NCBI GenBank assembly: GCA_035327305.1 | Contig: DAOLDL010000004.1 | Span: 12,180-76,179, forward strand | DNA length: 64,000 bases | Direction: 5' to 3' | Source of the DNA: Kiritimatiellia bacterium | GTDB lineage: Bacteria > Verrucomicrobiota > Kiritimatiellia > CAIVKH01 | Shown: positions 1 through 64,000 of the stretch, piece by piece | How positions within the stretch are numbered: position 1 is the first letter of the stretch | Layout of the letters: each line of letters starts with the position of its first letter | Notes under the pieces: model-generated | Told to the model about the DNA's origin: nothing | The model's input: only the letters and a program-made list of their open reading frames with translations | Databases searched by the model: none | Made by a program: the position numbers and the translations under genes

Positions 1-652
1 GGTGAGGGGCGAGTGAATGGAAAAACATGACATCGCCCGGCATTAAATCCACTCGTTTAGGCGAAAATCCCTCCAGAAGCGAGGGATCCGTATCCATCGG
101 GGCATCCGGTGTGCCGGGAATGCGCGATTGATGCATGCCGGGATAAATTTCCAAGGCTCCGTTTTTTTCATTTGCCTCATCGATTGCCACCCACACAGAC
201 AGCATTTCTTCGGCCGGTATACCCAGTAACTCCCAATATGGATAATCCTGGTGAACGTCATAACCATAGGTTCCGGGCGGCTTCATGATCAGCTTGTCTT
301 TGAACAATGCCACAGGGCCACCGATCAATGCTTCTGTCGGATTGGTCAATCGCTGATCAGACGCCAAAGCGCTAAATATCGGTGAAAGATCCAGGACAGG
401 GTCCAAACGATCCATGATGGCGCCCAGCGAAAGATGTTTACGACCCGACACGCGGGGATGATCGGTTTTCTGCAATTCCGCTACCAGGCGATCACACTCT
501 GCCCGCCACGACGCGATTTCTTCGGCATGAAAACACCCTTGGAGCAGGGTAAAGCCGGCTTCACGGTAATGCTGAATGTATTTCAAATCTCCAACCGCAC
601 AGGCAGATTCGTTACCGGTTACTACGCGTCCATTCATGGCAGGATCCGACAT
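1..652 (-). CDS. Phytanoyl-CoA dioxygenase (PhyH) family Fe(II)/2-oxoglutarate oxygenase; 3' end is outside the window (partial)
   Basis: I translated the minus strand by hand from ATG at ~652 (a second ATG is at ~637). It stays open to position 1: MSDPAMNGRVVTGNESACAVGDLKYIQHYREAGFTLLQGCFHAEEIASW...KDKLIMKPPGTYGYDVHQDYPYWELLG...WVAIDEANEKNGALEIYPGMH... This shows the PhyH-type HxD motif and overall pattern. It is absent from the ORF track because it has no in-window stop. The track ORF 43..267(-) is in a different frame. Confidence 0.55.
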   Translation of the reverse strand, partial: MSDPAMNGRVVTGNESACAVGDLKYIQHYREAGFTLLQGCFHAEEIASWRAECDRLVAELQKTDHPRVSGRKHLSLGAIMDRLDPVLDLSPIFSALASDQRLTNPTEALIGGPVALFKDKLIMKPPGTYGYDVHQDYPYWELLGIPAEEMLSVWVAIDEANEKNGALEIYPGMHQSRIPGTPDAPMDTDPSLLEGFSPKRVDLMPGDVMFFHSLAPH

Positions 653-1385
653 TCTTGAAGTTGTTTCTATCATATAAAGACGGATGATTATCAGATGTCA
701 CGGCAAAAGCAATAAGTGGCTCATCCGGTGGAAGCAAAACACTTAATGCTGTCAGAACCTGTGATCCGACACCTTTCCCACGAAGGTCCGGATGCACAAT
801 GAAGTTTTTCAGCCTGACGACGCCATTATATTTCATAATTCCATAGGATGCCACCACGCCTCCGGCCTTGCCCCGAGCCAGATAAAATGAGATTGCTCCG
901 CTCTGACGCTTCCTTTTTTCCATTTCGATATACAAACGGGCATTTACGACATGGCCATCAGGCGCTTGTTGTTCCAATCCAAACAATTCCTCGCGGGCCG
1001 ACCAATCCGAGAGGGTCACCACTTCCAACAGCTCCAACTCAACGTTTGCCGGATTCGCACTGCGGATTTCCGCTCCCGTGGCGGCTTGCACCCGTTCGGT
1101 TCTCATTTTGTAACCCGATTCGGTCAATACCCTGCTCCACTCCGGCGATACTTTGTCCAAATAGATGCGAAATCGGGGAAGACCGAGCTTGATCACGCAC
1201 GCTTCCAGCTCACGAACCAACAAACAAGGGTCGGCGGTCATGTCAACACGCATGGCGGTGGAAGCTGAAGTCAATTCCTCCAATTCGGGCATCCATACAA
1301 ACTCGCAACCGGGTAAATGTATTTTCCGCGCGGCCATTTCGAAATACACCGCATCACTTTCCAGCGCATTACGTTCAACGGTCAT
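612..1385 (-). CDS. GNAT family N-acetyltransferase with N-terminal extension
   Basis: C-terminal GNAT motif A: VRLKNFIVHPDLRGKGVGSQVLTALSVL. It overlaps the downstream PhyH start by ~26-40 nt and the upstream PP-loop gene end by 4 nt. Confidence 0.6.
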   Translation of the reverse strand: MTVERNALESDAVYFEMAARKIHLPGCEFVWMPELEELTSASTAMRVDMTADPCLLVRELEACVIKLGLPRFRIYLDKVSPEWSRVLTESGYKMRTERVQAATGAEIRSANPANVELELLEVVTLSDWSAREELFGLEQQAPDGHVVNARLYIEMEKRKRQSGAISFYLARGKAGGVVASYGIMKYNGVVRLKNFIVHPDLRGKGVGSQVLTALSVLLPPDEPLIAFAVTSDNHPSLYDRNNFKNVGSCHEWTRSNR

Positions 1386-2560
1386 CTATTTCCACCCAAC
1401 TGTGAAAGCAATCCATTGCACAAGTTGTTGATATGCGTAACCGCATCATCGCGCCACCGGAGAAGTAAAAGTTTTCTGCGACCGGTTGATCGTTCAATAA
1501 GATTCAGGATGGCTTCCCTCAAGACGCGCGACCGGCAATTAGCATAAATTGCCGACCACGGAATGGCCAATCCCGCCGGCCTGATCATGGGCAGGTTATT
1601 CAGTTTTTTCACCAGATCACCTCGTTCAAACGCCGTGGATCGGGACAACACGCCCAGGACCTCCAGCGTCATCATGGTGCGAAGACATTTTTCGCAACAC
1701 GAGCAATTTCCGGTTGAGGCGCGGTTTTCCCAGCATACTCGAACATGCGCCAAAAAATCCGCGTTTCGTGCGATTGCGGCGGTTTTCTGGAAGCGGAGAT
1801 ATTGTTCGCCGTAATGCTCAATCTTCACACGCGAGGTGGAGTAATGTTTGTCGGTATCCCTGTGACTCCCCCAAGGCTGGGCAACTTTGTAAAAATAACT
1901 GGAGGGAATTAGCAATCGCTCAATACAATCGCGCAATACAAGTCCGCCGGCGGCAATTGCCGCGCCGTGGGTTTTTCGCCAATCCGCCTTTCCGAAGATA
2001 TGATGCCCGCGAAGATTGGTGCGAAGGATCAGAAGTTTTTTATTGTTGTGCGCGACCAGGGTTTCCATGGATCGCCTGAAGGCCTGCATGCGGATATGAT
2101 GATCGAGCGGAATGTCAAATCCCTGCACGAAATAGAGGGCGTCAATGCGATCCAGGTTGCCCAGATAAGTATGAAATGAATCAACTCCTCCCGTGAAACA
2201 AGAGGCGACCATTCGGCGGGTTGTCGGCAAGGATTCTTCCATCACGCACGTAGAGTCCGACAAAGGGAATACTGACGAGCCGGGAAACCACCAATTGCGG
2301 TATATCGCCACCAGCTTTTTTTGTCCCTCCAACCAGGCGGCGTCAACCGGCGATTCAAGGCACAATTGTGCGCCGGCCTCCAGCGCGGGAATCAACATGG
2401 CGCCGGCAAATGCTTCGATGGAGGGGGCAAGCTCCGCGCCGTCCGACTCGAACCAAACGGACTCCCCGTCAATTTCACAAACGACGCGGTAACCGCCGCA
2501 TATTTGTTCAATACAAGGCGTCGAAAGCTTCCAATAGGGTCTCACGTCAGCCGGCATCAA
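1382..2560 (-). CDS. PP-loop ATPase superfamily protein (QueC / N-acetyl-sugar amidotransferase-like) with ~115-aa N-terminal extension
   Basis: Variant PP-loop CFTGGVDSFHT. C-terminal Cys cluster CWENRASTGNCSCCEKCLRT resembles the QueC zinc site C..GCGxCxxCxLR. The start ATG overlaps the stop of the upstream 64-aa gene (ATGA). Confidence 0.45.
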   Translation of the reverse strand: MMPADVRPYWKLSTPCIEQICGGYRVVCEIDGESVWFESDGAELAPSIEAFAGAMLIPALEAGAQLCLESPVDAAWLEGQKKLVAIYRNWWFPGSSVFPLSDSTCVMEESLPTTRRMVASCFTGGVDSFHTYLGNLDRIDALYFVQGFDIPLDHHIRMQAFRRSMETLVAHNNKKLLILRTNLRGHHIFGKADWRKTHGAAIAAGGLVLRDCIERLLIPSSYFYKVAQPWGSHRDTDKHYSTSRVKIEHYGEQYLRFQKTAAIARNADFLAHVRVCWENRASTGNCSCCEKCLRTMMTLEVLGVLSRSTAFERGDLVKKLNNLPMIRPAGLAIPWSAIYANCRSRVLREAILNLIERSTGRRKLLLLRWRDDAVTHINNLCNGLLSQLGGNR

Positions 2561-2751
2561 TCACGAATTTCCAACTCGATAAAGTCTTCACCCACGGATG
2601 TACATGGACAAAGTTCCAGGCGGTATCGAATTTCGTCGCGCATGGCATCCAGCGCATTCGTCGGGCTTAATGCTCTCGTTGTCAATCCAAGATCCGCGCA
2701 TTCAGCCACGAATTCCCCATCCTCACAATCCAATGAAACATTGTATTTCAT
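2557..2751 (-). CDS. Small HicB-like (UPF0150 fold) protein
   Basis: MKYNVSLDCEDGEFVAECADLGLTTRALSPTNALDAMRDEI matches the HicB/UPF0150 pattern (Y.V.L..EDG.(F/Y)VA..PDL.G....G.T..EAL....E). 4-nt overlap with the PP-loop gene. Confidence 0.4.
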   Translation of the reverse strand: MKYNVSLDCEDGEFVAECADLGLTTRALSPTNALDAMRDEIRYRLELCPCTSVGEDFIELEIRD

Positions 2752-2837
2752 ATCGGTATCTTCACTTATCGTACACTATAGGATTAGACAAACCAACCTG
2801 TATTGCCAGTCGAATTTTGTTGTGTTATTATGTCCAA

Positions 2838-3230
2838 ATGAAACTTATCCCGCTTCTATGCATACTTATGGCTTTTGCGGTGTGCAATCGCGCCTACAGC
2901 GAGATCACGGAAATCAAACAGGGTGGCCTTGCCATTAACATATCCGAGGTTTTGTCAGCCGATGAGCCGGGCGTAATGGTATTTCATGCCCCCTGGGACC
3001 AGGACTCGATCAGCCTTGTCGAGAGGCTGACTGAATGGGCGAAATCATATCCAAACCTCACCATCGTGCTCATCGATGTCGTGGACGCGCGAACCCAGGT
3101 TTATCGACAATTTTCCCTGAAGATGCTTCCCTCGATTATTGTGATGGATCGATACCACGAACAGCTTGGCGAAACGGTATTCGATGTCGACGATCTTGAG
3201 GATCTGCTACGGAATCACCGGATTATTTAG
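2838..3230 (+). CDS. Secreted thioredoxin-fold protein lacking the CxxC active site
   Basis: Internal start MKLIPLLCILMAFAVCNRAYS is a signal peptide; the longer track ORF starts at 2598. Thioredoxin-like core VMVFHAPWDQDSISLVERL...LPSIIVMD has WDQD in place of WCGPC. Confidence 0.45.
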   Translation: MKLIPLLCILMAFAVCNRAYSEITEIKQGGLAINISEVLSADEPGVMVFHAPWDQDSISLVERLTEWAKSYPNLTIVLIDVVDARTQVYRQFSLKMLPSIIVMDRYHEQLGETVFDVDDLEDLLRNHRII

Positions 3231-3786
3231 CGACCGGCAGGGATTCCGGATCCAAAGCGGCAAGGTGGGGCAACGCGGCATCTTTGGGCGACAAAACAGC
3301 GTCCCGGCTTGGCCATTCTATACCAACATCGGGATCGTTCCAAATGATGCCGGCGTCATCGGATGGCACATAAAGTTCGGTGCATTTGTACATGACGAGG
3401 GCGGTTTCACTAAGCACAAGAAATCCGTGGGCGAATCCTTCCGGAACGTAAAGTTGCCGGTGATTATCCGCCGACAGAACATAGGCATCCCACTGCCCAT
3501 ACGTTGGCGAATCGCGTCGGAGATCGACCGCAACATCAAATATTTCCCCCTGCATGGCATACACCAGTTTGCCTTGAGGGAATTTTTTCTGGAAATGCAG
3601 TCCTCGCAGAACATTTCGTTTGGAAAACGAAGCGTTGTCCTGGACAAAAGCCCGGGCGATGCCGGCCTCCGCATATTTGCGTGCGTGGTAGGTTTCGGTG
3701 AAAAACCCCCGGTCATCAGGAAAAACACGTGTTTCCACCAGAATCAGACCATCCAATTTTCCCCGTGTAATGTTTAATCCGCTCAT
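3223..3786 (-). CDS. rfbC: dTDP-4-dehydrorhamnose 3,5-epimerase
   Basis: Full-length RmlC pattern: GLILVETRVFPDDRGFFTETY...RGLHFQ...QGKLVYAMQGEIFDVAVDLR...HRQLYVPEGFAHGF. Confidence 0.9.
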   Translation of the reverse strand: MSGLNITRGKLDGLILVETRVFPDDRGFFTETYHARKYAEAGIARAFVQDNASFSKRNVLRGLHFQKKFPQGKLVYAMQGEIFDVAVDLRRDSPTYGQWDAYVLSADNHRQLYVPEGFAHGFLVLSETALVMYKCTELYVPSDDAGIIWNDPDVGIEWPSRDAVLSPKDAALPHLAALDPESLPVAK

Positions 3787-3789
3787 GAG

Positions 3790-4665
3790 TCACCATTCCG
3801 GGTTTTCCGCGAGATCCAATAGGTATTTACCGTATTCGTTTTTGGATAGCGGCTTGGCGACAGTGATCAATTGATCCGCGGAAATCCACTTTTTCCGGAA
3901 TGCGATCTCCTCGATGCATGCCACCTTCAACCCTTGCCGCTCTTCGATGGTTTGAACATAATTGGATGCCTGCAGAAGCGACTCATGCGTACCGGTATCC
4001 AGCCAGGCAAAACCCCGTCCCAGCAATTGCACCTGCAACTGGCCGCGTTGAAGATAAACTTTGTTCAGGTCGGTGATTTCCAATTCGCCGCGCGGCGAAG
4101 GTTGGAGGTTTTTCGCAATGTCCACCACCTGATTGTCATAGAAATACAGGCCGGGAACAGCGTACCGTGATTTCGGTTTTGCCGGCTTTTCTTCAATATC
4201 CAGGACCTTGCCGGTGGCATCAAATGAAACCACGCCATAACGTTCGGGATCCTTGACCAGATAACCAAATATCAGCCCGCCCGAAGTCAGTTGTCCGGCT
4301 GAAGCAAGAATTCCGGACAGATCGTGTCCGAAGAAAATATTATCGCCCAGAATCAGCGCCGCGGAATCGTTGCCGATAAATGGCGCTCCGATAATAAATG
4401 CCTGGGCTAAACCTTCGGGACGCGGTTGAACCGCATACGAGAGCTTGATCCCGAGTTGGGATCCATCCCCCAACAGCAATTCAAATCGGGGAAGGTCTTC
4501 CGGGGTGGAGATGATCAGAATTTCCCGGATCCCCGCAAGCATGAGAACGGAAAGCGGGTAATAAATCATTGGTTTGTCGTAAACCGGCAGTAATTGCTTA
4601 CTGACAACCCGCGTTATGGGATACAACCTTGTGCCGGAACCCCCGGCCAGAATGATTCCCTTCAT
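3790..4665 (-). CDS. rfbA: Glucose-1-phosphate thymidylyltransferase
   Basis: [18 protein letters not shown]...[18 protein letters not shown]...[28 protein letters not shown] is canonical RmlA. Confidence 0.92.
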
Positions 4666-4910
4666 GAGATATATGCCTTTAATTTAGTCATCGGCGTACA
4701 GTCATACTACGAATCCCCGTTTACTGACAAGATCGGTTATCGCCGATCCGGAAATGCCGCCTCACCCTTGGCGCTGGCAGGAGGTCTCCGCATATGCAAG
4801 CTACCGAATATCAGAAAGCATCTGACAATAGAATTTCTGTCCAATTAATTTTCTCGCCACGTTTTTATTAAACAACAACTGCGGCGGGACGGCAGACAGA
4901 AACAATGCTT

Positions 4911-6776
4911 TTAAGCGCGAATCATGGCCGTTTTTTTCGCAAACGGTGCGGTAAGCAATACGAAAAGCACTTCAATGCCGATACTGATCCACATTCCGCG
5001 GGCAAGGCCCGAAGTGAATCCGTACGAGTGCAATCCTACGCCCAGCAAATTCACTCCAAGCCAGGCAAAGATCACAATGATCACGCCAAGTACACTTCCC
5101 ACCGCCATTCCCAACGGACCGATCATATTGGCGATACGGGCATGGAATAACAACGCGCACCACAGCACAATCAACAACGCGCCGTTTTCCTTGGGATCCC
5201 AACCCCAGAAGCGACCCCACGACTGATCCGCCCATACGCCGCCCAGCATGGTGCCCAAAAACGAAAAAACCAGGCCAAAGGCGAGCAACCCGTAGATGGC
5301 CTTGGTTGTGGACCTCAAGGCCGGATGCTCGGAGGTGCGGAACAAAGCCTGAATCAAATACACATGACCGGCCAGTCCCGCCGCCACGCAACCGGCATAA
5401 CCTATCGTGATGCAAACAACATGGGTCGCCAGCCAGAAATTGGAGTCCAACACCGCAACCACCACGCCCATCGTATCGCCCTGGGAGGAAAACTTCGCGG
5501 CAACCAGCAACATGGCCAACCCGGAAAAGCCGGCCATGACCGAACCAAGGCTGTTGCGTTGAAACCATTCAATAATGAGGCACAGCAAGACGCATATCAG
5601 AGCGACAAATAAAAAAGTCGCGTATAGATTGGTCATCGGCGGACGACCCATGATCATCATACGCCAGATAATGCCCAACGCATGGGGAATCACGGCAAGC
5701 ATGGCCAACCCAGTGGCGGCGTATCTTACCCCCCGGACATTGACCAGAATAGCAATCAGGCCGAGCAGAAAAGCAAACCCGTAAAGAAGTTTGGATTGAT
5801 AAAATAAATCGTAGCGGTTGTATTTCAGCTCCAGATCGAGGTGACGGATACCGCGTGAAGGATTCGCCCGTTTAAGCACGGAACGCTCAAAACTGTGTGC
5901 GGCGAGATCGAATTCGAGTTGCTTGCCGGCCCGGAAATTTCGAGCCACATCCTGAAGATGCGCAACTTCCTGCCGTAATTCGGGCGTAACCAGTCCCATG
6001 GCCAGAATGTCCCATGGGCTTACCCAATCCTCGTGACCGTGCCCATGCAACGGGATCATTACCACCGGCAATGCGCGATGATGCTGGCTCCATTGATACA
6101 GGCGCGATGACAGAGAAAATACTTCCTTCATGACATCGTTCCAATCGGCAGGTTCGGTCCGCTCAATCAAGGACATGGTGTCCGACATTCGCGATGCGCG
6201 CAGGAAAATATCCAGGAAGGAATAGCCGTCGGCGGGCGGCAACCCCAGCAAGTGATTTACTTCTTCTGATGTGACCTGGAAGTCGCGGTGGTTGTGAGTG
6301 AATTGAAACGCCTGCACCAGTTCCGCGTATTGGCTGGCATTATGGTAAACGCGGAGAATTTCCTTCTCGACCGGCGAGCGGTCGTCATCGGCAATTTCAA
6401 ACGCGCGAACCGCCATTTCGTGCAATTTATGCAAACCCTTGTGCAATTCGCTGAAGCTGAATCGCCGGCGGTCTCCGGGATTAATCCCCAGGGCTTCCGC
6501 GACTTCCGGATGATTGATGAGAAACACCTGTCGGTATTCCACGGTTTCCGGCATAAACAGCAAACGTGCCAGCCACGACAACGCAGGCTCCTTGTCGATG
6601 GTGCTTTTACCGGAGAATTGAAGCAACTTCAGCCGGGCATACGAATCCATCGGCATGACGCGCCCCCCTTCCAACACCGGCCATTTGGCCATGCTGTCAA
6701 CGGAGCCGACCTGGGCCACGGCGATTTCCGCCCACCCCAGTATTGCCAGAAGAATCAGTGACATCATGCGGTTCAT
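4911..6776 (-). CDS. ccsA: Cytochrome c biogenesis protein CcsA (System II) with ~330-aa N-terminal periplasmic extension
   Basis: Trp-rich WWD heme-handling motif WGRFWGWDPKENGAL and a multi-TM C-terminal core. I take the start at MNRMMSLILLAILGW (signal-like), which overlaps the resB stop by 4 nt. The track ORF extends to 6848. Confidence 0.8.
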   Translation of the reverse strand: MNRMMSLILLAILGWAEIAVAQVGSVDSMAKWPVLEGGRVMPMDSYARLKLLQFSGKSTIDKEPALSWLARLLFMPETVEYRQVFLINHPEVAEALGINPGDRRRFSFSELHKGLHKLHEMAVRAFEIADDDRSPVEKEILRVYHNASQYAELVQAFQFTHNHRDFQVTSEEVNHLLGLPPADGYSFLDIFLRASRMSDTMSLIERTEPADWNDVMKEVFSLSSRLYQWSQHHRALPVVMIPLHGHGHEDWVSPWDILAMGLVTPELRQEVAHLQDVARNFRAGKQLEFDLAAHSFERSVLKRANPSRGIRHLDLELKYNRYDLFYQSKLLYGFAFLLGLIAILVNVRGVRYAATGLAMLAVIPHALGIIWRMMIMGRPPMTNLYATFLFVALICVLLCLIIEWFQRNSLGSVMAGFSGLAMLLVAAKFSSQGDTMGVVVAVLDSNFWLATHVVCITIGYAGCVAAGLAGHVYLIQALFRTSEHPALRSTTKAIYGLLAFGLVFSFLGTMLGGVWADQSWGRFWGWDPKENGALLIVLWCALLFHARIANMIGPLGMAVGSVLGVIIVIFAWLGVNLLGVGLHSYGFTSGLARGMWISIGIEVLFVLLTAPFAKKTAMIRA

Positions 6777-7930
6777 GACAAACCTCCCGCCACTGCATGC
6801 TTGCGTTGTCGTCGCGCGTGCTTGATCAACATTTGCATGAAGTGCCACGCCATACCCAGGACAACAATGCCGGTTGAAACATAGGGAAGCAGTCGCCCGT
6901 AATTGCGTGTGACGGCAAATGTCGAGGATTCAGAACCATCCGGTAATTCGCGGTATGATTGTTGATACAATGTGTACCCGCGATGACGAAGCGGCTTGTT
7001 CATGGAAATGGTCAACTCACGGGTAATTCCGTCGGCTTGAACTTCCACGACACTGGAAAAACTCCTGGGAGTCTGGGTGCCGGGGTGAAGCTCCTTTCGA
7101 AAATCCACCAACGTAACCAGCAACGGGAGCGGATACTTTTTATGGCGTAAGCCAATGGCATATTCCTTGTCGCCGACAGGAATGATCAACGGCGCGGTGT
7201 CATCACCGTATAGCAGAATTTTTTGGGGATCCATTTCGGGGGACGACACCAAAAATATGCCTCCCGGCGTATTTTGGGTCGGTTCTTTTTCCAACGGCGC
7301 TTTTTCGAGGCGGCTTATATTCAACGCGGTCAGGTAAGGAGACGGATCCGTGCGCGACTGGTATGCGCGCGCATGATCGTGGTAGACTTCCACCTCCACC
7401 GTGATCGGAATGGGATCAAACGACAAACGTTCGCCGGGCTGCAATCCGCGGCTGTTGATGGCATAGACATCACGCACCGCGCCTTCACGATTCCAGACGG
7501 CCAACTCCCACTCGTAGTACGACGACGAGACATTCGATGCTTCGCCCTCCCACAACGAGAGATAAGATTCCTCGCCATATTTATGGGTGATGGCGCCGCC
7601 GATCAGCATGATCAGAAGTCCGGCATGAATCATGAGAATGCCGGGCTTCAACGGTTGGAATGCCAGCATATTGATCATGTAGCCCAGCAGATTGATCATC
7701 AATACGCCCAATACCAGCTTGGCGCCCGGAAATGGCAAAACGCCGAACACCAAGACAAACCACGATGTAAAAAACTTTTCCTGCGCGGCAAACAAGCCGT
7801 GTTCAACCTGATAAAGCGTGCCCCAAAAAGTAAGGATCATCAGCAATCCAAGACAAATCACGGTCAGCGGAATGGAAAACATCCATTGCACCGGGGATGA
7901 TCCCCACACTTTTAAAAGTTTTTGAGTCAT
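6773..7930 (-). CDS. resB: Cytochrome c biogenesis protein ResB/Ccs1 (System II)
   Basis: N-terminal TM helices, a large periplasmic domain, and a C-terminal TM (VSTGIVVLGMAWHFMQ). Immediately upstream of ccsA and translationally coupled to it. Confidence 0.75.
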   Translation of the reverse strand: MTQKLLKVWGSSPVQWMFSIPLTVICLGLLMILTFWGTLYQVEHGLFAAQEKFFTSWFVLVFGVLPFPGAKLVLGVLMINLLGYMINMLAFQPLKPGILMIHAGLLIMLIGGAITHKYGEESYLSLWEGEASNVSSSYYEWELAVWNREGAVRDVYAINSRGLQPGERLSFDPIPITVEVEVYHDHARAYQSRTDPSPYLTALNISRLEKAPLEKEPTQNTPGGIFLVSSPEMDPQKILLYGDDTAPLIIPVGDKEYAIGLRHKKYPLPLLVTLVDFRKELHPGTQTPRSFSSVVEVQADGITRELTISMNKPLRHRGYTLYQQSYRELPDGSESSTFAVTRNYGRLLPYVSTGIVVLGMAWHFMQMLIKHARRQRKHAVAGGLS

Positions 7931-7936
7931 GTCGTA

Positions 7937-8599
7937 TTAAATTCTTGAAGGTTGCATGCGGACCGATCGGCATAATTCCTCAAATGCGGACTTATGGCGC
8001 TTAAGAACATCCGTGTCACCGGTCAGCTTGACAAACGCGGAATGATCCCCGACGACAATGATTCCGGCAAGTGTGCCGATTCTTGCATTGGCGGGCAGGA
8101 TATCGGCGAAGTCAAACAGGCGGCATTCATATCCGCCGACGGTGACAATACGTTTCGGGTTGGCGACGAATTCCTTCAGGCGGGATTCGGCAACCGTATG
8201 CCCAAGCTGGCCGACCCAACGGCGGATGTTGGCCTCATCGCCACCCACATCGCCCGGGAAACTCAAGATTGTGCATTCCTGTCCCTCCACCATCAGGGTG
8301 GCGATACGCATACCCGAGCCGCCGAGATTTTCCCAGCCGGGCGGTGTATCCCATTCCAGTGGCAAAGCAGGGGTGCGTAACTCGGGAGGAAGGTCGGGCA
8401 TGCGGGAAGAACCGGCCATCGGCGCGGCGGATGGCGGCATGGCGCTTTCCGATACAACTGCAGGCGAGCTTCCTTGCGGAGACGGATCATCGACCACAAA
8501 ATTAATCTCGCGGTAATGTCGCACTTCTCGATCGGCTTTTTCGCAAGCAATACAAAGTGTTGCGACCAAACCAGCTAAAACTATCTGCTCGAATTTCAT
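7937..8599 (-). CDS. Probable lipoprotein, unknown function
   Basis: Signal peptide with Cys (LVATLCIAC), then a Pro/Ser-rich linker and a globular domain. No recognisable catalytic motif. Confidence 0.45.
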   Translation of the reverse strand: MKFEQIVLAGLVATLCIACEKADREVRHYREINFVVDDPSPQGSSPAVVSESAMPPSAAPMAGSSRMPDLPPELRTPALPLEWDTPPGWENLGGSGMRIATLMVEGQECTILSFPGDVGGDEANIRRWVGQLGHTVAESRLKEFVANPKRIVTVGGYECRLFDFADILPANARIGTLAGIIVVGDHSAFVKLTGDTDVLKRHKSAFEELCRSVRMQPSRI

Positions 8600-8747
8600 G
8601 GAGTATCAAACGTATAGCATGAGTCTGCCAAGTCAAGCACACCCGAAAGGGTTTTGGTCAAAACTTTGGAATATTTTACAAGAATAAACAAATTGTGAAA
8701 GAATTACAGATAGGTCACGATTACGAACAAGGCATATCACGTTCATC

Positions 8748-10295
8748 ATGATTAACAGGTTTCATTCTTATACGATACTTTTCACGGGTGGAATATTCCT
8801 GTTGTGCAGTTACATGGCACACGCCGGCAGTATATCCGGCATGGTAACCCGGGACACGGAGGAACCCGTGGAAGGAATTACCGTTATAGCACAACGACAG
8901 GAGGGACTGCTTATTTTCCTGCCGATTATATCACATACCGACGAGTATGGAATCTATCAATTCACCAATCTGGCCGGGGGCACGTATAGCATTCAATTTA
9001 TCGATGAAACGCACAGGGGTTTTGCGAGCGTTTACTACGATCAGGTAACGGAAAGTTTTTTGGCAACGTTAATTCCGTTGGTTGCGGGAACTTCGGTTAC
9101 CGGAATTAATGCGGTGATGACGCCGGGCGTTCGTATATCAGGCACTGTTACCGATTGGGCCGGCAACGATCCCCTCACCAATATACTCGTTCGCGCCTAT
9201 CGAAAGCTTGGTGATGATGATTGGAGCGCTCTTTATATCGCATACACCGATGCCGACGGTAAATACAACTTGAGGGGAATGCCCTCCGGCACGTTTCGCA
9301 TCAAATACAGCGACCCTTCCTCAACGTATGCTTATCAATTTTATGATCAGGTATCGTCATTTGAAGATGCAACGGACATTGAACTTGAGTCCGGCCAGGA
9401 GGTGTCGGATGTGGACGCTATATTGGTTTCAGGATCGCGAATTGAAGGACGTATCACGGAAACGGACGCCGCCACGCCTATTTCCAACGCGATCGTGTCG
9501 GTGTATGCATGGAACGGTTCCTGGTGGGATACCGTCTCAATCACCGAGTCGGATTCCAACGGAGAATATTCCGCGGGCGGATTGCCCCATTCCGGCGAAT
9601 TTCGGGTGGGTGCTCAAGATTACTCGGGAATGTATCTGACTGCTTACCATGTCGATGCGGAAACGGTGAATAATGCAACCAGCTTGTTCATTACCAACCA
9701 CGTTGTTCTCACAAACATCAATCTGGCGCTAATGCCTGCCGCCAGAATAGAAGGCGCCATAGATCTTGCCGATTCCGTTCCCCTCACCGGCTTCTGGAAG
9801 ATTTCATTATATCGGCAAATAGATTTCGGGCTGGGTAGTTCTTGGTGGATACCTGCCTTCACGCTATTCAGCCCATCGGTCGGCACATACAGCATCGGAG
9901 GAATAACTCCGGGTTCATACCGGGTTGGAGTGACCCATGTGGACGACACCTATTATCCATCCTTCCATGACGGAGTCGATAAAGTTGAAGACGCGGTGGA
10001 TATTGATTTTCTTCCCGGTGAAACAGTAGCCGACATTGATTTCATAATGCGACTGCGCTCCCCGGAGTTGTTGCAACCAATGCACATCATAGACTTGTCC
10101 GATGGAACCCCTGTTCAATGGGCCAGCAAACCAGGCCTTTTCTATGCCATAGATCGCACCACCAACCTGCAGTCCGGGTTTATCCGCATTCAGTCCATGA
10201 TCCCCGCGACGCCTCCAGAAAACAGTTATATGGATGAATCGGGAATTACAGAAAGCCCTTTCTTCTATCGGATTGTAATTGAAAACGAACCATAA
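8748..10295 (+). CDS. Secreted protein with 4-5 tandem carboxypeptidase-regulatory-like (CarboxypepD_reg/Cna-B-like) beta-sandwich repeats
   Basis: Signal peptide followed by recurring G(S/R)ISGxVTDxxGxPLxxxxVxAY modules, e.g. SISGMVTRDTEEPVEGITVIA, RISGTVTDWAGNDPLTNILVRAY, RIEGRITETDAATPISNAIVSVYAW. Confidence 0.55.
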   Translation: MINRFHSYTILFTGGIFLLCSYMAHAGSISGMVTRDTEEPVEGITVIAQRQEGLLIFLPIISHTDEYGIYQFTNLAGGTYSIQFIDETHRGFASVYYDQVTESFLATLIPLVAGTSVTGINAVMTPGVRISGTVTDWAGNDPLTNILVRAYRKLGDDDWSALYIAYTDADGKYNLRGMPSGTFRIKYSDPSSTYAYQFYDQVSSFEDATDIELESGQEVSDVDAILVSGSRIEGRITETDAATPISNAIVSVYAWNGSWWDTVSITESDSNGEYSAGGLPHSGEFRVGAQDYSGMYLTAYHVDAETVNNATSLFITNHVVLTNINLALMPAARIEGAIDLADSVPLTGFWKISLYRQIDFGLGSSWWIPAFTLFSPSVGTYSIGGITPGSYRVGVTHVDDTYYPSFHDGVDKVEDAVDIDFLPGETVADIDFIMRLRSPELLQPMHIIDLSDGTPVQWASKPGLFYAIDRTTNLQSGFIRIQSMIPATPPENSYMDESGITESPFFYRIVIENEP

Positions 10296-12456
10296 ACACG
10301 TTTGCGGACAGGAAAATACGGTCATTATCTTTATGAAAAATATCTTTCAAAAATTTGGAAACCGGCGCATTGCTTTCATTGCCGGATTTTTGGCCATGAT
10401 CATCATCACAGGTTGTGTGACCCGCCAAACGCCACTCGAACCTGCCCGGACATCTCTCGGTGTCGATTCACGGGATGGCACCGAAATCGAGGCGGCTTTG
10501 CACTGCTTACTGAACCGGGACCTGCGAAAATTTAAACGACTTGTTCCGACACGCGCCGAGGCAGATATCCGGTTGTTGCATGGCCTGACTTATCTGCATT
10601 ATGCCGTAGATACCGATCAGGAAAATTTTGTGGAGTACTTGGCAGGCTTGGGCGTATCTCTAAATGCCCGGGATTATCATTATCAGTGGACCCCACTGCA
10701 CATCGCCGTGCGCCGGGAACATCCGAACATGGTTCGAAAGCTGTTGGCTCGCGGCGCAAACCCATCCTTGGCTGACCGCCATGGCTGGATGCCGTTGCAT
10801 CATGCCGCTTCGCTGGTCAGCGAGCCGGTTTTATCGGCATTGATTGAAGGCGGGGTTCCCCTGGAGGAAGCTTGCTCGGGTCGGTGGCAGGGATACCGAG
10901 CACTTCACATTGCGGCAAGTCATGGCTTTGTAAACAACGCCAAAGTCTTGCTGGATGGAGGCGCTGACATTCATGCCATCACCACCGAGCTTGAGGAAAC
11001 CTCCCTTCTGATCGCCGCGCGCAGAAATCATGCCCCCATGGTAATGTTTTTACTTAGCCGCGGCGCGGATGTTACGGATGTCAATCCGAGAGCGCGAAGC
11101 GCTCTCCACCTGGCCGTGTCTTCAGAAGACCCAGCCATTATTGAATCCCTGCTTAGCTACAAAGCAAACCTGGAGGCCAGGGATAAGCATGGCGAAACTC
11201 CGCTCCTGACCGCCGTAAGACTTGGCAAGCTGGGATCCATCAGCTTGCTTCTGGATCGCGGCGCGGATATGGATGCGCGCGGTCGCGAAGGTGAAACGGC
11301 CGTCGCTATCGCCGCGGAAAATGGGCATGCAGATATCATACGTTTTCTGGCGGCGCGTGGAGCTGACATTGACGCTGGTGACGATATCGGACGGACGCCA
11401 CTGATCGGCGCGGCGGCACGCAACCACCTCGAAGCAGTCCACAGCCTGATCGAATTAGGCGCTGATGTTCAAAGACGGACAAAAAACAGTCATGACGCAT
11501 TGTATTATTCCATATTGAAAGCAAGCCCGGACATTATTGATCTGCTTATTCAACATGGCGCAAATGCAACAAACACCTATGGAGTAATAAAGTGGACAGC
11601 CTTGCATTCCGCCGCCTGGGATAATCGAATTGACCTGGTTGATACCCTTCTGAAACATGGCGCTGATATTGAGGCGGGAGAAATCAGCGGTCAGCGCCCT
11701 TTAATCCTTGCCGCCCGACGCCAACACGAAGAGATGATCGCCAAACTGCTGGAAGCCGGAGCAGACCCCTACGGCGCCAGCGTTCAAGGATTGACCGCAT
11801 GGCACTATGCCAAAATGGCAGGCCTGGAAAACTCGATTCAGCGCATCGAAGAAGCGGGCGGCCCGCCACCGGAATCACTGGAACTGGTTCGTGTTTATTT
11901 CGAACTGTACCAACCGGAAGCCAAAGAAGTGTTGCTTGCCGGCCAATTCAACAACTGGGGATCTCAACGAATCCCGTTGGAGAAAAAAGATGATGGCTCA
12001 TGGTATGTAGAGGTGGACGTTTTCAATACCAATTATGGCTATAAGTTTATCGTGGATGGGCAATGGATCACGGATCCTGAAAATCCGAAAACATGGACGG
12101 ACCGCGGATACGGTTCGGTCAATTCATCCTTGATACCCTCCGAGCGATTGGTTGAAAACTATATTTCGCGTGATCAACGCAGTCCATCCGCAATCAAGGT
12201 CATTACGTTTCATTACACGAATAGCGCCGCCCGCCGCGTTCACCTCGCGGGTGAATTCAATGGATGGAACACTTCAAGTCTGCCTTTGACAAAAAATGAC
12301 CAGGGCATTTGGACGCGGGAAGTCAGGCTTTCGCCCGGTGAATATGGGTACAAATTCATAGTCGATAACGACTGGATAGCAGACCCCGCAAATGAACTCA
12401 CCAAGGAAGTGGCTGGCGCCATCAATTCACTGATCCGGATCCCCGAAGACATATAA
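10279..12456 (+). CDS. Lipoprotein with ankyrin repeats and two C-terminal CBM48/AMPK-beta-type glycogen-binding domains
   Basis: Probable true start MKNIFQKF...IIITGC (lipobox) at ~10332. About 10 ANK repeats (TPLHIAV..G.......LL..GA). Two copies of VxFxxx...AKEV.LAGxFNxWxxxxxPLxKxDDGxWxxEVxLxxGxYxYKFIVDxxWixDPxN. Start coordinate as in the ORF track. Confidence 0.7.
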   Translation: MKTNHKHVCGQENTVIIFMKNIFQKFGNRRIAFIAGFLAMIIITGCVTRQTPLEPARTSLGVDSRDGTEIEAALHCLLNRDLRKFKRLVPTRAEADIRLLHGLTYLHYAVDTDQENFVEYLAGLGVSLNARDYHYQWTPLHIAVRREHPNMVRKLLARGANPSLADRHGWMPLHHAASLVSEPVLSALIEGGVPLEEACSGRWQGYRALHIAASHGFVNNAKVLLDGGADIHAITTELEETSLLIAARRNHAPMVMFLLSRGADVTDVNPRARSALHLAVSSEDPAIIESLLSYKANLEARDKHGETPLLTAVRLGKLGSISLLLDRGADMDARGREGETAVAIAAENGHADIIRFLAARGADIDAGDDIGRTPLIGAAARNHLEAVHSLIELGADVQRRTKNSHDALYYSILKASPDIIDLLIQHGANATNTYGVIKWTALHSAAWDNRIDLVDTLLKHGADIEAGEISGQRPLILAARRQHEEMIAKLLEAGADPYGASVQGLTAWHYAKMAGLENSIQRIEEAGGPPPESLELVRVYFELYQPEAKEVLLAGQFNNWGSQRIPLEKKDDGSWYVEVDVFNTNYGYKFIVDGQWITDPENPKTWTDRGYGSVNSSLIPSERLVENYISRDQRSPSAIKVITFHYTNSAARRVHLAGEFNGWNTSSLPLTKNDQGIWTREVRLSPGEYGYKFIVDNDWIADPANELTKEVAGAINSLIRIPEDI

Positions 12457-12562
12457 AACCCGGCGGGATATTCGGTTTGAGACGCCGGCATTCCTGCCAA
12501 CGGGAAGCAGGGATATACGCTTGTGTTACGAATTCGCGCGTCGGCCGGGAGACGCATTTCCT

Positions 12563-13957
12563 CTACGCCAAGGCATGGGTCTCGATGTATTTCCGGACAG
12601 CTTTCACATCGTTGGGCAGGGTCACACTTCGAGTCGGGGCATCGCGCAGAGCTTCCAGCGCCGGATGCCGCGCGATGTCTTCACCGATGGCGGAGTCGAT
12701 GGCTTGCGCAAACTTGGCGGGATGCGCAGTGGCGAGGCAAATCATCGGTTCGGCTTCATCCAGATGCTGTTCGGCCACATGGACGCCCACGGCGGTATGC
12801 GGGTCGAGCAGGTATCCGTATTCCCGATAATATCTTCGAATAATGGACATGGTTGACGCGGTGTTGCCCACGCCTGCGGCAAACAACGGATCGACCGGCT
12901 CACCTGATTCAACCGGTACGGTCAAACGTCCCGTTTTGTTGAACGAGTTCATCATGCTCCGCAAGACTTCCGCGTCTCGGCCGACGCGATCAAATAAATA
13001 GCGTTCGAAATTGCTGGCCACTTGAATGTCCATGGATGGGCTGATGGTGGGAACCACTTCGCCTTTGCTGTACTCTCCCCGCGCGAAAAAGCGGGCGAGG
13101 ATGTCGTTTTCATTCGTGGCCAACACCAACAAAGAAACCGGCAACCCCATTTTTTTCGCATAATAGCCGGCCAGCACATCGCCAAAATTTCCGGTTGGAA
13201 CGGCAAAGCGCACCTTTTTTGCGCCGGCTTGATTCAACACATAAAGTCCGGCGGAAAAATAATAAACAATTTGCGCCATGACGCGCGCCCAGTTGACGGA
13301 ATTGATCGCGCCCAGAGAATATTTTTCCTTAAACGTCACATCCTCAAACAACGTCTTCATGATGCGCTGTCCGTCGTCAAATGTCCCTTCCAACGCAATG
13401 TTGAAAACATTGGCGTCCAGCACCGAAGTCATTTGTTTTTCCTGAAGCGGAGAAACGCGTCCCTTGGGATGCATGATGAAAATATTCATTCGATCGCGAC
13501 CGGCCACGCCATGGATGGCCGCGCTACCGGTATCCCCGCTGGTGGCGCCAAGGATGTTCAACTTATGATTTTCCTTGCCGAGGTAATACTCAAAGAAATT
13601 ACTTAGGAACTGAAGGGCGATATCCTTGAAGGCAAGGGTCGGGCCATGAAACAACTCAAGAATCTGGATCTGGCCAACCGGAATAGCCGGCGCGATTTCA
13701 GGATGGGCAAACGGCGCGTAACTTTTCTCGATGAGATGCCGCAGATCCGCCTCCGGCATGTCGACAAACAGCTTCATGATTTCAAACGTGATGTCCTGGT
13801 AGGAAAGCGTCGCCCAATGATCCAGTTGATCGCGGACATCGGGTATCCATTTGGGCACCAAAAGGCCGCCATCGGGAGCAAGCCCGGTCATGACCGCCTG
13901 TTCAAATCCCATTTCCGGCGTCAAACCACGGGTGCTGATATAAGTCATCGATTTCAT
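12563..13957 (-). CDS. thrC: Threonine synthase
   Basis: Typical ThrC N-terminus (YISTRG...LAPDGGLLVP), a PLP-lysine region and a 464-aa length. Confidence 0.88.
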   Translation of the reverse strand: MKSMTYISTRGLTPEMGFEQAVMTGLAPDGGLLVPKWIPDVRDQLDHWATLSYQDITFEIMKLFVDMPEADLRHLIEKSYAPFAHPEIAPAIPVGQIQILELFHGPTLAFKDIALQFLSNFFEYYLGKENHKLNILGATSGDTGSAAIHGVAGRDRMNIFIMHPKGRVSPLQEKQMTSVLDANVFNIALEGTFDDGQRIMKTLFEDVTFKEKYSLGAINSVNWARVMAQIVYYFSAGLYVLNQAGAKKVRFAVPTGNFGDVLAGYYAKKMGLPVSLLVLATNENDILARFFARGEYSKGEVVPTISPSMDIQVASNFERYLFDRVGRDAEVLRSMMNSFNKTGRLTVPVESGEPVDPLFAAGVGNTASTMSIIRRYYREYGYLLDPHTAVGVHVAEQHLDEAEPMICLATAHPAKFAQAIDSAIGEDIARHPALEALRDAPTRSVTLPNDVKAVRKYIETHALA

Positions 13958-14012
13958 AGACCGGACAGCATAGCGGGAATCTTCAGGGTGAAAACTTCAA
14001 AATTCGCGGGCA

Positions 14013-14834
14013 TTACTGCGTGTTAAAAAAGCTTCCATCCAGATGGATTGCGTTTTTATCCATGGATTGCGGGAGGGTCAATCGGCCCAGATCGTGCAAA
14101 CAGCGTCTGCGTATGAGGTCGGCGGTTGACGTAAAGCTCCCGTCCATGGATTCAAGATACACTGCGGCTTCGTCACCAAACGAGACTACCGCGCGGGCGG
14201 CGGTATTGCGAACCGTGAAAACGGGATCATCAAATGCTTCGACCAAAGCAGGCAAGGCTTTGGTGTCACCTATGTCGCGCAAAGCATTTGCCGCAACGAT
14301 CCGGAGCCGCTCGCCGCCATCGACCAGCCATTTCTCCGCATGCGACCGCGCTTCGGGTACTTTCCATTTTCCCAGTGTTCGCAACGCCGCACCCCGGGTC
14401 TGCTCTTCTTCCAAGTGCGGAAACAGTCGGTCGGCATGTTCAGTGGCCTGGTGAAAGCCGAGAAAGAAGATGGCAACCCGCCGGGTTTCAATCCGGTCGT
14501 GATCGATATACGCCAGCAACGCGGGAACGATCACATCCGAAGGAAGTTCCAACACCCATTCCATAACCAGCACCTGCAACATCACCCGGTCGCCATGAAT
14601 ATGGGCCATGGCCGCGTGAAGGGAATCCGGCATACGTTCTTTCAGTTCTTCACGGGCGACCCGCTTGGCTTCACGGCGTTCCGGGGTGTTGCCGTAACGG
14701 GTGGCATCATAAAGAAGATCTTCGAGGGAACGGGCAATGGCAAAACTGGAGCAGAACAGAATAAACAGAAAGAGGATATAACCGAGATGCTTGTTACTCA
14801 TGTCCGGTATCCTCTTTGTAATCATAGACGACAC
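14013..14834 (-). CDS. Secreted HEAT-repeat (PBS-lyase HEAT-like) protein
   Basis: Signal-like N-terminus (MSNKHLGYILFLFILFCSSFAIA). Repeated R..A..AL...GD..A.P.L...L.D....VR..A..AL HEAT-like units. Confidence 0.55.
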   Translation of the reverse strand: MSSMITKRIPDMSNKHLGYILFLFILFCSSFAIARSLEDLLYDATRYGNTPERREAKRVAREELKERMPDSLHAAMAHIHGDRVMLQVLVMEWVLELPSDVIVPALLAYIDHDRIETRRVAIFFLGFHQATEHADRLFPHLEEEQTRGAALRTLGKWKVPEARSHAEKWLVDGGERLRIVAANALRDIGDTKALPALVEAFDDPVFTVRNTAARAVVSFGDEAAVYLESMDGSFTSTADLIRRRCLHDLGRLTLPQSMDKNAIHLDGSFFNTQ

Positions 14835-16719
14835 CGTACAGCGGGCGCAACGTGATCATGCTGTTGGAGAAGCCGCCGCTGTAGATGTCCGCTCCCGCCA
14901 AATCAATCAACAAGGCCAGGCTTCCATAATCGCGAAAGCCGCCGTTGTTGCCGATGCCTTGCGCGCCATCGCGTTGACGACTGAAATACGCATCGTTACC
15001 TGTGCGATCGACCAGCAACGCGAAGGCATTATTAAGCGCACGCCCCTGGGCATGATGATCCGCCGTGTAGGTGTCATCACCCTGATGGTCAAACAACATG
15101 CCCACGGAGTAATCGTGCGCCGCACCTTGGGCCAGGATGTAACCGCTGTAAGAATCGTTGCCCCACGCATCGGCCAGCAATCCGAGGCTCATGTGTATGC
15201 CACACCCCTGCCCATACTGATACATTGAGTAGCGATCATGACCGCCGCCATCGAGTAGAAACCCTGCGGAATAATAATAGCTGACGCCTTGCGCATAAAT
15301 ATCGCCGATGTAGATATCGTTGCCGGACAAGTCGATCAACGATGCCACGCCACCACCAGCATGCGGGCGCATGCCGATGGAGAAGCCCTGTGAAAGTGAA
15401 AGGTATCTCTCATCGTTTCTTTCGTGATCGAGACGGCGGTTGCCCGCAAGATACCGGTCATTGCCCGCGCGATCCAGTAGCATCCCCCACCCCTTGACGC
15501 CGGCAAATCCCTGTCCATAAAACCCGACGTCATAGACATCGTCGCCTGCGTGATCGATCAGAAATCCGAACCCGACCATCCCGGCGCCCTGTCCTATCGC
15601 GTGGCCGCGATACTGGTCACTTCCACTAAAATCCTCCAACCACGCTCCGCCAAACAACGCCGCTCCGGCGCCGACAAACGCCGACTCATAACGGTCGTCA
15701 CCGGATGTATTCAACACAACGGCCAGCCCCCACAGCGCCGAGCCGGCACCCAACAGGCCCTCTTCATGAAAAACATCATCGCCACCCAAATCAATGATCG
15801 CGGCCATGCGCCGGCCCTCAAGTCCGTTGGCCGCGCCGACGCCATTCCGATAGGTGTCACTTCCTCCCGGATCTATGATCAATAAAGCGGGGCCTTCGTA
15901 AGCATCATCACCCATGGTGCCAATTATGATGTGTCCCCAATGACTTTCGCGAATCAAGGGTGAATCCGGCCATTCTTCGATGGCGGTCACTTCGTTGCGA
16001 ATATTGAGCACTGCGTGGTAAAAAAGATGAAAGGAACGATATAGACCAGGTAGATCAACTTGATTCACCAGATCAAGCCAGCGAAGGGATGCGTCCGAGC
16101 CGTCAAGTTGTCGCGCCTCTTCTTCAATGCGATCCAGCGCCTCTTCAGAAATCCCCGCCTCAAGCAAAACGTTGCGATGCACTTCGTTGTCCGCCGACTC
16201 GAAGGTAGAAGCGAGAATGGATGCCGATAAGTAGATGCGGTCCTCAAGGGACAGATTGCCAAACGAAGCCTCCAACATTTCGTCGATCTCCTCCACATAA
16301 ACAAGAAATCGATTCACCAGGGAATCCCATCCGGCAAAAGGTTTGTCATGTGGCTCGCCCGATGCTCTTGCCAGACCGACATCCAGCTCCATCAGCTCCG
16401 CGCCGATGCTCCACCACTTTTCCGGATTGTCGCTTTCTGCGGCGGTGTAGAGTGCATCAGCATGACCGGGTAATTGCCAGGGATCGTTTAATGTGTTGGT
16501 GATCCAGCCAAGTGTCCAGAGAGGTTTGCCGTGATCTTTCTCGAATCCGGCATCCGACGAGGTCATGCCCAGCGTATCCAATGCGCGCTCAACATGATCA
16601 CGAACATGATCGGGATACAGGGGGATCAGCGGAGCGGGGTCGCCATACACCTTGCCCGAGCCGACCAACCAGATCGTGAACATGGCAACGAAAGAAGCGG
16701 TGGCTTTGTAAATCTTCAT
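14794..16719 (-). CDS. Secreted beta-solenoid protein with ~11 tandem ~25-aa 'LxDxxGNDxY......QGxG' repeats
   Basis: Signal peptide and an alpha-rich N-domain (~270 aa). The repeats then run: AAIIDLGGDDVF.., AVVLNTSGDDRY.., FLIDHAGDDVYDVGFYGQGFAG.., MLLDRAGNDRY.., ASLIDLSGNDIY.., FLLDGGGHDRY.., LLADAWGNDSY.., MLFDHQGDDTY.., ALLVDRTGNDAY.., LLIDLAGADIY.. The 3' end overlaps the HEAT-repeat gene by 41 nt. Confidence 0.6.
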   Translation of the reverse strand: MKIYKATASFVAMFTIWLVGSGKVYGDPAPLIPLYPDHVRDHVERALDTLGMTSSDAGFEKDHGKPLWTLGWITNTLNDPWQLPGHADALYTAAESDNPEKWWSIGAELMELDVGLARASGEPHDKPFAGWDSLVNRFLVYVEEIDEMLEASFGNLSLEDRIYLSASILASTFESADNEVHRNVLLEAGISEEALDRIEEEARQLDGSDASLRWLDLVNQVDLPGLYRSFHLFYHAVLNIRNEVTAIEEWPDSPLIRESHWGHIIIGTMGDDAYEGPALLIIDPGGSDTYRNGVGAANGLEGRRMAAIIDLGGDDVFHEEGLLGAGSALWGLAVVLNTSGDDRYESAFVGAGAALFGGAWLEDFSGSDQYRGHAIGQGAGMVGFGFLIDHAGDDVYDVGFYGQGFAGVKGWGMLLDRAGNDRYLAGNRRLDHERNDERYLSLSQGFSIGMRPHAGGGVASLIDLSGNDIYIGDIYAQGVSYYYSAGFLLDGGGHDRYSMYQYGQGCGIHMSLGLLADAWGNDSYSGYILAQGAAHDYSVGMLFDHQGDDTYTADHHAQGRALNNAFALLVDRTGNDAYFSRQRDGAQGIGNNGGFRDYGSLALLIDLAGADIYSGGFSNSMITLRPLYGVVYDYKEDTGHE

Positions 16720-17252
16720 GAATTGAAAAGTACGTCATACCATAAATACATGGTCATGCCCAGCGCCGCGCAGGTTTTTACAAACATGACCCAGAGCCTG
16801 GCCCAAACCGCGCCGCGGGCGATACGTGCGGCTTGCAGATCCTGCTTCAATCGGGCGCGTTCCACCCAGTAGGCGAAAAGAAAACTGCCAAGCAACATTC
16901 CCAGGATACTGCTGATGATTGGAACCGGAGCGAAGCTTCCAACAATCATCCCTAAAATGCCGCCAAACAAAGCGGCCCACCCGGCTCGCATCGATCCGCC
17001 GCGTTTCGTAATGCCGAGATTGCCGGCAAAGAAATCAAAAACCTCCAATGCGGCCGAGAGCGCGAAAAACGCCCCGGCAACCCACCATCCCGGAGCGCCG
17101 TCCGGTCGGCACCAGATCAAGATGACGGACGCGCCCGCAACCAGCCAAGTGCCGGAAAAGGCAAACAGGGAAACAAGAATGCCCGACAGACACAGAAGAA
17201 CGGCGGCGGCATGACCCAACCACCAGCCCGACTGCTGAAGCAAGGATTCCAC
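16716..17252 (-). CDS. DUF456-like small polytopic membrane protein
   Basis: 178 aa with 4 predicted TM helices and Gly-rich helices (GSMRAGWAALFGGILGMIVGSFAP). 4-nt overlap with the downstream repeat-protein gene. Confidence 0.5.
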   Translation of the reverse strand: MESLLQQSGWWLGHAAAVLLCLSGILVSLFAFSGTWLVAGASVILIWCRPDGAPGWWVAGAFFALSAALEVFDFFAGNLGITKRGGSMRAGWAALFGGILGMIVGSFAPVPIISSILGMLLGSFLFAYWVERARLKQDLQAARIARGAVWARLWVMFVKTCAALGMTMYLWYDVLFNS

Positions 17253-17267
17253 GCGTGACGGTTATGA

Positions 17268-18206
17268 TCAGTCCACCGTGTGAATGATAAACCCCGGCTC
17301 GATGCCGGAGTAGATATTCAGCCGGGACTTCTCGAGGATTTCCTTGATTTGATCGGCATCCAACTCTGTCTTCAGCATCGGAACTTCGATGCGCGTGTCT
17401 TTTTCCAGCAGGATGCGCTTGGAAACGTCACGAAAGCCGGGTTTGCCGATCGTAATGGTGTGATCACCTTTGTATATCTCAAAATCCTGAATCGGCGTGG
17501 TGCCAATCAGCATGCCGTCAATTTCGAGCAGTGCCGGGTCGGCGGTGGTGGAAACGGAAAGTTTCACGATCGGCCTGTTTCTGAATTCATCCTGCCGGCG
17601 GACCAGTGCGTCGCGGATGACGGGGATGGTTTCATCCATGGCGCCTTCCATCAGCAAGTAGACATCGTCTTCACCAAGCGTGGTTTTTACGTTATCGGTT
17701 TGCCGGAATCGACGCGAAGCCGCGCCATCAACGGCGGCGAGGACGGAACCGTCGCGGGTATCCAGCGCCTCCAGCGCCACACGCACGGTGAAATCATCAA
17801 GATACGCCGTATATCCTCCTTGATGCACGGAGGAACGGCTGGAGGATATGGTCAGCAGACTGCCTCGCAATACGACATCGGCATTCAATTGTTGCGCGGC
17901 CCGCAAGAAGGAAGGCTTGGCTTCGGTCTCCTTGCTGAACTTTTCCATCTGGGTGAAAAAGTCGCGGCGATCAATCAGACGGAACCCCTCTTTTCCGGCC
18001 AATTTTTTATTCAGGATAAACGCTCCCTTTTCCGCCATGACTGCGGTGGACAAAGCAACCGCCGGAACGTAGGACGGCAAAGCGCCGGCCCGGTTTTCAA
18101 AATCCAACACAACCACCCGGAAAGAATCATCGGAGCGGGCGTTTCCGATGAAAACCAGCATTAAAAGCGCGATCATTTGTTGCATGTATTTCATTGGCCA
18201 CCTCAA
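17268..18206 (-). CDS. Secreted protein with CsgG/LpoB-like N-terminal domain and C-terminal PEGA domain
   Basis: Signal peptide. SFRVVVLDFENRAGAL is typical of CsgG-like domains. C-terminus IDGMLIGTTPIQDFEIYKGDHTITIGKPGFRDVSKRI fits the PEGA consensus. Confidence 0.5.
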   Translation of the reverse strand: MRWPMKYMQQMIALLMLVFIGNARSDDSFRVVVLDFENRAGALPSYVPAVALSTAVMAEKGAFILNKKLAGKEGFRLIDRRDFFTQMEKFSKETEAKPSFLRAAQQLNADVVLRGSLLTISSSRSSVHQGGYTAYLDDFTVRVALEALDTRDGSVLAAVDGAASRRFRQTDNVKTTLGEDDVYLLMEGAMDETIPVIRDALVRRQDEFRNRPIVKLSVSTTADPALLEIDGMLIGTTPIQDFEIYKGDHTITIGKPGFRDVSKRILLEKDTRIEVPMLKTELDADQIKEILEKSRLNIYSGIEPGFIIHTVD

Positions 18207-18302
18207 TCGTTTATTGTTACATATGCGGCTGTAAGTTTGACGCCGCCATGCCGATATTATTCAAAATCAGAAATAACGCCATCAGATAAGCAATCGACCG
18301 CC

Positions 18303-21029
18303 ATGAACCAATCGACAAGCCCCCGGCCCAGCATCATCAGTCTATTCAATGGCGACAAACACTGGTATGCCCTGTTTATCGTGGCTTTGGCGCTGGTATT
18401 CAACCTTGCCCGCACCGCGCCCGATATTATTCCGGGTGAATCCGCCCAGTTGGTCGCGCAACATGCCGGTCATGACGTATTTGCCCCCATGTCACACGTC
18501 GCCTGGGGATGGGCAGGTCGACTTTTCGAATTTATTCCCGTGGGGAATCATGCATTTCGCTGGAATCTTTTGAGCGCCGTTGCGGGAGCCGCCGCCTGTG
18601 GAATGGTATTTCTGTTGACCAGGCGTCTCATGGGACGAAAGGATGATAAACTTTTATTGGGCGGCGACCTTTATGCATACCGGAATCTGGCCGGCCTGGT
18701 CGCAGGACTCCTTTTGGTTTTTTGCCAACCGCTTCATATTGTTTCGACCATGGCAAACCCCGCCACCTTTGAACTATTACTGCTACTTGTTTCCATCTGG
18801 TTGCTGGCCCGGTTTCATGACACCGGGCACTTGCGGTTCGGCGTTGGAGCCATGGCATTATTCGGGGCCGTCATCACTCAATATGCATTCGCAATCATGC
18901 TTGCCCCCTTGTTTGGCATCATGATGCTATACGTCACATGGCGCAAAAATCATTTCCGGCCGCCATCACTGACTAGACTATTACTGGCATTTACGGCCGG
19001 GTTGTCGCTATTTCTGGTGATTGCCCTGTTGTTCATGCAAAAACCCGGATACCAGTGGGCGGAATTAGACGGAATCGGCCAGGTTTTATGGTTTATGGCC
19101 CGGGATCTTTATGCGGAAATCCGGGTTGCGACACCACGAATTGCCATCATCCTGGTCGTTATTTACAGCCTTCTGCCTTTTATATGTGTGGTCATCATGT
19201 CAAAGCAGATGACCATCAGCTATTTTATCCTGATACTCATTTGCGCCTTGTTGAGCGCCTTGTTGTTCTTGAACTTCCGGTTCGCTCCGTGGCCCATGTT
19301 CGGTTTTCGCCCTCTATTGATTGCACCTTATGTGATTGCGGCGGCCTGGAGCGGATGCCTCGTGGCTTATGTGATGGGACTCATCAAATCCGCATGGTTA
19401 TTTCGATTCCACTACAACCGTATCAAATGGATACAGCCGACACTGTCTGTTCTGTGGCTGGCACTGGCCGGCACCCTGATCCTTGCTTCGGGTTGGAAAA
19501 CCGTTCGCAACGAAGGCGCTTCATCAACTAGGGGAATAGCGAAATATGCCGGATATATGGTCAACCAGTTGGACGACAACATGTGGATTGTTGTCGATGG
19601 GCAATTGGAGCCGGTTCTTCGCATCAAATGCGCCGAGATCGGAAGAAATCCCCTGATCATTTCCAGTAGCCGCATACATCATCGTCCCTATCTGAATGCT
19701 CTCGCGCATCAATTAAACAACGAACGACTTGGCTCCATGGCCGAAATGGGGCTTATTCCTTTAATCCGGGAACAACTCGACCACCCCGAAGGGCCGGAAA
19801 AGATCATCGCCGTGGCCGGAGATCCGGGCATTCTGCGTTTTGTCATCGGTACTGCCTGGCCCGACCGGACCATCTACACAAGTGAAAAACCGAATGTGGA
19901 TGCCATGAATTGGGCTGAATATATGGAAAACCTGCGTGCGTGGTGGCGGCATCTCCCGATCTCGAAGGAATATGGCCCGTTCAACGAACTCATCAAGCGA
20001 CTCCACATTCAAAGCGCGCGAATCGCCAATGATACCGGCATCTTTTTAGAGGAAAACGGCAAGCATGACTTCGCCCGCGAGGCATTCCTCGAGGCGATTA
20101 GAATTCACCCGCAAAACCTTTCCGCTCATTTGAATTTGCGCGGGCAATTACCCAATGGCGAGTCAGCCGATTGGCTTGAAGAGGATATCGAACGCTTATC
20201 CGCGATGTGGCGAGGTCGAGCCACACTCGCGCAAATCATGGATGTACACGGGTTAATTCGCCATGACGCCGCGATCGAAACCGTTGATCAACGGTGGGGG
20301 CGCACCGATCCAGTTAGCCGACTCGACGAAACCATCCTTCAGCTTTTACAGCTTGAGGATGAAGAGGCGTTCGGTTTAGCCATGACAATAAGCAATAACG
20401 ATAGTGGCGCCAAATTGGCGATAGCCCGCATAGTCGCCGGTAAAAACCGGCATGTACTTGCCCGGAAAATCCTCAACTCAATAGACGCCAAAGACGATTT
20501 TCAGCAAAGTGTGATCTTGGAACTGGCAAATCTCGACATACAAATGGGGTTCCGGGATCGCGCCTACCAGACACTTTCCGCCATTCCGGAGACGGAAATC
20601 AGCGATCCGCGTATTCTTATCCTGCTAGCCAGCCTGACTGTGGATTCCGACCCGCAAAAATGCGACCAATACCTTGGCCGGCTTGAAAATTACCCCAACT
20701 TGTTGCCCTCGTTAGTGTTACCTATCGCCCGAATTCTTGAGTCACGACAAAAACCGGAAAAGGCCATTCGCCATCTTGCCTATCTTACGGCCCTGCAACC
20801 ATTTAATCGGGATGCAATACAAATGATTATCCGACTTCATCTGGATCAACAGGATATTCCATCCGCCATTACCTATGCAAAACAGCTTTTTACCATTGAA
20901 TCACACAATCCTCTGGCCAATGCCGCATTGGCATTACATTTGGAATCGAGGGGAAATCTCCCCGCGGCGGATAAGGCGCGTAGAATCGCTTTATCGGGCA
21001 ATCCCTTATTATCAATATATTTTGAATAA
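18303..21029 (+). CDS. Polytopic membrane protein (GT-C/PMT-like, DUF2723-type N-domain) with C-terminal TPR repeats
   Basis: Likely start MNQSTSPRPSIISLF. The track ORF starts at 18177. About 11 TM helices with an Asp-containing first loop, then a ~450-aa TPR-like helical region. Confidence 0.55.
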   Translation: MNQSTSPRPSIISLFNGDKHWYALFIVALALVFNLARTAPDIIPGESAQLVAQHAGHDVFAPMSHVAWGWAGRLFEFIPVGNHAFRWNLLSAVAGAAACGMVFLLTRRLMGRKDDKLLLGGDLYAYRNLAGLVAGLLLVFCQPLHIVSTMANPATFELLLLLVSIWLLARFHDTGHLRFGVGAMALFGAVITQYAFAIMLAPLFGIMMLYVTWRKNHFRPPSLTRLLLAFTAGLSLFLVIALLFMQKPGYQWAELDGIGQVLWFMARDLYAEIRVATPRIAIILVVIYSLLPFICVVIMSKQMTISYFILILICALLSALLFLNFRFAPWPMFGFRPLLIAPYVIAAAWSGCLVAYVMGLIKSAWLFRFHYNRIKWIQPTLSVLWLALAGTLILASGWKTVRNEGASSTRGIAKYAGYMVNQLDDNMWIVVDGQLEPVLRIKCAEIGRNPLIISSSRIHHRPYLNALAHQLNNERLGSMAEMGLIPLIREQLDHPEGPEKIIAVAGDPGILRFVIGTAWPDRTIYTSEKPNVDAMNWAEYMENLRAWWRHLPISKEYGPFNELIKRLHIQSARIANDTGIFLEENGKHDFAREAFLEAIRIHPQNLSAHLNLRGQLPNGESADWLEEDIERLSAMWRGRATLAQIMDVHGLIRHDAAIETVDQRWGRTDPVSRLDETILQLLQLEDEEAFGLAMTISNNDSGAKLAIARIVAGKNRHVLARKILNSIDAKDDFQQSVILELANLDIQMGFRDRAYQTLSAIPETEISDPRILILLASLTVDSDPQKCDQYLGRLENYPNLLPSLVLPIARILESRQKPEKAIRHLAYLTALQPFNRDAIQMIIRLHLDQQDIPSAITYAKQLFTIESHNPLANAALALHLESRGNLPAADKARRIALSGNPLLSIYFE

Positions 21030-21034
21030 TCGTC

Positions 21035-21075
21035 TAAAAATTCATTGACGCAATTAACCTATTGGGTATTTTTAT
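21035..21075 (+). promoter_or_regulatory. Candidate sigma70-like promoter for the PEP-CTERM gene
   Basis: TTGACG followed 16 nt later by TATTTT, ~75 nt upstream of the ATG. AGGAAAA is placed as an RBS at -10 from the ATG. Confidence 0.25.
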
Positions 21076-21146
21076 AGCCAGATGTTGATTTGGGTTAGGC
21101 GTGTAGCCTTTACCGAGTGGTAAACCAGTTCGAGTGAGGAAAAAAT

Positions 21147-21884
21147 ATGAAGTCTTTTATATCAGGTCTTATGGCGGCTATGCTTATCGGCACCGCACCG
21201 GCAATGGCAATCGTCTTCAATGACGCAACGGGTGATATCGATGCCGGCATTGCTACTGGCGGTGGTACACTGGATATCGTTTCCATGGAAGTGGCAAACA
21301 CTCTCGCCGACATTACGTTCACATTGACCGTAAATGGAGATATTTCTGCCACTGATTGGGGTAACTTCATGATCGGCATTTCCACGCCGGGCGCTCCCGG
21401 CGCTCCGACCGGCAATGGTTGGAATCGTCCGATCAATTTGAGTTCTGCCAATGGCTATATGAATCACTGGATTGGTTCATGGGTCAACGGTGGCGGCGGA
21501 TCTCAACATTGGGTCTACACTGGAAGCGGTACGGAAGGCGGCACCGGCGGCAATTGGGGTGGACCATCAGCTTTGGCTGGTTTTTCCTTGAATGCAGGCG
21601 CTCAAAGCACCATCACCTATACCCTTACCTTGGCATCTCTTGGTTTGGGCATCGGCGACACCTTCTACTTTGACGCTTATACTTCAGGTAGCGGTGGTAC
21701 TGATAGCGCGGTTGACGCTCTTTCAAACCCGAACGTTTCAATCACCGCATGGGATCAAGCTTACACATCCGACGACGCAGTTACCGGATTGAGCTCCTAC
21801 ACGGTTGTTCCCGAGCCTTCCTCAATCGCCTTGCTCGGACTCGGCGCGTTGTTGTTTGGTCGTCTGTTCCGTCGGCGCGCATAA
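21147..21884 (+). CDS. PEP-CTERM sorting-domain secreted protein (Gly/Thr/Ser-rich)
   Basis: Signal peptide and a low-complexity G/T/S-rich body. Canonical C-terminus VVPEPSSIALLGLGALLFGRLFRRRA (PEP motif, TM helix, Arg cluster). Confidence 0.8.
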   Translation: MKSFISGLMAAMLIGTAPAMAIVFNDATGDIDAGIATGGGTLDIVSMEVANTLADITFTLTVNGDISATDWGNFMIGISTPGAPGAPTGNGWNRPINLSSANGYMNHWIGSWVNGGGGSQHWVYTGSGTEGGTGGNWGGPSALAGFSLNAGAQSTITYTLTLASLGLGIGDTFYFDAYTSGSGGTDSAVDALSNPNVSITAWDQAYTSDDAVTGLSSYTVVPEPSSIALLGLGALLFGRLFRRRA

Positions 21885-21902
21885 TTTCAAGCGATTTCTC
21901 GC

Positions 21903-23840
21903 ATGACAAAAAGCGATGCGTTATCAAAACCGCGTCGCTTTTTTTTTCGTCTTTTTACCGTATTACTTTCCTTCCTGCTTCTGGCGGGAGTTGAAGCCGG
22001 ACTTAGAATTGCCGGGTATGGCGGCTACCCCCCGTTCCTGCGAGTCGCAGGCGCACTACCCTCCGGTGATAAGGTCTGTCTTGTGGAGCCGGCGGCATCC
22101 AAACCATACTTCTTTGCGAACCCCAGTCGACCAGGTTATGCAGAACAAACCAACTTCCTGATGCCGAAACCGGCGGACACCATTCGCATTTTTCTTTTTG
22201 GTGAATCGGCGGCGAAGGGATATCCGCAACCACGCAACCTTGCCGTCTCGACCTTTCTTCAATCCATGCTGGAAGATGTGTGGCCCGACCGCCACATTGA
22301 AGTCATCAATATGGGAACCACTGCCGTGGCCAGCTTTCCGATAATCTACGCGGTGCGCGATGCAACAGATTATCAACCCGACCTGTTCATTTTTTACGTT
22401 GGCAACAATGAATTTTTTGGAGCATATGGAACAGAGTCAATCAACCGGGTCGGCGGCAATTCACGGTGGTTGACGCACGTTTCGCGGCATCTTCGCGGTC
22501 TGGCCATTTTTCAGATCGTGGCGGAATGGCTCTATACCAAACCGCCCGTCGATAAATCGCTCATGGAGGAAATGATGGGGTCGGCGCTGGTGCCGGTTGA
22601 TTCGCCATCCCGCGCACGTGCCGCGCGCAATCTGCGGATCAATCTGGATAAAATGCTGGACATCTCACATCGTGCCGGGATACCCGCGATCGTCTGCACC
22701 ACCGCCAGCAATGAATCGGGGTTGAGGCCGTTGGGAGCAAATCAGGAAGCGATCGCACATTTCGAAAAAGGGAGGCTAATGCTGGAGCAAGGGGACTCGA
22801 AAGGCGCCCGAGAAGCATTCCTTGATGCCCGGGACATGGATACACTTCCGTGGCGACCAATCCGGCATACCGAAAACGCCATTCGCGAATCAGCCGCCAA
22901 TCAGCAGGCACTGCTGTGCGATATTGCCGATATTTTCCGAGACATGAGTCCGGAAGGCGCAACCGGTTGGGATTTGGTCGATGATCACGTTCACTTATCC
23001 GTCAAAGGCCAGGCCATGGCCGCCCGCGCCATGATAACGACCATGACAAACTTTGTGAATGAGTTGAGGGTGAATCCGGAATCCCTGAAGAACCTTCCCG
23101 AGTGGAATATATATGCCCACCGGTTGGGCACAAATTTTCTTGATGACTATCGGGTAAATCACACATTGCGAATACTATTCAGTGTGCCATTCATGAAACA
23201 ATCGAATCCGGAAGCATTCAAGAGATTCGAAACGGCATGCCGCCGCGCGGAAATGCGCATGCCACCTGCTCTATTATCGGAAGCTCGAAGATGGCAGACC
23301 ATGGCACCACACGCTGGAGGACTTCGCCCGCTCACCGGCATGGCCGCCCGAACATTCCTGGCCTCCGGAAAAACGGAGGAGGCCCTGAATTTTTACCGCC
23401 TGGCTCAACGACAGGTTCCGGACTACACCTCGTGGTATCTGGAATATGTATACTTTGAACTGGCTTGCCTCGAAATCATCAATGGAAACCTGACCACTAC
23501 CGAACTCAACAAAGCACAACACGGCATTGAACAGGGGCTGTTTCTGCTGGCTCACGGAGAATCCGTCACCGGATTGACGGAACGCTATGTCGGCAGGCTT
23601 CATCAGTTGCGGTCCGAATGGGCGGAAGCCATTCCCATGTTGTTAGCCGCCCGAAAAAAACTTTCCGCCGAAGATTTGGTCGCATGTGATAAAGCATTGG
23701 TAACATCGTATATCAAAATCGGTGATAAGCAGGCCGCGCTGGCTCTTACTGAAGACGGCATTCAAAACAGCGGACGCTTTTCTGCCATCTACCAACAGAT
23801 GAAATCGCTGGTTGAAACGTCTCTGGCTGGTGAATCATAA
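21903..23840 (+). CDS. Membrane-anchored SGNH/GDSL-like hydrolase with C-terminal TPR-like helical domain
   Basis: N-terminal TM helix. IRIFLFGESAAKGY is block I with a GES variant of GDS. FIFYVGNNEF is block III. DDHVHLS is the block V DxxH. Confidence 0.45.
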   Translation: MTKSDALSKPRRFFFRLFTVLLSFLLLAGVEAGLRIAGYGGYPPFLRVAGALPSGDKVCLVEPAASKPYFFANPSRPGYAEQTNFLMPKPADTIRIFLFGESAAKGYPQPRNLAVSTFLQSMLEDVWPDRHIEVINMGTTAVASFPIIYAVRDATDYQPDLFIFYVGNNEFFGAYGTESINRVGGNSRWLTHVSRHLRGLAIFQIVAEWLYTKPPVDKSLMEEMMGSALVPVDSPSRARAARNLRINLDKMLDISHRAGIPAIVCTTASNESGLRPLGANQEAIAHFEKGRLMLEQGDSKGAREAFLDARDMDTLPWRPIRHTENAIRESAANQQALLCDIADIFRDMSPEGATGWDLVDDHVHLSVKGQAMAARAMITTMTNFVNELRVNPESLKNLPEWNIYAHRLGTNFLDDYRVNHTLRILFSVPFMKQSNPEAFKRFETACRRAEMRMPPALLSEARRWQTMAPHAGGLRPLTGMAARTFLASGKTEEALNFYRLAQRQVPDYTSWYLEYVYFELACLEIINGNLTTTELNKAQHGIEQGLFLLAHGESVTGLTERYVGRLHQLRSEWAEAIPMLLAARKKLSAEDLVACDKALVTSYIKIGDKQAALALTEDGIQNSGRFSAIYQQMKSLVETSLAGES

Positions 23841-23841
23841 A

Positions 23842-24528
23842 CTACGGATTCGGCGGCGCCCGGTTAAACAACTTGGTCCAATCCATGTGGGTTTCTCGAT
23901 AAACGCGATCCAATTCATCCATAAACGCCTTGACTTCATCCGGTTGCGACAACCCAACGCGGTTGGCCAGTTCGGTTAAACGTTCATTGCGATCCCGGCG
24001 GGTCAATCCGATAATTTGTCCCATGGTCGTTTGCATTTTTTCCCGAAGTACCGACCGATCCTCCCGAGATTGAGCATTATCTGCTTCCCGGTATAACTCA
24101 TCCAATTCGGCAAGCTTTTCCTTGATCAACTGAATCGTGGCGCGCTCGCGTCCATCCAGGCTGGTTTTCTCTCTTTGATCAAGGCGGTCAAACTCCCGAT
24201 CCATGACCGCATCAAAACGCGATAACGCGCTGGCTAATGCCTCGGTCATGGGTGGCAATTCCGCATCATCATGCTGGGCGGTTTCGCGCATGATGACCCG
24301 ATCGGGAGGTACAATCATTGACCGGAAATCGTGGAGCGGCGCACCGATTTGAGGTTCTTCCTCCATTGAGGGTGTTTTTATCCCGTTCAAAACATCGTGA
24401 GTCATCGATTCAGCTTCTGCGACGATGCGTGCGCCATGAATGGCCTTCAGCTCCCTCCGAGCCTGCAACCAAAGCGCGGTTGTGATGATACAACCCGCAA
24501 CAGCGATTATCATTAGCCCTTTTTGCAT
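23842..24528 (-). CDS. Membrane-anchored coiled-coil protein, unknown function
   Basis: Likely start MQKGLMIIAVAGCIITTALWL (single TM) and a charged helical C-terminus. The track ORF extends to 24648. Confidence 0.35.
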   Translation of the reverse strand: MQKGLMIIAVAGCIITTALWLQARRELKAIHGARIVAEAESMTHDVLNGIKTPSMEEEPQIGAPLHDFRSMIVPPDRVIMRETAQHDDAELPPMTEALASALSRFDAVMDREFDRLDQREKTSLDGRERATIQLIKEKLAELDELYREADNAQSREDRSVLREKMQTTMGQIIGLTRRDRNERLTELANRVGLSQPDEVKAFMDELDRVYRETHMDWTKLFNRAPPNP

Positions 24529-24579
24529 GCCGCATATTCTTGTAAAAACTGGATGAATCAGCAAGATAATCCCCGTTCT

Positions 24580-24867
24580 ATGACGACAAAGCAGGACAAC
24601 CCAAACAATAATCGCCCCAATGATCCGACCCATGCATCGCCGGATCAATCGGCCATTGGTTTGGGGTATCTTTTATTGGCTGGTGGCTTGGTGTTTGTGG
24701 GTGGTGGATACTACATAGATCACCTCCGCGGCGGCGGGCTTGTGTTTACATTGATTGGAGTTGCACTGGCTTTCGTTTATGGCGGTTACGAAGTCTGGAA
24801 ACTCGTCCGGGCCATCAATGCAGATGATGTCGAAGCCAACAAAAAGAAAAACCACCCGAAATCATGA
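24580..24867 (+). CDS. AtpZ/AtpR-like small membrane protein (ATPase_gene1 family) preceding the atp operon
   Basis: Two Gly-rich TM helices: GLGYLLLAGGLVFVGGGYYIDHLRGGGLVFTLIGVALAFVYGGYEVW. Located at the 5' end of the atp operon. Start chosen at MTTKQDN. The track ORF starts at 24523. Confidence 0.45.
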   Translation: MTTKQDNPNNNRPNDPTHASPDQSAIGLGYLLLAGGLVFVGGGYYIDHLRGGGLVFTLIGVALAFVYGGYEVWKLVRAINADDVEANKKKNHPKS

Positions 24868-25292
24868 TGCCAGCACAAAGGTTAAGAAAACAGATCGCCG
24901 GAGTTATTCTCGTTGGGATTGCCGGACTTGTAATTACCGGATTATGTCTTTTTTTCATGCAAGATATTGACATGGAGGTGGATGCGTTATACGGATGGCT
25001 GGCGGGAATGGGGTTTCACGTTGCGGGATTGGCCGTTTTTGGGTTTGCACCGGGGAGGCCACTGGGATCATTTCTGGCGCTTTCGCTTGGATTTATTTTC
25101 CTGCGCCTGTTCGTCTTGATTATTCTGGTCGTTATAGTATTAATGGGGACCTTTTTGCGGGCAGAACCGTTTGTGGCCGGCCTTTTGCCCGCTTATTTTA
25201 TTGGAAGTTGGATGGAAATTGCGGCGCTTGCTTCCGCGCAAAACCGCAAAACATTCACGAAACAAGGAAAGATTCATACTTGTGGCGGCTGA
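24864..25292 (+). CDS. atpI: ATP synthase protein I (AtpI)-like membrane protein
   Basis: 142 aa with four hydrophobic helices, between the atpZ-like gene and atpB. 4-nt overlap with the upstream gene. Confidence 0.4.
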   Translation: MMPAQRLRKQIAGVILVGIAGLVITGLCLFFMQDIDMEVDALYGWLAGMGFHVAGLAVFGFAPGRPLGSFLALSLGFIFLRLFVLIILVVIVLMGTFLRAEPFVAGLLPAYFIGSWMEIAALASAQNRKTFTKQGKIHTCGG

Positions 25293-25344
25293 AGGAACAA
25301 TAGTTCAGGAAAGCGATAAATCATCGCTTGTGCAGGAATATATC

Positions 25345-26076
25345 ATGGGGAAAGTGGCGGACGCCGCTTATTGGAAAACTCCATTCGGCAAAGTTTCCCT
25401 GGACTTTATCAACCTGACCTCGCACGGTCTGATGCTGATTTTCGCCGCTTTATTCCTGATCTTTTTGTTTGGCCGCCTCTATCGGAAAAACGACCTGATC
25501 CCCCGTGGACTCACCAATTTGCTGGAAGTTCTGATCCTTTTTGTCCGCGACCAGATCGCCATCGCCAACCTCGGAGAAAAAGACGGCCGCAAGCTCGCCC
25601 CGATCTTCTTGTCCTTGTTTTTCTTTATCCTGGTCCTGAATCTGATGGGTTTGATCCCGGTCTTTTCCGGTGCGACCGGCAATGTAAATGTTACAGCCGG
25701 CCTCGCTTTGGTGACCTTGAGCGTCATGGTCGGAGGCGCCATTTATAAAAACGGCCTCTCGGGATTTGCCCACGCGTTTATCCCCCATGGTGTGCCATGG
25801 CCGGTCCTGATCCTGCTCGTGCCAATCGAGTTTCTCGGCATCTTCATCAAATCGTTTGCGCTCACCATGCGTTTGTTCGCCAATATGCTGGCGGGATCGA
25901 TCGTGGTTTATTCCATTATCGGTTTAACGGTTATCTTCGGCATGGCCGGCACGCCGTCAATTTTGCTCGGTGTGGCCATTTACCTTTTGAAAGTATTTGT
26001 AGCGTTTCTGCAGGCGTATGTGTTTACCCTGCTTTCCGCGCTCTTCATTAATCAAGTGCACCATCCCGCGCACTGA
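25345..26076 (+). CDS. atpB: F0F1 ATP synthase subunit a
   Basis: Conserved LTMRLFANMLAG (essential Arg) and a C-terminal QAYVFTLLSALFI. Start taken at MGKVADAAYW. The track ORF starts at 25171. Confidence 0.85.
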   Translation: MGKVADAAYWKTPFGKVSLDFINLTSHGLMLIFAALFLIFLFGRLYRKNDLIPRGLTNLLEVLILFVRDQIAIANLGEKDGRKLAPIFLSLFFFILVLNLMGLIPVFSGATGNVNVTAGLALVTLSVMVGGAIYKNGLSGFAHAFIPHGVPWPVLILLVPIEFLGIFIKSFALTMRLFANMLAGSIVVYSIIGLTVIFGMAGTPSILLGVAIYLLKVFVAFLQAYVFTLLSALFINQVHHPAH

Positions 26077-26150
26077 TGAGGGGTAAATAAATGTTTTGGC
26101 AACGAAATGTCGGTGAAAATTAAACTTAAGTAAACAGAAGGAGATAAGTC

Positions 26151-26357
26151 ATGGAAGGTATATCATTGTCAGCGATCGGTGCGGGAATTGTGGTTATTGG
26201 TGCGGCCCTGGGTATCGGCAAGCTTGCCGCCGCCGCGATGGACGGTATCGCCCGCCAGCCGGAAGCCGCGCCAAAAATTCAAACCGCGATGATTATTGCC
26301 GCCGCGCTGATCGAAGGTGTCGCGTTGTTCGGCGCTGTCGTTTGCTTGTTGAAGTAA
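26151..26357 (+). CDS. atpE: F0F1 ATP synthase subunit c
   Basis: 68-aa hairpin with the GIARQPEA loop and the conserved carboxylate in AAALIEGVALF. RBS GGAGA upstream. Confidence 0.9.
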   Translation: MEGISLSAIGAGIVVIGAALGIGKLAAAAMDGIARQPEAAPKIQTAMIIAAALIEGVALFGAVVCLLK

Positions 26358-26387
26358 TCTGCCCGCGCAATAAAACGAGGGGTTCGC

Positions 26388-26936
26388 ATGCCGGATTCAA
26401 CATCCTACCAAGCCACAACGGAAATGCCGTCGAAAAGCGATTACGCCGAAAAACCCGGCGTGATCGACGTTTCCGGCTCCATGATGGCGCTAACGTACAT
26501 CACGTTCGTCATTACGGCGTTCGTGTTGTACAAGGCGGCATGGAAGCCAATCCTCGCCGCACTTGATAAACGCGAGGAAACGCTTAAGAAGGCGATAGAC
26601 AACGCGGAAAAAATCCGATCCGAAATGGCCGTAATCGACCAGACGCGCGCGCGCCTGATTGAGGAAGCCGACAACCGGTCCCGCGAAATTCTCGACAAGG
26701 CCAAGCGCGCGGCGGTGGATGCCGCACATGCCATTGAAGCCAAAGCCCGCGAGGAATCCCAGATTCTTCTCGAGAATGCCCGCCGCGAAATCCGCGCCGA
26801 ACAGGACAAGGCCATGGCCGCCCTTCGCCGGGAAAGCGCGGATATCGCCATCGAAATTTCCAGAAAAGTTCTCAAGGACAATCTGGACGAAACCCGCGGA
26901 CGCAAACTCGCGGATTCACTTATCAATCAATTCTAA
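26388..26936 (+). CDS. atpF: F0F1 ATP synthase subunit b
   Basis: Single N-terminal TM followed by a long charged coiled coil. Position in the operon. Confidence 0.8.
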   Translation: MPDSTSYQATTEMPSKSDYAEKPGVIDVSGSMMALTYITFVITAFVLYKAAWKPILAALDKREETLKKAIDNAEKIRSEMAVIDQTRARLIEEADNRSREILDKAKRAAVDAAHAIEAKAREESQILLENARREIRAEQDKAMAALRRESADIAIEISRKVLKDNLDETRGRKLADSLINQF

Positions 26937-26942
26937 ATCACC

Positions 26943-27482
26943 ATGGCCAAAATCATTGCCGCACGTCGATATGCCAAAGCGTTGTACGCGTTATCCCGCG
27001 AACAATCCGCCGTGGAGGCGGTACGCCAGGATCTCGACGCGTTGGTCAATATGATGGATGCATCGGAAGATTGGAAAAACTTCATCTTGAATCCGGTCGG
27101 CTCCCACACCGTACGCGCGAACATCATCAACCAACTGCTCAATGGCAAGGTGCACGACATCACATTACGGTTCCTGCGGTTTATTGACTTGCGCCTCCGA
27201 ATCAACCTGCTTCCGGAAATACGGGACGCCTGGATGGCGTTGTACGATGAAAACAATGGCATATTGCGCGGCCTCGTGATATCCGCAGTTGAACTTGATG
27301 CTGATCAAGTCAACCGCCTCGCCGCGCGAATTGCCGGACGCTACGGCAAAAAAGTTGAGCTTAACACCGGCGTCGATGCATCAATGATCGGTGGATTGAA
27401 AGTGTTTATCGGCGATGAAGTTCACGACTTCAGCATTTCCTCGCAACTCGAACAACTCAAGAAACGAATGATTTACGCATAA
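26943..27482 (+). CDS. atpH: F0F1 ATP synthase subunit delta (OSCP)
   Basis: 179 aa, [15 protein letters not shown] at the start, and operon position. Confidence 0.8.
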
Positions 27483-27496
27483 ACGGAAGAAAAACC

Positions 27497-29011
27497 ATGA
27501 CACTACAACTCAAACCCGAGGAAGTATCGACCATTCTGAAAAAACAGCTCGAGGATTTCGGGCTGAACGAACAGACATATGAAATCGGCACGGTGCTAAG
27601 CGTCGGTGACGGAATCGCCCGTGCCCACGGCCTGTCGAATGTCATGGCCGGAGAGCTGGTCGAATTTTCCAGCGGCATTATGGGCATGGCCCTGAACCTT
27701 GAAGAGGACAACGTCGGCGTGGCCATTTTCGGTGAAGACACCCACATCCGCGAAGGCGATCAGGTTCGCCGCACCGGCAAAATCGCCTCCGTTCCGGTCG
27801 GCGATGCCTTGATTGGTCGTATCGTGGACGCCCTGGGCAACGCCATTGACGGCGGTGCGCCAATACCAACCCACACCATGCGCCCGATTGAATCCAAGGC
27901 CCCCGGTATTATCGACCGGCAGGATGTCAAAGAGCCGATGCAAACAGGAACAAAGGTCATCGACGCCTTGACGCCGATCGGTCGCGGTCAGCGCGAATTG
28001 ATCATTGGCGACCGTAAAACCGGAAAGACCACCATTGCCATCGACACAATCATCAACCAGCGCGGCGAAAACGTGAAATGTTTCTATGTCGCAATCGGCC
28101 AGAAACGTTCGACGGTGGTACAGGTGTACGAGACCTTGAAAAAGTATGGCGCCATGGAATACACCACGATCATTGCGGCCACCGCATCGGATCCGGCAAC
28201 CATGCAGTTCCTGGCTTCTTACAGCGGTTGCGCCATGGCCGAACATTATCGCGACAACGGTCAGCATGCGTTGATAATTTACGACGACCTGACCAAACAG
28301 GCGCAAGCCTACCGCCAGCTTTCCCTGCTGTTGCGTCGTCCGCCCGGACGCGAAGCCTTCCCCGGCGATATTTTTTATTTACATAGCCGCCTGTTGGAAC
28401 GCGCCGCCAAAATGAGTGAAGCCAACGGCGGGGGAAGCCTTACCGCGTTACCGGTAATTGAAACCCAGGCCAACGACGTGTCAGCCTACATTCCGACCAA
28501 TGTGATATCCATCACCGACGGCCAGATATTCCTCGAATCCGACTTGTTCAATGCCGGCCAACGCCCGGCGGTAAACGCCGGCCTCTCCGTATCCCGAGTT
28601 GGCGGTGATGCCCAGGTCAAGGGTATGAAACAAACTGCGGGTTCACTTCGCCTCGAATTGGCGCAATACCGGGAACTCGCCGCATTTTCACAATTTGCGT
28701 CCGACCTTGATCCGGCAACCCGCAAACAACTTGAACGCGGAAAACGCCTGATGGAAATCATGAAGCAGGGCATTCATGAACCGTTGCCGGTCGCCAAGCA
28801 AGTTGCCGCTATTTTCGCCGGAACCAACGGCTTCCTTGATGACGTCCCCGTGGAAAACGTCCGCGACTTTGAAGCCAAACTGTACGAAGCCATGGACGGC
28901 TCTTTCGCGGATGCCACCCGGTTGTTCAACGAGAAAAAAGCCATGACCGACGAAGTCAAAAAGGCCTTCGTTGACATGTTGACGGAATTCAAGCGCACAT
29001 ACGGCAAATAA
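27497..29011 (+). CDS. atpA: F0F1 ATP synthase subunit alpha
   Basis: Walker A GDRKTGKT and [25 protein letters not shown]. Confidence 0.95.
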
Positions 29012-29026
29012 CACGGTAATTACATC

Positions 29027-31681
<2,655 letters not shown>

Positions 31682-31684
31682 ACA

Positions 31685-32053
31685 ATGCAAGCCATTAACC
31701 TCGTGCTTTGGGTGCACATAGTTTCCATGGTCAGCGTGATCGGCATCATGCTGTTCGTCCAGCGTTGTCTTGCCCCCGAAGTACGCAACAACGCAGAAAT
31801 GTCGCGCTCCATCGCCCGCCTGGCCAATACACTTTTGGCCATCGGCCTGATCGCAGGTATTTCCTACTACGTTCTGAACAAAGGCTACACCATGGGGCCG
31901 CACTACAACGGTGTCGTGGGCGTAAAATTTGTTTTCCTGCTGGGTGCGGGAGCTGTTATCGGTATCAGCAAAGGCACGGATCGGGGAGACGTTTTTCGCT
32001 GGATTGCTTTTTCCCTTATGATGGTGGCGTCGCTTTTCGGCGCAACACTGTAA
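31685..32053 (+). CDS. Small 4-TM membrane protein, unknown function, immediately downstream of atpC
   Basis: 122 aa and hydrophobic. It starts 4 nt after the atpC stop. Confidence 0.4.
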   Translation: MQAINLVLWVHIVSMVSVIGIMLFVQRCLAPEVRNNAEMSRSIARLANTLLAIGLIAGISYYVLNKGYTMGPHYNGVVGVKFVFLLGAGAVIGISKGTDRGDVFRWIAFSLMMVASLFGATL

Positions 32054-32060
32054 TTGCCCG

Positions 32061-32381
32061 ATGATGGTTAAATTAAAGAAGAAGTGGGGCATTACCAGCA
32101 CACTGCAGTTCATCCTGATTCTCGTGGTATTCTCACTGGCCGGTTTAGCCATTACCCAGTGCCGTGCGCCGGTTTTTCATGTTTTCGGTCTCACCGAGGA
32201 AACACCGATGTGGCTCAAAGTCACTGTGTATTTGTTGTGCGTGTTTCCACTCTACCAGCTATTCCTTCTTGTTTTTGGCGCATTGCTGGGCCAGTTCCGC
32301 TTCTTTTGGGAAAAAGAAAAACGCATGGTGCAATGGGTGACCGCTAAAATAACCGGCGAACGAACCACGGCTCAATCCTGA
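32061..32381 (+). CDS. Small 2-TM membrane protein, unknown function
   Basis: MMVKLKKKWGITSTLQFILILVVFSLAGL, then a second helix and a basic C-terminus. Confidence 0.35.
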   Translation: MMVKLKKKWGITSTLQFILILVVFSLAGLAITQCRAPVFHVFGLTEETPMWLKVTVYLLCVFPLYQLFLLVFGALLGQFRFFWEKEKRMVQWVTAKITGERTTAQS

Positions 32382-32460
32382 CGCCCATAACGGGACAGGC
32401 CGAATCCCTGTAATATCCGGCGCTTGCTTGATTCTCAAAAACGCCTTATCGTCTTTAACC

Positions 32461-33297
32461 ATGACCAATCCCATTCAATATGTAGCCTATCTCGGCCCCA
32501 GCGGAACGTTCTCTGAATTGATGGCACAAAAGCGCTTCGGAAAAAATATCGAGCGGGTCCCCTTTCCCGGCATCTATGAAGTATTCGAGTATGTGCGCAC
32601 CCACAAAAACGGCGTGGGAATTGTTCCGATAGAAAACTCCTCCGGCGGCACCATTTATGAAACGATCGATTGCCTGGTGGAAACACGTCGACCCCTCGTG
32701 ATCCGCGAAGAACTATCCCTGCAAGTCAGATTGGCTTTGTTGGGTCACAAGGGTGAAAAAATAAACACCTTGTATTCGCACTTCGCGCCCATGCAACATT
32801 GCGACCCCTGGATTCGCAAACATCTTCCACGCGTCGAACGCAAGGAAACCGCGTCCACCGCCGTCGCGGCGGAAACCGTTGCGACCAACCGTCATGCCGC
32901 CGCTCTCGGAATGAAACAAGCCGCCAAACGTTATGGGTTGGACATTCTTGAATTTCCCGTGCAACCCGAAGTGCCCAACCTGACTCAATTCGTCTGTATC
33001 GGACATCGCGGTCCGGCATTCAAAGATGCGGTTAAAACCAGCCTGATCGTCACGCTTCACAACCGACCCGGCAGTTTGTGCGAATTTCTGGAAATCTTCC
33101 GCGACCACCGCGTTAACATGACGCGTTTGCTTTCGCGACCGATGATCGGTCGACCGAAATCCTACATATTTTTTATTGATATCGAGGGTACGCCGGAAAA
33201 CCAAAATGTCGGCAAGGCGCTTGGCAAAGCCAAAAAGGTCGCGGAAAGCTTGCGTGACGCCGGCTCCTACCCGGTGCGTCGGCCCTATTTATCGTAA
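32461..33297 (+). CDS. pheA: Prephenate dehydratase (PDT + ACT domains)
   Basis: VAYLGPSGTFSE at the N-terminus and a C-terminal ACT domain (SLIVTLHNRPGSLCEFLEIF). Start at MTNPIQY. The track ORF starts at 32428. Confidence 0.85.
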   Translation: MTNPIQYVAYLGPSGTFSELMAQKRFGKNIERVPFPGIYEVFEYVRTHKNGVGIVPIENSSGGTIYETIDCLVETRRPLVIREELSLQVRLALLGHKGEKINTLYSHFAPMQHCDPWIRKHLPRVERKETASTAVAAETVATNRHAAALGMKQAAKRYGLDILEFPVQPEVPNLTQFVCIGHRGPAFKDAVKTSLIVTLHNRPGSLCEFLEIFRDHRVNMTRLLSRPMIGRPKSYIFFIDIEGTPENQNVGKALGKAKKVAESLRDAGSYPVRRPYLS

Positions 33298-33323
33298 GTA
33301 ACGCGTAGTGAACGATGCTTTTT

Positions 33324-35609
33324 TTATTCGCCTGCCTCCACCGGGGCTTTGACTGGCGCATCTTCTTCTGCAGGTGCTTCCGCAGTAGGCGGTTCAATCG
33401 GTGCCTCCGAAGCCGTATCTTCAACTGATTCAGCTACCGGCACATCCGTTTGCATTTTCACTTTGCGTAACGATTCAGGCAGATATCCATCCAGGCGTCC
33501 GATCAGCCATAAATACGACAACACAAGCAATACCGCGATCGCCAGGTAGAGCTTCCATGGTTTTTTCTTCTCGGCAAACGGATCATCCATGGTGCGAATC
33601 GCGCCTTCAGGAAGTTTTGCAACTTTGGTCAAGGCGGCCCCAAACGGCACGTTCAACTTGGCCTTGGTATTGATAGCCCAGCCATTGGCGTCAAGAATGG
33701 GACCGAGGTTGCGATTGCGAAGTTTAAGCCAGGCCAGCAACATGGATGGACCAGAAATCAGAAATATAATCCCTATGATTCCTAGCGGCAACCAAATGCC
33801 CAAGCCAAACATGGATTGCAACAATCCGGCGACCAGGGCGCTGACACCGCCCACCGCCGCGCCGATCAGGGCAATGGTGCCGAGATCAAGCTTTTTGGCT
33901 GGAGCGGGAGCCGGAGTAGCCGGTTTTTGATCGGCCGTGGCAACCACGGCCGCGGCTTCCGACATTTTACCTGTGGAAGCCTCATCGGCGGATTGTGCAC
34001 GTTTGGCAACTTGATCTTCAATAAAACGGACGAACTTCTTGTATGGGAGCCAGAAAGCTTCGCGGATGCTGATTGGATTGGCCACAACTCTGGTGATGGT
34101 GGCATCCCAGTCGTTTCCGCGACGATCGTAGAAAACGCCGTTGCGCCCGACCATAAGGTTGTCAGAGTCGCCATCGGTAAATGCGGCTACGATGTTGCGT
34201 TTCAACCCGCCCGGGCGTTTGATTTCACAATAGGCGAGGTAAGCTCCCGATAAACCGGCCATGGCCGCGTGCTTTGCTTCATCAGCGACTTCAATACACA
34301 ACGAACACGCGCGCGCGTCGAGATAAAGAGTTCCGACTTGGAATACCGCGCCCTTTTGTCCGTAGAAGTCACCAAAATTTACGTAATTGGTCAAAAGGTC
34401 GACAAGGTCGCGTTGAAAACGGACGAGCTTCTCCAATGCTCCAATATGCGCATTCTCTCCGGCCAGCACATTGTCCTTGGCGATCAATGCGGAAATGGCT
34501 TCTCTCGATTTCCCGGCCAATATTTCCTTCAAGCGGGGAACACCAAGCGCGGCCACGGCATCAGCGGGACGGGTGGCAATCCATGAGGCAAAGGGAGCGA
34601 GCTTGGCTTGCAGGCTTTCCCACTCTACGGCAGTGAGACTTTCTTTTGACCCAAGGACCGGGGTTACTGCATGTTCATTCAACACGGCGATGGCCGATTC
34701 CCATGCAGGATTTAATCCGGTCTTTAACGGCAGTGCTTTTCCGGCGGCGATTGATGCCAGCGGCAAGGCGGCAATTTCCGCATCGGTGATTGTCATGTCT
34801 TTGGCCGCCATGGCCAGATATTCGGACTCTTCGCGGTTCAATGCTCCAACCGCACGTGCGTCATAAACAGCAAGGCGGCACCTCGCGAAAAAGTCGTTAA
34901 CCTTCACCTTGACTGCATCAAGCGCCTTCAACGCCGCTTCCGACTTTTCAACGCCGAGCGGGGCGATGGTTGCATCAGTCGCTATTTTTTCAGTCCATGT
35001 GACATATGCGGATGCCTGATCAAAAAAAGCATCCGCACTGGACTGATTTACGCCGGGCTTGCCACTGCGATCGGAGACCGCACCCATGACGGAAATAATT
35101 TCTGCAATCGCTTTCCTGGTTTCTTCGTCTTCCGCCGCCTCGGCAGGAACAATTCCGTCACCATTAAACAACGTATTGCTGAAGATTTTCGTCTGATCGG
35201 CGATGTCGTCGATGCTGATGGCGTCCGCATCAGCTTTGCCGAGATTATCAAGAACACGGCGCGCCCCGGCCAATAGAGCCTCGTCTTTAATGTTGGAAAG
35301 TTTTACGGCATTACCGCCATCGATCAAGGCATCAAGATTCTTGAATGCACCTTGCGCCCACTCAACGGCGGCGATGACTTCCAATGGCCTTATGCGCCCA
35401 TCACCATCAAGATCAAGAAGGTCTGCCGTTTTCGGATCGAACTCGACGCCCCGGGTGGGCATACCCAACGCCATCCAAAGCTTTTGGTCAAGATTGCGGA
35501 GGTTCGCGATATCCTCTCCGTTTTTTAAAACAACTTGATCCACGCCGCCGGAGCGGAAAAACGTCCAATGGTGTGTTTCATCTGACGAATGATCAAACGG
35601 CAGTTTCAT
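33324..35609 (-). CDS. Large membrane protein of unknown function with N-terminal EF-hand-like loop and C-terminal 3-TM anchor
   Basis: DLLDLDGDGRIRPLEV is a canonical 12-residue EF-hand loop. A ~560-aa soluble alpha-rich region follows, then a Pro/Ala linker and TM helices (IALIGAAVGGVSALVAGLLQSMFGLGIWLPLGIIGIIFLI; LYLAIAVLLVLSYLWLIG). Confidence 0.55.
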   Translation of the reverse strand: MKLPFDHSSDETHHWTFFRSGGVDQVVLKNGEDIANLRNLDQKLWMALGMPTRGVEFDPKTADLLDLDGDGRIRPLEVIAAVEWAQGAFKNLDALIDGGNAVKLSNIKDEALLAGARRVLDNLGKADADAISIDDIADQTKIFSNTLFNGDGIVPAEAAEDEETRKAIAEIISVMGAVSDRSGKPGVNQSSADAFFDQASAYVTWTEKIATDATIAPLGVEKSEAALKALDAVKVKVNDFFARCRLAVYDARAVGALNREESEYLAMAAKDMTITDAEIAALPLASIAAGKALPLKTGLNPAWESAIAVLNEHAVTPVLGSKESLTAVEWESLQAKLAPFASWIATRPADAVAALGVPRLKEILAGKSREAISALIAKDNVLAGENAHIGALEKLVRFQRDLVDLLTNYVNFGDFYGQKGAVFQVGTLYLDARACSLCIEVADEAKHAAMAGLSGAYLAYCEIKRPGGLKRNIVAAFTDGDSDNLMVGRNGVFYDRRGNDWDATITRVVANPISIREAFWLPYKKFVRFIEDQVAKRAQSADEASTGKMSEAAAVVATADQKPATPAPAPAKKLDLGTIALIGAAVGGVSALVAGLLQSMFGLGIWLPLGIIGIIFLISGPSMLLAWLKLRNRNLGPILDANGWAINTKAKLNVPFGAALTKVAKLPEGAIRTMDDPFAEKKKPWKLYLAIAVLLVLSYLWLIGRLDGYLPESLRKVKMQTDVPVAESVEDTASEAPIEPPTAEAPAEEDAPVKAPVEAGE

Positions 35610-35721
35610 GCTATACTCCTATAAATCCACATGGTGGAGCATCCATTAGTATCTAAATTTCGAGGATTATCCACTCAAATTTTGGGGGCTGAATCCAACC
35701 GAATACGGCACCGAATCACCT

Positions 35722-36190
35722 TCATGCGAAGAGTTCTTTCATTTTGTGATGACGGTAGGAGAATATCTTGAAGACATCCGGCTGGACAAACCAGCGGTTG
35801 ATGATGGCTCCACCCGGAGGCTCATAGTCAACCTGATCACGGCAAAGGGTACCGCCATCCACGGCTTCAAAGGTGTGCTCATGAATCCACACACGGTATG
35901 GTCCATTTAGTTGTTCGTCTATAAATCGCCGCGATGGTTCCCAGGTCGTGATCTCTGTTTTCCAGGCAACGGGTATGCCATGCAGTCGAATGGTGTAGTC
36001 GATATGAACACCCTTATCCATGGCAACCGGTAATGGTGTCTTGATTTGAAAATGGACCCAGGGCGGCGTGATCAGATTCAAATTTTCCGCCCTGGCAAAA
36101 AAATCAAAAATATGTTCACGGGAGTGAGGAAGCCATAAACTGGCCGACACACGCCAGCGGCGGACGCTTATCCGTTCAATTTGCAACTTT
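35722..36190 (-). CDS. SRPBCC (polyketide-cyclase/START-like) family protein
   Basis: WVHFQIKTPLPVAMDKGVHIDYTIRLHGIPVAWKTEITTWEPSRRFIDEQLNGPYRVWIHEHTFEAVDGGTL is the SRPBCC ligand-binding fold pattern. The start is uncertain: the track ORF runs to 36348 and overlaps the upstream gene, so a TTG/GTG start near 36190 is likely. Confidence 0.45.
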
Positions 36191-36203
36191 TCCTCGATGT
36201 TGC

Positions 36204-36860
36204 TCAAGGCGTACCTGCCACACTGCCGAAACTTTGTTGCAGTAGCCAATGACCTTGAATAGAACGCGCGGCTACCTGAACCCGCTCTATCTGACACATC
36301 AGTGACTTCATCGCGGAAATCAACATATTCAGCCGTTCGTCCTCGCATTGCGACACCAGAATTTTTTGCCTGAGTTCAACATCCATCTCCAAAGAGGACG
36401 CGAGAAGAAATGACAAATCAGAAATCCCGGCATAGTGGCGATCTTCAGGCATGGAACCCGTGATGGCGTGAATTACCGCACGATGTAAATGGTAAGCCTT
36501 GTTGGCAAGGTCTTCATTCCAGTCGGCTCGCGTATCGTGATACAGCGTAATAGCGGATTGCTGGCAGGGATCACCGGCCTCAACGCCATGAATCGCAACA
36601 CGTCGACGACCAGCCACCACAACGTCCATTCGCCCGTCCTCGTAATGTTTGATTACTTTCAAAAGACGGACGACACAACCCACATCCGCAATTGCCTGGT
36701 TGTCAGAGTACGCAATGACAAATTCACCCGACCCGCCCGCTTTCTCGAGGGAAAGACAGTCATGAATCAGGCGCTTAAACCGGTCTTCAAAAATATGAAG
36801 CGGCACGATTTCGTGAGGGCAAACCGCTATGGGAAGCGGAAATATAGGCAAGCTGTCCAT
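36204..36860 (-). CDS. Stand-alone Lon N-terminal (LON substrate-binding, PUA-like) domain protein
   Basis: LPIFPLPIAVCPHEIVPLHIFEDRFKRLI matches the Lon-N signature (LP.FPL..vv.P....PLhIFEpRY). Start at MDSLPIF. Confidence 0.5.
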   Translation of the reverse strand: MDSLPIFPLPIAVCPHEIVPLHIFEDRFKRLIHDCLSLEKAGGSGEFVIAYSDNQAIADVGCVVRLLKVIKHYEDGRMDVVVAGRRRVAIHGVEAGDPCQQSAITLYHDTRADWNEDLANKAYHLHRAVIHAITGSMPEDRHYAGISDLSFLLASSLEMDVELRQKILVSQCEDERLNMLISAMKSLMCQIERVQVAARSIQGHWLLQQSFGSVAGTP

Positions 36861-36914
36861 GATGTAGTATCCATCAGCTCGCGCACTTTTCCAGCGCCAC
36901 TGCAAACATTTTGC

Positions 36915-38678
36915 TTAAATTACGAGGACGTTGTTTGCTTCCGATTGGCGGGATTGCATATTCAGCAGTTCGGCAAAATACCCGCGGGCGGCGACGAGTT
37001 GCTCGTATCCGCCCTCCTCCATAATCGTTCCATTGTTGAGGACGACTATGCGGTCCGCGTCGCGAATGGTACTCAATCGGTGCGCAATGGTGATCATGGT
37101 GCGATTGACGGCCAAACGTCTCATCGCCTGCTGGATGTACATTTCGCTGGCATAATCCAGCGCCGATGTGGCTTCATCGAGAATCAGAATACGGGGATCA
37201 CGCAGAATTGCCCGGGCGATGGACAGCCTCTGCCGCTGACCTCCTGACAACATCACGCCGCGCTCACCCACCAATGTCTCGTATTGACTGGGCATCTCCA
37301 TGATGAAATCATGGGCAAAAGCCTGCCGGGCGGCTTCCCGGACTTCATCATCGGTCGCATCGGGTTTCGCAAACCGGATATTATCGGCCACACTGCCGGA
37401 TAGTATCAAACTTTCCTGTAAAACAATCGCGGTTTGCTTTCGCAACCAGCGCATGTCCCAGTCCTCCTGCGACACGCCATCAATCAATATACGGCCACCA
37501 ACCGGCTTGTAGAGCCCCAGCAACAATGCCGCCAAGGTGCTTTTTCCGGAGCCGGAAGGCCCGACCAGCGCGATGTGCTCGCCGGGTTGAACCGAAAGGT
37601 TGAATTTTTCAAGAACCGGCCGCGTTCCGCCTTCGTACATGAAAGAGACGTTGTCGTATTGAATACGGCCCTCCAATCGCTCGGCCTTCATTTGCCCATG
37701 CCATTCCTCGACATAGGTGGAGTCCAGTAATTCCGAAACACTGCGATAGCTTTCCTGGCCGGCAAAATATTGTTCACCCATGCTGGCGAAAAGGTGAATG
37801 GGCATCATGATAATCGGCAGGCCGGCCATAAAAGCCAGCATGGTTCCGAGTGTCATATTGCCGTGAATAACCAGAACAGCGCCGCCACCCACGGTCAACA
37901 GCATGAAAAATTGTGATGACAGGTACATGACCGTGCTGAACTTGAAGCTAATGCGGGTGAGAGCAAGCCGTGACTCGGCAAATTCACCGCTGTGCTGATT
38001 AAGGTTGTTGGTGACTTGCCGCTCTTCGCCGAGACTGCGGACCAACCGTAATGCCGTAATGACCTCACTGGCCGTTCCCGTGAGCTTTTCTTGAGATAAC
38101 CGGGTTGCTTCATTATGGCGTTTCAGCTTGTTGTGGAAACAATAGCGTATGATTGCGAATAGCGGCACCATGAAGATCAGCACAAATGAAAGCTGCCAGT
38201 TTAGATAAACAAGCAGAGCGGAAATACTTAAACTGTAAAGCGCGTTGGGCAGGAACTGGTTCATCAACTGCGTCATTGTTGCTTCGATTTTCTGCGTATC
38301 GAACGCATATTTCGACAACAGACGTCCGGCCTTCTGCCGGTCGAGGTAGGCAAAGTTAAGGTAATGCAATTTGTTGAAAATATCCGCCCTCAACATCAGC
38401 ATCAGCTTCGCCATTTTACGGGCTATTTCCATGGCTCCGCCGACCGCGAAAAAGTAGTGGATAAACAAGAGAGACATGAATATCAGCGCCAGAATACCGA
38501 TACCCCGGTAATCGCCGGCGGGTATTTTCTTGTCAATGATCTGCTGAAAAATCCACGGGCACGGCGCAATGATCAGACAACGCAACAGCGCATACGTGGT
38601 GCCCAGCCAGAACAGACGGAAATGCCGCAGTATATAGCGGATCAGGCTGGGGCCGTCATTTGATGAATGTGAAGACAT
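36915..38678 (-). CDS. ABC transporter permease/ATP-binding protein (type I exporter, MsbA-like)
   Basis: 6-TM N-domain. Walker A GPSGSGKST, signature LSGGQRQRLSIARAIL and Walker B ILILDEATSALD. Confidence 0.85.
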   Translation of the reverse strand: MSSHSSNDGPSLIRYILRHFRLFWLGTTYALLRCLIIAPCPWIFQQIIDKKIPAGDYRGIGILALIFMSLLFIHYFFAVGGAMEIARKMAKLMLMLRADIFNKLHYLNFAYLDRQKAGRLLSKYAFDTQKIEATMTQLMNQFLPNALYSLSISALLVYLNWQLSFVLIFMVPLFAIIRYCFHNKLKRHNEATRLSQEKLTGTASEVITALRLVRSLGEERQVTNNLNQHSGEFAESRLALTRISFKFSTVMYLSSQFFMLLTVGGGAVLVIHGNMTLGTMLAFMAGLPIIMMPIHLFASMGEQYFAGQESYRSVSELLDSTYVEEWHGQMKAERLEGRIQYDNVSFMYEGGTRPVLEKFNLSVQPGEHIALVGPSGSGKSTLAALLLGLYKPVGGRILIDGVSQEDWDMRWLRKQTAIVLQESLILSGSVADNIRFAKPDATDDEVREAARQAFAHDFIMEMPSQYETLVGERGVMLSGGQRQRLSIARAILRDPRILILDEATSALDYASEMYIQQAMRRLAVNRTMITIAHRLSTIRDADRIVVLNNGTIMEEGGYEQLVAARGYFAELLNMQSRQSEANNVLVI

Positions 38679-38870
38679 GGGCGCCAATTTAGCAGATTTG
38701 AACCAGTAACCCCAAGCTAACAATTGACCGTTGGATATTTTTAATCCGGTGCAAACCGGACATGTTTACCGGAAACGGAAATGATCAGCCCGCCCCCTAC
38801 CGGTAATATGCCCGGGCTTGATGACCGACTGTTGAACCTATACACTGACACCTGAACGGAGGCTGTTACC

Positions 38871-39929
38871 ATGTTTTGCTCAATCATAAAAACCACCAAC
38901 ACAAAACTATTGTCACGGTTTGTGCTTCTGGTTTTATTTTTCACCACTACCAGCGTTTACGCGAGGGTTTGGACGTCACAGCGAGGATCGACGATCGATG
39001 CAGAATTCGTCCGCATGGAGGGTGATCTCGTGATTCTGCAAAAAAACGACGGTGAACAGTTGCGCATTCGACTGGCTGATCTGATTCCTGCCGACCAGGT
39101 ATTCGCCCGCCAGTCCTCCGTTGCACCGACAATACCGGCCGCCCACAGAAATACAAAACCGCAAACCCCGATCACCCCCGGATATTCGATGATCATGAAC
39201 GGTGTCGAGCTGGTTCCGGGAAAGCGGATTCAATATGAAGCAGATGTCCCCAATACACTACAGAAGGAGGCCTCGAAGGACGGAAACCCCACCCAGTTAA
39301 AATCCCGGGCGGTCATTGCGTTGCCGATGAACTTTGATCCAGCCAAAACCTACCCGGTGCTGATCATTAACGCAACGTCCGACGGCAATGCATCAAGCGT
39401 GGATCATCATCGACAATACTGGGAGACCGGAATCGATCGCGGATGGATCGTTATCGCCGCAGATCCATTAGAAAAACCTAAGGTCGATAACAATATGTGG
39501 CGTTGGGCGCTGGTCTCGTCATCGCTCGAATCCATTCACAAAATCTGGCCGCAATCGCGCGCCTGGCCGGTAGCCACGGCAGGGTTTTCCGGAGGAGCCA
39601 AACGGTCCGGCTACATTGGCGCACTGCTCGCCAAAAATGATTATAAACTCATAGGGATGTTCATGGGCGGATGCAATCAAGACATGGCCAGCAAAGGGCT
39701 TGAAACCTTCAAACCGAAAAAAAGTGATTTTCTGCGGGTTCCGATATTTCTAAGCAACGGAACATCCGACACCATTGCAACCGTTGAAGCCGGACGGCGA
39801 ACCCTGCAATCCATGGACAAATCGGGATTCAAAAAACTTAAACTCGAGACATATGACGGCGGACATGAACTGTATAAACCACATGTAATGACTGCGCTTG
39901 ATTGGTTTACCAGCGAGCAAAACAAGTAA
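38871..39929 (+). CDS. Secreted alpha/beta-hydrolase (esterase) with N-terminal SHD1-like domain
   Basis: Signal peptide. WTSQRGSTIDAEFVRMEGDLVILQKNDGEQLRIRLADL matches the bacterial SHD1/SLA1-homology pattern. Nucleophile elbow GFSGGA in a C-terminal a/b-hydrolase fold. Confidence 0.55.
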   Translation: MFCSIIKTTNTKLLSRFVLLVLFFTTTSVYARVWTSQRGSTIDAEFVRMEGDLVILQKNDGEQLRIRLADLIPADQVFARQSSVAPTIPAAHRNTKPQTPITPGYSMIMNGVELVPGKRIQYEADVPNTLQKEASKDGNPTQLKSRAVIALPMNFDPAKTYPVLIINATSDGNASSVDHHRQYWETGIDRGWIVIAADPLEKPKVDNNMWRWALVSSSLESIHKIWPQSRAWPVATAGFSGGAKRSGYIGALLAKNDYKLIGMFMGGCNQDMASKGLETFKPKKSDFLRVPIFLSNGTSDTIATVEAGRRTLQSMDKSGFKKLKLETYDGGHELYKPHVMTALDWFTSEQNK

Positions 39930-39949
39930 CTATTGTGAAGGTCGCTTTT

Positions 39950-41548
39950 TTATTTTTCATCCAGCGCAAGCCGGATGTTTTTACCAAGCGCTTCCGGGTT
40001 GTAGGGTTTTTGAAAACTACGGCTTATACCCAATTTGCGCGCTTCCACGATGCGGGTTATGTCGGCAAAGCCACTGGCCAGCACGGCTTTCTGACCGGGA
40101 TATATTTCCAGCACGGCTTTGTAGGTTTCCACCCCGTCAAAGGCCTCGCCCAACACCAGATCTATTACCATCAGATCAAAAGGAGGTTTTCCCGGATTTG
40201 TGGCGAGTTGATTTTTCACCAACGCAATGGCATTGTGTCCGTTTTCCGCAGTTGTGACATTGTATCCAAGTTCTCTCAACATGGTGGAGGCCTCGGATCG
40301 CTGTTTTTCACTGTCATCAATCAACAAGATCGTTTCCCGACCGGTATAATCCGCGCGCAATTCAAGAACTGACGTTCTGTCCGAGTCGCTTGCGGGAAGA
40401 TAAATGGTCATGACATTCCCGATACCGGGGCCGGACCCGACATCGAGAAACCCTCCGTGATCTTCAACCACCCGATACACCATGGTCAAACCAAGACCGC
40501 TCAATAATCGGCGGCCCAAACGGCTTCTCACATAAAACGGCTCGAAGATACGGTCGATGTCCTCATCCGTCATGCGAATCGCGGTATCTTCAAAATGAAC
40601 CTGCACATATTCCCCGGGACGGTAGGATCCGAAACGACTGATGGGGTGATCCAACCTCTTTGCTGTTGTATGGATTTTAAGCAACCCTCCCCCGGTCATT
40701 GCTTCAAAGGCATTGATTGTGAGATTGGCGATCATTTGCCGCAAATGGTCGGGAGAACCGAAAACCAACGGCAATTCGGCGTCCAGCATGGTTTCGATTT
40801 TCACCTTGGCATGACCGGAGGAAATCTGCCGGTGTTCATCGCTGTTCAAATACTCGTTAATCAAATCGTTGATCATGATATCAGACTTTTTCAGGGTATT
40901 ACTTTTCCCGATGGCTTCGAGATCGCGAATAACCGCTGAAGCTTTGCGCAAAGCCTCTTCCAGTTCACTCAACCGACTTTGCAACGTATGCCCCGGCTCC
41001 AGGAGTCGGCCCAACTCACTCGGAATATCCTGAACAGGTATAATAATTTCATTCAAGTCGTGGGCGGCGCCTTCGGCCAGCATGCCAAGCGATGACATGC
41101 GTTCGGCGCGGTTTAATTGTTCATGAATGACTTTTTTGCGATCTTCGGAATGCCGGCGTTCATGAGCGAGAGAGCGCCGTAAATTTACGGCATCCAGCAC
41201 CATGCGTACACGATGAATCACCTCTTCTGGATCGGCAGGCTTCTGAATGTAATCGCTTGCCCCGCCCTTCAGCGCTTCAAGCGCATTGTGAATCGTGCCG
41301 TGCCCGGTAATGATCATCACCGCCGTTTCCGGATACCCCGCCTGAAGTTCACGCAGTATATCCATGCCGTTTTCATCACCCAGAACGAGGTCGCACAGGA
41401 CGAGATCAACGGTTTGACGCCCCATTAAAACGCGAACTTCCGCCGCGCAGGTTGCGGTCAAGACCACAAAGCCGCCGCGTTCGAGATTTACCGCAAGGCC
41501 CGACCGCACCAGGTCATCATCATCCACAACCATGACTGTTTCATTCAT
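39950..41548 (-). CDS. Hybrid two-component protein: REC - HisKA/HATPase - REC
   Basis: N-terminal receiver (VMVVDDDDLVR...DLVLCDLVLGDENG...IIITGHG). Kinase core (ERMSSLGMLAEGAAHDLNE; GLGLTMV). C-terminal receiver (ILLIDDSE...DLMVIDLVLG). Confidence 0.8.
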   Translation of the reverse strand: MNETVMVVDDDDLVRSGLAVNLERGGFVVLTATCAAEVRVLMGRQTVDLVLCDLVLGDENGMDILRELQAGYPETAVMIITGHGTIHNALEALKGGASDYIQKPADPEEVIHRVRMVLDAVNLRRSLAHERRHSEDRKKVIHEQLNRAERMSSLGMLAEGAAHDLNEIIIPVQDIPSELGRLLEPGHTLQSRLSELEEALRKASAVIRDLEAIGKSNTLKKSDIMINDLINEYLNSDEHRQISSGHAKVKIETMLDAELPLVFGSPDHLRQMIANLTINAFEAMTGGGLLKIHTTAKRLDHPISRFGSYRPGEYVQVHFEDTAIRMTDEDIDRIFEPFYVRSRLGRRLLSGLGLTMVYRVVEDHGGFLDVGSGPGIGNVMTIYLPASDSDRTSVLELRADYTGRETILLIDDSEKQRSEASTMLRELGYNVTTAENGHNAIALVKNQLATNPGKPPFDLMVIDLVLGEAFDGVETYKAVLEIYPGQKAVLASGFADITRIVEARKLGISRSFQKPYNPEALGKNIRLALDEK

Positions 41549-44500
41549 GCATCCCTCTTCTTCAATGGAATTCTCAAGGAGAACGTGGTTTTACCAGGCT
41601 TACTTTCCACGTGAATAACGCCGTGGCTCGACCGCACAAGGGAGTCGGCAACGCTCAACCCCAGCCCGGTCCCTTTTGCGCCTTTGGTGGTATGAAAGGG
41701 TTTGAATATCTGCGACAATTGATCGGAGGGAATTCCACAACCGGAATCCGTGATTTGTATAACCGATTCGTTGTGTTCCTCCACGGCCTGCACCTTGATC
41801 ACTCCTCCATCCGGCATGGCGTCACGGGCATTAATCAGAAGATTCAGTAGAACCTGCACCAGATACCGGCGCGGCATGGCAACCATCATGAACGGCGCGC
41901 GAACGTCGGTTTCGATGGTGACTTTTGATCGCTTGAATTGGCTGGCCAGCAACTGCGTAACAAATTCAATGGCTTCGCGGCATTCCACGGACTCACCTTC
42001 CTGCTCGCTTGATCGGCCGAAAATAAGCAATTTTCTCACCAGCGTCGCGATGGTGTCGATTCCACGCTCAACCATGATCAGGCTTTTGCGGGCATTTTCA
42101 TCCGCCTTAAGCGCGCGATGCACGGAATGCAAATGGCTTAACATGCCCTGCAAGGGATTGTTGATTTCGTGGGCCATGCCGGCGGCCAGCATGCCCAGGG
42201 AATTCAACCGGTCCGTCCGCTCCATGAAATCGCGATGTTGCGCCTGAATCAGGTGTTGTTCCTCCTCGGCTTTTTTGCGGGCGATAATATTGCCCAACAA
42301 TGCGCAAAAGACCGCGAGAATTTCCTGCTTTACCTCATCCACCGGCGCGCCGCTGATCGCGCAATCGTTGCAGAACAGCCCGATGGCGCCATGTTGATGC
42401 GACATGATCGGAGTAAGCGCCACCCACCCGCGACCAAAGCCGACCATGGTTTGACCATCCCACTCAAAGTATGGCTCGCTGACAATCATCCATGGCTTTT
42501 CACCCGGCTTGCGGGGATTCAATCTTTCCCGCCATTTATCATCGATGTGAATGACATGATCCGTCTCTCGCGCGGTTTGTCCCTTGAGGTTGGTGCCAAA
42601 GGTGCCGACGATGGAGTCATCCCGAACAATCATGATTGCCGACCGCTCCAGGTTCAGCTTTTCGCGCGACAGCTCCACCGCTCGCCGGTACAGATCCTCC
42701 AGATTCGCCGCGGCCAACAGGGAGTCCGCCATTTCCAGGACAGAACGCAAGCCGGTCATGGTTGCTTCCTGGCGTTGTTCCGCGATTTTCCGGTCGGTAA
42801 TGTCCATTACCACGCCTTGATAATGGGTGATTTCCCCACCGACGCCTCGCCGCACCCACGTGCGATCATCGATCCAACGCAACTCCCCTCGTTTGGAAAA
42901 CACACGATACTGTTGCTCAAATTCGTTTGCGCCGGATCGTGAATATTCGGTCACCTGCGCGGCCACCATGGGCAAGTCATCAGGATGTACGATTTGCGAA
43001 AACGGCATGCCGCCGGCGGTGAAATCGTCCGGGGAATAGCCTAGTTGACGGACATTATCCGACACGTATTCGACCGGCCACCCCGGTTCGGCGCGCCACA
43101 GAAAGACCATGGCCGGACTTTTGCTGACGATTTTCTCCAGCTCCTCGCGCCGTCGGTTTTCGATTTGCAATGCCGCCTGGGCTTGTTTCAAATCCGTAAG
43201 ATCAACCATCGCTCCGACAATGCCGGTGACATCGCCCTTGTCATCATGAACCAGCGCCTTGCTGAACATGACCTGATGACGCGTTCCGTCGGAGTGCAAT
43301 ACGGCACCTTCGTACTGCTGTAATCCGGCGGACCGGATCAGCGCCATGTCCTGTTGATGATAACGTTCGGCCAGATCAGGAGGCGCCAAATCGAAGACCG
43401 TATGACCGATGATATCTTCGCGGGGATATCCGAGAAATTGCGCGAACGCCTCGTTGCATTCCTGGTAGTAGCCGAGTTTATCCTTGTGAAAAATCGGCAT
43501 GGGCATGGCGTCAATTAATTGCCGCTGGAAGGCGAATTGACGGTGCAAAGCCTGCTCGGTCAGCTTGCGTTGCGTGACATCCTCCATGACTTCGAGGTAA
43601 TGTGTAATCACCCCGGTGGTATTGCGAATCGGCGAAATGGAGGCCAGCCCCCAATAAGTTTCGCCGTTTTTCTTCCGGTTGAGTATTTCACCGCTCCACT
43701 CCCCGCCCACCGTAATGGTGGCCCACATATCCCGGTATACGGACTCGGGAACATCGCCGCCCTTCAACAGGCGGGGATTTTTTCCGATGACTTCATCGGG
43801 AGCATAACCGGTGACAATGGTAAACTTCGGATTAACGTAGGTAATGTCGCCGTTTTTATCAGTGATCAGCACAATGCTCGGGCTTTGCTCCACCGCTTGA
43901 AAAAGTTGCCGGATCTGCAACTCGGCCAGCTTGGAATGCGTGATATCACGGGATATGCCAAACGTGCCCTTGATGCGGCCCTGCCTATCAACAAGGGGAA
44001 GCTTGGTGATAGAGACCCAGGTATCCTTGCCATCCGGCCAGATAATATGTTCCTCCTTGGCCAAAATCGGTTGCCCCGATTCACGCACCCGGGCCTCCTC
44101 CTGCAGTTTTTCCTCGGCCACGGCGGGTGAGAAGTAATCCATTTCCGACAATCCGACGGCCTCGGCCGGATCTTTGAGGCCCAGAGCATGAGCCATTGCG
44201 TGATTGATCCGTAAAAACCTTCCCCGATGATCCTTGAAATAAATATGATCGGGGGTGTTTTCCATGAGTGCGCGCATCAACGTGCGTTCATTGGTCAACT
44301 CACCGCTTACACGTAAACGCTCATTGACCTCTTCCACGGTTTCCTGCGCCATTTTGTGATAAATGTGCAGGACGATAAAAGCCGCGACACCGGCGATCAT
44401 GCCAATACCGGCAAGGGGGATTATATACGCCTGCGTAAACGAAAGATGAATGCGTAGCATGTCGTGCAGAACCTCGAACGCCGCGACCGCCGCCATGGTG

Positions 44501-44625
44501 AGAAACATGGCCAGCAGTACCGGGCCGATCCAGCCGAACCGGCGGGTCTTTTTATTCCATCGTATGACGACATTGATCAGATCACGCACGCTTGGTCTCC
44601 GGTCCGGTTGCAGGCGGCAAAACAA
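41545..44625 (-). CDS. Membrane-bound multi-PAS sensor histidine kinase
   Basis: Two N-terminal TM helices and at least 4 PAS/PAC modules. HisKA NSLGMLAAGMAHEINNPL. HATPase_c with the G-box GTGLGLSV. 4-nt overlap with the downstream hybrid kinase. Confidence 0.85.
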   Translation of the reverse strand: MFCRLQPDRRPSVRDLINVVIRWNKKTRRFGWIGPVLLAMFLTMAAVAAFEVLHDMLRIHLSFTQAYIIPLAGIGMIAGVAAFIVLHIYHKMAQETVEEVNERLRVSGELTNERTLMRALMENTPDHIYFKDHRGRFLRINHAMAHALGLKDPAEAVGLSEMDYFSPAVAEEKLQEEARVRESGQPILAKEEHIIWPDGKDTWVSITKLPLVDRQGRIKGTFGISRDITHSKLAELQIRQLFQAVEQSPSIVLITDKNGDITYVNPKFTIVTGYAPDEVIGKNPRLLKGGDVPESVYRDMWATITVGGEWSGEILNRKKNGETYWGLASISPIRNTTGVITHYLEVMEDVTQRKLTEQALHRQFAFQRQLIDAMPMPIFHKDKLGYYQECNEAFAQFLGYPREDIIGHTVFDLAPPDLAERYHQQDMALIRSAGLQQYEGAVLHSDGTRHQVMFSKALVHDDKGDVTGIVGAMVDLTDLKQAQAALQIENRRREELEKIVSKSPAMVFLWRAEPGWPVEYVSDNVRQLGYSPDDFTAGGMPFSQIVHPDDLPMVAAQVTEYSRSGANEFEQQYRVFSKRGELRWIDDRTWVRRGVGGEITHYQGVVMDITDRKIAEQRQEATMTGLRSVLEMADSLLAAANLEDLYRRAVELSREKLNLERSAIMIVRDDSIVGTFGTNLKGQTARETDHVIHIDDKWRERLNPRKPGEKPWMIVSEPYFEWDGQTMVGFGRGWVALTPIMSHQHGAIGLFCNDCAISGAPVDEVKQEILAVFCALLGNIIARKKAEEEQHLIQAQHRDFMERTDRLNSLGMLAAGMAHEINNPLQGMLSHLHSVHRALKADENARKSLIMVERGIDTIATLVRKLLIFGRSSEQEGESVECREAIEFVTQLLASQFKRSKVTIETDVRAPFMMVAMPRRYLVQVLLNLLINARDAMPDGGVIKVQAVEEHNESVIQITDSGCGIPSDQLSQIFKPFHTTKGAKGTGLGLSVADSLVRSSHGVIHVESKPGKTTFSLRIPLKKRDA

Positions 44626-44763
44626 AGGAGCGCATCAACAAATTCCCATCGCCCGCAACCGGCAACACAAGGATGATAAACCAGCGGCGGGTGTGATCAA
44701 TCAAATATCTTTGTCCGGCGCTTGATCCTTTGTTTTCCGGCGTAATATTCGGGTGTTTGCCGT

Positions 44764-45102
44764 TTATTCCAGCAAAGCATCTATCTTTGCCGCGCAAATG
44801 AAATCGTTTTCGGTAAGTCCGCCGACGGAGTGGGTACTGTATCGAATCGTACAGACTTTATAACCAAATGTGATGTCGGGATGATGGTCTTCCCGGTGTG
44901 CCAGCCAGGCGACGGCATTTACAAACGATACGGTTTGATAGTAGTTCTTGAACGTAAACACGCGACTGATCTGCTTGCCGTCGCGGGCCCAGGCCGGTAT
45001 GCGCATTAACATTTCGCAAACGCTTTCATCCGACAAAGGCTTTGTTCCGCTTTCGCAGGGTTTGCATTGTTTTTTTACAAGATTCGATTCCATTTCATTC
45101 AT
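44764..45102 (-). CDS. phhB: Pterin-4-alpha-carbinolamine dehydratase
   Basis: EDHHPDITFGYKVCTIRYSTHSVGGLTENDFICAAKID is the PCD/DCoH signature. Confidence 0.85.
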   Translation of the reverse strand: MNEMESNLVKKQCKPCESGTKPLSDESVCEMLMRIPAWARDGKQISRVFTFKNYYQTVSFVNAVAWLAHREDHHPDITFGYKVCTIRYSTHSVGGLTENDFICAAKIDALLE

Positions 45103-45123
45103 CGTTCACCTCGTTGTGATGAT

Positions 45124-47610
45124 TTATCCATCAAGGGAAACACCTGGAATAAGCCGCCGGATCAAAGCCTGCCGCTCCGGTTGTAATACTGCCGCTCTCC
45201 GGGCATTATTCACGGCCGGCTCAAAAGCCCCGTTGAACAAACAGAATACCGCAAGCGATATCAAAGCTTCAGCCCGTTCATTTTGCGGTATTCGATCCAG
45301 GTTTCCGTAAAACTCGCCCATCCTGATCAGTGTGGGAACCCTGACATCCTCCCATGCGTGCGTGGATATGGTTCGACCGTCAAGCGACACCCGAAGACCA
45401 ATGGTGGTCCCGCTGATAACGTCCCCACCGAGATCGCTTCCATCGGCCCGCGTAAAAGGTTGAACATCGAAACTGCGAATGAGAAATGTTTTTAATGCAT
45501 CCATGCGGTCCACGACTTCCCGGATCAACCGCGCGGCTTCGCGCCCTTCATCCGTGGTCATTTCCGAAGGCAATGTGGACATCGACAGGGATGCGCGGCG
45601 ATAATCCCGATTTCGCATGATGAGCGATGACATTTCCGCCACGGCTGAATCGATGCGGTCGAAGTCCTTCTGCACCTTTAATCGGTGCGCACGCGCCTCG
45701 GTGGCCGACGCGGCTTCCTGCCGGTGTCGCGCCGCTTCACCCGCCCTTTGTATGTGCGGTGCAATGCGCCCGCCAAACAAGGCCGGCGCATTCTTCTGAT
45801 AAACCTGCAATATCAAGCGCGCGGGAACAGCCATGCCGGCTTCAATCATGCGATCAGCCTGGCGTTGCACATCCTCCAATTCGGCAAGCGATCGCAACCA
45901 GTGATCCACGGCGGGGGAAAATCCATAAACCCAGGCGGGGCCGCCGGAATCACGACGCGATTGGTACGCCAACAATTTGGCGCGCCCTTCGGGTAGCGCT
46001 CCCTTGGAAAGCGACTGCATACCAGAAGCCAGATCGTGAAAATCGCCAAACCATGCCGGCCATTTTTCGCGCATGCGACCCACTTCCTGATCGGTCATGC
46101 GACCCAGCAAATGCCGGGCGATGACATGCGGCATGTGGTTGGGATGATCCTCGGACTGGCTGATCCGGGCGCGGACAATTTGATCAAGCGCGGATGTGGC
46201 GCGTCGGTCATCGCCGCCCGACCAGTAAATCACGGCTTGAAGCAATGGAACCCACAATGCCCTTGCGTTGTTTCGGGGAATATCGCGCCCGACTTCCTGC
46301 AAACGCCTCACGGAACCGGCATAGTCGGACACGGCCAGCGACATGGCCGCAACAAGCCGGGTTTCCTCATCCGGCTGAAACAACTGAACCACCATGCGCT
46401 TTCTGATCTGACCATCGCGTCCTCGCACATCCTCAATGGTATAAATCTGCTCTTCCGGCTCCGGCGGCCTTTGCTGGGCCGGAGTCGCGGATTTGGCCGG
46501 CGGGCGCGCCGTGGTTGTCGTCACCGGCGGAGGTGGTTTGGCTTTTTCCGCCTGGTACCACTTCCATGTTCCAAACCCGACGCCAAAAATGACCATTATG
46601 GCGACGGCGGCGATTATACGCGATGCCTTGCCGGCGCTTTGAGATTTCCCTTTCGCCGTTTTTTTCGCTTCCCGGGCCGCTTCCAGGGCGACGTTCATAT
46701 CGCTTTTTAGCGATGCCGAATTGGGATACCGCAGATACGGATCGGCGGCCATCATGCGGTTGATCAGCTCAACGGTTTGCGGTTGAAGATTCTGGCGCAA
46801 TCCACGTATATCCGGCGGAGGATGTTTCAAGCGGGCCAGCACGACATCGGCCGCGGTTTTGCCTTCAAAAGGAGGCTGTCCGGCCAAAGCGTGGTACATG
46901 GTTGCGCCTAAACTGTAGATATCTGACCGGTGGTCAGCCAGGTTTCCGCGCGCGCGCTCCGGCGATATATAATATGGCGTTCCCCAGATTTCCCCCCGGT
47001 TCTTCTGGGCGTTGACAAATTGCGCCAATCCGAAGTCCACGATTTTCGCCGTGCCGTTGTTGTCGATCAGCACATTTTCCGGCTTGATATCGCCGTGAAC
47101 CAAACCCACCTCATTGGCGGCCTTCAAACCTTCCGCGACATCCAGCGCGATTTTGAGAAGTTTCACTTCGTCCATCGGCTCGGTCTTGGTGAACATATGG
47201 TTCATTTTGCCGCCAGTGACCAACTCCATGACAATATAAGGTTGTCCGTTTTGCTGACCGCAGGAGTAAATCTGGACGATGTTGCGGTGATTCAACGCGG
47301 CGGCGGCTTGCGCCTCGCGAATGAAACTTTCCACCAGCTTGGCATCTTCACCCAGGGCGGCTTTCATAACCTTGATGGCAACAAATCGATTGAGCGCGGT
47401 ATCCAGCCCGCGATAAACGGCGCCCATCCCGCCTGATCCCATTTGTTCCACCAGCAGAAATTGGCCCAACAAAACCGGTATGGTCATCTCCGTCGCGCAA
47501 TGCGGACAATTAATGCGTGAAAAGGCCGGGCGGCCCGTGACATCGATTTCCTTCCGGCATTTCGGACATGCCATGCGGTCAACCGGCGTGGATATGAGGT
47601 CCTGATCCAT
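45124..47610 (-). CDS. Ser/Thr protein kinase with N-terminal zinc-ribbon and C-terminal TM/extracytoplasmic domain
   Basis: CPKCRKEIDV...CPHCATEM zinc ribbon. Kinase motifs AIKVMK, HRNIVQ, HGDIKPENVLI, DFGLA and GTPYYISPE. TM helix IIAAVAIMVIFGVGFGTW. Confidence 0.85.
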   Translation of the reverse strand: MDQDLISTPVDRMACPKCRKEIDVTGRPAFSRINCPHCATEMTIPVLLGQFLLVEQMGSGGMGAVYRGLDTALNRFVAIKVMKAALGEDAKLVESFIREAQAAAALNHRNIVQIYSCGQQNGQPYIVMELVTGGKMNHMFTKTEPMDEVKLLKIALDVAEGLKAANEVGLVHGDIKPENVLIDNNGTAKIVDFGLAQFVNAQKNRGEIWGTPYYISPERARGNLADHRSDIYSLGATMYHALAGQPPFEGKTAADVVLARLKHPPPDIRGLRQNLQPQTVELINRMMAADPYLRYPNSASLKSDMNVALEAAREAKKTAKGKSQSAGKASRIIAAVAIMVIFGVGFGTWKWYQAEKAKPPPPVTTTTARPPAKSATPAQQRPPEPEEQIYTIEDVRGRDGQIRKRMVVQLFQPDEETRLVAAMSLAVSDYAGSVRRLQEVGRDIPRNNARALWVPLLQAVIYWSGGDDRRATSALDQIVRARISQSEDHPNHMPHVIARHLLGRMTDQEVGRMREKWPAWFGDFHDLASGMQSLSKGALPEGRAKLLAYQSRRDSGGPAWVYGFSPAVDHWLRSLAELEDVQRQADRMIEAGMAVPARLILQVYQKNAPALFGGRIAPHIQRAGEAARHRQEAASATEARAHRLKVQKDFDRIDSAVAEMSSLIMRNRDYRRASLSMSTLPSEMTTDEGREAARLIREVVDRMDALKTFLIRSFDVQPFTRADGSDLGGDVISGTTIGLRVSLDGRTISTHAWEDVRVPTLIRMGEFYGNLDRIPQNERAEALISLAVFCLFNGAFEPAVNNARRAAVLQPERQALIRRLIPGVSLDG

Positions 47611-47655
47611 GTCAAAATACTAGCAGAAGCAAGATTAGAATAAAACTGAAAGGAT

Positions 47656-49644
47656 TCAGCGTCCGGAAATCCAGGCGCGAATCGCCGGCGCCGAGGGGTC
47701 ATTCGGCGCCAATGCCAGGAACCGTTCGTAGTGTTGTCTGGCCTTCGCCGTGGTCTCCGGCTTGCCAGAAAAAATCACCCCCAGCGCATAATGTCCGACA
47801 GCATAATTGGGGCGTTTTCCCACCACGTCTTCCAGCATTCTCACCGCCGTGGCGTCATCACCGGCTTCGCGATACAACAGCGCCAGATTGTACTGGGCGT
47901 CGACCATATCGGCATTCAATCGCAGGGCATGGTGATAAGCGGCGCGGGCAAGTTCGTTCTCGCCTTTCATCGCATAACAAATGCCAAGATTGTAAAATGT
48001 GCCGGCGATTTGGTCATCGTTCTCAAGGGAACGCAGGTAAAAATAGACCGCGCGATCCCAATCCTTTTGATCGCGGTACGTGTCGGCGCGGCGGAAGGAT
48101 TGAACGGCGGCATCGGTGTTTCGGGTGGTCGGAGGCCGATAGTCAAGCTGGCGAACCGTCGATGTTTCCCGTGGGCGAAGCGGTGCGGGCCGGTTTCCTG
48201 CTCCAGGGGTTGGCGCCAGCGTTTCCGCGCGGGTTAAAGCGCGCGACGCACGTGAATCTCCGGGAAATGCGGCGGCAAATTCCCGGTACGTCCGCGCGGC
48301 GCTTTCCGGCAACTCAAGGTTCCGGTCATACAATACCGCCAACTCCCATGCGGCATCGGCATTGCGGGGATCCGATGCCAGCGCATTCCGGTAGCGCACC
48401 ATGGCGGTCTCAAAATCCTTGTTTTGCAAAGAAATACGCGCCAAACCGACTTGTGCGGGGGCGTAATTGGCATTGAGCGTCGCGGCCTGGTTGAATGATC
48501 GGGCGGCTTGGTCAAATCGTCCGCGCTCAAACAAATGCTGACCGAGCAATACATGGGCGCGGGGTTGATCGAGCGCGACGCGAACAGCTTCGCGATAGGC
48601 TTTTTCCTGCAACTCCACCTGTCGATCTCCTGCCGCCAGCTCCGCCGCCCGCACATATAAATCGATGGCAGGTTGCAACTGCCCGGCCCGGGCGCGCTCT
48701 TCAGCCTGGCGCAACATGGCATCATAGGGCGACTCGCGTACAGCGGTTGTTTCAACCCGCGGTGTCACGGTTGGTGTTGCGACGGGAGCCGCAGTTGGCG
48801 CGGCTGGCGGCGTCACTTCCGCCGTCAGATCCTCCGAAGGCGGTATGAATATTTCACCGGATTCGGCTTGGGATTTTATTGTGCCGGACTGGTCCAGCCT
48901 GGCCAGGGCCGACCGAGCTATAGGCACCCGTTCATCACGGGGCACCGCCGAAATGAAACGTTTATAAAAAGCGCGCGCCTGATCAGCATCTCCAACCTGC
49001 ATATCATATACGACAGCGAGGTTAAAAAGTGACGGCGCGTGGCGGGTATCAATTTCCAGCGCATACATGAACGCTTCGATGGCCTGGGCCGGTTGCTCCA
49101 TGGCCGCATGCACCAGACCGATCGAATGATAAATACGCGCGGAGCGAGGCGCGCGATCCAGCGCGGTGTATAGAGAATTACGCGCATGAATAAATTGATC
49201 GCGCTGGAAATACAGGTCCGCGAGGTATTCAAGAGGCCGGGGATCTTCGCGGTTCATGCCGGCGGCTTCGTTCAGGTAGCGGGAGGCGCTCCGCATATCG
49301 TCGCGTTCTCCGGCCAGCACACCCAGATTGTATACCGGCTCGATCAAGTTTGGATTCAATCGTCGGCTGTCCTCAAATGCCGTTACGGCTTCCTGAAACT
49401 GCCCCAGCCGCCAGGCCGTGATGCCGAGATAGTTGTGCGCCATTGCATTGTCCACATGACCGGGGCGTCGGGCGATGGCCTTTTCGAAAAACGACTTCGC
49501 GCGAACGTAATTATCGCGCCGTAATTCACGCAAACCGGCATCAATTTCCTTCTGGCCCGCCGGTTTGGAACACGCGGAAGCCAGCAAAACGAAGGAAAGC
49601 ATCCCCGCAAAGAAAACAAACGATATTTTTGACGGAAATTGCAT
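47656..49644 (-). CDS. TPR-repeat lipoprotein
   Basis: Signal with Cys (FVLLASACSKP). At least 12 TPR units (A...Y.LG......G....A...Y..AL...P). Confidence 0.75.
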   Translation of the reverse strand: MQFPSKISFVFFAGMLSFVLLASACSKPAGQKEIDAGLRELRRDNYVRAKSFFEKAIARRPGHVDNAMAHNYLGITAWRLGQFQEAVTAFEDSRRLNPNLIEPVYNLGVLAGERDDMRSASRYLNEAAGMNREDPRPLEYLADLYFQRDQFIHARNSLYTALDRAPRSARIYHSIGLVHAAMEQPAQAIEAFMYALEIDTRHAPSLFNLAVVYDMQVGDADQARAFYKRFISAVPRDERVPIARSALARLDQSGTIKSQAESGEIFIPPSEDLTAEVTPPAAPTAAPVATPTVTPRVETTAVRESPYDAMLRQAEERARAGQLQPAIDLYVRAAELAAGDRQVELQEKAYREAVRVALDQPRAHVLLGQHLFERGRFDQAARSFNQAATLNANYAPAQVGLARISLQNKDFETAMVRYRNALASDPRNADAAWELAVLYDRNLELPESAARTYREFAAAFPGDSRASRALTRAETLAPTPGAGNRPAPLRPRETSTVRQLDYRPPTTRNTDAAVQSFRRADTYRDQKDWDRAVYFYLRSLENDDQIAGTFYNLGICYAMKGENELARAAYHHALRLNADMVDAQYNLALLYREAGDDATAVRMLEDVVGKRPNYAVGHYALGVIFSGKPETTAKARQHYERFLALAPNDPSAPAIRAWISGR

Positions 49645-49754
49645 AATATAATCGCACAGTAAATCAGAGAATATGCATTCGCAAGCGCAGAAAAGCTTGA
49701 ACGAGCAAGCTTGTTCTTGCCCAATTCAATTCAGCATGCGTTAATACATCCACT

Positions 49755-50564
49755 TTGCAAATTCAAACCGACAAACCCATTGCTTTTTTCGACATCGAGG
49801 CCACCGGGATTAATTTCCGAACCGACCGCATCATCGAACTGGCCATCGTAAAAATCCACCCCGACGGCTCAAGGGAAACCCACGAGTTTTTATTCAACCC
49901 GGAGCGACCCATTCCCGCCGAGGCATCCGCGGTCCACGGCATCAACGACGAAGATGTGAAGGATTGCCCCACCTTCAGCCAAACCGCGCCTCAAATCGCC
50001 GCGATTCTTCACGATTGCGACCTGGGCGGTTACAATGTCATTCATTACGACATCCCCCTACTGCAGGCGGAATTCGAACGCGTTGCATTACCCTTTGACA
50101 TAGAAGGCCGGCGAATTGTTGATGCCCAGAAAATATTTCATAAAAAGGAGCCGCGCGACCTGACTGCGGCCCTGGCGTTTTATTGCAATGACCAGCACAC
50201 CGGCGCACACGGGGCTTTAAGCGACGTCGAGGCGACCATCCGGGTTCTGGACGGTCAGATGCACAGATACCTGGACCTTCCCCGCAACATTGATTCCCTT
50301 TCGGAATTCTGTGATCAACGGGACCCGAGTTGGGCCGACCGAAAAGGGCGGTTTAAATGGGTAAACGGGGAGTTGATCATCAATTTCGGCAAAAAACAGG
50401 GCAAATTATTGAAAGAAATTGCTCGTTATGAACCCAGCTTCCTGCGTTGGATGATCACCAGCAGTTTTCCACCCGATGTTACCGCCATTGCCCGCAACGC
50501 CCTCGAGGGTAAGTTTCCCGAACCTCCCTTACCCAGCGGAAGCACGGCAAATGGGGACCAATGA
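49755..50564 (+). CDS. DEDDh 3'-5' exonuclease (DnaQ-like) with C-terminal extension
   Basis: Exo I FFDIEATG, Exo II HGINDEDV...YNVIHYDIPLL, Exo III HGALSDVEAT. TTG start per the ORF track. Confidence 0.65.
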   Translation: MQIQTDKPIAFFDIEATGINFRTDRIIELAIVKIHPDGSRETHEFLFNPERPIPAEASAVHGINDEDVKDCPTFSQTAPQIAAILHDCDLGGYNVIHYDIPLLQAEFERVALPFDIEGRRIVDAQKIFHKKEPRDLTAALAFYCNDQHTGAHGALSDVEATIRVLDGQMHRYLDLPRNIDSLSEFCDQRDPSWADRKGRFKWVNGELIINFGKKQGKLLKEIARYEPSFLRWMITSSFPPDVTAIARNALEGKFPEPPLPSGSTANGDQ

Positions 50565-50623
50565 TCATGGACTTTCGGAAGCCGGTCGTTACCTGACAGA
50601 GTCGTCCGGGATTTACCTAAACG

Positions 50624-51406
50624 TTATGAAAATCGGTATTCGTCGATCAGGCGTTTTTCGGTTCCACCTTCGCCGATGATCTTGGCGACTACTTCCACAT
50701 AAGGCTGGATGGTGTTGGACTTGAGCTTGTGGCGCAGGAGGTCGTCGACCTGGAATACGCCGGCGGAATTGGCCATATTGACCGTGATGCGCACCGGATG
50801 TTTTTCTCCTTTGTCGATTTTAACACTGTCAATGGCCAACGCCGATACGGAGTGGATATTGACCTGGCCCTGCTTGAAGGGAATACGTGAACGCCCTTCC
50901 GACATGTCGGTCGCGTCGGCAACCTTGAGTGCGCCGGCTTCTATGGTCAGACAACGTTCATCCGCATCGTGGGCGATGATAGCATGCAAGACTTCCGCCA
51001 CCATGATGGTCAATTGAGGATCCTGATAAATTTTGCCAAGCAATTGTCGCGCCTTCGGATAGGCCAACCAAAGACTGTAGCGCTCGTGTTGATCTCGATG
51101 GACGCTGATACCCAGATCGTGCATGCACGCGGCGGTAACCACCACCAACTCACCGTCTTCGGCAGTCATGCCATAATTCTTCACAATGCTTGGTTCCACG
51201 CCGCCTTCAACCAGCAAACGATAAATCCTCAAGGCGGAATTGGCGACGATCCGAATGTGAACTTCGCCGTGATCGCTGATACCGCAACGGTCCACGGCAT
51301 TAATGTTCGCACACTTCCACATTTGGTTTAATTCGACATCGGCTTGAATCGCATCGACCAATTGTTTTAACTTGGCATTATCTTTGACTGGTATGTTGAA
51401 ACTCAT
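50624..51406 (-). CDS. HD-superfamily metal-dependent phosphohydrolase
   Basis: H...HD motif (VTAACMHDLGISV) and downstream His/Asp (HAIIAHDADE). Confidence 0.5.
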   Translation of the reverse strand: MSFNIPVKDNAKLKQLVDAIQADVELNQMWKCANINAVDRCGISDHGEVHIRIVANSALRIYRLLVEGGVEPSIVKNYGMTAEDGELVVVTAACMHDLGISVHRDQHERYSLWLAYPKARQLLGKIYQDPQLTIMVAEVLHAIIAHDADERCLTIEAGALKVADATDMSEGRSRIPFKQGQVNIHSVSALAIDSVKIDKGEKHPVRITVNMANSAGVFQVDDLLRHKLKSNTIQPYVEVVAKIIGEGGTEKRLIDEYRFS

Positions 51407-51451
51407 AATGGTTAAGCATGAAACGGACGCGGGGAGTTGTAAACAAGATAA

Positions 51452-52339
51452 ATGCGGTTAAATAGTCCATCCTATTGGCTGACCGGCCTGATATTGACGT
51501 TGGGACTGATGACCCTTGCCCTCGCCCAGACCAGCCACACGGTCCGCACCGGCGAAACGCTTGATGCCATCGGCAAGCAATACGGGGTTTCCCCATCCGC
51601 CATCGCCCGGGCCAATGAAATTGACAATCCGAACCGGATTCGCACCGGCATGGAGTTGAAAATTCCCGACGGCGCCAACGCTCCGGTTCGTTACGAAGTT
51701 AAACCCGGCGATACGCTGGGGTCGATCGCCGTGGCTCATGGAACCACGACCAAAGCATTGATTGAGGCAAATGAAATATCCCGCCCCGACAGACTCCGGG
51801 TAGGCGACAGCCTGGTAATTCCCTCCGGGGGCAAATCTCCGGTGGTGGCGCGCCATCCACTTCCCGAATCCATGCGGCGCCTGCTGGACGCCACTCCGGT
51901 CACTCCGAACAAATGGCGTTACATCGTGATCCATCACAGCGCAACCGCCAACGGATCCCTGCAAGGAATGGAAATGTACCACCGCCAGAAGCGGCGCATG
52001 GAAAACGGGCTGGCCTATCACTTCGTCATCGGCAACGGACGCGGGATGCCGGACGGCCAAATTGAAATCGGAAATCGGTGGAAGCGTCAGATCAAGGGCG
52101 GGCATCTGGCCAACGACGCCATGAACGAAGTTGCCATCGGCATTTGCCTCATTGGAAATTTCGAGGTTGATCGCCCCACCGAAGCACAAATGCGAAGCCT
52201 GTATGCGCTGGTTTCCTATTTGAACCGGCGTTGCAATATTCCAAAAAGCCGGGTGCAAACCCATCAGCAGATCAACACAAAACCGACGGCATGCCCCGGT
52301 AAACTTTTTCCGTCCCAGACATTTATTCGCAATTTGTAA
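51452..52339 (+). CDS. N-acetylmuramoyl-L-alanine amidase (Amidase_2/AmpD-PGRP type) with two LysM domains
   Basis: Signal peptide. LysM x2 (HTVRTGETLDAIGKQYGVSPSAIARAN; YEVKPGDTLGSIAVAHGTT). Amidase_2 Zn ligands (YHFVIGNG...HLANDAMNEVAIGICLIGNF...TACPG). Confidence 0.8.
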   Translation: MRLNSPSYWLTGLILTLGLMTLALAQTSHTVRTGETLDAIGKQYGVSPSAIARANEIDNPNRIRTGMELKIPDGANAPVRYEVKPGDTLGSIAVAHGTTTKALIEANEISRPDRLRVGDSLVIPSGGKSPVVARHPLPESMRRLLDATPVTPNKWRYIVIHHSATANGSLQGMEMYHRQKRRMENGLAYHFVIGNGRGMPDGQIEIGNRWKRQIKGGHLANDAMNEVAIGICLIGNFEVDRPTEAQMRSLYALVSYLNRRCNIPKSRVQTHQQINTKPTACPGKLFPSQTFIRNL

Positions 52340-52398
52340 AAACGAAAATCGGGCGGTGGAGATTTAACGTCTGTCGCGAACTATCCGGAGGAAAAAGG

Positions 52399-55005
52399 TC
52401 ATGCTTCGGGCGGCGATTCGTAGTCGGCCACGGCTTTCAACATTTCCTGCACGGAAGCGGGTTTGATTCCGAGCCGGCGATTGCGATGACCGATCTTGAA
52501 CGCGATCAGCCATTGCTTAAACAATACAGCATACGCATCCATCAATCCATTGCGGGGATCATAGATGTTGGTGGATTCAGAGGAAACGCCGTTAAGTTCA
52601 ATGGCCTTGAATCCTTTTCCGGCGCGCAAATCATCGAGGGATTCCGCGCGGATGTCAAACCGTCCGAGGTAAAACCCATCGAAGCCCTGGGCAAGCTCAT
52701 CCATCGCACGCTCAAGCTCAATGGTTTTGATCCAACGTCCGTCCTGAAACAAGGAACCCCGGCAATGCGTTCCCAATTCAACCAACTGTATCATTTCATC
52801 CTCAACCGGGACCATATACCGGCGCTCATCCATCTGCCGGAGATAAAACGGTGCCATGGCAACCGCGCGGGGATCTTTCAGCACAAGATGCTCGAGGTCA
52901 TGCTTTCCATTCCCGATCACGATCGGGAATCTCTTCTCCGTAATGGAAAAAATATGGCCGCGTGGTTGCCCGGGCATTCGATAATAGAAAATTCCGAATT
53001 CAAAGCCCGGCACGTATTCCTGAACCAGGGTATCCGGCCGTGGTGTTTCAAAGTATGCACGCAAAGCATTTTCATTCCGGATGACGGCAACACCTGCCCC
53101 CCGTTGGCCGACATCCGGTTTTAACACTACGGGAAATGATAATTGATTCCGGTCAAAAAAATGAATAACTGCGCGTTCCTTTTGTTGCGACGTCAAGTCG
53201 GCCGCAATCAACTCCGTGCGTGCGATCAAATCCCGACGCTCTTTAAACCCATCCAGCATTGCTTTTTTTGATTCGCCGATAAACCCGCCGAGACGAATGG
53301 CCGGATTGGCGGCAGTAAACAATGCGACACTTCGGTACCGAAGACCCAGCAGAAGAATGTAGCCAAGCACCGGGGGATAAATGATCCATTGCGGCCAGTA
53401 TTCCCAGCGCGTCAGGCGCCGCCAGCGCGACAACAGCAAACGGCGGCCCTTGAAACTGAACAATGGAATGACGATTTTGAACAACAGCCACAACAGCAAC
53501 GCCGTGGCGGTGATTGCCGCCAGCGTATATAATTTATAAGTAAACAAGGTCTCAATGATCTGCTGGCCGATTTTCATCGACAGCCATACGAGCAAAGGCG
53601 CCCAAATCAGACCCGCGAATAAAAAGAAAATGAAAAACACCCAGAATTTTGTGTGAAGCATGCCGGCGGTAAAAAATGTGGGAAATCGACTGCCGGGCAC
53701 AAAACGGCTAAGCAAAACCACCACCGGTCCTTTTCGCGCAAACCACTTGGAACTCTCACGAATGGCCGCCTCCTTGATCATCCACTTAAGAGGCGGTTTT
53801 CGAAGCGCCGACTTTCCGAAATGATGGCCGGCCCAGAACAACAACAAGTCGCCCACAAATATTCCGAGAAATGCCCCGCCCGCCGCAGTCCAGTAGTCAA
53901 TCACGCCCTGGGTGGCCAACAAACCCGCGCTGATGCAGGCAAGGTCCTCGCTGATCAGCGTCGCAAGCGCAATCAGCAGAATCATGACCACCATGGCCAC
54001 CCCCACCGCCTTGTCGACATCCGCCGGATTGAACGGTTGCACGGATTTTTCCACACGCGACGGATCGGCATTTTCCCGGACCACGGCACGCCCGCCTTGC
54101 ACAAGCGCGATGAAATCATGAATCAACCCGTTCACTTGCTCCGTTTTTTTGAATGCGATCTTGTGTCCGCCCCGGAGCATGGCCAATTCGCTTTGCGGAA
54201 CCAGGCGTCTTGATTCCTGCGCGGTTCCCGGCGGCACAAGAATATCGTCACGACCGTGGATCAACAACATGGGGCCGGGATAACTTTTAAGGTAATCACG
54301 GTGGGGTCGCAGGTCGGAATCGAAAAAGTTCCGCGCATACGCGGTGTTTAACATCATGGTATCGAGCAGGCCGAAATGCGGAATCAATATGGCCGCGGCG
54401 CCGATGGCGGTAAGTTGCAACCCGTGCAAGGCTCGGTTCAATCCATAAATCCCCAACAACTCGAATTCCTGCACACCAATGGAGGACACCAGCGTCAGCG
54501 ATGCGATTTGATCCGGGGCCTGTTTCTGCAATTCAAGCGCAACGCCCCCGCCCTGGCTGTATGCCACGACATGCGCATTGGAAACCCCCAGAATATTCAT
54601 CAGGCGATGCAGGTAGGCGGCCATTGCGGTAAAGGAATAATCGGGGATCGTACGCGTTGAACGCCCGAACCCCGGAAGTTCCGGCGCAACAACCCGGTAG
54701 CGCCCGCCCATGGATTCCACAAGAAATCGCAGGTCGGACGATCTCATCGGGCTTCCGTGAATCAATACGACGACCGGCGCATCCGAATTTCCCGGCGGAC
54801 GCAGGTCGTGATACACCATTTCCACGCGCCCATCCTGAAAATTCCCCTCCGCAAATTCCGGTAGCGTTACCACCTGGTGATGCAATTGCGGTCGGGCATG
54901 ATGACCCTGTTGATGACGAACCACATTGGAGGCAATCAACAGGAGCGCATAAATCAGCAACTTGTAACGTCGCGGAAGTAGGCGCTTTTTCTTCATGGTT
55001 GTCAT
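52399..55005 (-). CDS. Tri-domain membrane protein: alpha/beta hydrolase - DedA/VTT (SNARE-associated) domain - ATP-grasp ligase
   Basis: N-terminal a/b-hydrolase (VVVLIHGSP...AYSQGGGVALE nucleophile elbow...HGRDD). Central DedA (LISEDLACISAGLLATQGVIDYWTAAGGAFLGIFVGDLLLFWAGHHFG). C-terminal ATP-grasp (VVLKPDVGQRGAGVAVI...AIELNGVSSES). Confidence 0.7.
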   Translation of the reverse strand: MTTMKKKRLLPRRYKLLIYALLLIASNVVRHQQGHHARPQLHHQVVTLPEFAEGNFQDGRVEMVYHDLRPPGNSDAPVVVLIHGSPMRSSDLRFLVESMGGRYRVVAPELPGFGRSTRTIPDYSFTAMAAYLHRLMNILGVSNAHVVAYSQGGGVALELQKQAPDQIASLTLVSSIGVQEFELLGIYGLNRALHGLQLTAIGAAAILIPHFGLLDTMMLNTAYARNFFDSDLRPHRDYLKSYPGPMLLIHGRDDILVPPGTAQESRRLVPQSELAMLRGGHKIAFKKTEQVNGLIHDFIALVQGGRAVVRENADPSRVEKSVQPFNPADVDKAVGVAMVVMILLIALATLISEDLACISAGLLATQGVIDYWTAAGGAFLGIFVGDLLLFWAGHHFGKSALRKPPLKWMIKEAAIRESSKWFARKGPVVVLLSRFVPGSRFPTFFTAGMLHTKFWVFFIFFLFAGLIWAPLLVWLSMKIGQQIIETLFTYKLYTLAAITATALLLWLLFKIVIPLFSFKGRRLLLSRWRRLTRWEYWPQWIIYPPVLGYILLLGLRYRSVALFTAANPAIRLGGFIGESKKAMLDGFKERRDLIARTELIAADLTSQQKERAVIHFFDRNQLSFPVVLKPDVGQRGAGVAVIRNENALRAYFETPRPDTLVQEYVPGFEFGIFYYRMPGQPRGHIFSITEKRFPIVIGNGKHDLEHLVLKDPRAVAMAPFYLRQMDERRYMVPVEDEMIQLVELGTHCRGSLFQDGRWIKTIELERAMDELAQGFDGFYLGRFDIRAESLDDLRAGKGFKAIELNGVSSESTNIYDPRNGLMDAYAVLFKQWLIAFKIGHRNRRLGIKPASVQEMLKAVADYESPPEA

Positions 55006-55024
55006 GCCTGAACCTTACAAAACC

Positions 55025-55810
55025 TCAAGTTACATCAATCGTATATTCACGACATTCTTCCGGCAACTCAACGTCAACGCCGGCGGCATCCTGAAGCGAC
55101 TTGGCCATTTGTTTCAACGCTTCATCCGAATAATGCGGATACAAATGAACCGGCATCATCAAACCCGGACGCGTGTCTTTTACAAATTTCGCCACCGGTC
55201 CGAAGCAGGCGTGCCGTTGATTTTCCGACTCCTGTTCGGCGGCATCTGCGTCGTTTAACCATAGCTCATGCAATAAAACCTTTACGCCACGCACCTGCGA
55301 CGCATTTTCCGGCATGACCACGGTGTCGGTAACGTAGGCCAGCGCGTCGTCGAACTTCAGCCCTACGGATCCTCCCGGATGCTTTTGGGGCCATACCTGG
55401 ACGTCATGTCCGCCGATCCTCACCTTGGCCTGATTGAGCGAATGAATTTGGATGGTGGTTTTATCGAGTAGATAGGAATTAAGCGGCGGTGAAAAATACC
55501 GCCTGATTGCCTCCACCGGGTCGGCCTGGATGTACGGGCACACCGGCGCATGTATGTGAAGCGTTCCCTTCCGCCACGCGGTGAAGGCGTAGTACAATCC
55601 TACACTGTGGTCGACATGATAGTGGGAAAGCAATAAATGAAGTTCGCGATAAGGTTCCAACAAGGCCTGAATCGACGGCTCATGCAGGCGAGCGGCGCCG
55701 GTCCCGGCATCCAGCATAAATGCGGCATCTTCGAATAACACAAGAAAGCAGGAGGTATGCCGTCCGTTGATCGGAAGATAGCCGTTGATACCCAGAGGAA
55801 TCAGTCTCAT
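55025..55810 (-). CDS. MBL-fold metallo-hydrolase
   Basis: HYHVDH metal-binding motif with downstream His/Asp ligands. 4-nt overlap with the panB stop. 20 nt upstream of the tri-domain gene. Confidence 0.75.
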   Translation of the reverse strand: MRLIPLGINGYLPINGRHTSCFLVLFEDAAFMLDAGTGAARLHEPSIQALLEPYRELHLLLSHYHVDHSVGLYYAFTAWRKGTLHIHAPVCPYIQADPVEAIRRYFSPPLNSYLLDKTTIQIHSLNQAKVRIGGHDVQVWPQKHPGGSVGLKFDDALAYVTDTVVMPENASQVRGVKVLLHELWLNDADAAEQESENQRHACFGPVAKFVKDTRPGLMMPVHLYPHYSDEALKQMAKSLQDAAGVDVELPEECREYTIDVT

Positions 55811-56625
55811 GACCGGTCACTTGGGCGGTATGTATATTCATCCGATGGAAATTGCCCGGATTCCACTTCGGCACGATATTCTGAAACAGCCTTGTTGATG
55901 GCTTCACCCAAACGCGCATATTGCTTGGCAAATTTCGGGACATGACCACTGGTCAGTCCAAGTACATCGTGAATGACCAGTACCTGGCCATCGCATTGCG
56001 CTCCGGCTCCGATGCCGATGGTGGGGATTTCGATTGCGGCGGTGATTTGCGCCGCGACATCGGGCGGCATGCCTTCCAATACAACCGCAAATGCACCAGC
56101 TTCGGCAACTGCGTGCGCATCTTCAAGCAGTCGTTGCGCATCACGTTCGGTTTTGCCCTGTACCCGGTAACCACCGGCGGATTTCACGCTTTGCGGAAGA
56201 ATACCAATGTGCCCGAGCACGGGAATTCCGTTGGATGTCAAAGCCTCGATGGTCGGGGCGCGCACCACGCCGCCCTCCAACTTCACCGCATCGGCGCCCG
56301 CCTCCTTCAAACAACGTCCGGCGCTTAACAACGCTTGTTCGAGCGAGGCCTGATACGTCATGAACGGCAGATCGGTTATTACCAGCGCATTTTTCGCGCC
56401 GCGGACAACGGCGGCGGTGTGATGTATAATTTGATCAAGGGTGACCGGCAGGGTGGAGTCGTAACCCAGCATGGTCATGCCCAGGGAGTCGCCGACAAGT
56501 ATACAGGGGATGCCCGCTTCGTCCAAGAGCCGGGAAAAGGTGAAATCACCCGCGGTCAGCATGGCGATTTTTTGTTTGCCTTTCAGCGCCCTGATTCGTG
56601 GCGCAGTCCATTTGATATTTGTCAT
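55807..56625 (-). CDS. panB: 3-methyl-2-oxobutanoate hydroxymethyltransferase
   Basis: KIAMLTAGDFTFSRLLDEAGIPCILVGDSLGMTMLGYDSTLPVTLDQIIHHTAAV is canonical KPHMT. Confidence 0.92.
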   Translation of the reverse strand: MTNIKWTAPRIRALKGKQKIAMLTAGDFTFSRLLDEAGIPCILVGDSLGMTMLGYDSTLPVTLDQIIHHTAAVVRGAKNALVITDLPFMTYQASLEQALLSAGRCLKEAGADAVKLEGGVVRAPTIEALTSNGIPVLGHIGILPQSVKSAGGYRVQGKTERDAQRLLEDAHAVAEAGAFAVVLEGMPPDVAAQITAAIEIPTIGIGAGAQCDGQVLVIHDVLGLTSGHVPKFAKQYARLGEAINKAVSEYRAEVESGQFPSDEYTYRPSDRS

Positions 56626-56648
56626 AGAAAACCTGTCGGTAATGGATG

Positions 56649-57170
56649 TTACCAGATGTCAGGCAATTTGACCACTTCTTCGCCTGCGGGCAGGCCGGCC
56701 AGGAGATCTTCAATGGTCAGATTGGTGGTCGCCAACACCAGTTCAGGCCTCACTTCGGCCAATGGTTGGAGAACGAATCGACGTTTGAGACACTGGGGAT
56801 GAGGCAATTTGAGCGTCGGAGAGTCGATGATCAGCGAGCCGGCGTATAACATATCGATGTCCAAAGGACGCGGCGCGTACTGGTCCTCGGTGCGGCGGCG
56901 ACCGATTCCCGCTTCAATTTTCATCATTTCCTGTTGCATGGAAAGCAAAGGGATCGGACAAAGTATCACCAGCACCGCATTGATGAACTTCAGATGCCGG
57001 TATTCTTCTTTGACGCCAATCGGTTCGGTTTCATACAAACTGCTTTGTTCGAGAAACTCAACGCCGGGCAACGCCAGAACCGAAGCCTTGGCGGCTTTCA
57101 GGTTGGCAATCCGGTCGCCCTGATTGGAGCCAAAACCCAGACCTATTTCCAATATGCGTGTTTCGCTCAC
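56649..57170 (-). CDS. folK: 2-amino-4-hydroxy-6-hydroxymethyldihydropteridine pyrophosphokinase
   Basis: IGLGSNQGDR-type N-terminus and YETEPIG. HPPK length (173 aa). Confidence 0.85.
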   Translation of the reverse strand: MSETRILEIGLGFGSNQGDRIANLKAAKASVLALPGVEFLEQSSLYETEPIGVKEEYRHLKFINAVLVILCPIPLLSMQQEMMKIEAGIGRRRTEDQYAPRPLDIDMLYAGSLIIDSPTLKLPHPQCLKRRFVLQPLAEVRPELVLATTNLTIEDLLAGLPAGEEVVKLPDIW

Positions 57171-57994
57171 AGGCCGAGCACATCCTTCATTGAATAAAGT
57201 CCCGGCTTGCGTCCAACCACCCAGGCGGCGGCCCGCAATGCTCCAATGGCAAACGTATCGCGACTGGTCGCCCGGTGCGAAAATTCAATGCTTTCGCCAT
57301 TGGTGGCGAAGATGACCGTATGATCGCCGACAAAATCGCCGCCGCGCACCGCATGAAATCCGATTTCCCGTTCAGGGCGAATTTCCTTGCTGACGCCTTC
57401 ACGGCCATGCACGGAAACCTCGTCGAGATTCCAATCCAGCCCTTTGGCGACGGCCTTGCCGAGTCCGAGGGCCGTGCCACTCGGCGAATCCTTTTTCAAC
57501 CGGTGGTGACGCTCCACGATTTCCACGTCGTACCCTTTTCCCTTCAAGGCCCGCGCCGCCTCCTCCAGCAACACGAACAACAGGTTGACGCCCAAACTCA
57601 TGTTTGGCGCCATCACCACCGGAATCATTTGCGCCGCTTTTTCCACTTCCGCTTGTTGCTCGGCGGACAAACCGGTGGTTCCCACCACCCAGGCCTTTTT
57701 CCATTCCGCCAGTCGCGCGGCGTTACCGGACGTTCCCTGATGCGATGTGAAATCAATCACGACATCCACCGACGTTGCGGCTTCGGCAAGATCGGTCTTC
57801 AACAAAATTCCCGGCGCCACTTCCTTGTTGCGGTCAGGGTGATCCCACAGATCAATGGCCGTGCCGAGACGAAGCCCCGGCACCGCGCCATCCATCAGAC
57901 ATCGGATGATGGTTTTGCCCATCCTTCCGCCTGCGCCGAGAACAGCCACACCGGCTTCAGCATGTTGTGAATCAGAAGACAAAGTACACCTCAC
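57167..57994 (-). CDS. dapB: 4-hydroxy-tetrahydrodipicolinate reductase
   Basis: VAVLGAGGRMGKTII NAD(P)-binding motif and a DapB C-terminal domain. 4-nt overlap with folK. Confidence 0.9.
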   Translation of the reverse strand: MRCTLSSDSQHAEAGVAVLGAGGRMGKTIIRCLMDGAVPGLRLGTAIDLWDHPDRNKEVAPGILLKTDLAEAATSVDVVIDFTSHQGTSGNAARLAEWKKAWVVGTTGLSAEQQAEVEKAAQMIPVVMAPNMSLGVNLLFVLLEEAARALKGKGYDVEIVERHHRLKKDSPSGTALGLGKAVAKGLDWNLDEVSVHGREGVSKEIRPEREIGFHAVRGGDFVGDHTVIFATNGESIEFSHRATSRDTFAIGALRAAAWVVGRKPGLYSMKDVLGL

Positions 57995-58014
57995 TCCAAT
58001 TAATCGTTATTCAA

Positions 58015-58881
58015 TCAGATAATTCCGGCGGCGGTCAGCGTTTGCTTCAGCCGCGCCTTGAGTGCGTCAGACATCTCGCACAAAGGCAGACGATAAATTT
58101 CCTCGATGCGCCCCATCATTGCGAGCGCCGCCTTGACCGGAACCGGATTGGTTTCGATGAACAAATCCGTGAACACCTTGTAGTACTGGTAATGAATCCG
58201 CCGGGCTTCATCCCAACGTCCGGCCAGCGCCGCCGACACCAGGCGGGACACTTCCGCCGGAATGATATTCGATGCCACACTGATCACACCGACACCGCCC
58301 AACGCCATCATCGGTAACGTGAGCGCGTCATCGCCCGACAAAATTTCAATATCGCACACACTGCGAATCTGGCTGACGCGGTCAGCGCTTCCGCCCGCTT
58401 CCTTGATGGAGACGACATGCGGATGCTTCGATAATTCCGCCACAACATCGACGGGAATATCGCGCCCGGCTCGTCCCGGAACATTATACAGAACCACGGG
58501 AAGACCGAGATCGGCCACCGCGCTGAAATGCCGGATCAACCCTTCGCGGCTGGGCTTGTTATAATAAGGGGTGACTTGCAATGTCGCGTCGGCGCCGGCC
58601 GCCTTCGCATGCCGCGTCAATTCGATCGCCTCGTCCGTGGAATTCGCCCCTGTTCCGGCGATAACCTTGATACGCTTTTTGCAGATATTAACCGCGGCCT
58701 CGATGACACGATTGTGCTCGTCATAATTTAATGTAGGCGACTCGCCTGTCGTGCCGACCGGAACGATGCCGACAACCCCGCCCTCGATCTGGAAATCAAT
58801 CAATTCCCGGAACCGGACCAGATCGACTTTACCGCTTCGATCAAACGGCGTTACAATAGCTGTATATGTACCCTCTAACAT
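58015..58881 (-). CDS. dapA: 4-hydroxy-tetrahydrodipicolinate synthase
   Basis: AIVTPF...VGTTGESPTL and the Schiff-base Lys region. First ATG at ~58881 (MLEGTYTAIVTPF). The track ORF extends to a TTG at 58944. Confidence 0.9.
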   Translation of the reverse strand: MLEGTYTAIVTPFDRSGKVDLVRFRELIDFQIEGGVVGIVPVGTTGESPTLNYDEHNRVIEAAVNICKKRIKVIAGTGANSTDEAIELTRHAKAAGADATLQVTPYYNKPSREGLIRHFSAVADLGLPVVLYNVPGRAGRDIPVDVVAELSKHPHVVSIKEAGGSADRVSQIRSVCDIEILSGDDALTLPMMALGGVGVISVASNIIPAEVSRLVSAALAGRWDEARRIHYQYYKVFTDLFIETNPVPVKAALAMMGRIEEIYRLPLCEMSDALKARLKQTLTAAGII

Positions 58882-58906
58882 GATCTCACCTGTCTCCGTC
58901 AAAACT

Positions 58907-58957
58907 TTCCAATCATTGGAAAAAATGGACACTAACTTTTCCAATCATTGGAAAAAA
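58907..58957. promoter_or_regulatory. Two copies of a 19-bp near-perfect palindrome TTTTCCAATCATTGGAAAA spaced ~32 bp apart (putative operator pair) in the dapA / esterase divergent intergenic region
   Basis: Direct read: ...aaaactttccaatcattggaaaaaatggacactaacttttccaatcattggaaaaaagca... Each copy is its own reverse complement apart from the central ATCAT/ATGAT. Confidence 0.4.
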
Positions 58958-59024
58958 GCATTATTTACAGCATGATTGTGGCAGACCTTGATTTTCAAGG
59001 TATTGCGGGGTATCGATTTCTGCC

Positions 59025-60725
59025 ATGTACTGCTTTTTGTTGGTTTCATTTGCTTTTTTGATCACCGTTTTCCCGACGTTGGGAAGAAGCCCGGATCGGG
59101 AAATTCTCGGGTTTTCCGTAGCCACCAATGTCGGATTTGGCTTTAACGTTCATGTATTGGGCAATCATCCGGATATCGGGTCTTGGATATCCACCAATGC
59201 CGTGAAGCTTCGCTGGACGGCAGGTAACATTTGGACCGGCCAGGTCGCCGTTCAAAAAGGCACGGAGCTTGAATATAAATATGTTGCGCGGGATGGCTCG
59301 CCTTCGGCGTACACAAACATCAGCAACATTGTCTGGGAATCCGGAGCCAACCGCCAGCGATCGGTACCGGCGGCGGATGATCCTCCTGCGCCTGGAAAAA
59401 CCGTTTATTATTATTCGGCCTGGACCAGCGCGACCCTGCTGGTGATTTCGGAAACCAATTTCCCCGCTTATCCGATGACCCGCATCGGTCCCGGACGAAG
59501 CGAGGGCGAATATCTTTATCGCGCGCAAAATGTCGGCGAAGCCGGCGAATGGTTGGAATTTGTGCCCAACGGCTGGTTTAACAACACGAACTACTGGGAC
59601 AATCCGCCATACGTCGACTTCAACAACAATTACTTCACACCACTTGATGCGTTTATTCTGCAGGATGGCAACATCTACAATTACTGGCCATCCAATGTCG
59701 TCTCCGCGCCCCGGGTGATTTCCAATTTTGTGAATTCAAGCCAAGGTGAAATTACCGGACGCTTGATTCGTATTTACCTGCCACGCGGATATGACAGCCA
59801 CCCGGAGCGCCGTTATCCGGTGCTGTACATGCAGGATGGAACCAACGTTTTTTCGCCGGGCGGAAGTTTCGGATCGTGGGATGCCGACCTGATCGCCACG
59901 CGTGAAATCAGCCAGGGACGCATGAGGGAAACAATCATCGTCGCGATCGACAACATGCCGAATCGCCGCGTCGAATACAATCCCCCCGGCAGTACGTACC
60001 CCACCGAGCCGCCCGGACACGCCGACAAATACCTCAAATTTCTCGCCGACAATGTGCGCCCCACCCTCGATTTCAACTTCCGGACGTTGAACGAACGCCG
60101 CAACACGTTTGTTGGCGGCTCGTCGATGGGCGGTATTTTCAGCGTGTATGCCGGCTACGACACCAATTTATTCGGCGGCATCATCGCCATGTCGCCCGCC
60201 TTCACCCGCGCCACCAACTACATGGCCGCATTGTGGAGTCGGGAAAAAACCCCGATCCGCATTTACATGGACACCGGCTCGGCCGAGGGACAGGTCGGCA
60301 TTACTCCGGGTGGCGATTATTGGGAATCACCCTGGCAGGGATACGATATTTTCCTTTCTCATGGATTCGCGCCCAACCATGACTTGATGATGCGCGTTGG
60401 CCACGGCCATGGCCACAACGAAGCGGCCTGGCGGGCGCGACTTCCCTTTGCTTATCGATTTATTCTGAATGTCCGGGACGAACCAAACCGGATCGCGCAA
60501 AAAGAATGGCCACCGGATGTTTCTGCCATGCCATCACCCGGAATGATGACATTCAACACGCTTCAACACTTCAACTATCAACTTGATGAAAAAACCGGCG
60601 AACAGTGGAATCCCACCGACGTCGTTTATCGCGAAACAAACGCCTGGTCCTCCGCGTTCTCACTAACCATCCCGATCCATCACACGACGGTATGGCATCG
60701 CGTTTCGTGCAGACCGGCTGAATGA
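59025..60725 (+). CDS. Secreted esterase (putative esterase/enterochelin-esterase-like a/b hydrolase) with N-terminal CBM20 starch-binding domain
   Basis: CBM20-like FNVHVLGNHPDIGSWISTNAVKLRWTAGNIWTGQVAVQKGTELEYKYV. Esterase core RIYLPRGYDSHPERRYPVLYMQDG...GGSSMGG. Confidence 0.65.
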   Translation: MYCFLLVSFAFLITVFPTLGRSPDREILGFSVATNVGFGFNVHVLGNHPDIGSWISTNAVKLRWTAGNIWTGQVAVQKGTELEYKYVARDGSPSAYTNISNIVWESGANRQRSVPAADDPPAPGKTVYYYSAWTSATLLVISETNFPAYPMTRIGPGRSEGEYLYRAQNVGEAGEWLEFVPNGWFNNTNYWDNPPYVDFNNNYFTPLDAFILQDGNIYNYWPSNVVSAPRVISNFVNSSQGEITGRLIRIYLPRGYDSHPERRYPVLYMQDGTNVFSPGGSFGSWDADLIATREISQGRMRETIIVAIDNMPNRRVEYNPPGSTYPTEPPGHADKYLKFLADNVRPTLDFNFRTLNERRNTFVGGSSMGGIFSVYAGYDTNLFGGIIAMSPAFTRATNYMAALWSREKTPIRIYMDTGSAEGQVGITPGGDYWESPWQGYDIFLSHGFAPNHDLMMRVGHGHGHNEAAWRARLPFAYRFILNVRDEPNRIAQKEWPPDVSAMPSPGMMTFNTLQHFNYQLDEKTGEQWNPTDVVYRETNAWSSAFSLTIPIHHTTVWHRVSCRPAE

Positions 60726-60726
60726 T

Positions 60727-62148
60727 TTACTTCGCAATCGGGATAATGCGATCCACGGTCATCAAGGCGCTCTTGATGCAATCCGGCATGCCAATGCCGT
60801 GGTAAGAGCTTCCGGCAAGATGCAAACCGCCGACCGACGCGGCCAGCGCATCCATCTTTTCCACACGGGATGGATGGCCGACATCGTATTGCGGATTGCC
60901 TTTATGCCACTGGTAAACACGGTGAAGCATCGGCTTTGCGGTAATCCCGAACAATACGGCGAATTCATCGCGCACCATGTCAATCAATGCGTCTTCATCC
61001 TGTTCGGCCAGCGCCTCGTCGCGGTATCCACCAACAAACGCACGCAACAGTACGCATCCCGGCGGCGCGCGATGTTTGAATTTGGTTGAAGCCCAGGTGC
61101 AGGCAATGAGACGGCGTTTTTCACTGGCCGGAATCAAAACGCCAAAACCATCCAACGGACGATCCGCCGGAATGTCATCCAAAAGATAGGCCAGTGAACA
61201 TGTCGCCGTGCTGACAAACCGGATCGCACCCATCATGCGTGACAATTCTTCGTTCAGGGGCGCGACCAATCCGGCGGCGCGATGCGCGGGAATGGCCAGC
61301 ACCACATCATCGCAAGGCAGTGTTGCCGGGCCGTTACCGGACAATGAAAGCGTGTATTTTCCATCGCAACGTTCGATGGCGGTGACGGAAGTGTCGGTCC
61401 ATATCGTTCCGGTCAACCGCGCAATGAGCGCGTCGACAAGCTGGCGCATACCACCCTTCAAGGAGTTAAACATGGCATTTCCCGCCGCCGGCAAACCCGT
61501 CCGCCTGGGTGGATTCTTTTTCATTGCTTGCGCCGCGCGAATCAGGCTTCCGTATTTCTTTTCCATCTCCAGAAACATCGGAAACGCGCCGCGCATGCTC
61601 AACCGGTCCGGATCGCTGACAAAAATTCCGGCCATCAACGGACCGGCAAATTTATCCACAGCTTCACGTCCGAGACGTCGACCAATAAAATCGCCCAACG
61701 ATTCGTCGTCCGCCGCCGGACGCGGAGGCAGAAAGTATTCCATCGCCATGCGCAATTTTCCAAGCGGCGAAATGAGCGGCGTCATCAGAAAAGGCTTCAG
61801 CCTGGTGGGAATACTCAACCGGAATCCGGACGGCAATTGCACGAGTTTGCCGCGATTCAACACATACACTTTGTTTTCAAGCTGGTTGTTCGGGAGCAAC
61901 AACTCCGCCAGGCCAAGTTCATGGCACAAGGCGAGGCACCACGGCTTATCCGTCACAAACGAATCGGGTCCGCCTTCGATTACAAACTCGCGCTCATGAT
62001 CCGTGACAATTTTTCCGCCGACCTGACTCCGCGAATCAATAAGCGTGTAACGAACATCGACCCCTTGTTCTGCCGCGCGTTTTTGAAGGTAAAACGCAGT
62101 GGCAAGTCCCGCGATACCTGCACCGACAATGGCTACATGCCGACCCAT
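60727..62148 (-). CDS. hemY: Protoporphyrinogen/coproporphyrinogen III oxidase (HemY/CgoX family, FAD-dependent)
   Basis: VAIVGAGIAGLATAFYL FAD dinucleotide motif and the HemY C-terminus (GLHLAGSSYHGIGMPDCI). Confidence 0.8.
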   Translation of the reverse strand: MGRHVAIVGAGIAGLATAFYLQKRAAEQGVDVRYTLIDSRSQVGGKIVTDHEREFVIEGGPDSFVTDKPWCLALCHELGLAELLLPNNQLENKVYVLNRGKLVQLPSGFRLSIPTRLKPFLMTPLISPLGKLRMAMEYFLPPRPAADDESLGDFIGRRLGREAVDKFAGPLMAGIFVSDPDRLSMRGAFPMFLEMEKKYGSLIRAAQAMKKNPPRRTGLPAAGNAMFNSLKGGMRQLVDALIARLTGTIWTDTSVTAIERCDGKYTLSLSGNGPATLPCDDVVLAIPAHRAAGLVAPLNEELSRMMGAIRFVSTATCSLAYLLDDIPADRPLDGFGVLIPASEKRRLIACTWASTKFKHRAPPGCVLLRAFVGGYRDEALAEQDEDALIDMVRDEFAVLFGITAKPMLHRVYQWHKGNPQYDVGHPSRVEKMDALAASVGGLHLAGSSYHGIGMPDCIKSALMTVDRIIPIAK

Positions 62149-63218
62149 CAGCTGGCGGCTCCTGCGGATTGATTGAGTTTAAAGTTGTGAACCAGATCAA
62201 CAAGGTGCGCCACGTTTGCCGGGTCCGTCTGCTTTAACACGCCATGACCAAGATTGAAAATGTAGCCTGGGCGATTTGCGACCCGCTCCATAATGGCGTT
62301 TGCTCGCCGGGTAATCATATCCTTGCCGGCCAGCAGTATTACCGGGTCAAGATTACCCTGCACGGCGATGCCGGCGCCGAGACGGTTCCATGCATCAAGA
62401 ATGTCGATGCGCCAATCGATGCCGATCACACTGCCGCCCGCTTCCCGTAATTCAGCAAGCAATCCAGATGCTCCGGTTGCAAAATGAATGGCCGGCACAT
62501 CGGGATGCTTCACGTGCAATACATCGAAGATGTAACGAGAGTATGGCAGGACGTATTCGCGATAGTCGTCGGGACCCAGCAGGCCGGCCCAACTATCAAA
62601 AACCTGCACGGCTTGCGCGCCGGCATCAATCTGCCGAAGCAGATAATCGGACGAAGCACGGGCCAGGCGCCCCATCAACCCATGCCAGGCGCCGGGTTCG
62701 CTGTACATCATCTGCCGGGCGCGATCAAATTCCCGCGATGATTTTCCCTCGATGGCATAACACGCCAAGGTGAATGGCGCGCCGCAGAACCCTATCAACG
62801 GAAGTTTCCCGTCCAGTTCGCGGCGCGTGAGCTTGATCGCGTCAATGGTAAACTCCGTTGCCTCCGGATCGGCCTGTTCAGACCATGACGCAATGTCCGC
62901 CGCGCACACGGGATTTTCAATCACCGGTCCGACGCCGCTGACAAACGTTAACTTCAATCCGAAACCCTCGAGAATCGGCAGAATATCCGAGAAAATAATC
63001 GCGGCATCCACCCCGAAGGCCCGCACCGGTTGCAGTGTCACCTCCGTGGCGATTGCGGGATCGCGAATCATATCGAGCAGGTTGTGCTTTGAACGAATGG
63101 CGCGGTATTCCGGCATGTAGCGTCCGGCCTGGCGCATCAACCATACCGGCACACGGTCCACCGGCTCCCGGCGACATGCTTTGAGAAACCGGTCGTTCAC
63201 GCCACGACCTGTTGCCAT
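62148..63218 (-). CDS. hemE: Uroporphyrinogen decarboxylase
   Basis: PVWLMRQAGRYMPEYR signature and 356 aa. Its start overlaps the hemY stop. Confidence 0.9.
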   Translation of the reverse strand: MATGRGVNDRFLKACRREPVDRVPVWLMRQAGRYMPEYRAIRSKHNLLDMIRDPAIATEVTLQPVRAFGVDAAIIFSDILPILEGFGLKLTFVSGVGPVIENPVCAADIASWSEQADPEATEFTIDAIKLTRRELDGKLPLIGFCGAPFTLACYAIEGKSSREFDRARQMMYSEPGAWHGLMGRLARASSDYLLRQIDAGAQAVQVFDSWAGLLGPDDYREYVLPYSRYIFDVLHVKHPDVPAIHFATGASGLLAELREAGGSVIGIDWRIDILDAWNRLGAGIAVQGNLDPVILLAGKDMITRRANAIMERVANRPGYIFNLGHGVLKQTDPANVAHLVDLVHNFKLNQSAGAAS

Positions 63219-63928
63219 GCCGCCTTGCCGATAAAGAACGGCCCGAGGCTTTCCAGAAATTCCGATGTTTGCCGCGTCTTGCGCATCGCCTGCACCATGG
63301 CTGACAACGGAAAAAGTTCTTTGCCGATAAGGCCGATCACGAAATCGTTGTCATTTTTGTCCAGCCCCCGGCAATCCAGCCTGATGTCGTAGCCGAAGTC
63401 ACCGGCGCTGAACAATGCGCCGAGTTTGCCGTGCTCGCCGAGGATTTCCTTTTGCTCTTCCGCAGGAAGCTTCTCGAAAGCGCCGGCGCGACGCAACGGA
63501 TACCAAACCGCCCACGGCCAGTCAGGGTTGGTCAGGCGTTGTATCGGGCGGTTCACGAGTACATGATCGAGGTCCGCCTCGTAGCCGATTGAGTATGACC
63601 GCCCGAGCATCGTGTACTCCGGCTTCGGCATGAGATCGGCAAAAACGTCCTGATGAAAAAGATCACGCCAGGGACCCAGGAAAAAATCGGGCGATTCGCT
63701 TGCGGTCATGATTCCGATGCCCAGCGGATCGTTGATGTCGCGATAAACCGCGACCGGCGCCTTGACCTTGCGCACGGCTTCAACAACCGCGTCGAGGTTC
63801 GAGCATTCGCCAAACACCTGGAGTTGCATGAATAAGCGTCGATCGGAGCGGATGATGTTGCCACGCACGTCACGGCCTTTTTCACTCAAGTCCGGCAGAC
63901 CGGTTTTTTCGTCGACAGGCAGACTCAT
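63197..63928 (-). CDS. hemQ: Chlorite-dismutase-family coproheme decarboxylase (HemQ/ChdC-like)
   Basis: 243 aa with the CDE-superfamily pattern (YSIGYEADLDHVLVNRP; WAVWYPLRR). Overlaps the hemE start by 22 nt. Confidence 0.65.
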   Translation of the reverse strand: MSLPVDEKTGLPDLSEKGRDVRGNIIRSDRRLFMQLQVFGECSNLDAVVEAVRKVKAPVAVYRDINDPLGIGIMTASESPDFFLGPWRDLFHQDVFADLMPKPEYTMLGRSYSIGYEADLDHVLVNRPIQRLTNPDWPWAVWYPLRRAGAFEKLPAEEQKEILGEHGKLGALFSAGDFGYDIRLDCRGLDKNDNDFVIGLIGKELFPLSAMVQAMRKTRQTSEFLESLGPFFIGKAAWQQVVA

Positions 63929-64000
63929 TATGACAATTCCTCAAAAGCGGCGGACCATGCCGCCACGGTTTTACTGATGTGTTCATCCGTGTGGGCCACG
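63929..64000 (-). CDS. hemL: C-terminal end of an upstream gene, possibly glutamate-1-semialdehyde 2,1-aminomutase (partial)
   Basis: Minus-strand translation ...VAHTDEHISKTVAAWSAAFEELS* resembles the HemL C-terminus (HT.EDI..T......F). The stop overlaps the hemQ ATG (TAATG). Only 24 codons are visible. Confidence 0.3.

What the first reader, a model, noticed from the sequence alone, without database searches (positions are those of the whole stretch)
1..2751. QueC/WbuX-like PP-loop ATPase coupled to a 64-aa HicB-fold protein, with GNAT and PhyH dioxygenase, inside the dTDP-sugar locus
Four consecutive minus-strand genes overlap (ATGA junctions and a 26-40 nt overlap). Reading upstream to downstream on the minus strand they encode a 64-aa HicB-like protein, a 392-aa PP-loop ATPase (FTGGVDS, plus a QueC-like Zn-Cys cluster and a novel ~115-aa N-domain), a GNAT acetyltransferase and an Fe/2OG PhyH-type oxygenase (partial). 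They lie directly beside rfbC/rfbA. PP-loop enzymes of this type adenylate a carboxylate or carbonyl for amidation (QueC: acid to amide to nitrile; WbpG/WbuX: sugar acetamidino formation). With an acetyltransferase and an oxygenase this is a plausible three-enzyme tailoring cassette for a dTDP-sugar or glycan. The translational coupling to a tiny HicB-fold protein (possible carrier or regulator) is unusual. The components are individually recognisable, but the combination and the extended PP-loop protein are not a described pathway as far as I can tell.
Basis: partly seen in the sequence, partly recalled or inferred. Interest (0 to 1): 0.6.

Follow-up and report, generated by a model that had tools for sequence, protein, structure and literature searches.

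The report
Uncharacterised QueC-like PP-loop enzyme cassette
The four genes are real, and the large one belongs to a very big, unnamed family of ATP-using "PP-loop" enzymes that usually sits with sugar-polymer modifying genes. The tiny neighbouring gene is a conserved bystander, not its partner.

Summary
All four minus-strand ORFs are real and conserved. They are a 64-aa HicB-fold protein, a 391-aa PP-loop protein, a 257-aa GNAT and a PhyH dioxygenase cut by the window edge.

It belongs to a huge unnamed family, with about 7,500 clusters (50% identity) at E<=1e-10 and at least 579 species genomes. That whole family shares the "novel" N-domain. It is not a WbuX/PseA (TIGR03573) amidotransferase.

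Across 160 distant loci the family lies next to, or is fused with, polysaccharide pyruvyl transferases, GT2 glycosyltransferases and AsnB-like amidotransferases. It is never beside rfb genes or the small protein.

PP-GNAT(-PhyH) is a tightly coupled, movable module. It recurs in Kiritimatiellia, once outside the rfb locus, and once in an actinobacterium.

The small gene is a resident of the rfbA-rfbC...rfbB backbone and is present whether or not the module is.

Verdict: a new family-level variant of a known enzyme kind. It is probably an ATP-dependent carboxylate or amide activator in glycan tailoring, but the substrate is unknown.

The parts
1382..2557 (-). 391-aa QueC-like PP-loop ATP pyrophosphatase of an unnamed family. 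It has an N-domain of about 110 aa, a Rossmann-type PP-loop core, a Cys4 knuckle and a C-terminal helical region.
2177..2197 (-). PP-loop motif F-T-G-G-V-D-S (residues 121-127), a variant of SGGxDS.
   Evidence: F121, G124, D126 and S127 are invariant in 43 homologues. hhalign places it on the E. coli QueC FSGGQDS motif.
1685..1735 (-). Cys cluster C275-x9-C285-x2-C288-x2-C291, followed by L-R. It is a QueC-type putative Zn site.
   Evidence: All four Cys are invariant, as are N284, K290 and R293. E. coli QueC has C-x8-C-x2-C-x2-C-N-L-R. This is a stated QueC hallmark (PMC13329287). 17 of 43 members give weak DUF6395 hits here.
612..1385 (-). 257-aa GNAT acyltransferase with a conserved ~150-aa N-terminal half. 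It is joined to the PP gene by an ATGA overlap.
   Evidence: PF13508 and PF00583. Full-length homologues follow the PP gene with the same 4-nt overlap in L002, L172, L174 and L177. Alignment.
1..637 (-). PhyH-type Fe(II)/2-oxoglutarate dioxygenase. The window holds the N-terminal 212 of 248 aa, and it overlaps the GNAT by 26 nt.
   Evidence: PF05721 E 3.9e-25. Full length in L001. The HQD motif and distal His are conserved in L172, L174 and L045 homologues.
2557..2751 (-). 64-aa HicB-fold protein with three invariant cysteines. It is a resident backbone gene, not part of the module.
2868..3230 (+). 120-aa secreted thioredoxin-fold protein without CxxC, transcribed divergently from the small gene (context).
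   Evidence: Weak PF00085 hit. Gene call in L001. phmmer finds homologues beside the small gene in L001, L002 and L087-L091. L172 has a 125-aa gene in the same position whose homology was not tested.
3223..4665 (-). rfbC (3223..3786) and rfbA (3790..4665), which form the backbone dTDP-rhamnose genes. rfbB lies beyond the window start.
   Evidence: PF00908 E 2.6e-70 and PF00483 E 6.4e-75. rfbB lies downstream of PhyH in L001.

Best explanation
The 391-aa protein belongs to a very large, unnamed family within the PP-loop ATP-pyrophosphatase superfamily.

**Architecture.** The catalytic core is QueC-like, with an FTGGVDS phosphate loop and a C-x9-C-x2-C-x2-C knuckle that probably holds structural zinc. 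A family-specific N-terminal domain and a C-terminal helical region flank the core.

**Inferred mechanism.** This follows from how PP-loop enzymes of this type work and is not shown here. The enzyme binds ATP and adenylates a carboxylate (or amide carbonyl) oxygen of its substrate, releasing PPi. A nitrogen nucleophile (ammonia or an amine) then displaces AMP to give an amide, amidine or nitrile.

**Likely substrate class.** Gene fusions and neighbourhoods across the family point to a glycan or activated sugar. A carboxyl-bearing one, such as a pyruvate-ketal or uronate, is most likely.

**Local arrangement.** In this Kiritimatiellia lineage the gene forms a translationally coupled module with a dedicated two-part GNAT acyltransferase and usually a PhyH-type hydroxylase. 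The module has been placed between a resident small gene and rfbB, so it is probably co-transcribed with the dTDP-rhamnose genes. The 64-aa HicB-fold protein upstream is a conserved stand-alone gene of that backbone, and its stop/start overlap with the PP gene is a local accident of spacing.
For: **Fold and motifs.**
- AF2 model pLDDT 90.7.
- Foldseek gives QatC then QueC.
- Invariant G124, D126, S127, C275, C285, C288, C291, K290 and R293.
- The motif order and spacing match E. coli QueC and the published hallmarks (PMC13329287).

**Family size and namelessness.**

**Glycan link.**
- Fusions to PS_pyruv_trans (L037, P0243, P0316, P0355) and to GT2 (P0022, P0253, P0259, P0316). P0024 (639 aa) has an N-terminus closely resembling P0022's GT2 domain, but it was not itself scanned against Pfam.
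- In 64 distant loci with at least 3 kb on both flanks, 24 have a pyruvyl-transferase-like ORF, 24 have GT2 and 11 have an AsnB-like ORF.
- In 36 of 160 distant loci a pyruvyl-transferase-like ORF lies within 300 nt on the same strand.

**Module.**
- PP and GNAT overlap by 4 nt in the window, L002, L172, L174 and L177.
- PhyH follows in the window, L172 and L174.
- All three are adjacent in the actinobacterial locus L045.
- L174 reads PS_pyruv_trans-PP-GNAT-PhyH-Asn_synthase, away from rfb genes.

**Small gene as bystander.**
Against: - No biochemical datum exists for any family member.
- The substrate class rests on guilt by association, using crude six-frame ORF calls on often truncated contigs.
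- About half of the well-flanked loci show none of the three marker neighbours.
- The 64-kb window itself holds no pyruvyl transferase, GT2 or AsnB-like gene of those clusters.
- The GNAT/PhyH association is patchy. It was found in 1 of 160 distant loci, and it is absent beside P0090, which is 72% identical to the L045 enzyme.
- Sequence similarity to QueC is not significant (hhalign probability 9.5%; no PDB sequence hit), so homology rests on fold and motifs.
- Zn binding is inferred from the motif only. An Fe-S cluster is not excluded.
Confidence: 0.6

Rival explanations
1. The 64-aa HicB-fold protein is a dedicated partner of the PP-loop enzyme. It would act as a carrier, substrate or regulator, as QatB is for QatC or TtuB for TtuA.
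For: There is a stop/start overlap (TGATG) in the window. The best Foldseek match of the PP model is QatC solved in complex with its small partner QatB. The small protein has three invariant cysteines.
Against: - No small-protein homologue occurs in 160 distant PP loci.
- The small gene is kept at the same backbone site without any PP gene in L087, L088 and L090.
- It lies upstream of rplM in the MAG whose PP module is on another contig.
- It is 86-131 nt from the PP gene in L002, L172 and L177.
- There is no PADLOC QatC hit.
Confidence: 0.06
2. The PP enzyme is a functional analogue of the WbpG/WbuX/PseA acetamidino synthases. The GNAT N-acetylates an amino sugar of the dTDP pathway, and the PP enzyme then converts the acetamido group to an acetamidino group.
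For: PP and GNAT are tightly coupled (4-nt overlap in five loci). The module lies among rfbA, rfbC and rfbB in three loci. PP-loop chemistry suits amide activation (established for QueC; PMC13329287).
Against: - No member hits TIGR03573.
- WbpG-type enzymes carry SGGxDSxY, CxxC(x)6CxC and YDC in reverse order (PMC13329287). This family has the QueC order.
- No aminotransferase for making a dTDP-amino sugar lies in the module.
- The module also occurs away from rfb genes (L174, L045).
- Family-wide partners are pyruvyl transferases and GT2, not GNATs.
Confidence: 0.15
3. The module makes or modifies a small soluble metabolite rather than a glycan. One example would be an acetylated, hydroxylated, amidated amino-acid derivative or compatible solute.
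For: The best NCBIfam similarities of the PhyH protein are ectoine hydroxylase (E 1.7e-18, far below cut-off) and methylphosphonate hydroxylase. GNAT plus an AsnB-type amidotransferase occur in L174. BKACE enzymes neighbour about 7 family loci.
Against: The PP domain is repeatedly fused covalently to GT2 and polysaccharide pyruvyl transferase domains. The neighbour spectrum is dominated by glycan genes, including Wzy_C and Acyl_transf_3 near P0090.
Confidence: 0.12
4. The protein is a sulfur transferase of the LarE/TtuA/NcsA type, and the four cysteines hold a [4Fe-4S] cluster.
Against: The cysteine spacing and position copy the QueC zinc motif, not the three-Cys LarE/TtuA cluster sites (PMC13329287). 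There is no further conserved cysteine for persulfide chemistry. No sulfur-carrier or cysteine-desulfurase neighbours were seen.
Confidence: 0.06

Closest known systems
QueC (7-cyano-7-deazaguanine synthase, PF06508/TIGR00364)
   Different: Sequence similarity is not significant, with 10-12% identity over about 170 of 391 residues. This family has an extra ~110-aa N-domain and a C-terminal helical region. The QueC substrate motifs (YxQxHxxE and others) are absent. The genomic context is glycan genes, not queD/queE.
QatC and Cap9 (QueC-family protein-deazaguanylating enzymes of QatABCD and type IV CBASS defence)
   Different: TM-score is only 0.43. There is no PADLOC hit and no QatA, QatB, QatD or CD-NTase neighbours. 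QatC has a C(x)19CGxCxxRR variant motif.
WbpG/WbuX/PseA/LfnA N-acetyl-sugar amidotransferases (TIGR03573)
   Same: These are PP-loop enzymes of 300-400 aa working in surface-glycan pathways, so the chemistry type is plausibly the same (activation followed by N-nucleophile).
   Different: No HMM match for any of 43 family members. The motif set and order differ (PMC13329287). The partners differ.
AsnB-type glycan amidotransferases (asparagine synthase-like, PF00733)
   Same: They also carry a PP-loop adenylation domain, and they are often encoded next to this family (19 of 160 loci by ORF clustering, 24 of 160 by HMM; L174).
   Different: AsnB enzymes carry an N-terminal glutaminase domain and lack the Cys4 knuckle. 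Here they are neighbours, not homologues at family level.
HicB antitoxin N-domain and stand-alone HicB-like proteins (TTHA1013, Swol_0700)
   Different: There is no HicA toxin gene, no C-terminal DNA-binding domain and no Pfam HicB hit. It has three invariant cysteines (CPC motif) and very slow evolution.
Pfam DUF6395
   Same: There are weak sub-threshold matches (best E 0.022; 17 of 43 members) over the Cys knuckle.
   Different: All matches are below the gathering score and cover about 35 residues only. DUF6395 is itself uncharacterised, and no paper mentions it.

Membership tests
PP-loop ATP pyrophosphatase superfamily (adenine nucleotide alpha-hydrolase fold) | SGGxDS-type phosphate-binding loop after the first beta-strand | tested here: met
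   FTGGVDS at residues 121-127, directly after strand E116-120. G124, D126 and S127 are invariant in 43 homologues. It aligns with QueC FSGGQDS.
PP-loop ATP pyrophosphatase superfamily (adenine nucleotide alpha-hydrolase fold) | Rossmann-like alpha/beta core superposable on solved members | tested here: met
PP-loop ATP pyrophosphatase superfamily (adenine nucleotide alpha-hydrolase fold) | ATP to AMP + PPi turnover with an adenylated intermediate | not testable with these tools
   Needs an enzyme assay.
QueC family (PF06508 / TIGR00364) | Match to the family HMM above the gathering score | tested here: not met
   No hit for the window protein. Only 2 of 43 members give PF06508 hits, at E about 0.07. 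No TIGR00364 hit.
QueC family (PF06508 / TIGR00364) | C(x)8CxxCxxC zinc motif C-terminal to the P-loop | tested here: met
   C275-x9-C285-x2-C288-x2-C291 is invariant, which is one residue longer than in E. coli QueC. Metal identity was not tested.
QueC family (PF06508 / TIGR00364) | Association with queD/queE/folE and the 7-deazaguanine substrate motifs | tested here: not met
   Neighbours are GT2, pyruvyl transferase, AsnB-like, methyltransferase and ABC genes. The YxQxHxxE motif is absent from the consensus.
WbuX/PseA/WbpG N-acetyl-sugar amidotransferase (TIGR03573) | Match to TIGR03573 | tested here: not met
   No hit at E<=1 for any of 43 members.
WbuX/PseA/WbpG N-acetyl-sugar amidotransferase (TIGR03573) | SGGxDSxY, CxxC(x)6CxC and YDC motifs in the order reversed relative to QueC (PMC13329287) | tested here: not met
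   The family consensus has the P-loop first and C(x)9CxxCxxC last. There is no CxxC(x)6CxC.
QatC (QatABCD defence) | PADLOC QatC model and qatA/B/D neighbours | tested here: not met
   No PADLOC hit at E<=1. The neighbours are rfb, GNAT and PhyH genes.
HicAB toxin-antitoxin (HicB) | HicB N-domain fold | tested here: met
HicAB toxin-antitoxin (HicB) | Adjacent HicA toxin gene and a C-terminal RHH/HTH DNA-binding domain | tested here: not met
   The protein is only 64 aa and ends after beta4. No HicA is annotated among the neighbours in the small-gene loci examined, though no HicA HMM was run on them. There is no Pfam, NCBIfam or PADLOC hit.
GNAT acyltransferases | Pfam GNAT model above cut-off and the acyl-CoA pyrophosphate-binding R/Q-x-x-G-x-G/A motif | tested here: met
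   PF13508 scores 29.1 bits (cut-off 27) and PF00583 scores 24.2 (cut-off 20.7). RGKGVG is present in the sequence.
PhyH Fe(II)/2-oxoglutarate dioxygenases | PF05721 match and the HxD...H facial triad | tested here: met
   E 3.9e-25. HQD and the distal H of FFHSLxPH are conserved in four homologues.

The most novel reading that the evidence does not exclude
The family catalyses a glycan modification that has not been described. One candidate is ATP-dependent conversion of the carboxylate of a pyruvate-ketal or uronic acid into an amide, nitrile or amino-acid conjugate. In Kiritimatiellia, the PP-GNAT-PhyH module would then build a new acylated or hydroxylated nitrogen substituent on a rhamnose-pathway glycan. 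This would give thousands of 'hypothetical proteins' in polysaccharide loci a function.
Probability: 0.3. Interest if true: 0.65.

Novelty: new variant of a known kind. Interest (0 to 1): 0.42.

Why it matters
The PP-loop protein stands for a very large family. It has about 7,500 50%-identity clusters at E<=1e-10 and hits in at least 579 species-level genomes across many phyla. It has no Pfam, NCBIfam or literature description, yet it is repeatedly fused or operon-linked to polysaccharide pyruvyl transferases and GT2 glycosyltransferases.

Assigning its reaction would improve annotation of exopolysaccharide, capsule and cell-wall glycan loci, and might reveal a new glycan substituent.

The work also corrects a tempting misreading. 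Stop/start overlap with a tiny conserved gene does not make that gene a partner.

Tried and rejected
- **Sequence searches with no significant hit.** The PP protein and its 43-member profile were run against Pfam, NCBIfam, PADLOC and PDB sequences. Only sub-threshold DUF6395 and QueC hits on the Cys knuckle appeared.
- **hhalign against E. coli QueC.** The P-loops align, but probability is only 9.5%.
- **AFDB50 fold search.** The library was unavailable.
- **Homologue search with the GNAT.** It returned only itself, although clear homologues exist in L002, L090, L172, L174 and L045. This is a limit of the word index, so the GNAT family distribution could not be mapped.
- **Metagenome scan.** It returned only distant (<=41% identity) PP loci and no further close relatives.
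- **Horizontal-transfer signature.** The module shows no GC anomaly.
- **Promoter and terminator scan.** Counts are at shuffle level.
- **Rfam and tRNA scans of the window.** Nothing was found.
- **Literature searches.** Searches for DUF6395, PP-loop with pyruvyl, QueC-like with polysaccharide, and pyruvyltransferase with alpha-hydrolase found nothing relevant.
- **Considered and rejected.** A HicAB toxin-antitoxin pair (no HicA, no DNA-binding domain). A GNAT-toxin/small-antitoxin pair (the GNAT is 257-276 aa with a conserved N-half, and the small gene also occurs without it). A Qat or CBASS defence system (no PADLOC hits, no partner genes).
Full report
**1.

The ORF list and the minus-strand sequence show four co-directional ORFs.
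- The 64-aa ORF lies at 2557..2751.
- The PP-loop ORF lies at 1382..2557.
- The 257-aa ORF lies at 612..1385.
- A fourth ORF starts at ATG 637 and runs off the window start.

The junctions are TGATG (1-nt overlap), ATGA (4-nt overlap) and a 26-nt overlap. Pfam confirms a GNAT domain in the third ORF (PF13508 and PF00583, both above cut-off) and PhyH in the fourth (E 3.9e-25). It also confirms rfbC (3223..3786) and rfbA (3790..4665) nearby.

One correction is needed. A divergently transcribed 120-aa thioredoxin-fold gene (2868..3230, + strand) separates the small gene from rfbC.

A 113-kb contig of the same organism (L001, 99% identical PP protein) completes the picture. The order there is rfbA-rfbC-(120 aa, opposite strand)-64 aa-391 aa-GNAT-PhyH (248 aa)-rfbB. 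Source names place the organism in the Kiritimatiellia.

**2. What the 391-aa protein is**

It matches nothing in Pfam, NCBIfam or PADLOC, and nothing in PDB sequences either alone or as a 43-sequence profile.

It nevertheless has 290 word-indexed homologues, all labelled 'hypothetical'. An exhaustive profile search found 9003 cluster representatives at E<=1e-3, 7509 at E<=1e-10 and 4024 at E<=1e-30. A pattern scan of species-representative genomes confirmed at least 579 hits in many phyla. These include Planctomycetota, Verrucomicrobiota, Gemmatimonadota, Acidobacteriota, Actinomycetota and Pseudomonadota.

Homologues align end to end, so the N-terminal ~110 residues are a family feature. Invariant positions are E48, F121, G124, D126, S127, D148, G230, D236, R255, C275, N284, C285, C288, K290, C291 and R293.

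An AlphaFold model built on that alignment is confident (pLDDT 90.7, pTM 0.89).
- Foldseek ranks QatC (407 columns, TM 0.43) and then QueC.
- hhalign places FTGGVDS on QueC's FSGGQDS, though with low probability.
- The cysteine cluster C-x9-C-x2-C-x2-C-L-R mirrors E. coli QueC's C-x8-C-x2-C-x2-C-N-L-R.

A recent survey of the QueC family names SGGxDS and C(x)8CxxCxxC as the two QueC hallmarks. It describes WbpG-type N-sugar amidotransferases as having a different motif set in reversed order (PMC13329287).

No member of the present family hits TIGR03573 or TIGR00364. Seventeen of 43 give sub-threshold hits to the uncharacterised DUF6395, over the Cys knuckle only.

The conclusion is a QueC-like PP-loop enzyme. 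It is not a member of the QueC, WbuX/PseA or QatC families.

**3. What the family travels with**

I fetched 160 distant loci, called ORFs in six frames, clustered the neighbours and named the clusters with Pfam.

Recurrent neighbours are:
- GT2 glycosyltransferases
- polysaccharide pyruvyl transferases (PF04230)
- AsnB-like amidotransferases
- SAM methyltransferases
- ABC ATPases
- Acyl_transf_3
- BKACE

Among the 64 loci with at least 3 kb on both flanks, 24 have a pyruvyl-transferase-like ORF, 24 have GT2, 11 have an AsnB-like ORF and 31 have at least one of these. In 36 of the 160 loci a pyruvyl-transferase-like ORF lies within 300 nt on the same strand as the PP gene.

Fusion proteins point the same way.
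- PS_pyruv_trans + PP: L037, P0243, P0316, P0355.
- GT2 + PP: P0022, P0253, P0259, P0316. P0024 looks the same from its sequence but was not scanned.
- PP-PP tandems: L053, P0241.

No rfbA or rfbC homologue of the window type was found beside the PP gene in these 160 loci. The only exception is one weak rfbA-like hit (L067, E 8.7e-9). A few weak rfbB-like epimerase/dehydratase hits also occur.

**4. The module and the bystander**

PP and GNAT overlap by 4 nt in every relative that has both: the window, L002, L172, L174 and L177. PhyH follows in the window, L172 and L174.

In the Kiritimatiellia MAG GCA_035327665.1 the operon reads PS_pyruv_trans-PP-GNAT-PhyH-Asn_synthase. It is far from any rfb gene (L174).

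An Iamiaceae (Actinomycetota) contig has PP, PhyH and GNAT homologues side by side (L045). Its PP protein belongs to a different, actinobacterial clade. A 72%-identical relative lacks both partners. The trio is therefore real but patchy.

The small protein behaves differently.
- It is strongly conserved (130 homologues, 48-100% identity; invariant C18, C48, C50).
- It folds as beta-beta-beta-alpha-beta (pLDDT 87).

The comparative evidence, however, does not support it as a PP partner.
- Its HMM hits none of the 160 distant PP loci.
- Close Kiritimatiellia relatives keep rfbA-rfbC-(thioredoxin-fold gene)-small gene with no PP gene. In L088 the small gene is followed directly by rfbB. In L087 it is followed by an oppositely oriented UDPGP gene. 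In L090 it is followed by the GNAT homologue alone.
- In the MAG that carries L174, the small gene is on another contig, upstream of rplM-rpsI. In a Verrucomicrobiae MAG it stands alone.
- Where both genes are present in relatives, they are 86-131 nt apart.
- Between the window and L177 the small protein is 84% identical and the PP protein only 52%.

The small gene is a resident of the backbone. The PP-GNAT(-PhyH) module was inserted, or in other lineages lost, between it and rfbB. The module shows no compositional anomaly.

**5. Mechanism**

What is shown: fold, motifs, family size, fusions, neighbourhoods and module structure.

What is inferred from established PP-loop enzymology (QueC, AsnB, NAD synthetase, WbpG): ATP binds the FTGGVDS loop. 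A substrate carboxylate or amide carbonyl is adenylated with release of PPi. A nitrogen nucleophile then displaces AMP.

The four cysteines most likely hold structural zinc, as in QueC. The lack of any other conserved cysteine argues against LarE/TtuA-type sulfur transfer.

The recurrent physical and genetic link to pyruvyl transferases, which install a free carboxylate on sugars, makes a carboxylated glycan the best-guess substrate. So does the link to GT2 and AsnB-like enzymes. In this lineage the GNAT and PhyH would acylate and hydroxylate the same substituent or sugar, but the order and substrate are unknown. My confidence is about 0.9 for the superfamily and fold, about 0.65 for a glycan-tailoring role and about 0.3 for carboxylate amidation specifically.

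**6. Rivals**

- **Small-protein partner or carrier (0.06).** Contradicted by co-occurrence.
- **WbpG-like acetamidino synthase acting with the GNAT on a dTDP-amino sugar (0.15).** The chemistry is plausible, but family membership fails, there is no aminotransferase, and the module also lives outside rfb loci.
- **Soluble-metabolite pathway (0.12).** There is a weak ectoine-hydroxylase-like similarity, plus BKACE and AsnB neighbours. The GT2 and pyruvyl-transferase fusions argue against it.
- **Fe-S sulfur transferase (0.06).**

**7. Novelty and score**

The components belong to known superfamilies, and the HicB coupling that made the finding look unusual is not supported. What remains is a very large, undescribed QueC-like family with a distinctive architecture and a consistent glycan context, plus a small lineage-restricted three-enzyme module. 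That is a new variant of a known kind. It is a useful lead for glycobiology and annotation rather than a surprise. Interest 0.42.

**Caveats**

- Neighbour statistics rest on crude ORF calls and many truncated contigs.
- The locus scans were seeded on the two most conserved motifs.
- The GNAT family could not be surveyed.
- The AFDB library was unavailable.

Noticed in passing
window 2557..2751 (-); alignment A2; loci L083-L091: The 64-aa HicB-fold protein belongs to a highly conserved family seen here in Kiritimatiellia and Verrucomicrobiae (one hit is labelled 'Candidatus Acidoferrum'). It has three invariant cysteines (C18, C48, C50; motif EIRYRLELCPCTSV), no HicA partner and no DNA-binding domain. 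It evolves much more slowly than its neighbours and in one MAG sits upstream of rplM-rpsI. Its function is unknown, possibly metal or redox related.
   Followed up: partly
window 2868..3230 (+): A secreted 120-aa thioredoxin-fold protein lacks the CxxC motif (FHAPWDQDS). It is transcribed divergently from the small gene. phmmer finds homologues in that position in L001, L002 and L087-L091, and L172 has a 125-aa gene in the same place that was not tested. It overlaps the 3' end of rfbC by 8 nt, convergently.
   Followed up: partly
L015, L029, L033, L058, L061, L065, L072; L053 (832 aa); P0241 (719 aa): Tandem paralogues of the PP-family gene occur in 22 of 162 loci, and there are head-to-tail PP-PP fusion proteins. 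This suggests the enzyme works as a homo- or heterodimer, as QueC does.
   Followed up: no
L090 4107..5128; L091: In one Kiritimatiellia relative the module's GNAT homologue (E 4.5e-50) directly follows the small gene with a 4-nt overlap. There is no PP or PhyH gene, which implies gene loss or reshuffling at this site.
   Followed up: partly
L042, L052 and about five other PP loci: Beta-keto acid cleavage enzymes (BKACE, PF05853, E about 1e-81) recur near the PP-family gene. This is unexpected in a purely glycan context.
   Followed up: no
window 4911..6848 (-); L001 4628..7647: ResB- and CcsA-type cytochrome c biogenesis genes lie immediately beyond rfbA. They are ordinary and unrelated to the finding.
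   Followed up: no
L172 12126..12803: A PIN/PhdYeFM toxin-antitoxin pair lies downstream of rfbB in the relative carrying P0004. It is absent from L001.
   Followed up: no
P0139 (108 aa): JGI names an N-terminally extended homologue of the small protein 'diphthamide synthase (EF-2-diphthine-ammonia ligase)', which is a PP-loop enzyme name. This is probably an annotation artefact.
   Followed up: no

Follow-up and report, generated by a model that had tools for sequence, protein, structure and literature searches.

The Ank-CBM48 gene of a Kiritimatiellia bacterium, found in a window of 64,000 nucleotides (the whole stretch of DNA analysed), probably encodes an exported protein that has no catalytic domain and binds alpha-glucan in the manner of SusE/F, rather than a conserved protein-docking scaffold. 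In the model that we propose from its sequence, Sec would export the precursor, Cys28 would receive the lipid and signal peptidase II would remove the signal peptide, so that a mature protein of ~680 aa stays anchored in the membrane. In relatives that have no lipobox, the protein would be either secreted or unattached within the periplasm. A disordered tether of ~20 residues precedes a rigid solenoid of 13 ankyrin repeats in the in silico model, and the pattern of conservation suggests that repeats 1-10 are mainly a length-variable stalk that would keep the C-terminus off the membrane. Beyond it lie two CBM48 modules joined by a flexible linker, and in each of them Trp, Lys, Trp and Asn would form a site for alpha-1,4-glucan (starch, glycogen or maltodextrin); the pair, whose fold and binding residues were shown in silico, would give avidity for the polymer. 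A Trp/Arg/Gln patch on repeats 11-13 may either dock CBM48 module 1 or add a ligand contact. By analogy, alpha-glucan would be captured or retained at the cell surface or in the periplasm, with amylases and transporters encoded elsewhere.

Table 1. Coordinates of the Ank-CBM48 gene, its predicted parts and the gene upstream, as positions in the window
Feature	Position (nt)	Strand	Residues	Remarks
Upstream gene, secreted protein of CarboxypepD_reg/SdrD_B-type repeats	8748..10295	+		37 nt from Ank-CBM48 gene
Ank-CBM48 gene, probable coding region	10333..12456	+	707 aa plus stop	maximal ORF from TTG 10279
Lipoprotein-type signal peptide	10333..10416	+	1-28	n-region MKNIFQKFGNRR, h-region IAFIAGFLAMIII, lipobox I-T-G-C; from pattern and hydrophobicity
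Lipobox I-T-G-C	10405-10416	+		Cys28, predicted lipidated residue
Predicted disordered tether	10417..10476	+	29-48	VTRQTPLEPARTSLGVDSRD...; pLDDT <50; lowest conservation, identity 0.12
N-terminal helical cap	10477..10572	+	49-80	AF2 model
Ankyrin repeats 1-10	10573..11580	+	81-416	framework conserved, binding face not
Ankyrin repeats 11-13	11581..11877	+	417-515	conserved non-consensus patch W421, W429, Q454, R462, R463, W490
CBM48 module 1	11878..12132	+	516-600	W100/K126/W133/N150 equivalents all present (FNNW, YKF, GQW, VNS)
Inter-module linker	12133..12192	+	601-620	IPSERLVENYISRDQRSPSA; low confidence in full-length model
CBM48 module 2	12193..12453	+	621-707	aligns to rat AMPK beta1 CBM (1Z0M)

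Tandem CBM48 modules and their putative ligand

Pfam membership was judged against the curated gathering score, and the protein matched both AMPK1_CBM (PF16561; E 1e-27, 96.6 bits for a cut-off of 26.8) and CBM_48 (PF02922; E 9e-21, 74.4 bits for a cut-off of 22.4), each in 2 stretches. The two modules shared 42% identity (E 3e-21), and no recent duplication was visible at the DNA level in the gene, which showed only a weak 99-nt ankyrin periodicity. The AF2 model of the tandem reached a pLDDT of 90.1, and Foldseek matched it to 2F15 (TM 0.84, rmsd 1.2 A), to the cyclodextrin complex 4YEE_A (TM 0.88) and to 1Z0M (TM 0.86-0.87), as well as to SEX4 and branching enzymes. Superposition on the crystal structures of AMPK beta CBMs gave TM values of 0.84-0.88 and rmsd of 1.2-1.6 A at 33% identity. 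Similarly, phmmer against the PDB retrieved the AMPK beta1/beta2 CBMs at E 1e-11, together with a type II pullulanase. The residues equivalent to W100, K126, W133 and N150 of AMPK beta1 were kept in both modules of the query and, across the family, in module 2 of 24 out of 24 members (query counted) and in module 1 of most. In AMPK, the W100G and K126Q mutants lose glycogen binding and W133L lowers it (PMC6274970). Both modules also presented the highest conservation of the protein (identities of 0.44 and 0.47, with 0.30 for the ankyrin region and 0.12 for the tether). The preliminary description had reported two CBM48 modules and no catalytic domain, and both points held: the modules are genuine AMPK-type domains with the sugar-binding Trp/Lys/Trp/Asn intact, not a generic Ig-like fold devoid of the aromatic residues, and the Pfam search detected no catalytic family in the protein. 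AMPKBI, the C-terminal domain that interacts with the alpha/gamma subunits, had no match either, and the protein ends 2-4 residues past module 2.

The two C-terminal modules most likely bind alpha-glucan, a putative ligand that we favour because secreted GH13 alpha-amylases carry the same CBM48 subfamily immediately behind their signal peptide. CBM48 also occurs on CE1 esterases (7B5V), so the class has no strict link to alpha-glucan, and the modules could instead bind a protein, the exopolysaccharide or capsule of the bacterium itself, or another glycan of plant or algal origin, making an envelope or matrix tether. The CE1 enzymes in question (7B5V and others) are xylan-active feruloyl/acetyl esterases, the speciality of Kiritimatiellales is sulfated and other non-starch polysaccharides (PMC6388578), and the related Bacteroidota proteins with four CBM48 modules lie outside alpha-glucan loci and adjoin an aspartyl protease gene. 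In addition, starch does not support growth of the cultured Kiritimatiella glycovorans, which counts against alpha-glucan capture as such. We nevertheless consider a ligand other than alpha-glucan very unlikely: each module retains the full set of four AMPK glycogen-contact residues, CE1-type CBM48s were absent from the phmmer matches in the PDB at E<1e-3, and among solved structures the closest were AMPK beta CBMs, a pullulanase, SEX4/LSF1 and branching enzymes. The fusion of the same subfamily to secreted GH13 amylases points in the same direction.

Start codon, signal peptide and predicted export

The ORF 10279..12456 (+) was intact and comprised 725 aa when counted from the TTG. The true start is likely ATG 10333, which yields 707 aa; the same start was chosen independently by other gene callers (Logan/ENA), whose P0299 is identical at 706 of 707 residues. 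The 707-aa form opens with MKNIFQKFGNRRIAFIAGFLAMIIITGC, has 4 K/R in its n-region, and contains in this N-terminal segment the sole strongly hydrophobic stretch of the protein. A lipoprotein signal was defined as a charged n-region, a hydrophobic h-region and the motif [LVI][ASTVI][GAS]C within the first ~40 residues; the query presented MKNIFQKFGNRR, IAFIAGFLAMIII and ITGC, a PROSITE-style pattern match up to Cys28. The protein is thus probably exported and lipid-anchored, as judged from this pattern.

Most complete members of the family open with a signal peptide. N-terminal hydrophobic signals were found in P0174, P0197, P0206, P0215, P0235, P0236, P0238, P0249, P0276, P0294 and L012, and P0003 has a signal-like segment in frame upstream of its called start. 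No signal was seen in the called N-termini of P0226, P0239, P0274 and P0298, which may be due to wrong starts or be genuine. The lipobox itself was seen in about 3 members (the query, P0002 in its extended ORF, and P0294), most other complete members having SPI-type (signal-peptidase-I) signals. Because the lipobox is limited to so few members, membrane anchoring is apparently dispensable for the function of the family. The export suggested earlier was therefore supported, by the recurrence of signal-like N-termini and by the lipobox signal of the query, while the predicted lipoprotein nature stood for the query, with its ITGC, and apparently not as a trait of the family.

The NCBI model (HMP88898.1, 686 aa) starts at ATG 10396 (M22) and loses the signal peptide. 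From that start, the unexported protein would be a cytoplasmic scaffold of glycogen granules: through its CBM48 pair it would attach to glycogen made by the cell itself, and its ankyrin platform would recruit metabolic or regulatory proteins, as AMPK beta, plant PTST and the PP1 glycogen-targeting subunits do. The cytoplasm is the classical location of both ankyrin repeats and AMPK-type CBMs, internal starts can give a cytosolic form of another ankyrin lipoprotein, Enterobacter cloacae Tli, and the called N-termini with no obvious signal would also fit. Moreover, Kiritimatiella is predicted to store glycogen (PMC5148204). Such a scaffold is unlikely, however, since the 21 residues before M22 are a textbook n-region and h-region kept by other gene callers, and signals of differing sequence and type recur in the family, which would not be expected from chance upstream extensions of the ORF. 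Starting at M22, the protein would open with MIIITGC, a hydrophobic stub, and the ankyrin face needed to recruit partners is unconserved.

Conservation along the ankyrin solenoid

Pfam Ank families matched the protein with E values from 1e-45 to 1e-70 (Ank_2, E 8e-70; Ank, E 2e-63 in 10 stretches). The AF2 model contained 13 helix-pair repeats with a spacing of 33-36 residues, plus the N-terminal cap, and all 13 were in register with the DARPin consensus, presenting the 33-residue helix-turn-helix of an ankyrin domain; the initial count of ~10 repeats was too low. The solenoid had also been described as a protein-interaction scaffold, a view with which its conservation disagrees. Identity on the canonical binding face was 0.15 overall and 0.05-0.22 on repeats 1-10, versus 0.42 at framework positions. 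The number of repeats varied too, P0002 and P0003 having 2-3 additional ones, and the CBM48 tandem of complete members started at residues ranging from 432 to 764. Because their binding face is unconserved and their number variable, repeats 1-10, which make up most of the solenoid, look like a length-variable spacer more than a conserved protein-docking groove. We know of no precedent for an ankyrin solenoid that serves as a passive spacer.

On repeats 11-13, the conserved patch includes Trp residues at positions where they are rare in generic ankyrin repeats (p13, 0.7%; p8, 0.1%). Its conservation shows that part of the solenoid at least is, in all likelihood, functional. The patch adjoins CBM48 module 1 and could be an intramolecular interface with it. 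That this concave-face patch is itself a carbohydrate-binding surface, cooperating with both CBM48 modules, seems quite unlikely; if true, an ankyrin solenoid would have come to serve outside the cytoplasm both as a glycan-binding platform and as a rigid stalk, a role for which we know of no earlier description in ankyrin repeats.

In nearly every case studied, ankyrin repeats bind proteins, and the rare Trp residues of the patch could also mark a docking site. The protein would then be an adaptor for an envelope complex that degrades alpha-glucan, with the solenoid binding an amylase, a pullulanase or an outer-membrane transporter and the CBM48 pair bringing the substrate. This would make it a Gram-negative analogue of the amylosome Sas/scaffoldin proteins or of PTST, and Sas20 and other non-catalytic starch-binding proteins do assemble into amylosomes (PMC9112005). 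We give the adaptor a lesser but real chance, given that the binding face is unconserved on 10 of the 13 repeats, that repeat number varies, that no conserved neighbour gene hints at a partner, and that the patch, lying beside CBM48-1, is possibly an intramolecular interface.

Family distribution, known systems and gene neighbourhood

About 22 of the best 150 clusters (50% identity) presented the layout of ankyrin repeats plus two CBM48 modules. The predicted fusion is therefore not a one-off but is shared by a family that comprises at least 20 clusters. The family is small and unstudied, is assembled from ordinary, familiar parts, and is currently annotated as 'ankyrin repeat domain-containing protein' and nothing more. 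Its named sources are all Kiritimatiellia or Verrucomicrobia, environmental or MAG, with free-living sediment or water MAGs among them, which argues against a host-directed ankyrin effector or adhesin aimed at host glycogen or starch granules. Bacterial ankyrin proteins are often effectors, and the top NCBIfam matches were Dot/Icm ankyrin effector models (AnkY, AnkH, AnkG and others). Every one of these fell far under its curated cut-off and covered generic ankyrin repeats only, the Sec/lipoprotein signal would hold the protein on the producer's own envelope, and no secretion-system genes were present nearby. The host glycogen-like polymer offered as an option in the preliminary description thus found no indication of either a host target or an effector role, and we regard such a function as extremely improbable. 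Assignment to the Dot/Icm T4SS ankyrin effectors was rejected, the best match reaching 143.6 of the 600 bits of the equivalog cut-off.

SusE and SusF, lipoproteins of the outer membrane, carry 2-3 starch-binding CBMs in tandem (PMC4173775), and N-terminal membrane-bound spacer domains have been proposed in PUL lipoproteins (PMC11216935). Ank-CBM48 resembles SusE/SusF in its predicted lipoprotein signal, its probable N-terminal non-binding spacer and its tandem non-catalytic beta-sandwich modules, putatively starch-binding here, with no enzyme. In contrast, there is no sequence relationship (no match to SusF_SusE, PF16411, at E<=0.1), the spacer is an alpha-helical solenoid of 13 ankyrin repeats instead of an Ig-like domain, the modules are AMPK-type CBM48, the phylum is Kiritimatiellota/Verrucomicrobiota, and the gene lies outside any SusC/D locus, with unconserved neighbours. 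With the AMPK beta CBM (1Z0M, 2F15, 4YEE), it shares the fold and the glycogen-contact residues W100, K126, W133 and N150, but its modules are in tandem, it is predicted to be exported and not cytosolic, and it has neither the C-terminal alpha/gamma-subunit-binding region nor a kinase partner.

The closest relatives devoid of ankyrin repeats include secreted GH13 alpha-amylases (such as L007, Krumholzibacteriia; L010, Fibrobacteraceae) with 3 CBM48 modules right after the signal peptide. These, and standalone exported multi-CBM48 proteins of Bacteroidota (about 480 aa, 4 modules), have the same CBM48 subfamily, signal peptides and tandem arrangement, at 35-40% identity to the Ank-CBM48 tandem; the former carry an Alpha-amylase domain, the latter CBM48 only, and neither has ankyrin repeats. 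Plant PTST combines a coiled coil with CBM48. Like PTST and R. bromii Sas6/Sas20 (PMC9112005), Ank-CBM48 is non-catalytic and pairs an alpha-glucan-binding module (putative here) with a structural/interaction module, but theirs is a coiled coil or dockerin, the compartment differs and homology is confined to the CBM. Finally, E. cloacae Tli, a periplasmic ankyrin-repeat lipoprotein of T6SS immunity, sets a precedent for such a protein, with a lipoprotein signal followed by ankyrin repeats; unlike Ank-CBM48, it is a short protein devoid of CBMs, and its gene lies beside that of its Tle lipase. No lipase, effector or T6SS gene adjoins the Ank-CBM48 gene, and a Tli-type immunity protein was discarded as a candidate, with no cognate Tle phospholipase or T6SS effector gene adjacent.

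If alpha-glucan capture is correct, some Kiritimatiellia/Verrucomicrobiota would hold polysaccharide at the envelope using a different part than Bacteroidota, a variable-length ankyrin rod replacing Ig-like spacers with AMPK-type glycogen-binding modules at its tip. This would add a further architecture to the non-catalytic glycan-capture proteins, provide a rare instance of extracytoplasmic ankyrin repeats in free-living bacteria, and flag a family known only for its ankyrin repeats as carbohydrate-related. It has no bearing on any long-standing open question, and its practical value would be modest: PVC genomes could be annotated better in the style of CAZy, and the protein would offer a modular scaffold for CBM display that is rigid by nature.

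No neighbouring gene was conserved across 6 loci (this one and five related), and no GH13, transporter or other alpha-glucan gene adjoined the gene at any of them, observations that count against alpha-glucan capture at the envelope, as does the normally cytoplasmic location of glycogen. The upstream CarboxypepD_reg/SdrD_B gene may be co-transcribed with the Ank-CBM48 gene, its membership of the unit being doubtful because it is not conserved beside family members. Besides this repeat protein, the local neighbours are threonine synthase and cytochrome c assembly genes.

Gene start, predicted export signal and domain architecture

The ORF 10279..12456 (+) is intact, has a GC content of 0.527 like the remainder of the window and counts 725 aa from its TTG, while the earliest in-frame ATG, at 10333, gives a 707-aa product with the N-terminus MKNIFQKFGNRRIAFIAGFLAMIIITGC. 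We took 10333..12456 as the gene of the ankyrin-CBM48 (Ank-CBM48) protein. On three Logan/ENA contigs, independent gene calls likewise start at MKNIF and give a product of 707 aa (706/707 identical). The public record HMP88898.1 comes from a MAG labelled Kiritimatiellia bacterium and is annotated as 'ankyrin repeat domain-containing protein', with no mention of a CBM. It lacks a signal peptide because its gene model begins at M22 (ATG 10396), so that a canonical lipoprotein signal loses its n-region and most of its h-region. The 707-aa product carries four Lys/Arg within residues 1-12, its sole strongly hydrophobic segment at residues 15-25 (Kyte-Doolittle 2.95) and a PROSITE-PS51257-style lipobox ending at Cys28. 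By sequence, its N-terminus thus qualifies as a lipoprotein signal, as the preliminary description had proposed.

Signals also recurred among its homologues. The ORF of P0002 could be extended upstream to give ...SRMILLGAVTGLFAAGC, ending in a lipobox, and in P0003 an in-frame upstream ATG adds MRMAELRVGTTVSLLVLASGPLCAAP, which is signal-like and without a lipobox; both proteins seem to have been called too short at the N-terminus. Hydrophobic signal-like N-termini were present in P0174, P0197, P0206, P0215, P0235, P0236, P0238, P0249, P0276 and the protein of locus L012, and P0294 has a lipobox. A few members, in whose called N-termini no signal was seen, may represent wrong starts or truncation. 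Export is therefore the predicted family trait, and lipidation is not. Translation from M22, the NCBI start, would imply a protein that stays in the cytoplasm as a glycogen scaffold. We consider this unlikely, since signals that differ in sequence and type but recur at one position are strong evidence against it. Many relatives have signals of the SPI type and not of the SPII type, so that the compartment common to the family would be at least the periplasm and may include the surface. An ankyrin-repeat lipoprotein of the periplasm is already known from E. cloacae (Tli).

Pfam found ankyrin families (E 1e-45 to 1e-70), AMPK1_CBM on two stretches (E 1e-27, 96.6 bits against a cut-off of 26.8), CBM_48 on two stretches (E 9e-21, 74.4 bits against 22.4) and no catalytic family, in agreement with the initial claim that a glycoside-hydrolase domain is missing. 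The whole-protein AlphaFold2 model (mean pLDDT 78.5) is divided in the table below. The repeats are ankyrin repeats, and only their number, put at about ten in the preliminary description, was an undercount, as both the model and the DARPin register gave 13; the remaining protein description, with a tandem CBM48 pair at the C-terminus, agreed with Pfam and the model. The two modules were 42% identical to each other, and the gene showed nothing more than a faint 99-nt periodicity at the DNA level, indicating that the duplications are old.

Features of the Ank-CBM48 protein, its gene surroundings and related loci (nucleotide positions refer to the window unless a locus is named)
Feature	Position	Strand	Remarks
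Secreted 515-aa protein, repeated CarboxypepD_reg/SdrD_B-type beta-sandwiches	8748-10295	+	upstream neighbour, 37 nt from Ank-CBM48 start
Ank-CBM48 signal region	10333-10416	+	truncated in HMP88898.1, kept by Logan/ENA callers
Disordered N-terminus	residues 1-48		AlphaFold2 model
Solenoid, 13 helix pairs plus N-terminal cap	residues 49 to 509		AlphaFold2 model; 33-36-residue spacing
Ankyrin repeat starts (13)	residues 81, 115, 148, 184, 218, 251, 284, 317, 350, 383, 417, 450, 483		sequence, DARPin register
Beta-sandwich, first	residues 519-599		AlphaFold2 model
Linker	residues 601-619		AlphaFold2 model, low confidence
Beta-sandwich, second	residues 622-703		AlphaFold2 model
Concave-face residue	W421		conservation 0.94
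Concave-face residue	W429		conservation 0.78
Concave-face residue	Q454		conservation 0.72
Concave-face residue	R462		conservation 0.89
Concave-face residue	R463		conservation 0.67
Concave-face residue	W490		conservation 0.89
HEAT-repeat protein	14013-14834	-	
641-aa protein	14794-16719	-	N-terminal hydrophobic segment, no Pfam match
DUF456 protein	16716-17252	-	
CsgG/PEGA-domain protein	17268-18206	-	
TMEM260-like/TPR, PEP-CTERM and TPR genes	18177-23840	+	PEP-CTERM protein at 21147-21884
761-aa ORF	33324-35609	-	no Pfam match at E<=1e-4
352-aa ORF	38871-39929	+	no Pfam match at E<=1e-4
CBM20-esterase	59025-60725	+	
Secreted GH13 alpha-amylase with three CBM48	L007 9962-13018		also in L006, L014, L030
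Secreted GH13 alpha-amylase with three CBM48	L010 9896-13030		
Asp_protease_2/4xCBM48 pair	L058 8145-10729		
Asp_protease_2/4xCBM48 pair	L059 8319-10726		

The CBM48 tandem, its relatives and its likely ligand

The second module aligned over its full length to the rat AMPK beta1 CBM (1Z0M, E 1e-11), and the tandem sequence also matched type II pullulanase, LSF1, SEX4 and branching enzymes in the PDB. A model of the tandem built from a 17-sequence family alignment (pLDDT 90.1) had AMPK beta CBMs as its best PDB matches, among them 2F15 (TM 0.84, rmsd 1.2 A, 33% identity) and 4YEE chain A, a complex with glucosyl-cyclodextrin (TM 0.88). The glycogen-contact residues were then taken from alignments of every module in 24 family members to AMPK beta1. 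The equivalents of W100 (FNNW/FNGW), K126 (YKF), W133 and N150 were retained in both query modules; module 2 kept all four in 24/24 members, and exceptions in module 1 were occasional (Y in place of W100 in three members, R in place of K126 in one, and no W133 in two). AMPK no longer binds glycogen with W100G or K126Q, and its binding is weakened by W133L (PMC6274970). Judged by score, modelled fold and binding residues, the C-terminal modules are genuine CBM48 members, and both are apparently binding-competent. The initial CBM48 assignment thus held: the fold is of the AMPK type with its W/K/W/N residues, and not a generic Ig-like one devoid of sugar-binding aromatics.

A homologue search with the full-length protein was swamped by Ank-only proteins and gave just two relatives built in the same way, P0002 (41% identity) and P0003 (36%), whereas searching with the tandem alone brought the relatives out. 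This exhaustive phmmer search returned 9,938 cluster representatives at E<=1e-3. When the best 150 of the 9,938 were classified by phmmer against the query Ank region and module 2, about 22 of them had ankyrin repeats at the N-terminus and a pair of CBM48 modules at the C-terminus, or three modules in the case of P0174. Across 185,579 species-representative genomes, the architecture occurred in three of the best 80 loci, one from Kiritimatiellia (L004) and two from Verrucomicrobia (L005 and L012). The named database members belong to Kiritimatiellia as well. As far as the sampled databases go, the family therefore seems restricted to Kiritimatiellota and Verrucomicrobiota. The giant proteins P0153 (1812 aa), P0166 (1975 aa), P0175 (6207 aa) and P0271 (2446 aa), with 8-17 detectable AMPK-type CBM48 modules each, also ranked among the best matches to the tandem.

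Outside the ankyrin proteins, the closest relatives of the tandem (35-40% identity) include secreted proteins, about 1,000 aa long, from Krumholzibacteriia and Fibrobacteraceae. In these, the signal peptide is directly followed by three AMPK1_CBM modules, then by an X25-like domain and an Alpha-amylase (GH13) catalytic domain. These amylases link the module subfamily to the breakdown of alpha-glucan outside the cytoplasm. Exported proteins made up of CBM48 arrays alone were common as well, such as those of Bacteroidota, which have signal peptides and four modules in about 480 aa. At two such loci from distant Bacteroidota, Prolixibacteraceae and Mucilaginibacter, the four-module gene is directly preceded by a retropepsin-like Asp_protease_2 gene, the ends overlapping or abutting. 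No starch genes surround this conserved pair, which has no obvious alpha-glucan link, so this context gives no support for an alpha-glucan ligand. Moreover, CBM48 modules are present on CE1 esterases (7B5V), and the class is therefore not exclusively alpha-glucan-directed; none of the CE1-esterase modules was among the PDB sequence matches of the tandem. We regard a ligand other than alpha-glucan as very unlikely for these modules.

The ankyrin solenoid and the proposed role

Regional identity to the query, computed over 19 full-length members, was 0.12 for the tether, 0.15 for the N-terminal cap, 0.30 for the Ank region, 0.44 for CBM48-1, 0.21 for the inter-module linker and 0.47 for CBM48-2. 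Within the repeats, framework positions had a mean identity of 0.42 and the canonical target-binding positions (2, 3, 5, 13, 14 and 33) one of 0.15, with values of 0.05-0.22 on repeats 1-10. P0002 and P0003 have two to three more repeats than the query, and the tandem start ranges from residue 432 to 764 among complete members. The variable target-binding positions and repeat number spoke against the protein-interaction scaffold originally suggested, and from these alignments the Ank region outside repeats 11-13 looks like a length-variable stalk, not a conserved docking groove.

The exception was the CBM-adjacent repeats 11-13, which present conserved non-consensus residues on their concave face. 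Among 693 repeats from 117 generic Ank proteins, Trp occurred at position 5 in 7.6%, at position 13 in 0.7% and at position 8 in 0.1%; its rarity at the latter two makes W429 and W490 family-specific. The patch could be the packing site of CBM48-1 or a further ligand site, and it is quite unlikely that repeats 11-13 themselves serve as an ankyrin surface for binding carbohydrate. If the protein were a specific adaptor, it would use this same conserved patch to recruit an amylase or a transporter; no alpha-glucan enzyme or transporter lies next to the gene in the window or the compared loci, and we give such an adaptor a low but appreciable probability.

Our preferred reading is that of an exported alpha-glucan-binding protein. 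The query would be exported by Sec and, in this organism, lipidated at Cys28; in the predicted structure, a flexible tether is followed by a rigid stalk of 13 repeats, which would carry two flexibly linked CBM48 modules, whose fold and residues in silico suggest multivalent binding of alpha-1,4-glucan. Starch, glycogen or maltodextrin would in this way be captured or retained at the surface or in the periplasm. Such a role resembles that of SusE/SusF, lipoproteins of the outer membrane in which an N-terminal spacer precedes two or three starch-binding CBMs in tandem (PMC4173775); spacer domains at the N-terminus have been proposed for PUL lipoproteins (PMC11216935). By analogy, the query may work like SusE/F or plant PTST while being a member of neither. 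It has no PF16411 match and lies outside any PUL, which excludes a SusE/F homologue, and it lacks the subunit-interaction domain of an AMPK beta subunit. NCBIfam scores were far below cut-off for GlgB (shared CBM/repeats only), the anti-phage protein MzaA (Ank repeats only) and T4SS (Dot/Icm) Ank effectors (Ank similarity only), and a host-directed effector is extremely improbable. The match to Tli-type immunity proteins was likewise far below cut-off and due to Ank only, with no effector gene adjacent. No paper on an ankyrin-CBM48 fusion was found in a literature search. All the parts are well known, as are non-catalytic exported glycan-binding proteins as a kind; what is new is that a small, PVC-restricted family uses an ankyrin solenoid as its membrane-proximal module, together with the conserved Trp patch.

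Genomic neighbourhood

The C-terminal 80 aa or so of the upstream neighbour matched no Pfam family, and this gene was not found beside Ank-CBM48 members in the other compared genomes. Downstream lies a convergent threonine synthase gene and, farther away, cytochrome c assembly genes and those of a HEAT-repeat protein and a CsgG/PEGA protein. Promoter and terminator scans gave counts not above shuffled expectation and were uninformative on the transcription unit. All-vs-all BLASTP of the window, L001, L002, L004, L005 and L012 revealed no conserved neighbour, the Ank-CBM48 gene being the only common family; there is therefore no conserved operon and no operon-based functional clue. No alpha-glucan genes were located within about 10 kb of the gene, and the only other starch-related gene in the rest of the window encodes a CBM20-esterase about 47 kb away. 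This exported protein consists of a signal peptide, CBM_20 (E 5e-16) and PF00756 'Esterase', with no glycoside hydrolase. Among solved structures it is closest to CE1 feruloyl/acetyl esterases, several of which have an N-terminal CBM48 ('Isoamylase N-terminal domain protein' 6MOT, 7B5V) where this protein has its CBM20.

An Rfam scan of the window gave no matches, and two ORFs of 761 and 352 aa remained without a Pfam family. A minus-strand run of apparently exported proteins (14013-18206), taken with the Ank protein, suggests that the organism exports several alpha-solenoid repeat proteins. On the plus strand, a 950-aa TMEM260-like (protein O-mannosyltransferase-like) + TPR protein is followed by a small PEP-CTERM protein and another TPR protein, which may constitute an exosortase-substrate or glycosylation cluster.

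Follow-up and report, generated by a model that had tools for sequence, protein, structure and literature searches.

The gene that we call REP, carried by the minus strand at 14,794 to 16,719 of the window (the whole 64,000-nucleotide stretch of a Kiritimatiellia contig analysed here, whose numbering is used throughout), encodes a secreted 641-aa protein built on a 27-residue repeat, and we lean towards the view that a class of extracytoplasmic β-solenoid not described before is built from this repeat. In the reading that we find best, REP would be a solenoid braced by Ca2+ outside the cytoplasm, with a functional site and partner proteins. Taken as a whole, with the Ca2+ part argued by analogy, we hold this proposal slightly better than even. 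What is known here is the fold class, that of the β-helix; what is new is the 27-residue repeat, which is described by no protein-family library.

The open reading frame, taken from the ORF list and already delimited by an earlier sequence-only reading, was borne out as a minus-strand gene for 641 aa. In the protein collection its product is a 100% match to the NCBI hypothetical protein PJ991_01805 from a Kiritimatiellia MAG and has at least 1,589 homologs, and no paralog of REP was found within the window. The protein opens with a probable Sec signal peptide, read from the sequence (aa 1-26, MKIYKATASFVAMFTIWLVGSGKVYG; 16,642 to 16,719), composed of a basic n-region, a hydrophobic core, and small residues ahead of the predicted cut. 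In the AF2 model this segment is a lone helix of lower pLDDT, and a variable hydrophobic segment opens all REP homologs. It is followed by an all-α domain that is family-specific and has no solved analogue (aa 27-256; 15,952 to 16,641). The C-terminal 380 residues form the solenoid, made of 12 rungs and a half-rung cap. The cap (aa 258-277, ...IIIGTMGDDAYEGP; 15,889 to 15,948) was placed by the repeat register and has DSSP strands at 264-266 and 273-275. Then come rungs R1-R5 (aa 278-410, 26-27 aa each; 15,490 to 15,888), R6 (aa 411-457, 47 aa including a 20-aa β-hairpin insertion; 15,349 to 15,489; conservation 0.78), R7-R10, which are the best-conserved part and a putative functional site (aa 458-565; 15,025 to 15,348; conservation 0.75-0.82), and finally R11 (35 aa) and R12 with the C-terminal cap strands (aa 566-633; 14,821 to 15,024), all on the minus strand. 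R1 is a conserved opening rung, D-P-G-G-x-D-x-Y-x-N-G-x-G-A-A-N-G, also present in P0188, P0192, and P0239, and three times in P0171.

Along the protein the motif D/N-x-x-G-x-D is repeated in 12 places, namely aa 283, 310, 337, 363, 389, 416, 463, 490, 517, 544, 571, and 606, with spacings of 27, 27, 26, 26, 27, 47, 27, 27, 27, 27, and 35 residues and with insertions of 20 aa in rung 6 and 8 aa in rung 11. The period is 26-27 aa and not about 25 as first proposed, and the repeat covers aa 258-633 (14,821 to 15,948) instead of the whole ORF; every repeat segment quoted in the sequence-only reading is found in the translation, its list of rungs having missed the first full one (aa 278-304) and the cap (aa 258-277). 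Autocorrelation of aa 256-641, scored with BLOSUM62, was strongest at a lag of 27 residues (z = 8.3), and its harmonics stood at lags 54 (z 5.2) and 81 (z 3.6), while the top z over all lags in 1000 composition-preserving shuffles was 4.4. The same autocorrelation detected no periodicity in the N-terminal 225 aa. The rung consensus is x-x-x-L-x-D-x-x-G-(D/N)-D-x-Y-x5-G-Q-G-x-A-x3-x, and over 99 rungs from 11 family members, conservation reached 100% for G9, 97% for D11, 95% for Y13, 94% for D6, 74% for Q20, 73% for G21, and 73% for D/N at position 10. The repeat noticed earlier is real, and its periodicity holds up under proper alignment. Tandem Repeats Finder detected no tandem repeat at the DNA level, so the array is ancient, without recent DNA-level duplication.

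The structure prediction that had been suggested as a check was carried out with AF2, and the repeat region of the resulting model (pLDDT 93.7, pTM 0.93) is a solenoid whose strand pattern is identical in every rung. With the regular rungs and parallel strands stacked along the axis of its predicted structure, REP belongs to the β-solenoid fold class. In this predicted fold, one 27-residue rung makes one turn of the solenoid: β1 runs over positions 1-6 and closes on the invariant Asp, the five-residue turn x-x-G-(D/N)-D follows, β2 starts with x-Y, and the G-Q-G corner leads to a two-residue β3. The Asp geometry, the handedness, and the in/out orientation are deduced from the register, AF2 modelling the chain without Ca2+. 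When the model was compared with the PDB by Foldseek, no significant match was obtained (best E 1.4), and the closest structural neighbour, at a similarity that is not significant, was the Ca2+-bound helix 3P4G. Searches of the PDB by sequence with the full-length REP profile and with the 27-residue unit profile gave no relevant match, the repeat profile retrieving no PDB sequence at E <= 10, RTX proteins included, and hhalign against 3P4G returned a probability of 0.3%, meaning that sequence homology is undetectable.

3P4G is region IV of MpAFP/MpIBP, an ice-binding adhesin from Marinomonas primoryensis, and forms a right-handed β-helix. Like REP, it is extracytoplasmic and stacks about 12-13 rungs into a single solenoid without interruption, with one acidic Gly turn per rung and a core G-N-D-x-hydrophobic after an Asp (D-A-G-T-G-N-D-E-V-Y-I compared to D-L-S-G-N-D-I-Y-I in REP). 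In contrast, its rungs have 19 residues instead of 27, the upstream Asp lies nearer by one residue in REP, the 19-residue repeat x-G-T-G-N-D-x-u-x-u-G-G-x-u-x-G-x-u-x is not found in REP, and no Thr/Asx ice-binding array is evident there. Moreover, 3P4G forms one domain within an RTX adhesin of 1.5 MDa secreted by a T1SS (PMC3492233), whereas REP is a Sec-type protein of 641 aa with an α-domain and a HEAT partner.

The proposal of Ca2+ bracing comes from the acidic turn. The solenoid contains 39 Asp, 11 Glu, 2 Lys, and 19 Arg (net charge -29), and each rung has two near-invariant Asp, both in one turn. D6-x-x-G9-x-D11 followed by x-Y-x has the spacing of one turn of the RTX nonapeptide (XUXGGXGXD; HemolysinCabind, PF00353; serralysins, lipases, and CyaA), and successive turns would clamp Ca2+ between stacked Asp carboxylates and backbone carbonyls, so that the solenoid would fold and stiffen only after Sec export, like RTX β-rolls and the MpAFP RIV helix. 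In RTX proteins, the turn GGXGXD supplies the Ca2+ ligands, and carboxylates stacked 4.8 A apart are unstable without Ca2+ (PMC6891781). In the motif D-x-x-G-x-D-x-Y-x, the spacing of Gly-7, Asp-9, and the hydrophobic U is kept, the G-x-D-x-U part being present in 12/12 REP rungs; both repeats are strongly acidic, Asn or Asp is common ahead of the Asp, and the Asp carboxylates would be stacked in REP as well. Some relatives join the repeat to an enzyme (subtilase fusions), as serralysins do with their rolls. The sequence-only reading had found the spacing different from that of Ca2+- or carbohydrate-binding solenoids; this stands for 3P4G, in both turn length and position of the upstream Asp, and fails for the RTX core G-x-D-x-U, whose spacing is identical. 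Other features separate REP from RTX proteins. There is one turn per three-sided rung of 27 residues against two per two-sided roll of 18, the tandem nonapeptide is absent (Gly-4 is replaced by Asp in 94% of rungs and Gly-5 is variable, with Gly-7 at 100%, Asp-9 at 97%, and U being Tyr at 95%), and the PF00353 model gives no match to REP at E <= 1. As for secretion, REP and its relatives, by reading of their sequences, start with a signal-like hydrophobic segment, a probable signal peptide in REP, instead of ending with a C-terminal T1SS signal, and the REP cassette contains no T1SS genes.

The loss of the first two glycines of the RTX turn speaks against Ca2+. A residue with a side chain in place of Gly-4 would collide with the coordinating carboxylate (PMC6891781), and therefore any Ca2+ site in REP must differ in detail from that of RTX proteins. 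Position 7 also speaks against it: Arg occupies it in 18% of the rungs and His in some, and their charge could offset part of that of the Asp row in the absence of metal. These observations favour a metal-free structural solenoid, which we regard as possible but rather doubtful, in which Asp would act as Asx-type caps hydrogen-bonded to the backbone NH of the tight Gly turn, like the Asp of sialidase Asp-boxes, the charge would be offset by nearby Arg and His (frequent at positions 7 and 10), and the protein would be a passive rigid spacer or an adhesin-like scaffold. The repeat indeed matches no Ca2+-binding repeat by sequence and occurs in giant surface proteins with Ig domains, in which it could plausibly act as a spacer. 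However, 24 near-invariant carboxylates on one edge, with a net charge of -29, would be hard to stabilise without counter-ions (argument of PMC6891781), the closest structural neighbour is a Ca2+-bound helix, even if the Foldseek similarity is not significant, and a passive spacer leaves an invariant cluster of non-periodic His, Asp, Arg, and Tyr unexplained.

This cluster lies on rungs 6-9. R6 contains the conserved stretch S-x-S-Q-G-F-x-x-G-x-R-P-x-x-G-G-G, with Q444 and R451, and R7-R10 add the non-periodic residues Y481, Y502, H509, H535-D536, and N563-N564, which are absent from the generic-repeat protein P0188. Specific to the REP family are Q444, R451, Y481, Y502, H509, and D536. Q444, G445, F446, G449, R451, and P452 are invariant in HEAT-fused and PDZ-type relatives, and the cluster residues are kept at 29-38% identity in TA06, Phycisphaerales, Skermanella, and Verrucomicrobiae. 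They are lost only in a Nitrospira pair, which argues against a functional site. Judging from this conservation, the Gln/Arg/Tyr/His/Asp cluster is likely a functional site: the job of the REP family would fall to Q444, R451, Y481, Y502, and H509 paired with D536 on the adjacent rung, which would probably bind or process an envelope ligand, their orientation being deduced. A Ser480-His509-Asp536 catalytic triad was considered and is excluded because Ser480 is not conserved, Gly taking its place in 5/8 aligned sequences.

A functional site made of non-periodic residues on a few consecutive rungs, putative in REP, is also found in right-handed parallel β-helix proteins of the PbH1 type (Beta_helix PF13229, NosD PF05048; AlgG/AlgE4 epimerases, PL6 lyases, tailspikes), which share with REP a three-stranded solenoid and a periplasmic or extracellular location. 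PbH1 rungs are unlike those of REP in having about 22 residues instead of 27 and no acidic Gly turn in each rung. PbH1 domains co-occur with the repeat in some proteins, as separate blocks, and neither PF13229 nor PF05048 matched the repeat block in REP or in 66 family members.

Could REP be a β-helix enzyme, of the lyase, epimerase, or esterase type, whose substrate is an acidic polysaccharide of the envelope? Its active site would lie on rungs 6-9, with His/Asp as acid-base, Arg neutralising a carboxylate, and Tyr assisting, and HEAT or PDZ would be the targeting subunit. This idea specifies a function and is compatible with Ca2+ bracing; we consider it unlikely. Q444/R451/Y481/Y502/H509/D536 are invariant on consecutive rungs across phyla, and mannuronan C5-epimerases use a set of Tyr, His, Asp, and Arg on a β-helix. 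Several unrelated loci have genes for envelope glycans close by (Wza/Wzz, LpxK/KdtA, a Wzx-type flippase with WbqC, GT-C transferases), but these neighbours are not conserved (LpxK and GT-C in three distinct contexts each among about 90 loci). Moreover, no CAZy-type Pfam family is matched, the loss of Ser480 removes the Ser-His-Asp triad, and the orientation of the cluster comes from the register. The most far-reaching combination is speculative to the same degree: the repeat would define a widespread new class of Sec-exported, Ca2+-dependent β-solenoids, which would be the three-sided equivalent of the RTX β-roll and would have arisen independently of type I secretion, and the REP family would be a new β-helix enzyme that, together with a dedicated HEAT or PDZ adaptor, remodels a polymer of the envelope in Verrucomicrobiota and other phyla, its active site (His-Asp/Arg/Tyr) lying on rungs 6-9.

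It is highly improbable that the repeat is a divergent member of a described family (RTX/HemolysinCabind, the MpAFP-type 19-mer, PbH1, or DUF4097) and nothing new. Its G-(N/D)-D-x-hydrophobic core is RTX-like, its fold class is the β-helix, and 2 of the 66 members have a sub-threshold match, the nearest obtained, to Peptidase_M10_C, the serralysin RTX C-terminal domain (E 0.27). Against this, Pfam and NCBIfam gave no match to REP at E <= 1, a range in which the HMMER speed filters may lose matches above E ~0.1, and none that was significant among the 66 members; in variant architectures nothing fell over the repeat block, the Beta_helix/NosD matches of relatives lying outside the 27-residue block. 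Likewise, the period is 27 and not 9, 18, or 19, hhalign finds no homology to 3P4G, and an N-terminal signal peptide replaces the C-terminal T1SS signal. DUF4097, to which a repeat HMM might have led back according to the sequence-only reading, was not among the matches at E <= 1 of REP or the 66 members, and the novelty then claimed stands because no known family was recovered in either. In the literature, we found no account of the repeat or of a HEAT/β-helix pair in Kiritimatiellae. Finally, the region is rich in Gly (71 Gly/384 aa) and Asp, and a compositional artefact or a non-coding ORF, already barely conceivable, is refuted by the homologs and their conserved synteny, the lag-27 signal far above that of the shuffles, and the confident AF2 model.

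The repeat profile matched 3,957 protein clusters (50% identity) from bacteria and an archaeon. Carriers, annotated as hypothetical, belong to Verrucomicrobiota, TA06, Planctomycetota, Nitrospira, Alphaproteobacteria, and at least one archaeon, and their architectures include 21 near-identical rungs, subtilase fusions, and a 3,581-aa Ig-domain protein. N-terminal signal-like segments are present throughout the family, one member of which is annotated as a conserved exported protein. Since the periodic residues D6, G9, D11, Y13, and Q20-G21 recur in unrelated architectures, they look like framework, probably ion-binding, and would supply the ion sites, the stack of Tyr residues, and the corner of Gln and Gly. 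The earlier idea that the array is a functional ladder, and more than structural scaffolding, is not supported in that form, the family-specific residues being non-periodic. Defining the repeat would annotate about 3,950 hypothetical clusters at once. If the Ca2+ hypothesis is true, RTX-like Ca2+-gated folding would extend to Sec-exported three-sided solenoids, which would help to explain how proteins fold outside the cytoplasm and would offer a scaffold for design.

Next to REP lies a gene for a secreted HEAT-repeat protein (14,013 to 14,834, minus strand; 273 aa from GTG 14,834, or starting from ATG 14,801; Pfam HEAT_2 1.6e-24), whose start overlaps the end of REP. A HEAT gene is found directly downstream of REP in 74/79 related loci with room for it, and the two are fused, in the same order, in P0074, P0076, P0116, P0121, and loci L063 and L072. 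From this arrangement, REP and the HEAT protein may interact physically. A protein-interaction module accompanies the core, namely HEAT in Verrucomicrobiota, as neighbour or fused, and an N-terminal PDZ in TA06 and others. The near-universal pairing, fusions included, points to an unstudied envelope module in Verrucomicrobiota, whose envelope biology is poorly known. Apart from HEAT, REP loci show no consistent link to any gene of known function. Three candidate links were rejected: one to LPS (LpxK, KdtA, heptosyltransferase, and Kdo kinase lie near two lineages, a link that is not general, with three distinct contexts in about 90 loci), one to GT-C/TMEM260-like glycosyltransferases (only three of about 90 loci), and a divalent-cation theme (a GDT1 transporter in one genome only, and DUF456/YqgC without an assigned function in the Bacillus Mn paper). 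Promoter and terminator scans gave sites no more numerous than in shuffles. Upstream, a DUF456 membrane protein gene (16,716 to 17,252, minus strand; Pfam DUF456 3e-20) has a stop that overlaps the REP start by 4 nt, and the start/stop overlaps around REP suggest translational coupling. This gene adjoins REP in 22/75 loci, which form a Kiritimatiellia/Lentisphaerae subset. The first gene of the local cassette (17,268 to 18,206, minus strand) encodes a secreted protein with a CsgG-like N-domain (CsgG match 3.8e-4, just under the cut-off) and PEGA (Pfam 6.6e-10), and such a gene adjoins in 20/75 loci.

The ORF at 14794..16719 (-) codes for a 641-aa repeat protein (REP), in which a D/N-x-x-G-x-D motif occurs 12 times, from aa 283 to 606. 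The spacings between motifs are 27, 27, 26, 26, 27, 47, 27, 27, 27, 27, and 35 residues, and the period is therefore 26-27 residues rather than the ~25 given by the sequence-only reading. The repeat observation itself was confirmed, all the segments quoted there being present in the REP translation, and its period and extent had to be corrected. The array consists of 12 full rungs (one solenoid turn each) and an N-terminal half-rung (aa 258-277), with insertions of 20 residues in rung 6 and 8 residues in rung 11. The autocorrelation maximum (BLOSUM62, aa 256-641) was at a lag of 27 residues (z = 8.3; further peaks at the harmonics 54 and 81), against z <= 4.4 at every lag in 1000 composition-preserving shuffles; the N-terminal 225 residues gave no periodicity. 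When conservation was counted on 99 rungs from 11 family members, G9 reached 100%, D11 97%, Y13 95%, D6 94%, Q20 74%, and G21 73%, and position 10 was D or N in 73%. Tandem Repeats Finder detected no DNA-level repeat in the array, indicating that it is old, and no REP paralog was found in the window.

By its sequence, the N-terminus of REP (MKIYKATASFVAMFTIWLVGSGKVYG) is a probable Sec signal peptide. An AlphaFold2 model built with a 66-sequence alignment (pLDDT 93.7, pTM 0.93) placed a helical part at aa 37-244 and, bearing out the solenoid proposed earlier, a solenoid part at aa 255 to 633. All rungs share one predicted pattern: beta1 (positions 1-6, the last residue being Asp), a five-residue turn x-x-G-x-D, beta2 starting at position 12, a corner formed by G-Q-G, and beta3, two residues long (positions 23-24). 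The solenoid contains 39 Asp, 11 Glu, 2 Lys, 19 Arg, and 71 Gly, for a net charge of -29.

On balance, and with modest confidence, we favour a reading in which this new repeat class would build a Sec-exported beta-solenoid, probably braced by Ca2+ and bearing on rungs 6-9 a polar site specific to the family, and in which REP would work in the cell envelope with a HEAT (or PDZ) adaptor. Concerning calcium, 3P4G consists of thirteen RTX-like repeats of 19 residues, wound into a right-handed helix with bound Ca2+ (PMC3492233), and has the rung sequence D-A-G-T-G-N-D-E-V-Y-I where REP has D-L-S-G-N-D-I-Y-I. [quoted passage not shown] Stacking of the carboxylates at 4.8 A makes the fold unstable unless Ca2+ is present, and a residue with a side chain in place of Gly-4 would clash with the carboxylate that coordinates the ion (PMC6891781). 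Like RTX, the REP turn D6-x-x-G9-x-D11, followed by x-Y13-x, retains Gly-7, Asp-9, and the hydrophobic U at equal spacing. Unlike RTX, REP has Asp in the place of Gly-4 and a variable residue in that of Gly-5 so that, given the clash, any ion site in REP would not be a copy of the RTX site. Moreover, REP has one turn unit per 27-residue three-sided rung, whereas RTX has two per 18-residue two-sided roll. Mechanistically the two remain alike, through an acidic Gly turn in each rung, a charge that is extremely negative, and a location outside the cytoplasm, and the Ca2+-solenoid similarity noted earlier holds as a resemblance. A structural solenoid free of metal is a possible reading, clearly less probable than the Ca2+-braced one.

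Conservation was highest in rungs 6-10 (0.75-0.82 vs 0.47 in the alpha-domain). Among separate, HEAT-fused, and PDZ-type members (29-47% identity), Q444-G445-F446 and R451-P452 in the rung-6 insertion are invariant, as are S480-Y481, Y502, H509, and D536; H535 is present in 90% or more of the rows. A second alignment, extended to still more distant relatives, showed Q444, R451, Y481, Y502, H509, and D536 to be retained in Phycisphaerales, Skermanella, TA06, and Verrucomicrobiae, and lost only in two Nitrospira proteins. The latter (P0355 and P0354) are full-length, lack the conserved Q444, R451, H509, and D536, carry a 12-residue insertion in rung 6, and could represent a branch that has diverged in function or become inactive. 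A Ser-His-Asp triad was rejected because S480 was not conserved in this second alignment. None of the family-specific Q/R/Y/H/D residues is present in P0188, a relative built of the generic repeat. The periodic residues, taken for a functional ladder in the sequence-only reading, look like framework, and the function-specific residues are the non-periodic ones. In the rung register, H509 and D536 both occupy position 25 of adjacent rungs, with small residues on either side. From sequence, we infer an exposed His-Asp pair, its orientation included, with Arg and Tyr nearby, as a putative binding or catalytic site. A glycan-acting beta-helix enzyme would be a more specific functional reading, compatible with a Ca2+-braced solenoid; we consider it rather unlikely. 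A loose envelope-glycan theme among the neighbours (LPS-core genes, GT-C transferases, Wza/Wzz, a Wzx-type flippase, GDT1) is not conserved across related loci and carries no weight in our reading.

Searches with Pfam and NCBIfam gave no match to REP at E <= 1, and Pfam gave no significant match to the 66 aligned members, the nearest being the serralysin RTX C-terminal domain (E 0.27, 2 members). The repeat was also tested for membership of RTX, the MpAFP 19-mer, PbH1, and DUF4097, and belonged to none. It is hence new to the family libraries, as had been claimed with DUF4097 as an example of the families to check. Against PDB sequences, the full-length profile found no related entry and the 27-column rung profile no match at E <= 10; Foldseek against the PDB gave nothing significant (best E 1.4; 3P4G at TM 0.37), and hhalign of the family profile with the recovered part of the 3P4G sequence gave a probability of 0.3%. 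Therefore, the solenoid fold class is known, its closest solved relative probably being the Ca2+ helix of 3P4G, and the 27-residue rung itself is without a solved or curated counterpart. That the repeat belongs, in divergent form, to an already known family is very improbable, and an artefact scarcely credible.

REP matches a hypothetical protein from a Kiritimatiellia MAG at 100% identity and has at least 1,589 homologs, none with a Pfam domain over the repeat. When a single genome of each species was scanned with a pattern, relatives occurred in 251 species, the named ones nearly all Verrucomicrobiota sensu lato (Kiritimatiellia, Lentisphaerae/Victivallales, Verrucomicrobiae). A two-rung profile run against 1.84 billion cluster representatives matched 3,957 clusters at E <= 1e-3 and 1,751 at E <= 1e-30. 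Phycisphaerales and cultured Skermanella species are among the named carriers, as is Nitrospira, where the annotation reads "conserved exported protein of unknown function". The family is large and unmodelled, and Ca2+ bracing gives a clear, testable biophysical hypothesis. Several architectures occur: a form of 600-680 aa; fusions of REP to HEAT, 850-1020 aa long; full-length homologs from candidate division TA06 in which a PDZ domain lies at the N-terminus; P0188, whose 21 rungs are near-perfect (xGFLLDxxGxDxYxAGxxGTNGGxxxG); P0171 (3,581 aa, three solenoid blocks plus Ig/fn3 domains), encoded among giant surface proteins; subtilases inserted between rungs, one from a Thermoplasmatales archaeon; and proteins in which the 27-residue repeat is joined by separate PbH1 or PQQ-propeller domains. 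Pfam Beta_helix/NosD matches in relatives lie outside the 27-residue block, and a common cap rung, D-x-G-G-x-D-x-Y-x-N-N-A-G-G, opens each solenoid. These varied architectures and the shared cap indicate that the periodic residues are part of a general, reusable extracytoplasmic scaffold.

P0188 (locus L087, 6001-9540, 1,179 aa) has GTNGG in place of GQG in its 21 consecutive rungs, no Pfam match, and Kelch/fn3/MAM-like surface proteins as neighbours. P0171 (L092, 6001-16746) contains fn3/Big Ig-like domains and is flanked by giant CARDB/Big proteins. Peptidase_S8 is nested in the solenoid at aa 511-753 of P0285 and aa 625-890 of P0290 (the Thermoplasmatales protein), with three rungs before it and 10-13 after, so this protease-in-solenoid form exists in bacteria and an archaeon. 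Contigs binned as Gemmatimonadales (L018) and Candidatus Omnitrophota (L048) encode REP-HEAT 42-48% identical to the Kiritimatiellia protein, which could be mis-binning or lateral transfer.

In the window, REP belongs to a one-strand gene set with overlapping starts and stops: PEGA/CsgG-like (17268-18206), DUF456 (16716-17252), REP, and HEAT (14013-14834), a secreted HEAT-repeat protein. Lentisphaerae and distant Kiritimatiellia also have this four-gene cassette, there in other surroundings. Across 85 related loci, HEAT directly follows REP in 74 of the 79 with room, and REP is preceded by DUF456 in 22/75 and PEGA in 20/75. In Verrucomicrobiae, REP and HEAT form a single ORF (L063, 955 aa; L072, 906 aa), and the HEAT part of fusions aligns to the mature window HEAT protein from residue 36 (P0076) or 34 (P0074). 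This adjacency and these fusions are good comparative evidence that REP and HEAT act together. PDZ-type members have no HEAT neighbour, which suggests that HEAT and PDZ are alternative adaptor modules.

The PEGA/CsgG-like protein (17268-18206 (-)), first cassette gene in a subset of loci, is secreted, with a CsgG-like N-domain (Pfam 20.3 bits vs a cut-off of 20.8) and a PEGA domain; unlike CsgG lipoproteins, it has no lipobox Cys. Divergent from the cassette, 18177-21029 (+) encodes a membrane protein of 950 aa that has a TMEM260-like/PMT_2 GT-C glycosyltransferase domain and, towards the C-terminus, TPR repeats; its gene is found at the equivalent position in L005 and not in other related loci. 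Threonine synthase (12563-13957 (-)) lies immediately downstream of HEAT, as in at least 18 related loci (64-83% identity), a conserved synteny without obvious functional link. In three lineages, PEP-CTERM-anchored proteins are encoded at most a few kb away from the cassette (window 21147-21884 (+), L001 5433-6200, L005 628-1320). Finally, the product of 10279-12456 (+), 725 aa, has a hydrophobic segment at its N-terminus, a long ankyrin run, and two C-terminal CBM48/AMPK1_CBM modules, and this combination of ankyrin with glycogen-binding modules is unusual in a bacterium.

What the first reader, a model, noticed from the sequence alone, without database searches (positions are those of the whole stretch)
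33324..36905. 761-aa EF-hand-motif membrane protein with Lon-N-domain and SRPBCC neighbours
The large protein has a textbook EF-hand loop (DLDGDGRIRPLE) near its N-terminus and a long helical cytoplasmic region. It also has a Pro/Ala-rich linker and a 3-TM C-terminal anchor containing a conserved-looking LRNRNLGPILDANGW segment. I cannot place it in a known family. Directly upstream are two co-oriented overlapping genes: a stand-alone Lon N-terminal substrate-recognition domain and an SRPBCC lipid/ligand-binding protein. A possible reading is Ca2+-responsive membrane scaffolding or quality control, though the grouping may be a coincidental neighbourhood.
Basis: partly seen in the sequence, partly recalled or inferred. 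Interest (0 to 1): 0.5.

Follow-up and report, generated by a model that had tools for sequence, protein, structure and literature searches.

The report
Unknown conserved calcium-loop membrane protein
The 761-residue gene is real and belongs to a very large, strongly conserved family of bacterial inner-membrane proteins with a calcium-binding-type loop; no database, solved structure or paper describes the family, and its two upstream neighbours are a coincidence of this one genome.

Summary
A 761-aa ORF (33324-35609, minus strand) carries a near-canonical EF-hand loop, a Pro/Ala linker, three C-terminal TM helices and the LRNRNLGPILDANGW segment. A Lon-N gene and an SRPBCC gene lie upstream on the same strand.

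The interpretation mostly fails. Neither neighbour recurs in about 157 related loci, not even in a 77%-identical relative that keeps the downstream synteny.

The protein belongs to a large undescribed family. More than 7,000 clusters at 90% identity were found, in at least 589 species genomes of Verrucomicrobiota/Kiritimatiellia, Planctomycetota, Myxococcota, Nitrospirota and others. Members are about 50-60% identical across phyla, and the 360 best hits are all from metagenomes or MAGs and all labelled 'hypothetical'.

TM2 and the loop after it are as conserved as the soluble core, so the membrane part is functional rather than a mere anchor. The only cross-phylum neighbour is a DUF481 outer-membrane barrel, in about 8% of loci.

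My best guess, at low confidence, is an autonomous cytoplasmic Ca2+-sensing inner-membrane protein whose TM module is the effector.

The parts
33324..35609 (-). Complete CDS of the 761-aa protein, the founding example here of an undescribed family
   Evidence: ORF with ATG and an AGGAG Shine-Dalgarno site. It is 100% identical to a Kiritimatiellia MAG protein, and more than 6,900 homologues score E<=1e-3. No Pfam or NCBIfam hit.
34350..35579 (-). Residues 11-420: cytoplasmic, mostly helical domain
   Evidence: AF2 pLDDT is mostly above 90 for residues 80-400. Forty positions are at least 95% conserved. No fold neighbour was found.
35379..35414 (-). Residues 66-77: EF-hand-type loop DLDGDGRIRPLE
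   Evidence: Invariant D66, D68, D70, G71, R72 and R74 in alignment A1. Ligand set DDDE in 84% of 474 sequences. Flanking helices are present in the model. hhalign aligns it to calmodulin EF-hand 1 at E 0.029. It fails PS00018 only at position 9.
35136..35171 (-). Residues 147-158: second, degenerate loop (FNGDGIV...), a possible partner of the EF loop
   Evidence: N149, G150, D151 and G152 are at least 98% conserved. Positions 1 and 12 are not acidic. There is a weak alignment to a polcalcin EF loop.
34074..34349 (-). Residues 421-512: small beta-barrel domain carrying the GRNGxxYD and DWDA motifs and invariant H447
33939..34073 (-). Residues 513-557: long single helix, conserved in its first two thirds (REAFWxPYK...) and Ala-rich and variable afterwards
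   Evidence: Helix 515-557 appears in both models.
33885..33938 (-). Residues 558-575: variable Pro/Ala-rich linker ending in KK before TM1
   Evidence: pLDDT is below 50 in the full-length model. Conservation is 0.32.
33717..33884 (-). Residues 576-631: TM1-TM2 hairpin, with a Gly/Ala-rich TM1 and an S619-G-P621 kink motif in TM2
   Evidence: Hydropathy peaks of 2.28 and 2.40. pLDDT is 84-93. TM2 conservation is 0.73, and S619 and P621 are at least 98% conserved.
33558..33716 (-). Residues 632-684: basic cytoplasmic loop containing the RNRNLGPILDANGWAIN...NVPFG block
   Evidence: Twelve K+R against five D+E. Residues 632-662 have conservation 0.76 with 11 positions at 95% or more.
33501..33557 (-). 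Residues 685-703: TM3
   Evidence: Hydropathy peak of 2.05. Helix with pLDDT 82-92. Conservation is only 0.39.
33327..33500 (-). Residues 704-761: predicted periplasmic, acidic Pro/Ala/Glu-rich variable tail
   Evidence: Five K+R against fourteen D+E. pLDDT is below 50. Conservation is 0.10.
35722..36186 (-). SRPBCC (Polyketide_cyc) gene. It is a neighbour only and not part of the unit. The longest ORF would extend to 36348.
   Evidence: Pfam PF03364 at E 2.2e-8. The likely TTG start at 36186 is. It is absent from all related loci.
36204..36905 (-). Stand-alone Lon N-terminal (LON_substr_bdg) gene. It is a neighbour only and not part of the unit.
   Evidence: Pfam PF02190 at E 1.3e-18. It is absent from related loci.

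Best explanation
SHOWN. The gene encodes a member of a large, previously undescribed, strongly conserved family of bacterial inner-membrane proteins with a fixed architecture, in this order:
- a cytoplasmic module of about 560 aa, made of a helical domain with one near-canonical EF-hand loop and a degenerate second loop, a small beta-barrel, and a long helix;
- a variable Pro/Ala spacer;
- a three-helix membrane bundle whose second helix and following basic cytoplasmic loop are as conserved as the soluble core;
- a variable acidic periplasmic tail.

The gene has no conserved operon partner. The Lon-N and SRPBCC genes next to it are incidental.

INFERRED.
- The protein works on its own, probably as a homo-oligomer.
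- The invariant D-x-D-x-D-G...E loop binds Ca2+ (or another divalent cation) in the cytoplasm.
- Occupancy of that loop changes how the soluble module engages the conserved juxtamembrane loop and TM2.
- The membrane bundle is therefore the effector. My preferred, still speculative, version is that it gates ion or small-solute flux, or otherwise alters the membrane, in response to cytoplasmic Ca2+.
- In a minority of lineages it may act together with a DUF481-type outer-membrane barrel encoded next to it.
For: Family size and conservation:
- Three searches each returned 6,900-8,000 homologues, and their 360 best are 54-100% identical over more than 90% of the length.
- There are 3,182 clusters at 50% identity.
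- At least 589 species genomes and at least 597 metagenome contigs carry it.

Architecture and topology:
- The evidence is hydropathy and charge distribution and two AF2 models with pLDDT 79 and 85.
- KK before TM1, KLRNR after TM2 and KKK before TM3 place the N-terminal module and the loop in the cytoplasm.

EF loop:
- The ligand positions are conserved in 99% of 474 sequences.
- The loop sits in a helix-loop-helix.
- There are weak EF-hand Pfam hits in some homologues, and hhalign places the loop on calmodulin EF-hand 1.

The membrane module is functional:
- Conservation is 0.73 for TM2 and 0.76 for residues 632-662.
- It is 0.59 for the N-terminal domain, 0.32 for the linker and 0.10 for the tail.

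Autonomy:
- Neighbour clustering over 157 loci finds no general partner.

Envelope link:
- DUF481 (PF04338) occurs in 13 of 157 loci and is adjacent in 11. Those loci are spread over the family tree (target identity 55% against a background of 54%).
- A MipA barrel lies upstream in L091.
Against: - No experiment exists, and no member was seen in a cultured organism.
- Ca2+ binding is inferred from sequence only. The invariant Arg at loop position 9 violates PS00018 and might alter or abolish binding.
- The spacer between the soluble module and TM1 is variable and of low complexity. This argues against rigid allosteric coupling and fits a simple tether.
- The TM helices have no charged residues and few polar ones, so nothing marks a pore.
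- Oligomerisation was not tested.
- The DUF481 link holds in only about 8% of loci.
- AF2 inter-domain geometry is uncertain (pTM 0.58).
Confidence: 0.35

Rival explanations
1. Membrane-tethered scaffold or adaptor. The conserved cytoplasmic module is a binding platform held at the membrane by a flexible spacer, in the way ZipA or EzrA are held. The TM bundle docks to other membrane proteins, and Ca2+ is structural or modulatory.
For: - The spacer of residues 542-575 is variable and Ala/Pro-rich.
- The helical domain is elongated, and the only weak matches are long helical bundles, including one weak EzrA Pfam hit.
- Many invariant surface-type charged residues are present.
- No enzymatic motif was recognised.
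Against: - No conserved neighbour suggests a partner.
- Conservation of TM2 and the juxtamembrane loop exceeds what a tether needs.
Confidence: 0.25
2. Membrane-associated enzyme. The soluble module, with its many invariant Asp/Arg/Asn/His residues such as H447, DRSGKPG and GRNGxxYD, catalyses a reaction on a membrane or lipid-linked substrate that the TM bundle presents.
For: - There is a dense set of invariant polar residues.
- H447 is 99% conserved.
- Identity of about 55% across phyla is typical of enzymes.
Against: - No similarity to any catalytic fold or family was found.
- The Cys residues near H447 are lost one at a time in 28% of members, so there is no Cys-His catalytic pair or obligate metal site.
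- No pathway genes lie nearby.
Confidence: 0.12
3. One reading: a Ca2+-responsive membrane scaffolding or quality-control unit formed together with the Lon-N substrate-recognition protein and the SRPBCC ligand-binding protein.
For: In this genome the ABC exporter, Lon-N, SRPBCC and the 761-aa gene lie on one strand with gaps of 9, about 18 and 112 nt, so co-transcription here is possible.
Against: - None of 157 related loci has a Lon-N or SRPBCC neighbour.
- The closest relatives with context (70-78% identity) have other genes upstream.
Confidence: 0.03
4. c-di-GMP receptor. The beta-barrel is a PilZ-like domain that binds the second messenger and controls the membrane module.
Against: - The protein has no RxxxR motif anywhere and no [DN]x[SA]xxG motif in the barrel.
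- There is no Pfam PilZ hit.
Confidence: 0.03

Closest known systems
EF-hand Ca2+-binding proteins (calmodulin-type helix-loop-helix; PROSITE PS00018; Pfam EF-hand clan)
   Same: - It has a 12-residue loop with D, D, D at positions 1, 3 and 5, G at 6, I at 8 and E at 12, flanked by helices.
- A second conserved NGDG loop about 80 residues later could be the paired hand.
   Different: - Only about 30 of the 761 residues resemble EF-hand proteins.
- Loop position 9 is an invariant Arg, which PS00018 excludes.
- The second loop lacks acidic residues at positions 1 and 12.
- No Pfam EF-hand model reaches threshold on this protein.
- An insertion of about 70 residues separates the two loops.
PilZ / EF-Tu domain II type small beta-barrels
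   Different: - The PilZ signature motifs are absent.
- Sequence identity is 5-16%.
ClyA-family alpha-pore-forming toxin components XaxB/PaxB
   Different: - This protein is a resident inner-membrane protein with a cytoplasmic module, not a secreted toxin.
Membrane-tethered cytoplasmic organisers with flexible linkers (ZipA, EzrA). This is a functional analogy from general knowledge.
   Same: A large cytoplasmic module is joined to its membrane segment by a low-complexity spacer.
   Different: - The orientation is opposite, with the anchor at the C-terminus.
- The membrane module has three helices and is highly conserved.
- No sequence or fold similarity was found, apart from one sub-threshold EzrA hit in one homologue.

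Membership tests
EF-hand | 12-residue loop with oxygen ligands at positions 1, 3, 5 and 12, Gly at 6 and a hydrophobic residue at 8 | tested here: met
   The loop is D66, D68, D70, G71, I73 and E77. The ligand set is DDDE in 84% of 474 homologues and acidic or amide in 99%.
EF-hand | Full PROSITE PS00018 pattern | tested here: not met
   It fails at position 9 only (R74, which is Arg in 97% of homologues). Only 1 of 480 homologues matches the strict pattern, while 437 match when position 9 is freed.
EF-hand | Loop flanked by an entering and an exiting helix | tested here: met
   The AF2 model has H59-65, loop 66-74 and H75-88, with pLDDT of about 77-89. This is a prediction only.
EF-hand | Occurs as a pair of hands | tested here: inconclusive
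   The second loop (147-158) has invariant NGDG but non-acidic positions 1 and 12. The model coordinates could not be inspected for pairing.
EF-hand | Significant match to a family profile | tested here: not met
   - No Pfam hit at E<=0.1 for this protein.
- Sub-threshold EF-hand_1/5/6/7 hits in 1-3 of 42 homologues.
- PF13405 precomputed for 2 of 120 hits.
- The PDB profile search gave E 0.9, and hhalign against calmodulin gave E 0.029.
EF-hand | Binds Ca2+ | not testable with these tools
   This needs ITC or 45Ca overlay on the purified fragment.
   None of 157 non-redundant loci shows it.
PilZ c-di-GMP receptor | RxxxR and [D/N]x[S/A]xxG motifs on a six-stranded barrel | tested here: not met
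   [not shown]
   [not shown]
Known anti-phage defence or phage protein families | Match to PADLOC or PHROGs models, or presence on phages | tested here: not met
   No hits in PADLOC or PHROGs, and no tblastn match in 50,697 phage records.

The most novel reading that the evidence does not exclude
The family is a new class of Ca2+-regulated inner-membrane effector (a channel, transporter or membrane-remodelling device) with a fold not represented in the PDB. It is widespread in uncultured PVC, Myxococcota and Nitrospirota bacteria, and it would be one of the missing components of bacterial cytoplasmic Ca2+ signalling.
Probability: 0.15. Interest if true: 0.8.

Novelty: categorically new. Interest (0 to 1): 0.55.

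Why it matters
How bacteria sense and respond to cytoplasmic Ca2+ is poorly understood, and few dedicated sensors or channels are known. This family has an invariant EF-type loop in the cytoplasm, coupled to an equally conserved membrane module. It is present in thousands of environmental bacteria across several phyla, yet it is absent from Pfam, NCBIfam and the PDB, and it was not seen in cultured strains among the hits examined.

If the loop binds Ca2+ and controls the membrane module, the family would give a concrete, testable entry point into bacterial Ca2+ signalling and a new membrane-protein fold. If it does not, it remains one of the larger and better conserved pieces of protein 'dark matter' and would merit a Pfam/DUF entry.

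The 'categorically new' label applies to the family and fold. Whether the function is a new kind is unknown.

Tried and rejected
Searches that found no family or fold:
- Pfam, NCBIfam, PADLOC and PHROGs scans of the protein gave nothing.
- A Pfam scan of 42 divergent and 10 unusually long homologues, looking for informative fusions, gave only weak EF-hand noise and longer tails.
- PDB sequence searches with the single sequence and with the profile gave only EF-hand noise.

Hypotheses tested and dropped:
- Zn(Cys3His) site at C435/C438/H447/C461. The cysteines are replaced singly by A/V/S/L in 28% of members, so they are more likely buried core residues.
- PilZ. The signature motifs are absent.
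- Correlation between the tail motif [VLI]LGxxAP[AS] and a DUF481 neighbour. It is not significant (Fisher p 0.36).
- KamA, Nth, lipoate ligase and similar neighbours. These are lineage synteny within Verrucomicrobia, with target identity of 61-62% against a background of 54%.
- MoxR/DUF58/VWA operons near two loci. They did not emerge as recurrent neighbours.

Other checks with nothing to report:
- Rfam and promoter/terminator scans of the locus found nothing.
- There is no paralogue in the window.
- Literature searches for the motifs and for DUF481 found nothing relevant.
Full report
**1. Observation**

- The 761-aa ORF (33324-35609, minus strand) starts at an ATG preceded by AGGAG. It has the same G+C content as its surroundings.
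- Hydropathy gives three hydrophobic helices at about 576-601, 604-631 and 685-703.
- Basic residues flank these helices: KK before TM1, KLRNR after TM2 and KKK before TM3. The C-terminal tail is acidic. This places the 570-residue N-terminal module and the 632-684 loop in the cytoplasm and the tail in the periplasm.
- The loop D66-LDGDGRIRPL-E77 is present. The Pro/Ala linker and the LRNRNLGPILDANGW block are also present.
- The upstream ORFs are a Lon N-terminal domain protein (PF02190, E 1.3e-18) and an SRPBCC protein (PF03364, E 2.2e-8). An MsbA-like ABC exporter lies further upstream on the same strand.
- The apparent 145-nt overlap of the two upstream genes is probably an artefact of the longest-ORF rule. 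A TTG at 36186 with a GAGGA site, 18 nt after the Lon-N stop, gives a normal-sized SRPBCC protein.

**2. What the large protein is**

It matches nothing in Pfam-A, NCBIfam, PADLOC or PHROGs. PDB chain sequences give only noise-level EF-hand similarity, whether searched with the single sequence or a profile. Yet it is far from an orphan.

- Three homologue searches, started from Kiritimatiellia, Myxococcota and Planctomycetota members, each returned 6,900-8,000 proteins. The 360 best are full-length, 700-800 aa and 54-100% identical to the query.
- A profile search of 1.84 billion cluster representatives found 3,182 clusters at 50% identity, of which 1,424 score E<=1e-30.
- A scan of GTDB species genomes found at least 589 genomes. 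The depositors label them Verrucomicrobiota, Kiritimatiellia, Lentisphaerae, Planctomycetota, Myxococcota/Polyangia, Oligoflexus, Spirochaetes and Methylomirabilis. A Nitrospirae member appears.
- A scan of JGI metagenomes found at least 597 further contigs.
- Every named hit is a MAG or metagenome protein called 'hypothetical'. I saw no isolate.
- The only trace in the annotated collections is a 150-residue fragment, 44% identical, embedded in a mosaic ORF next to tet(Y) on Aeromonas salmonicida plasmid pBY3. There is nothing in phages.

**3. Anatomy**

An AlphaFold2 model built from a 56-sequence alignment has pLDDT 79, with values above 90 for most of residues 80-400. A second model of residues 415-720, built from 100 sequences, has pLDDT 85 and pTM 0.67. 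Together they give this order of parts:

- a helical domain (11-420);
- a small beta-barrel (421-512);
- a 43-residue helix (515-557);
- a disordered Pro/Ala spacer;
- a TM1-TM2 hairpin;
- a partly structured cytoplasmic loop;
- TM3;
- a disordered tail.

Conservation was measured in a 474-sequence alignment as the mean frequency of the commonest residue.

| Region | Conservation |
|---|---|
| Loop 632-662 | 0.76 |
| Beta-barrel | 0.74 |
| TM2 | 0.73 |
| TM1 | 0.63 |
| N-terminal domain | 0.59 |
| TM3 | 0.39 |
| Spacer | 0.32 |
| Tail | 0.10 |

S619, P621, R633, W644 and N647 are at least 98% invariant. The membrane part is therefore a functional module and not just an anchor.

**4. The EF-hand loop**

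- The ligand positions 1/3/5/12 are D/D/D/E in 84% of 474 homologues and acidic or amide in 99%.
- G6 and I/V8 are conserved, and the model places the loop between two helices.
- A relaxed EF pattern occurs in only 0.55% of shuffles of this protein. hhalign places the loop on calmodulin EF-hand 1 at E 0.029.
- The loop fails PROSITE PS00018 at position 9, where Arg is 97% conserved. No Pfam EF-hand model reaches threshold on this protein.
- A second invariant N-G-D-G loop (149-152) may be a degenerate partner.

I therefore treat Ca2+ binding as probable but unproven.

**5. Fold comparison**

- Foldseek against 350,542 PDB chains gave no hit with E<0.08. The best hits were XaxB/PaxB, with TM-score 0.16 or less.
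- The only recurring theme is generic small barrels: EF-Tu domain II, PilZ domains and inteins.
- The PilZ signature motifs are absent.
- The CxxC...H...C cluster in the barrel is not an obligate metal site, because the cysteines are lost singly in 28% of members. H447 is 99% conserved.

**6. Gene neighbourhood**

Pfam-annotated contexts were obtained for eight relatives. My own ORF clustering covered 157 non-redundant loci with 6-10 kb flanks.

- No locus has a Lon-N or SRPBCC homologue near the gene.
- The 77%-identical relative L007 shares the downstream pheA/DUF6787/ATP-synthase block but has a hexapeptide acetyltransferase upstream.
- The commonest neighbours are KamA-like, Nth and a lipoate-ligase-like gene. 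These are confined to a Verrucomicrobia sub-lineage, where target identity is 61-62% against a family background of 54%.
- The one neighbour that recurs across the tree is a DUF481 outer-membrane beta-barrel (PF04338). It occurs in 13 of 157 loci and is adjacent in 11, in both Verrucomicrobiota and Myxococcota, with target identity of 55%.
- A MipA barrel sits upstream in a 70%-identical Kiritimatiellia relative, and small OMP-like genes flank L008.

This is a weak but real hint of an envelope connection. DUF481/YdiY is itself uncharacterised.

**7. Mechanism**

What is shown:
- a stand-alone, vertically stable, highly constrained inner-membrane protein;
- a cytoplasmic module with an EF-type loop;
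- a conserved TM2/juxtamembrane module.

What is inferred:
- cytoplasmic Ca2+ (or another divalent cation) binds the loop;
- the soluble module then acts on the conserved juxtamembrane loop and TM bundle, which is the effector;
- the effect may be solute flux or a membrane change, probably in a homo-oligomer.

I give this reading about 0.35. The main rivals are:
- a tethered scaffold, favoured by the variable spacer (0.25);
- a membrane-associated enzyme (0.12);
- a PilZ-like c-di-GMP receptor (0.03).

**8. Novelty and verdict**

At the level of family and fold this protein lies outside everything searched: Pfam 2025, NCBIfam 2026, PADLOC, PHROGs, PDB 2026 by sequence and by structure, and the literature. 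Only a loop of about 30 residues resembles a known motif. Whether the function is a new kind is unknown, and AFDB and HHpred searches could not be run.

Interest is moderate to fairly high at 0.55. The family is unusually large and well conserved for one with no description, it touches on bacterial Ca2+ sensing, and the follow-up experiments are clear. All the evidence is computational, however, and the mechanism is weakly constrained.

Noticed in passing
Related loci L022, L026, L027, L034, L048, L050, L054, L056, L058, L059, L068, L102, L117, L118 (gene next to the family member); L091:4948-5778: A DUF481 (YdiY-like) outer-membrane beta-barrel gene lies next to the family member in about 8% of loci across Verrucomicrobiota and Myxococcota, usually immediately upstream on the same strand. 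A MipA barrel takes that position in a Kiritimatiellia relative. In some Verrucomicrobia a 174-aa repeat-rich lipoprotein precedes DUF481.
   Followed up: partly
L173:1733-2710 (Aeromonas salmonicida plasmid pBY3, NZ_CP060033.1, about 60791-61822): A fragment equivalent to residues 334-482 of the family, 44% identical, is fused into a mosaic ORF. It sits beside a guaA fragment, tetR(Y)/tet(Y) and an IS91-like element. It looks like a remnant captured when the resistance region was mobilised, and it implies an unidentified donor that carries the family.
   Followed up: partly
C-terminal tails of homologues (for example P0018, P0047, P0052, P0069; L056, L068); absent from window 33327-33500: About a quarter of the homologues (114 of 480) carry a short conserved motif, S-x-x-V-L-G-x-N-A-P-A-[YW], in the otherwise variable periplasmic tail. 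It occurs in several phyla and could be a docking peptide. It is not correlated with a DUF481 neighbour (p 0.36).
   Followed up: partly
window 31685-32381 (+), between atpC (31337-31681) and pheA (32428-33297): Two small hydrophobic ORFs of 122 and 106 aa follow the ATP synthase epsilon gene. The same pair, one of them annotated DUF6787, sits in the same place in the 77%-identical relative L007. It may be a conserved accessory of the ATP synthase operon in this lineage.
   Followed up: no
window 36915-38723 (-) to 33324: An MsbA-like ABC exporter, Lon-N, SRPBCC and the 761-aa gene form a same-strand run with gaps of 9, about 18 and 112 nt. A lineage-specific operon is possible here even though it is not conserved elsewhere.
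   Followed up: partly
L005:1898-5679; L009:1-6448: MoxR / DUF58 / VWA / BatD-type operons lie within 2-6 kb of the family member in two unrelated Verrucomicrobia contigs. This did not reach significance in the 157-locus survey.
   Followed up: partly
Record titles of L012, L055, L061, L074, L085: Several 'binchicken' co-assembly MAGs that carry the gene are labelled Klebsiella or Bifidobacteriaceae. The gene content and similarity point to Verrucomicrobia-like organisms, so the depositor taxonomy is probably wrong.
   Followed up: no
window 38871-39929 (+): A 352-aa secreted-looking protein gives only a sub-threshold SHD1 hit at its N-terminus. It was not characterised.
   Followed up: no
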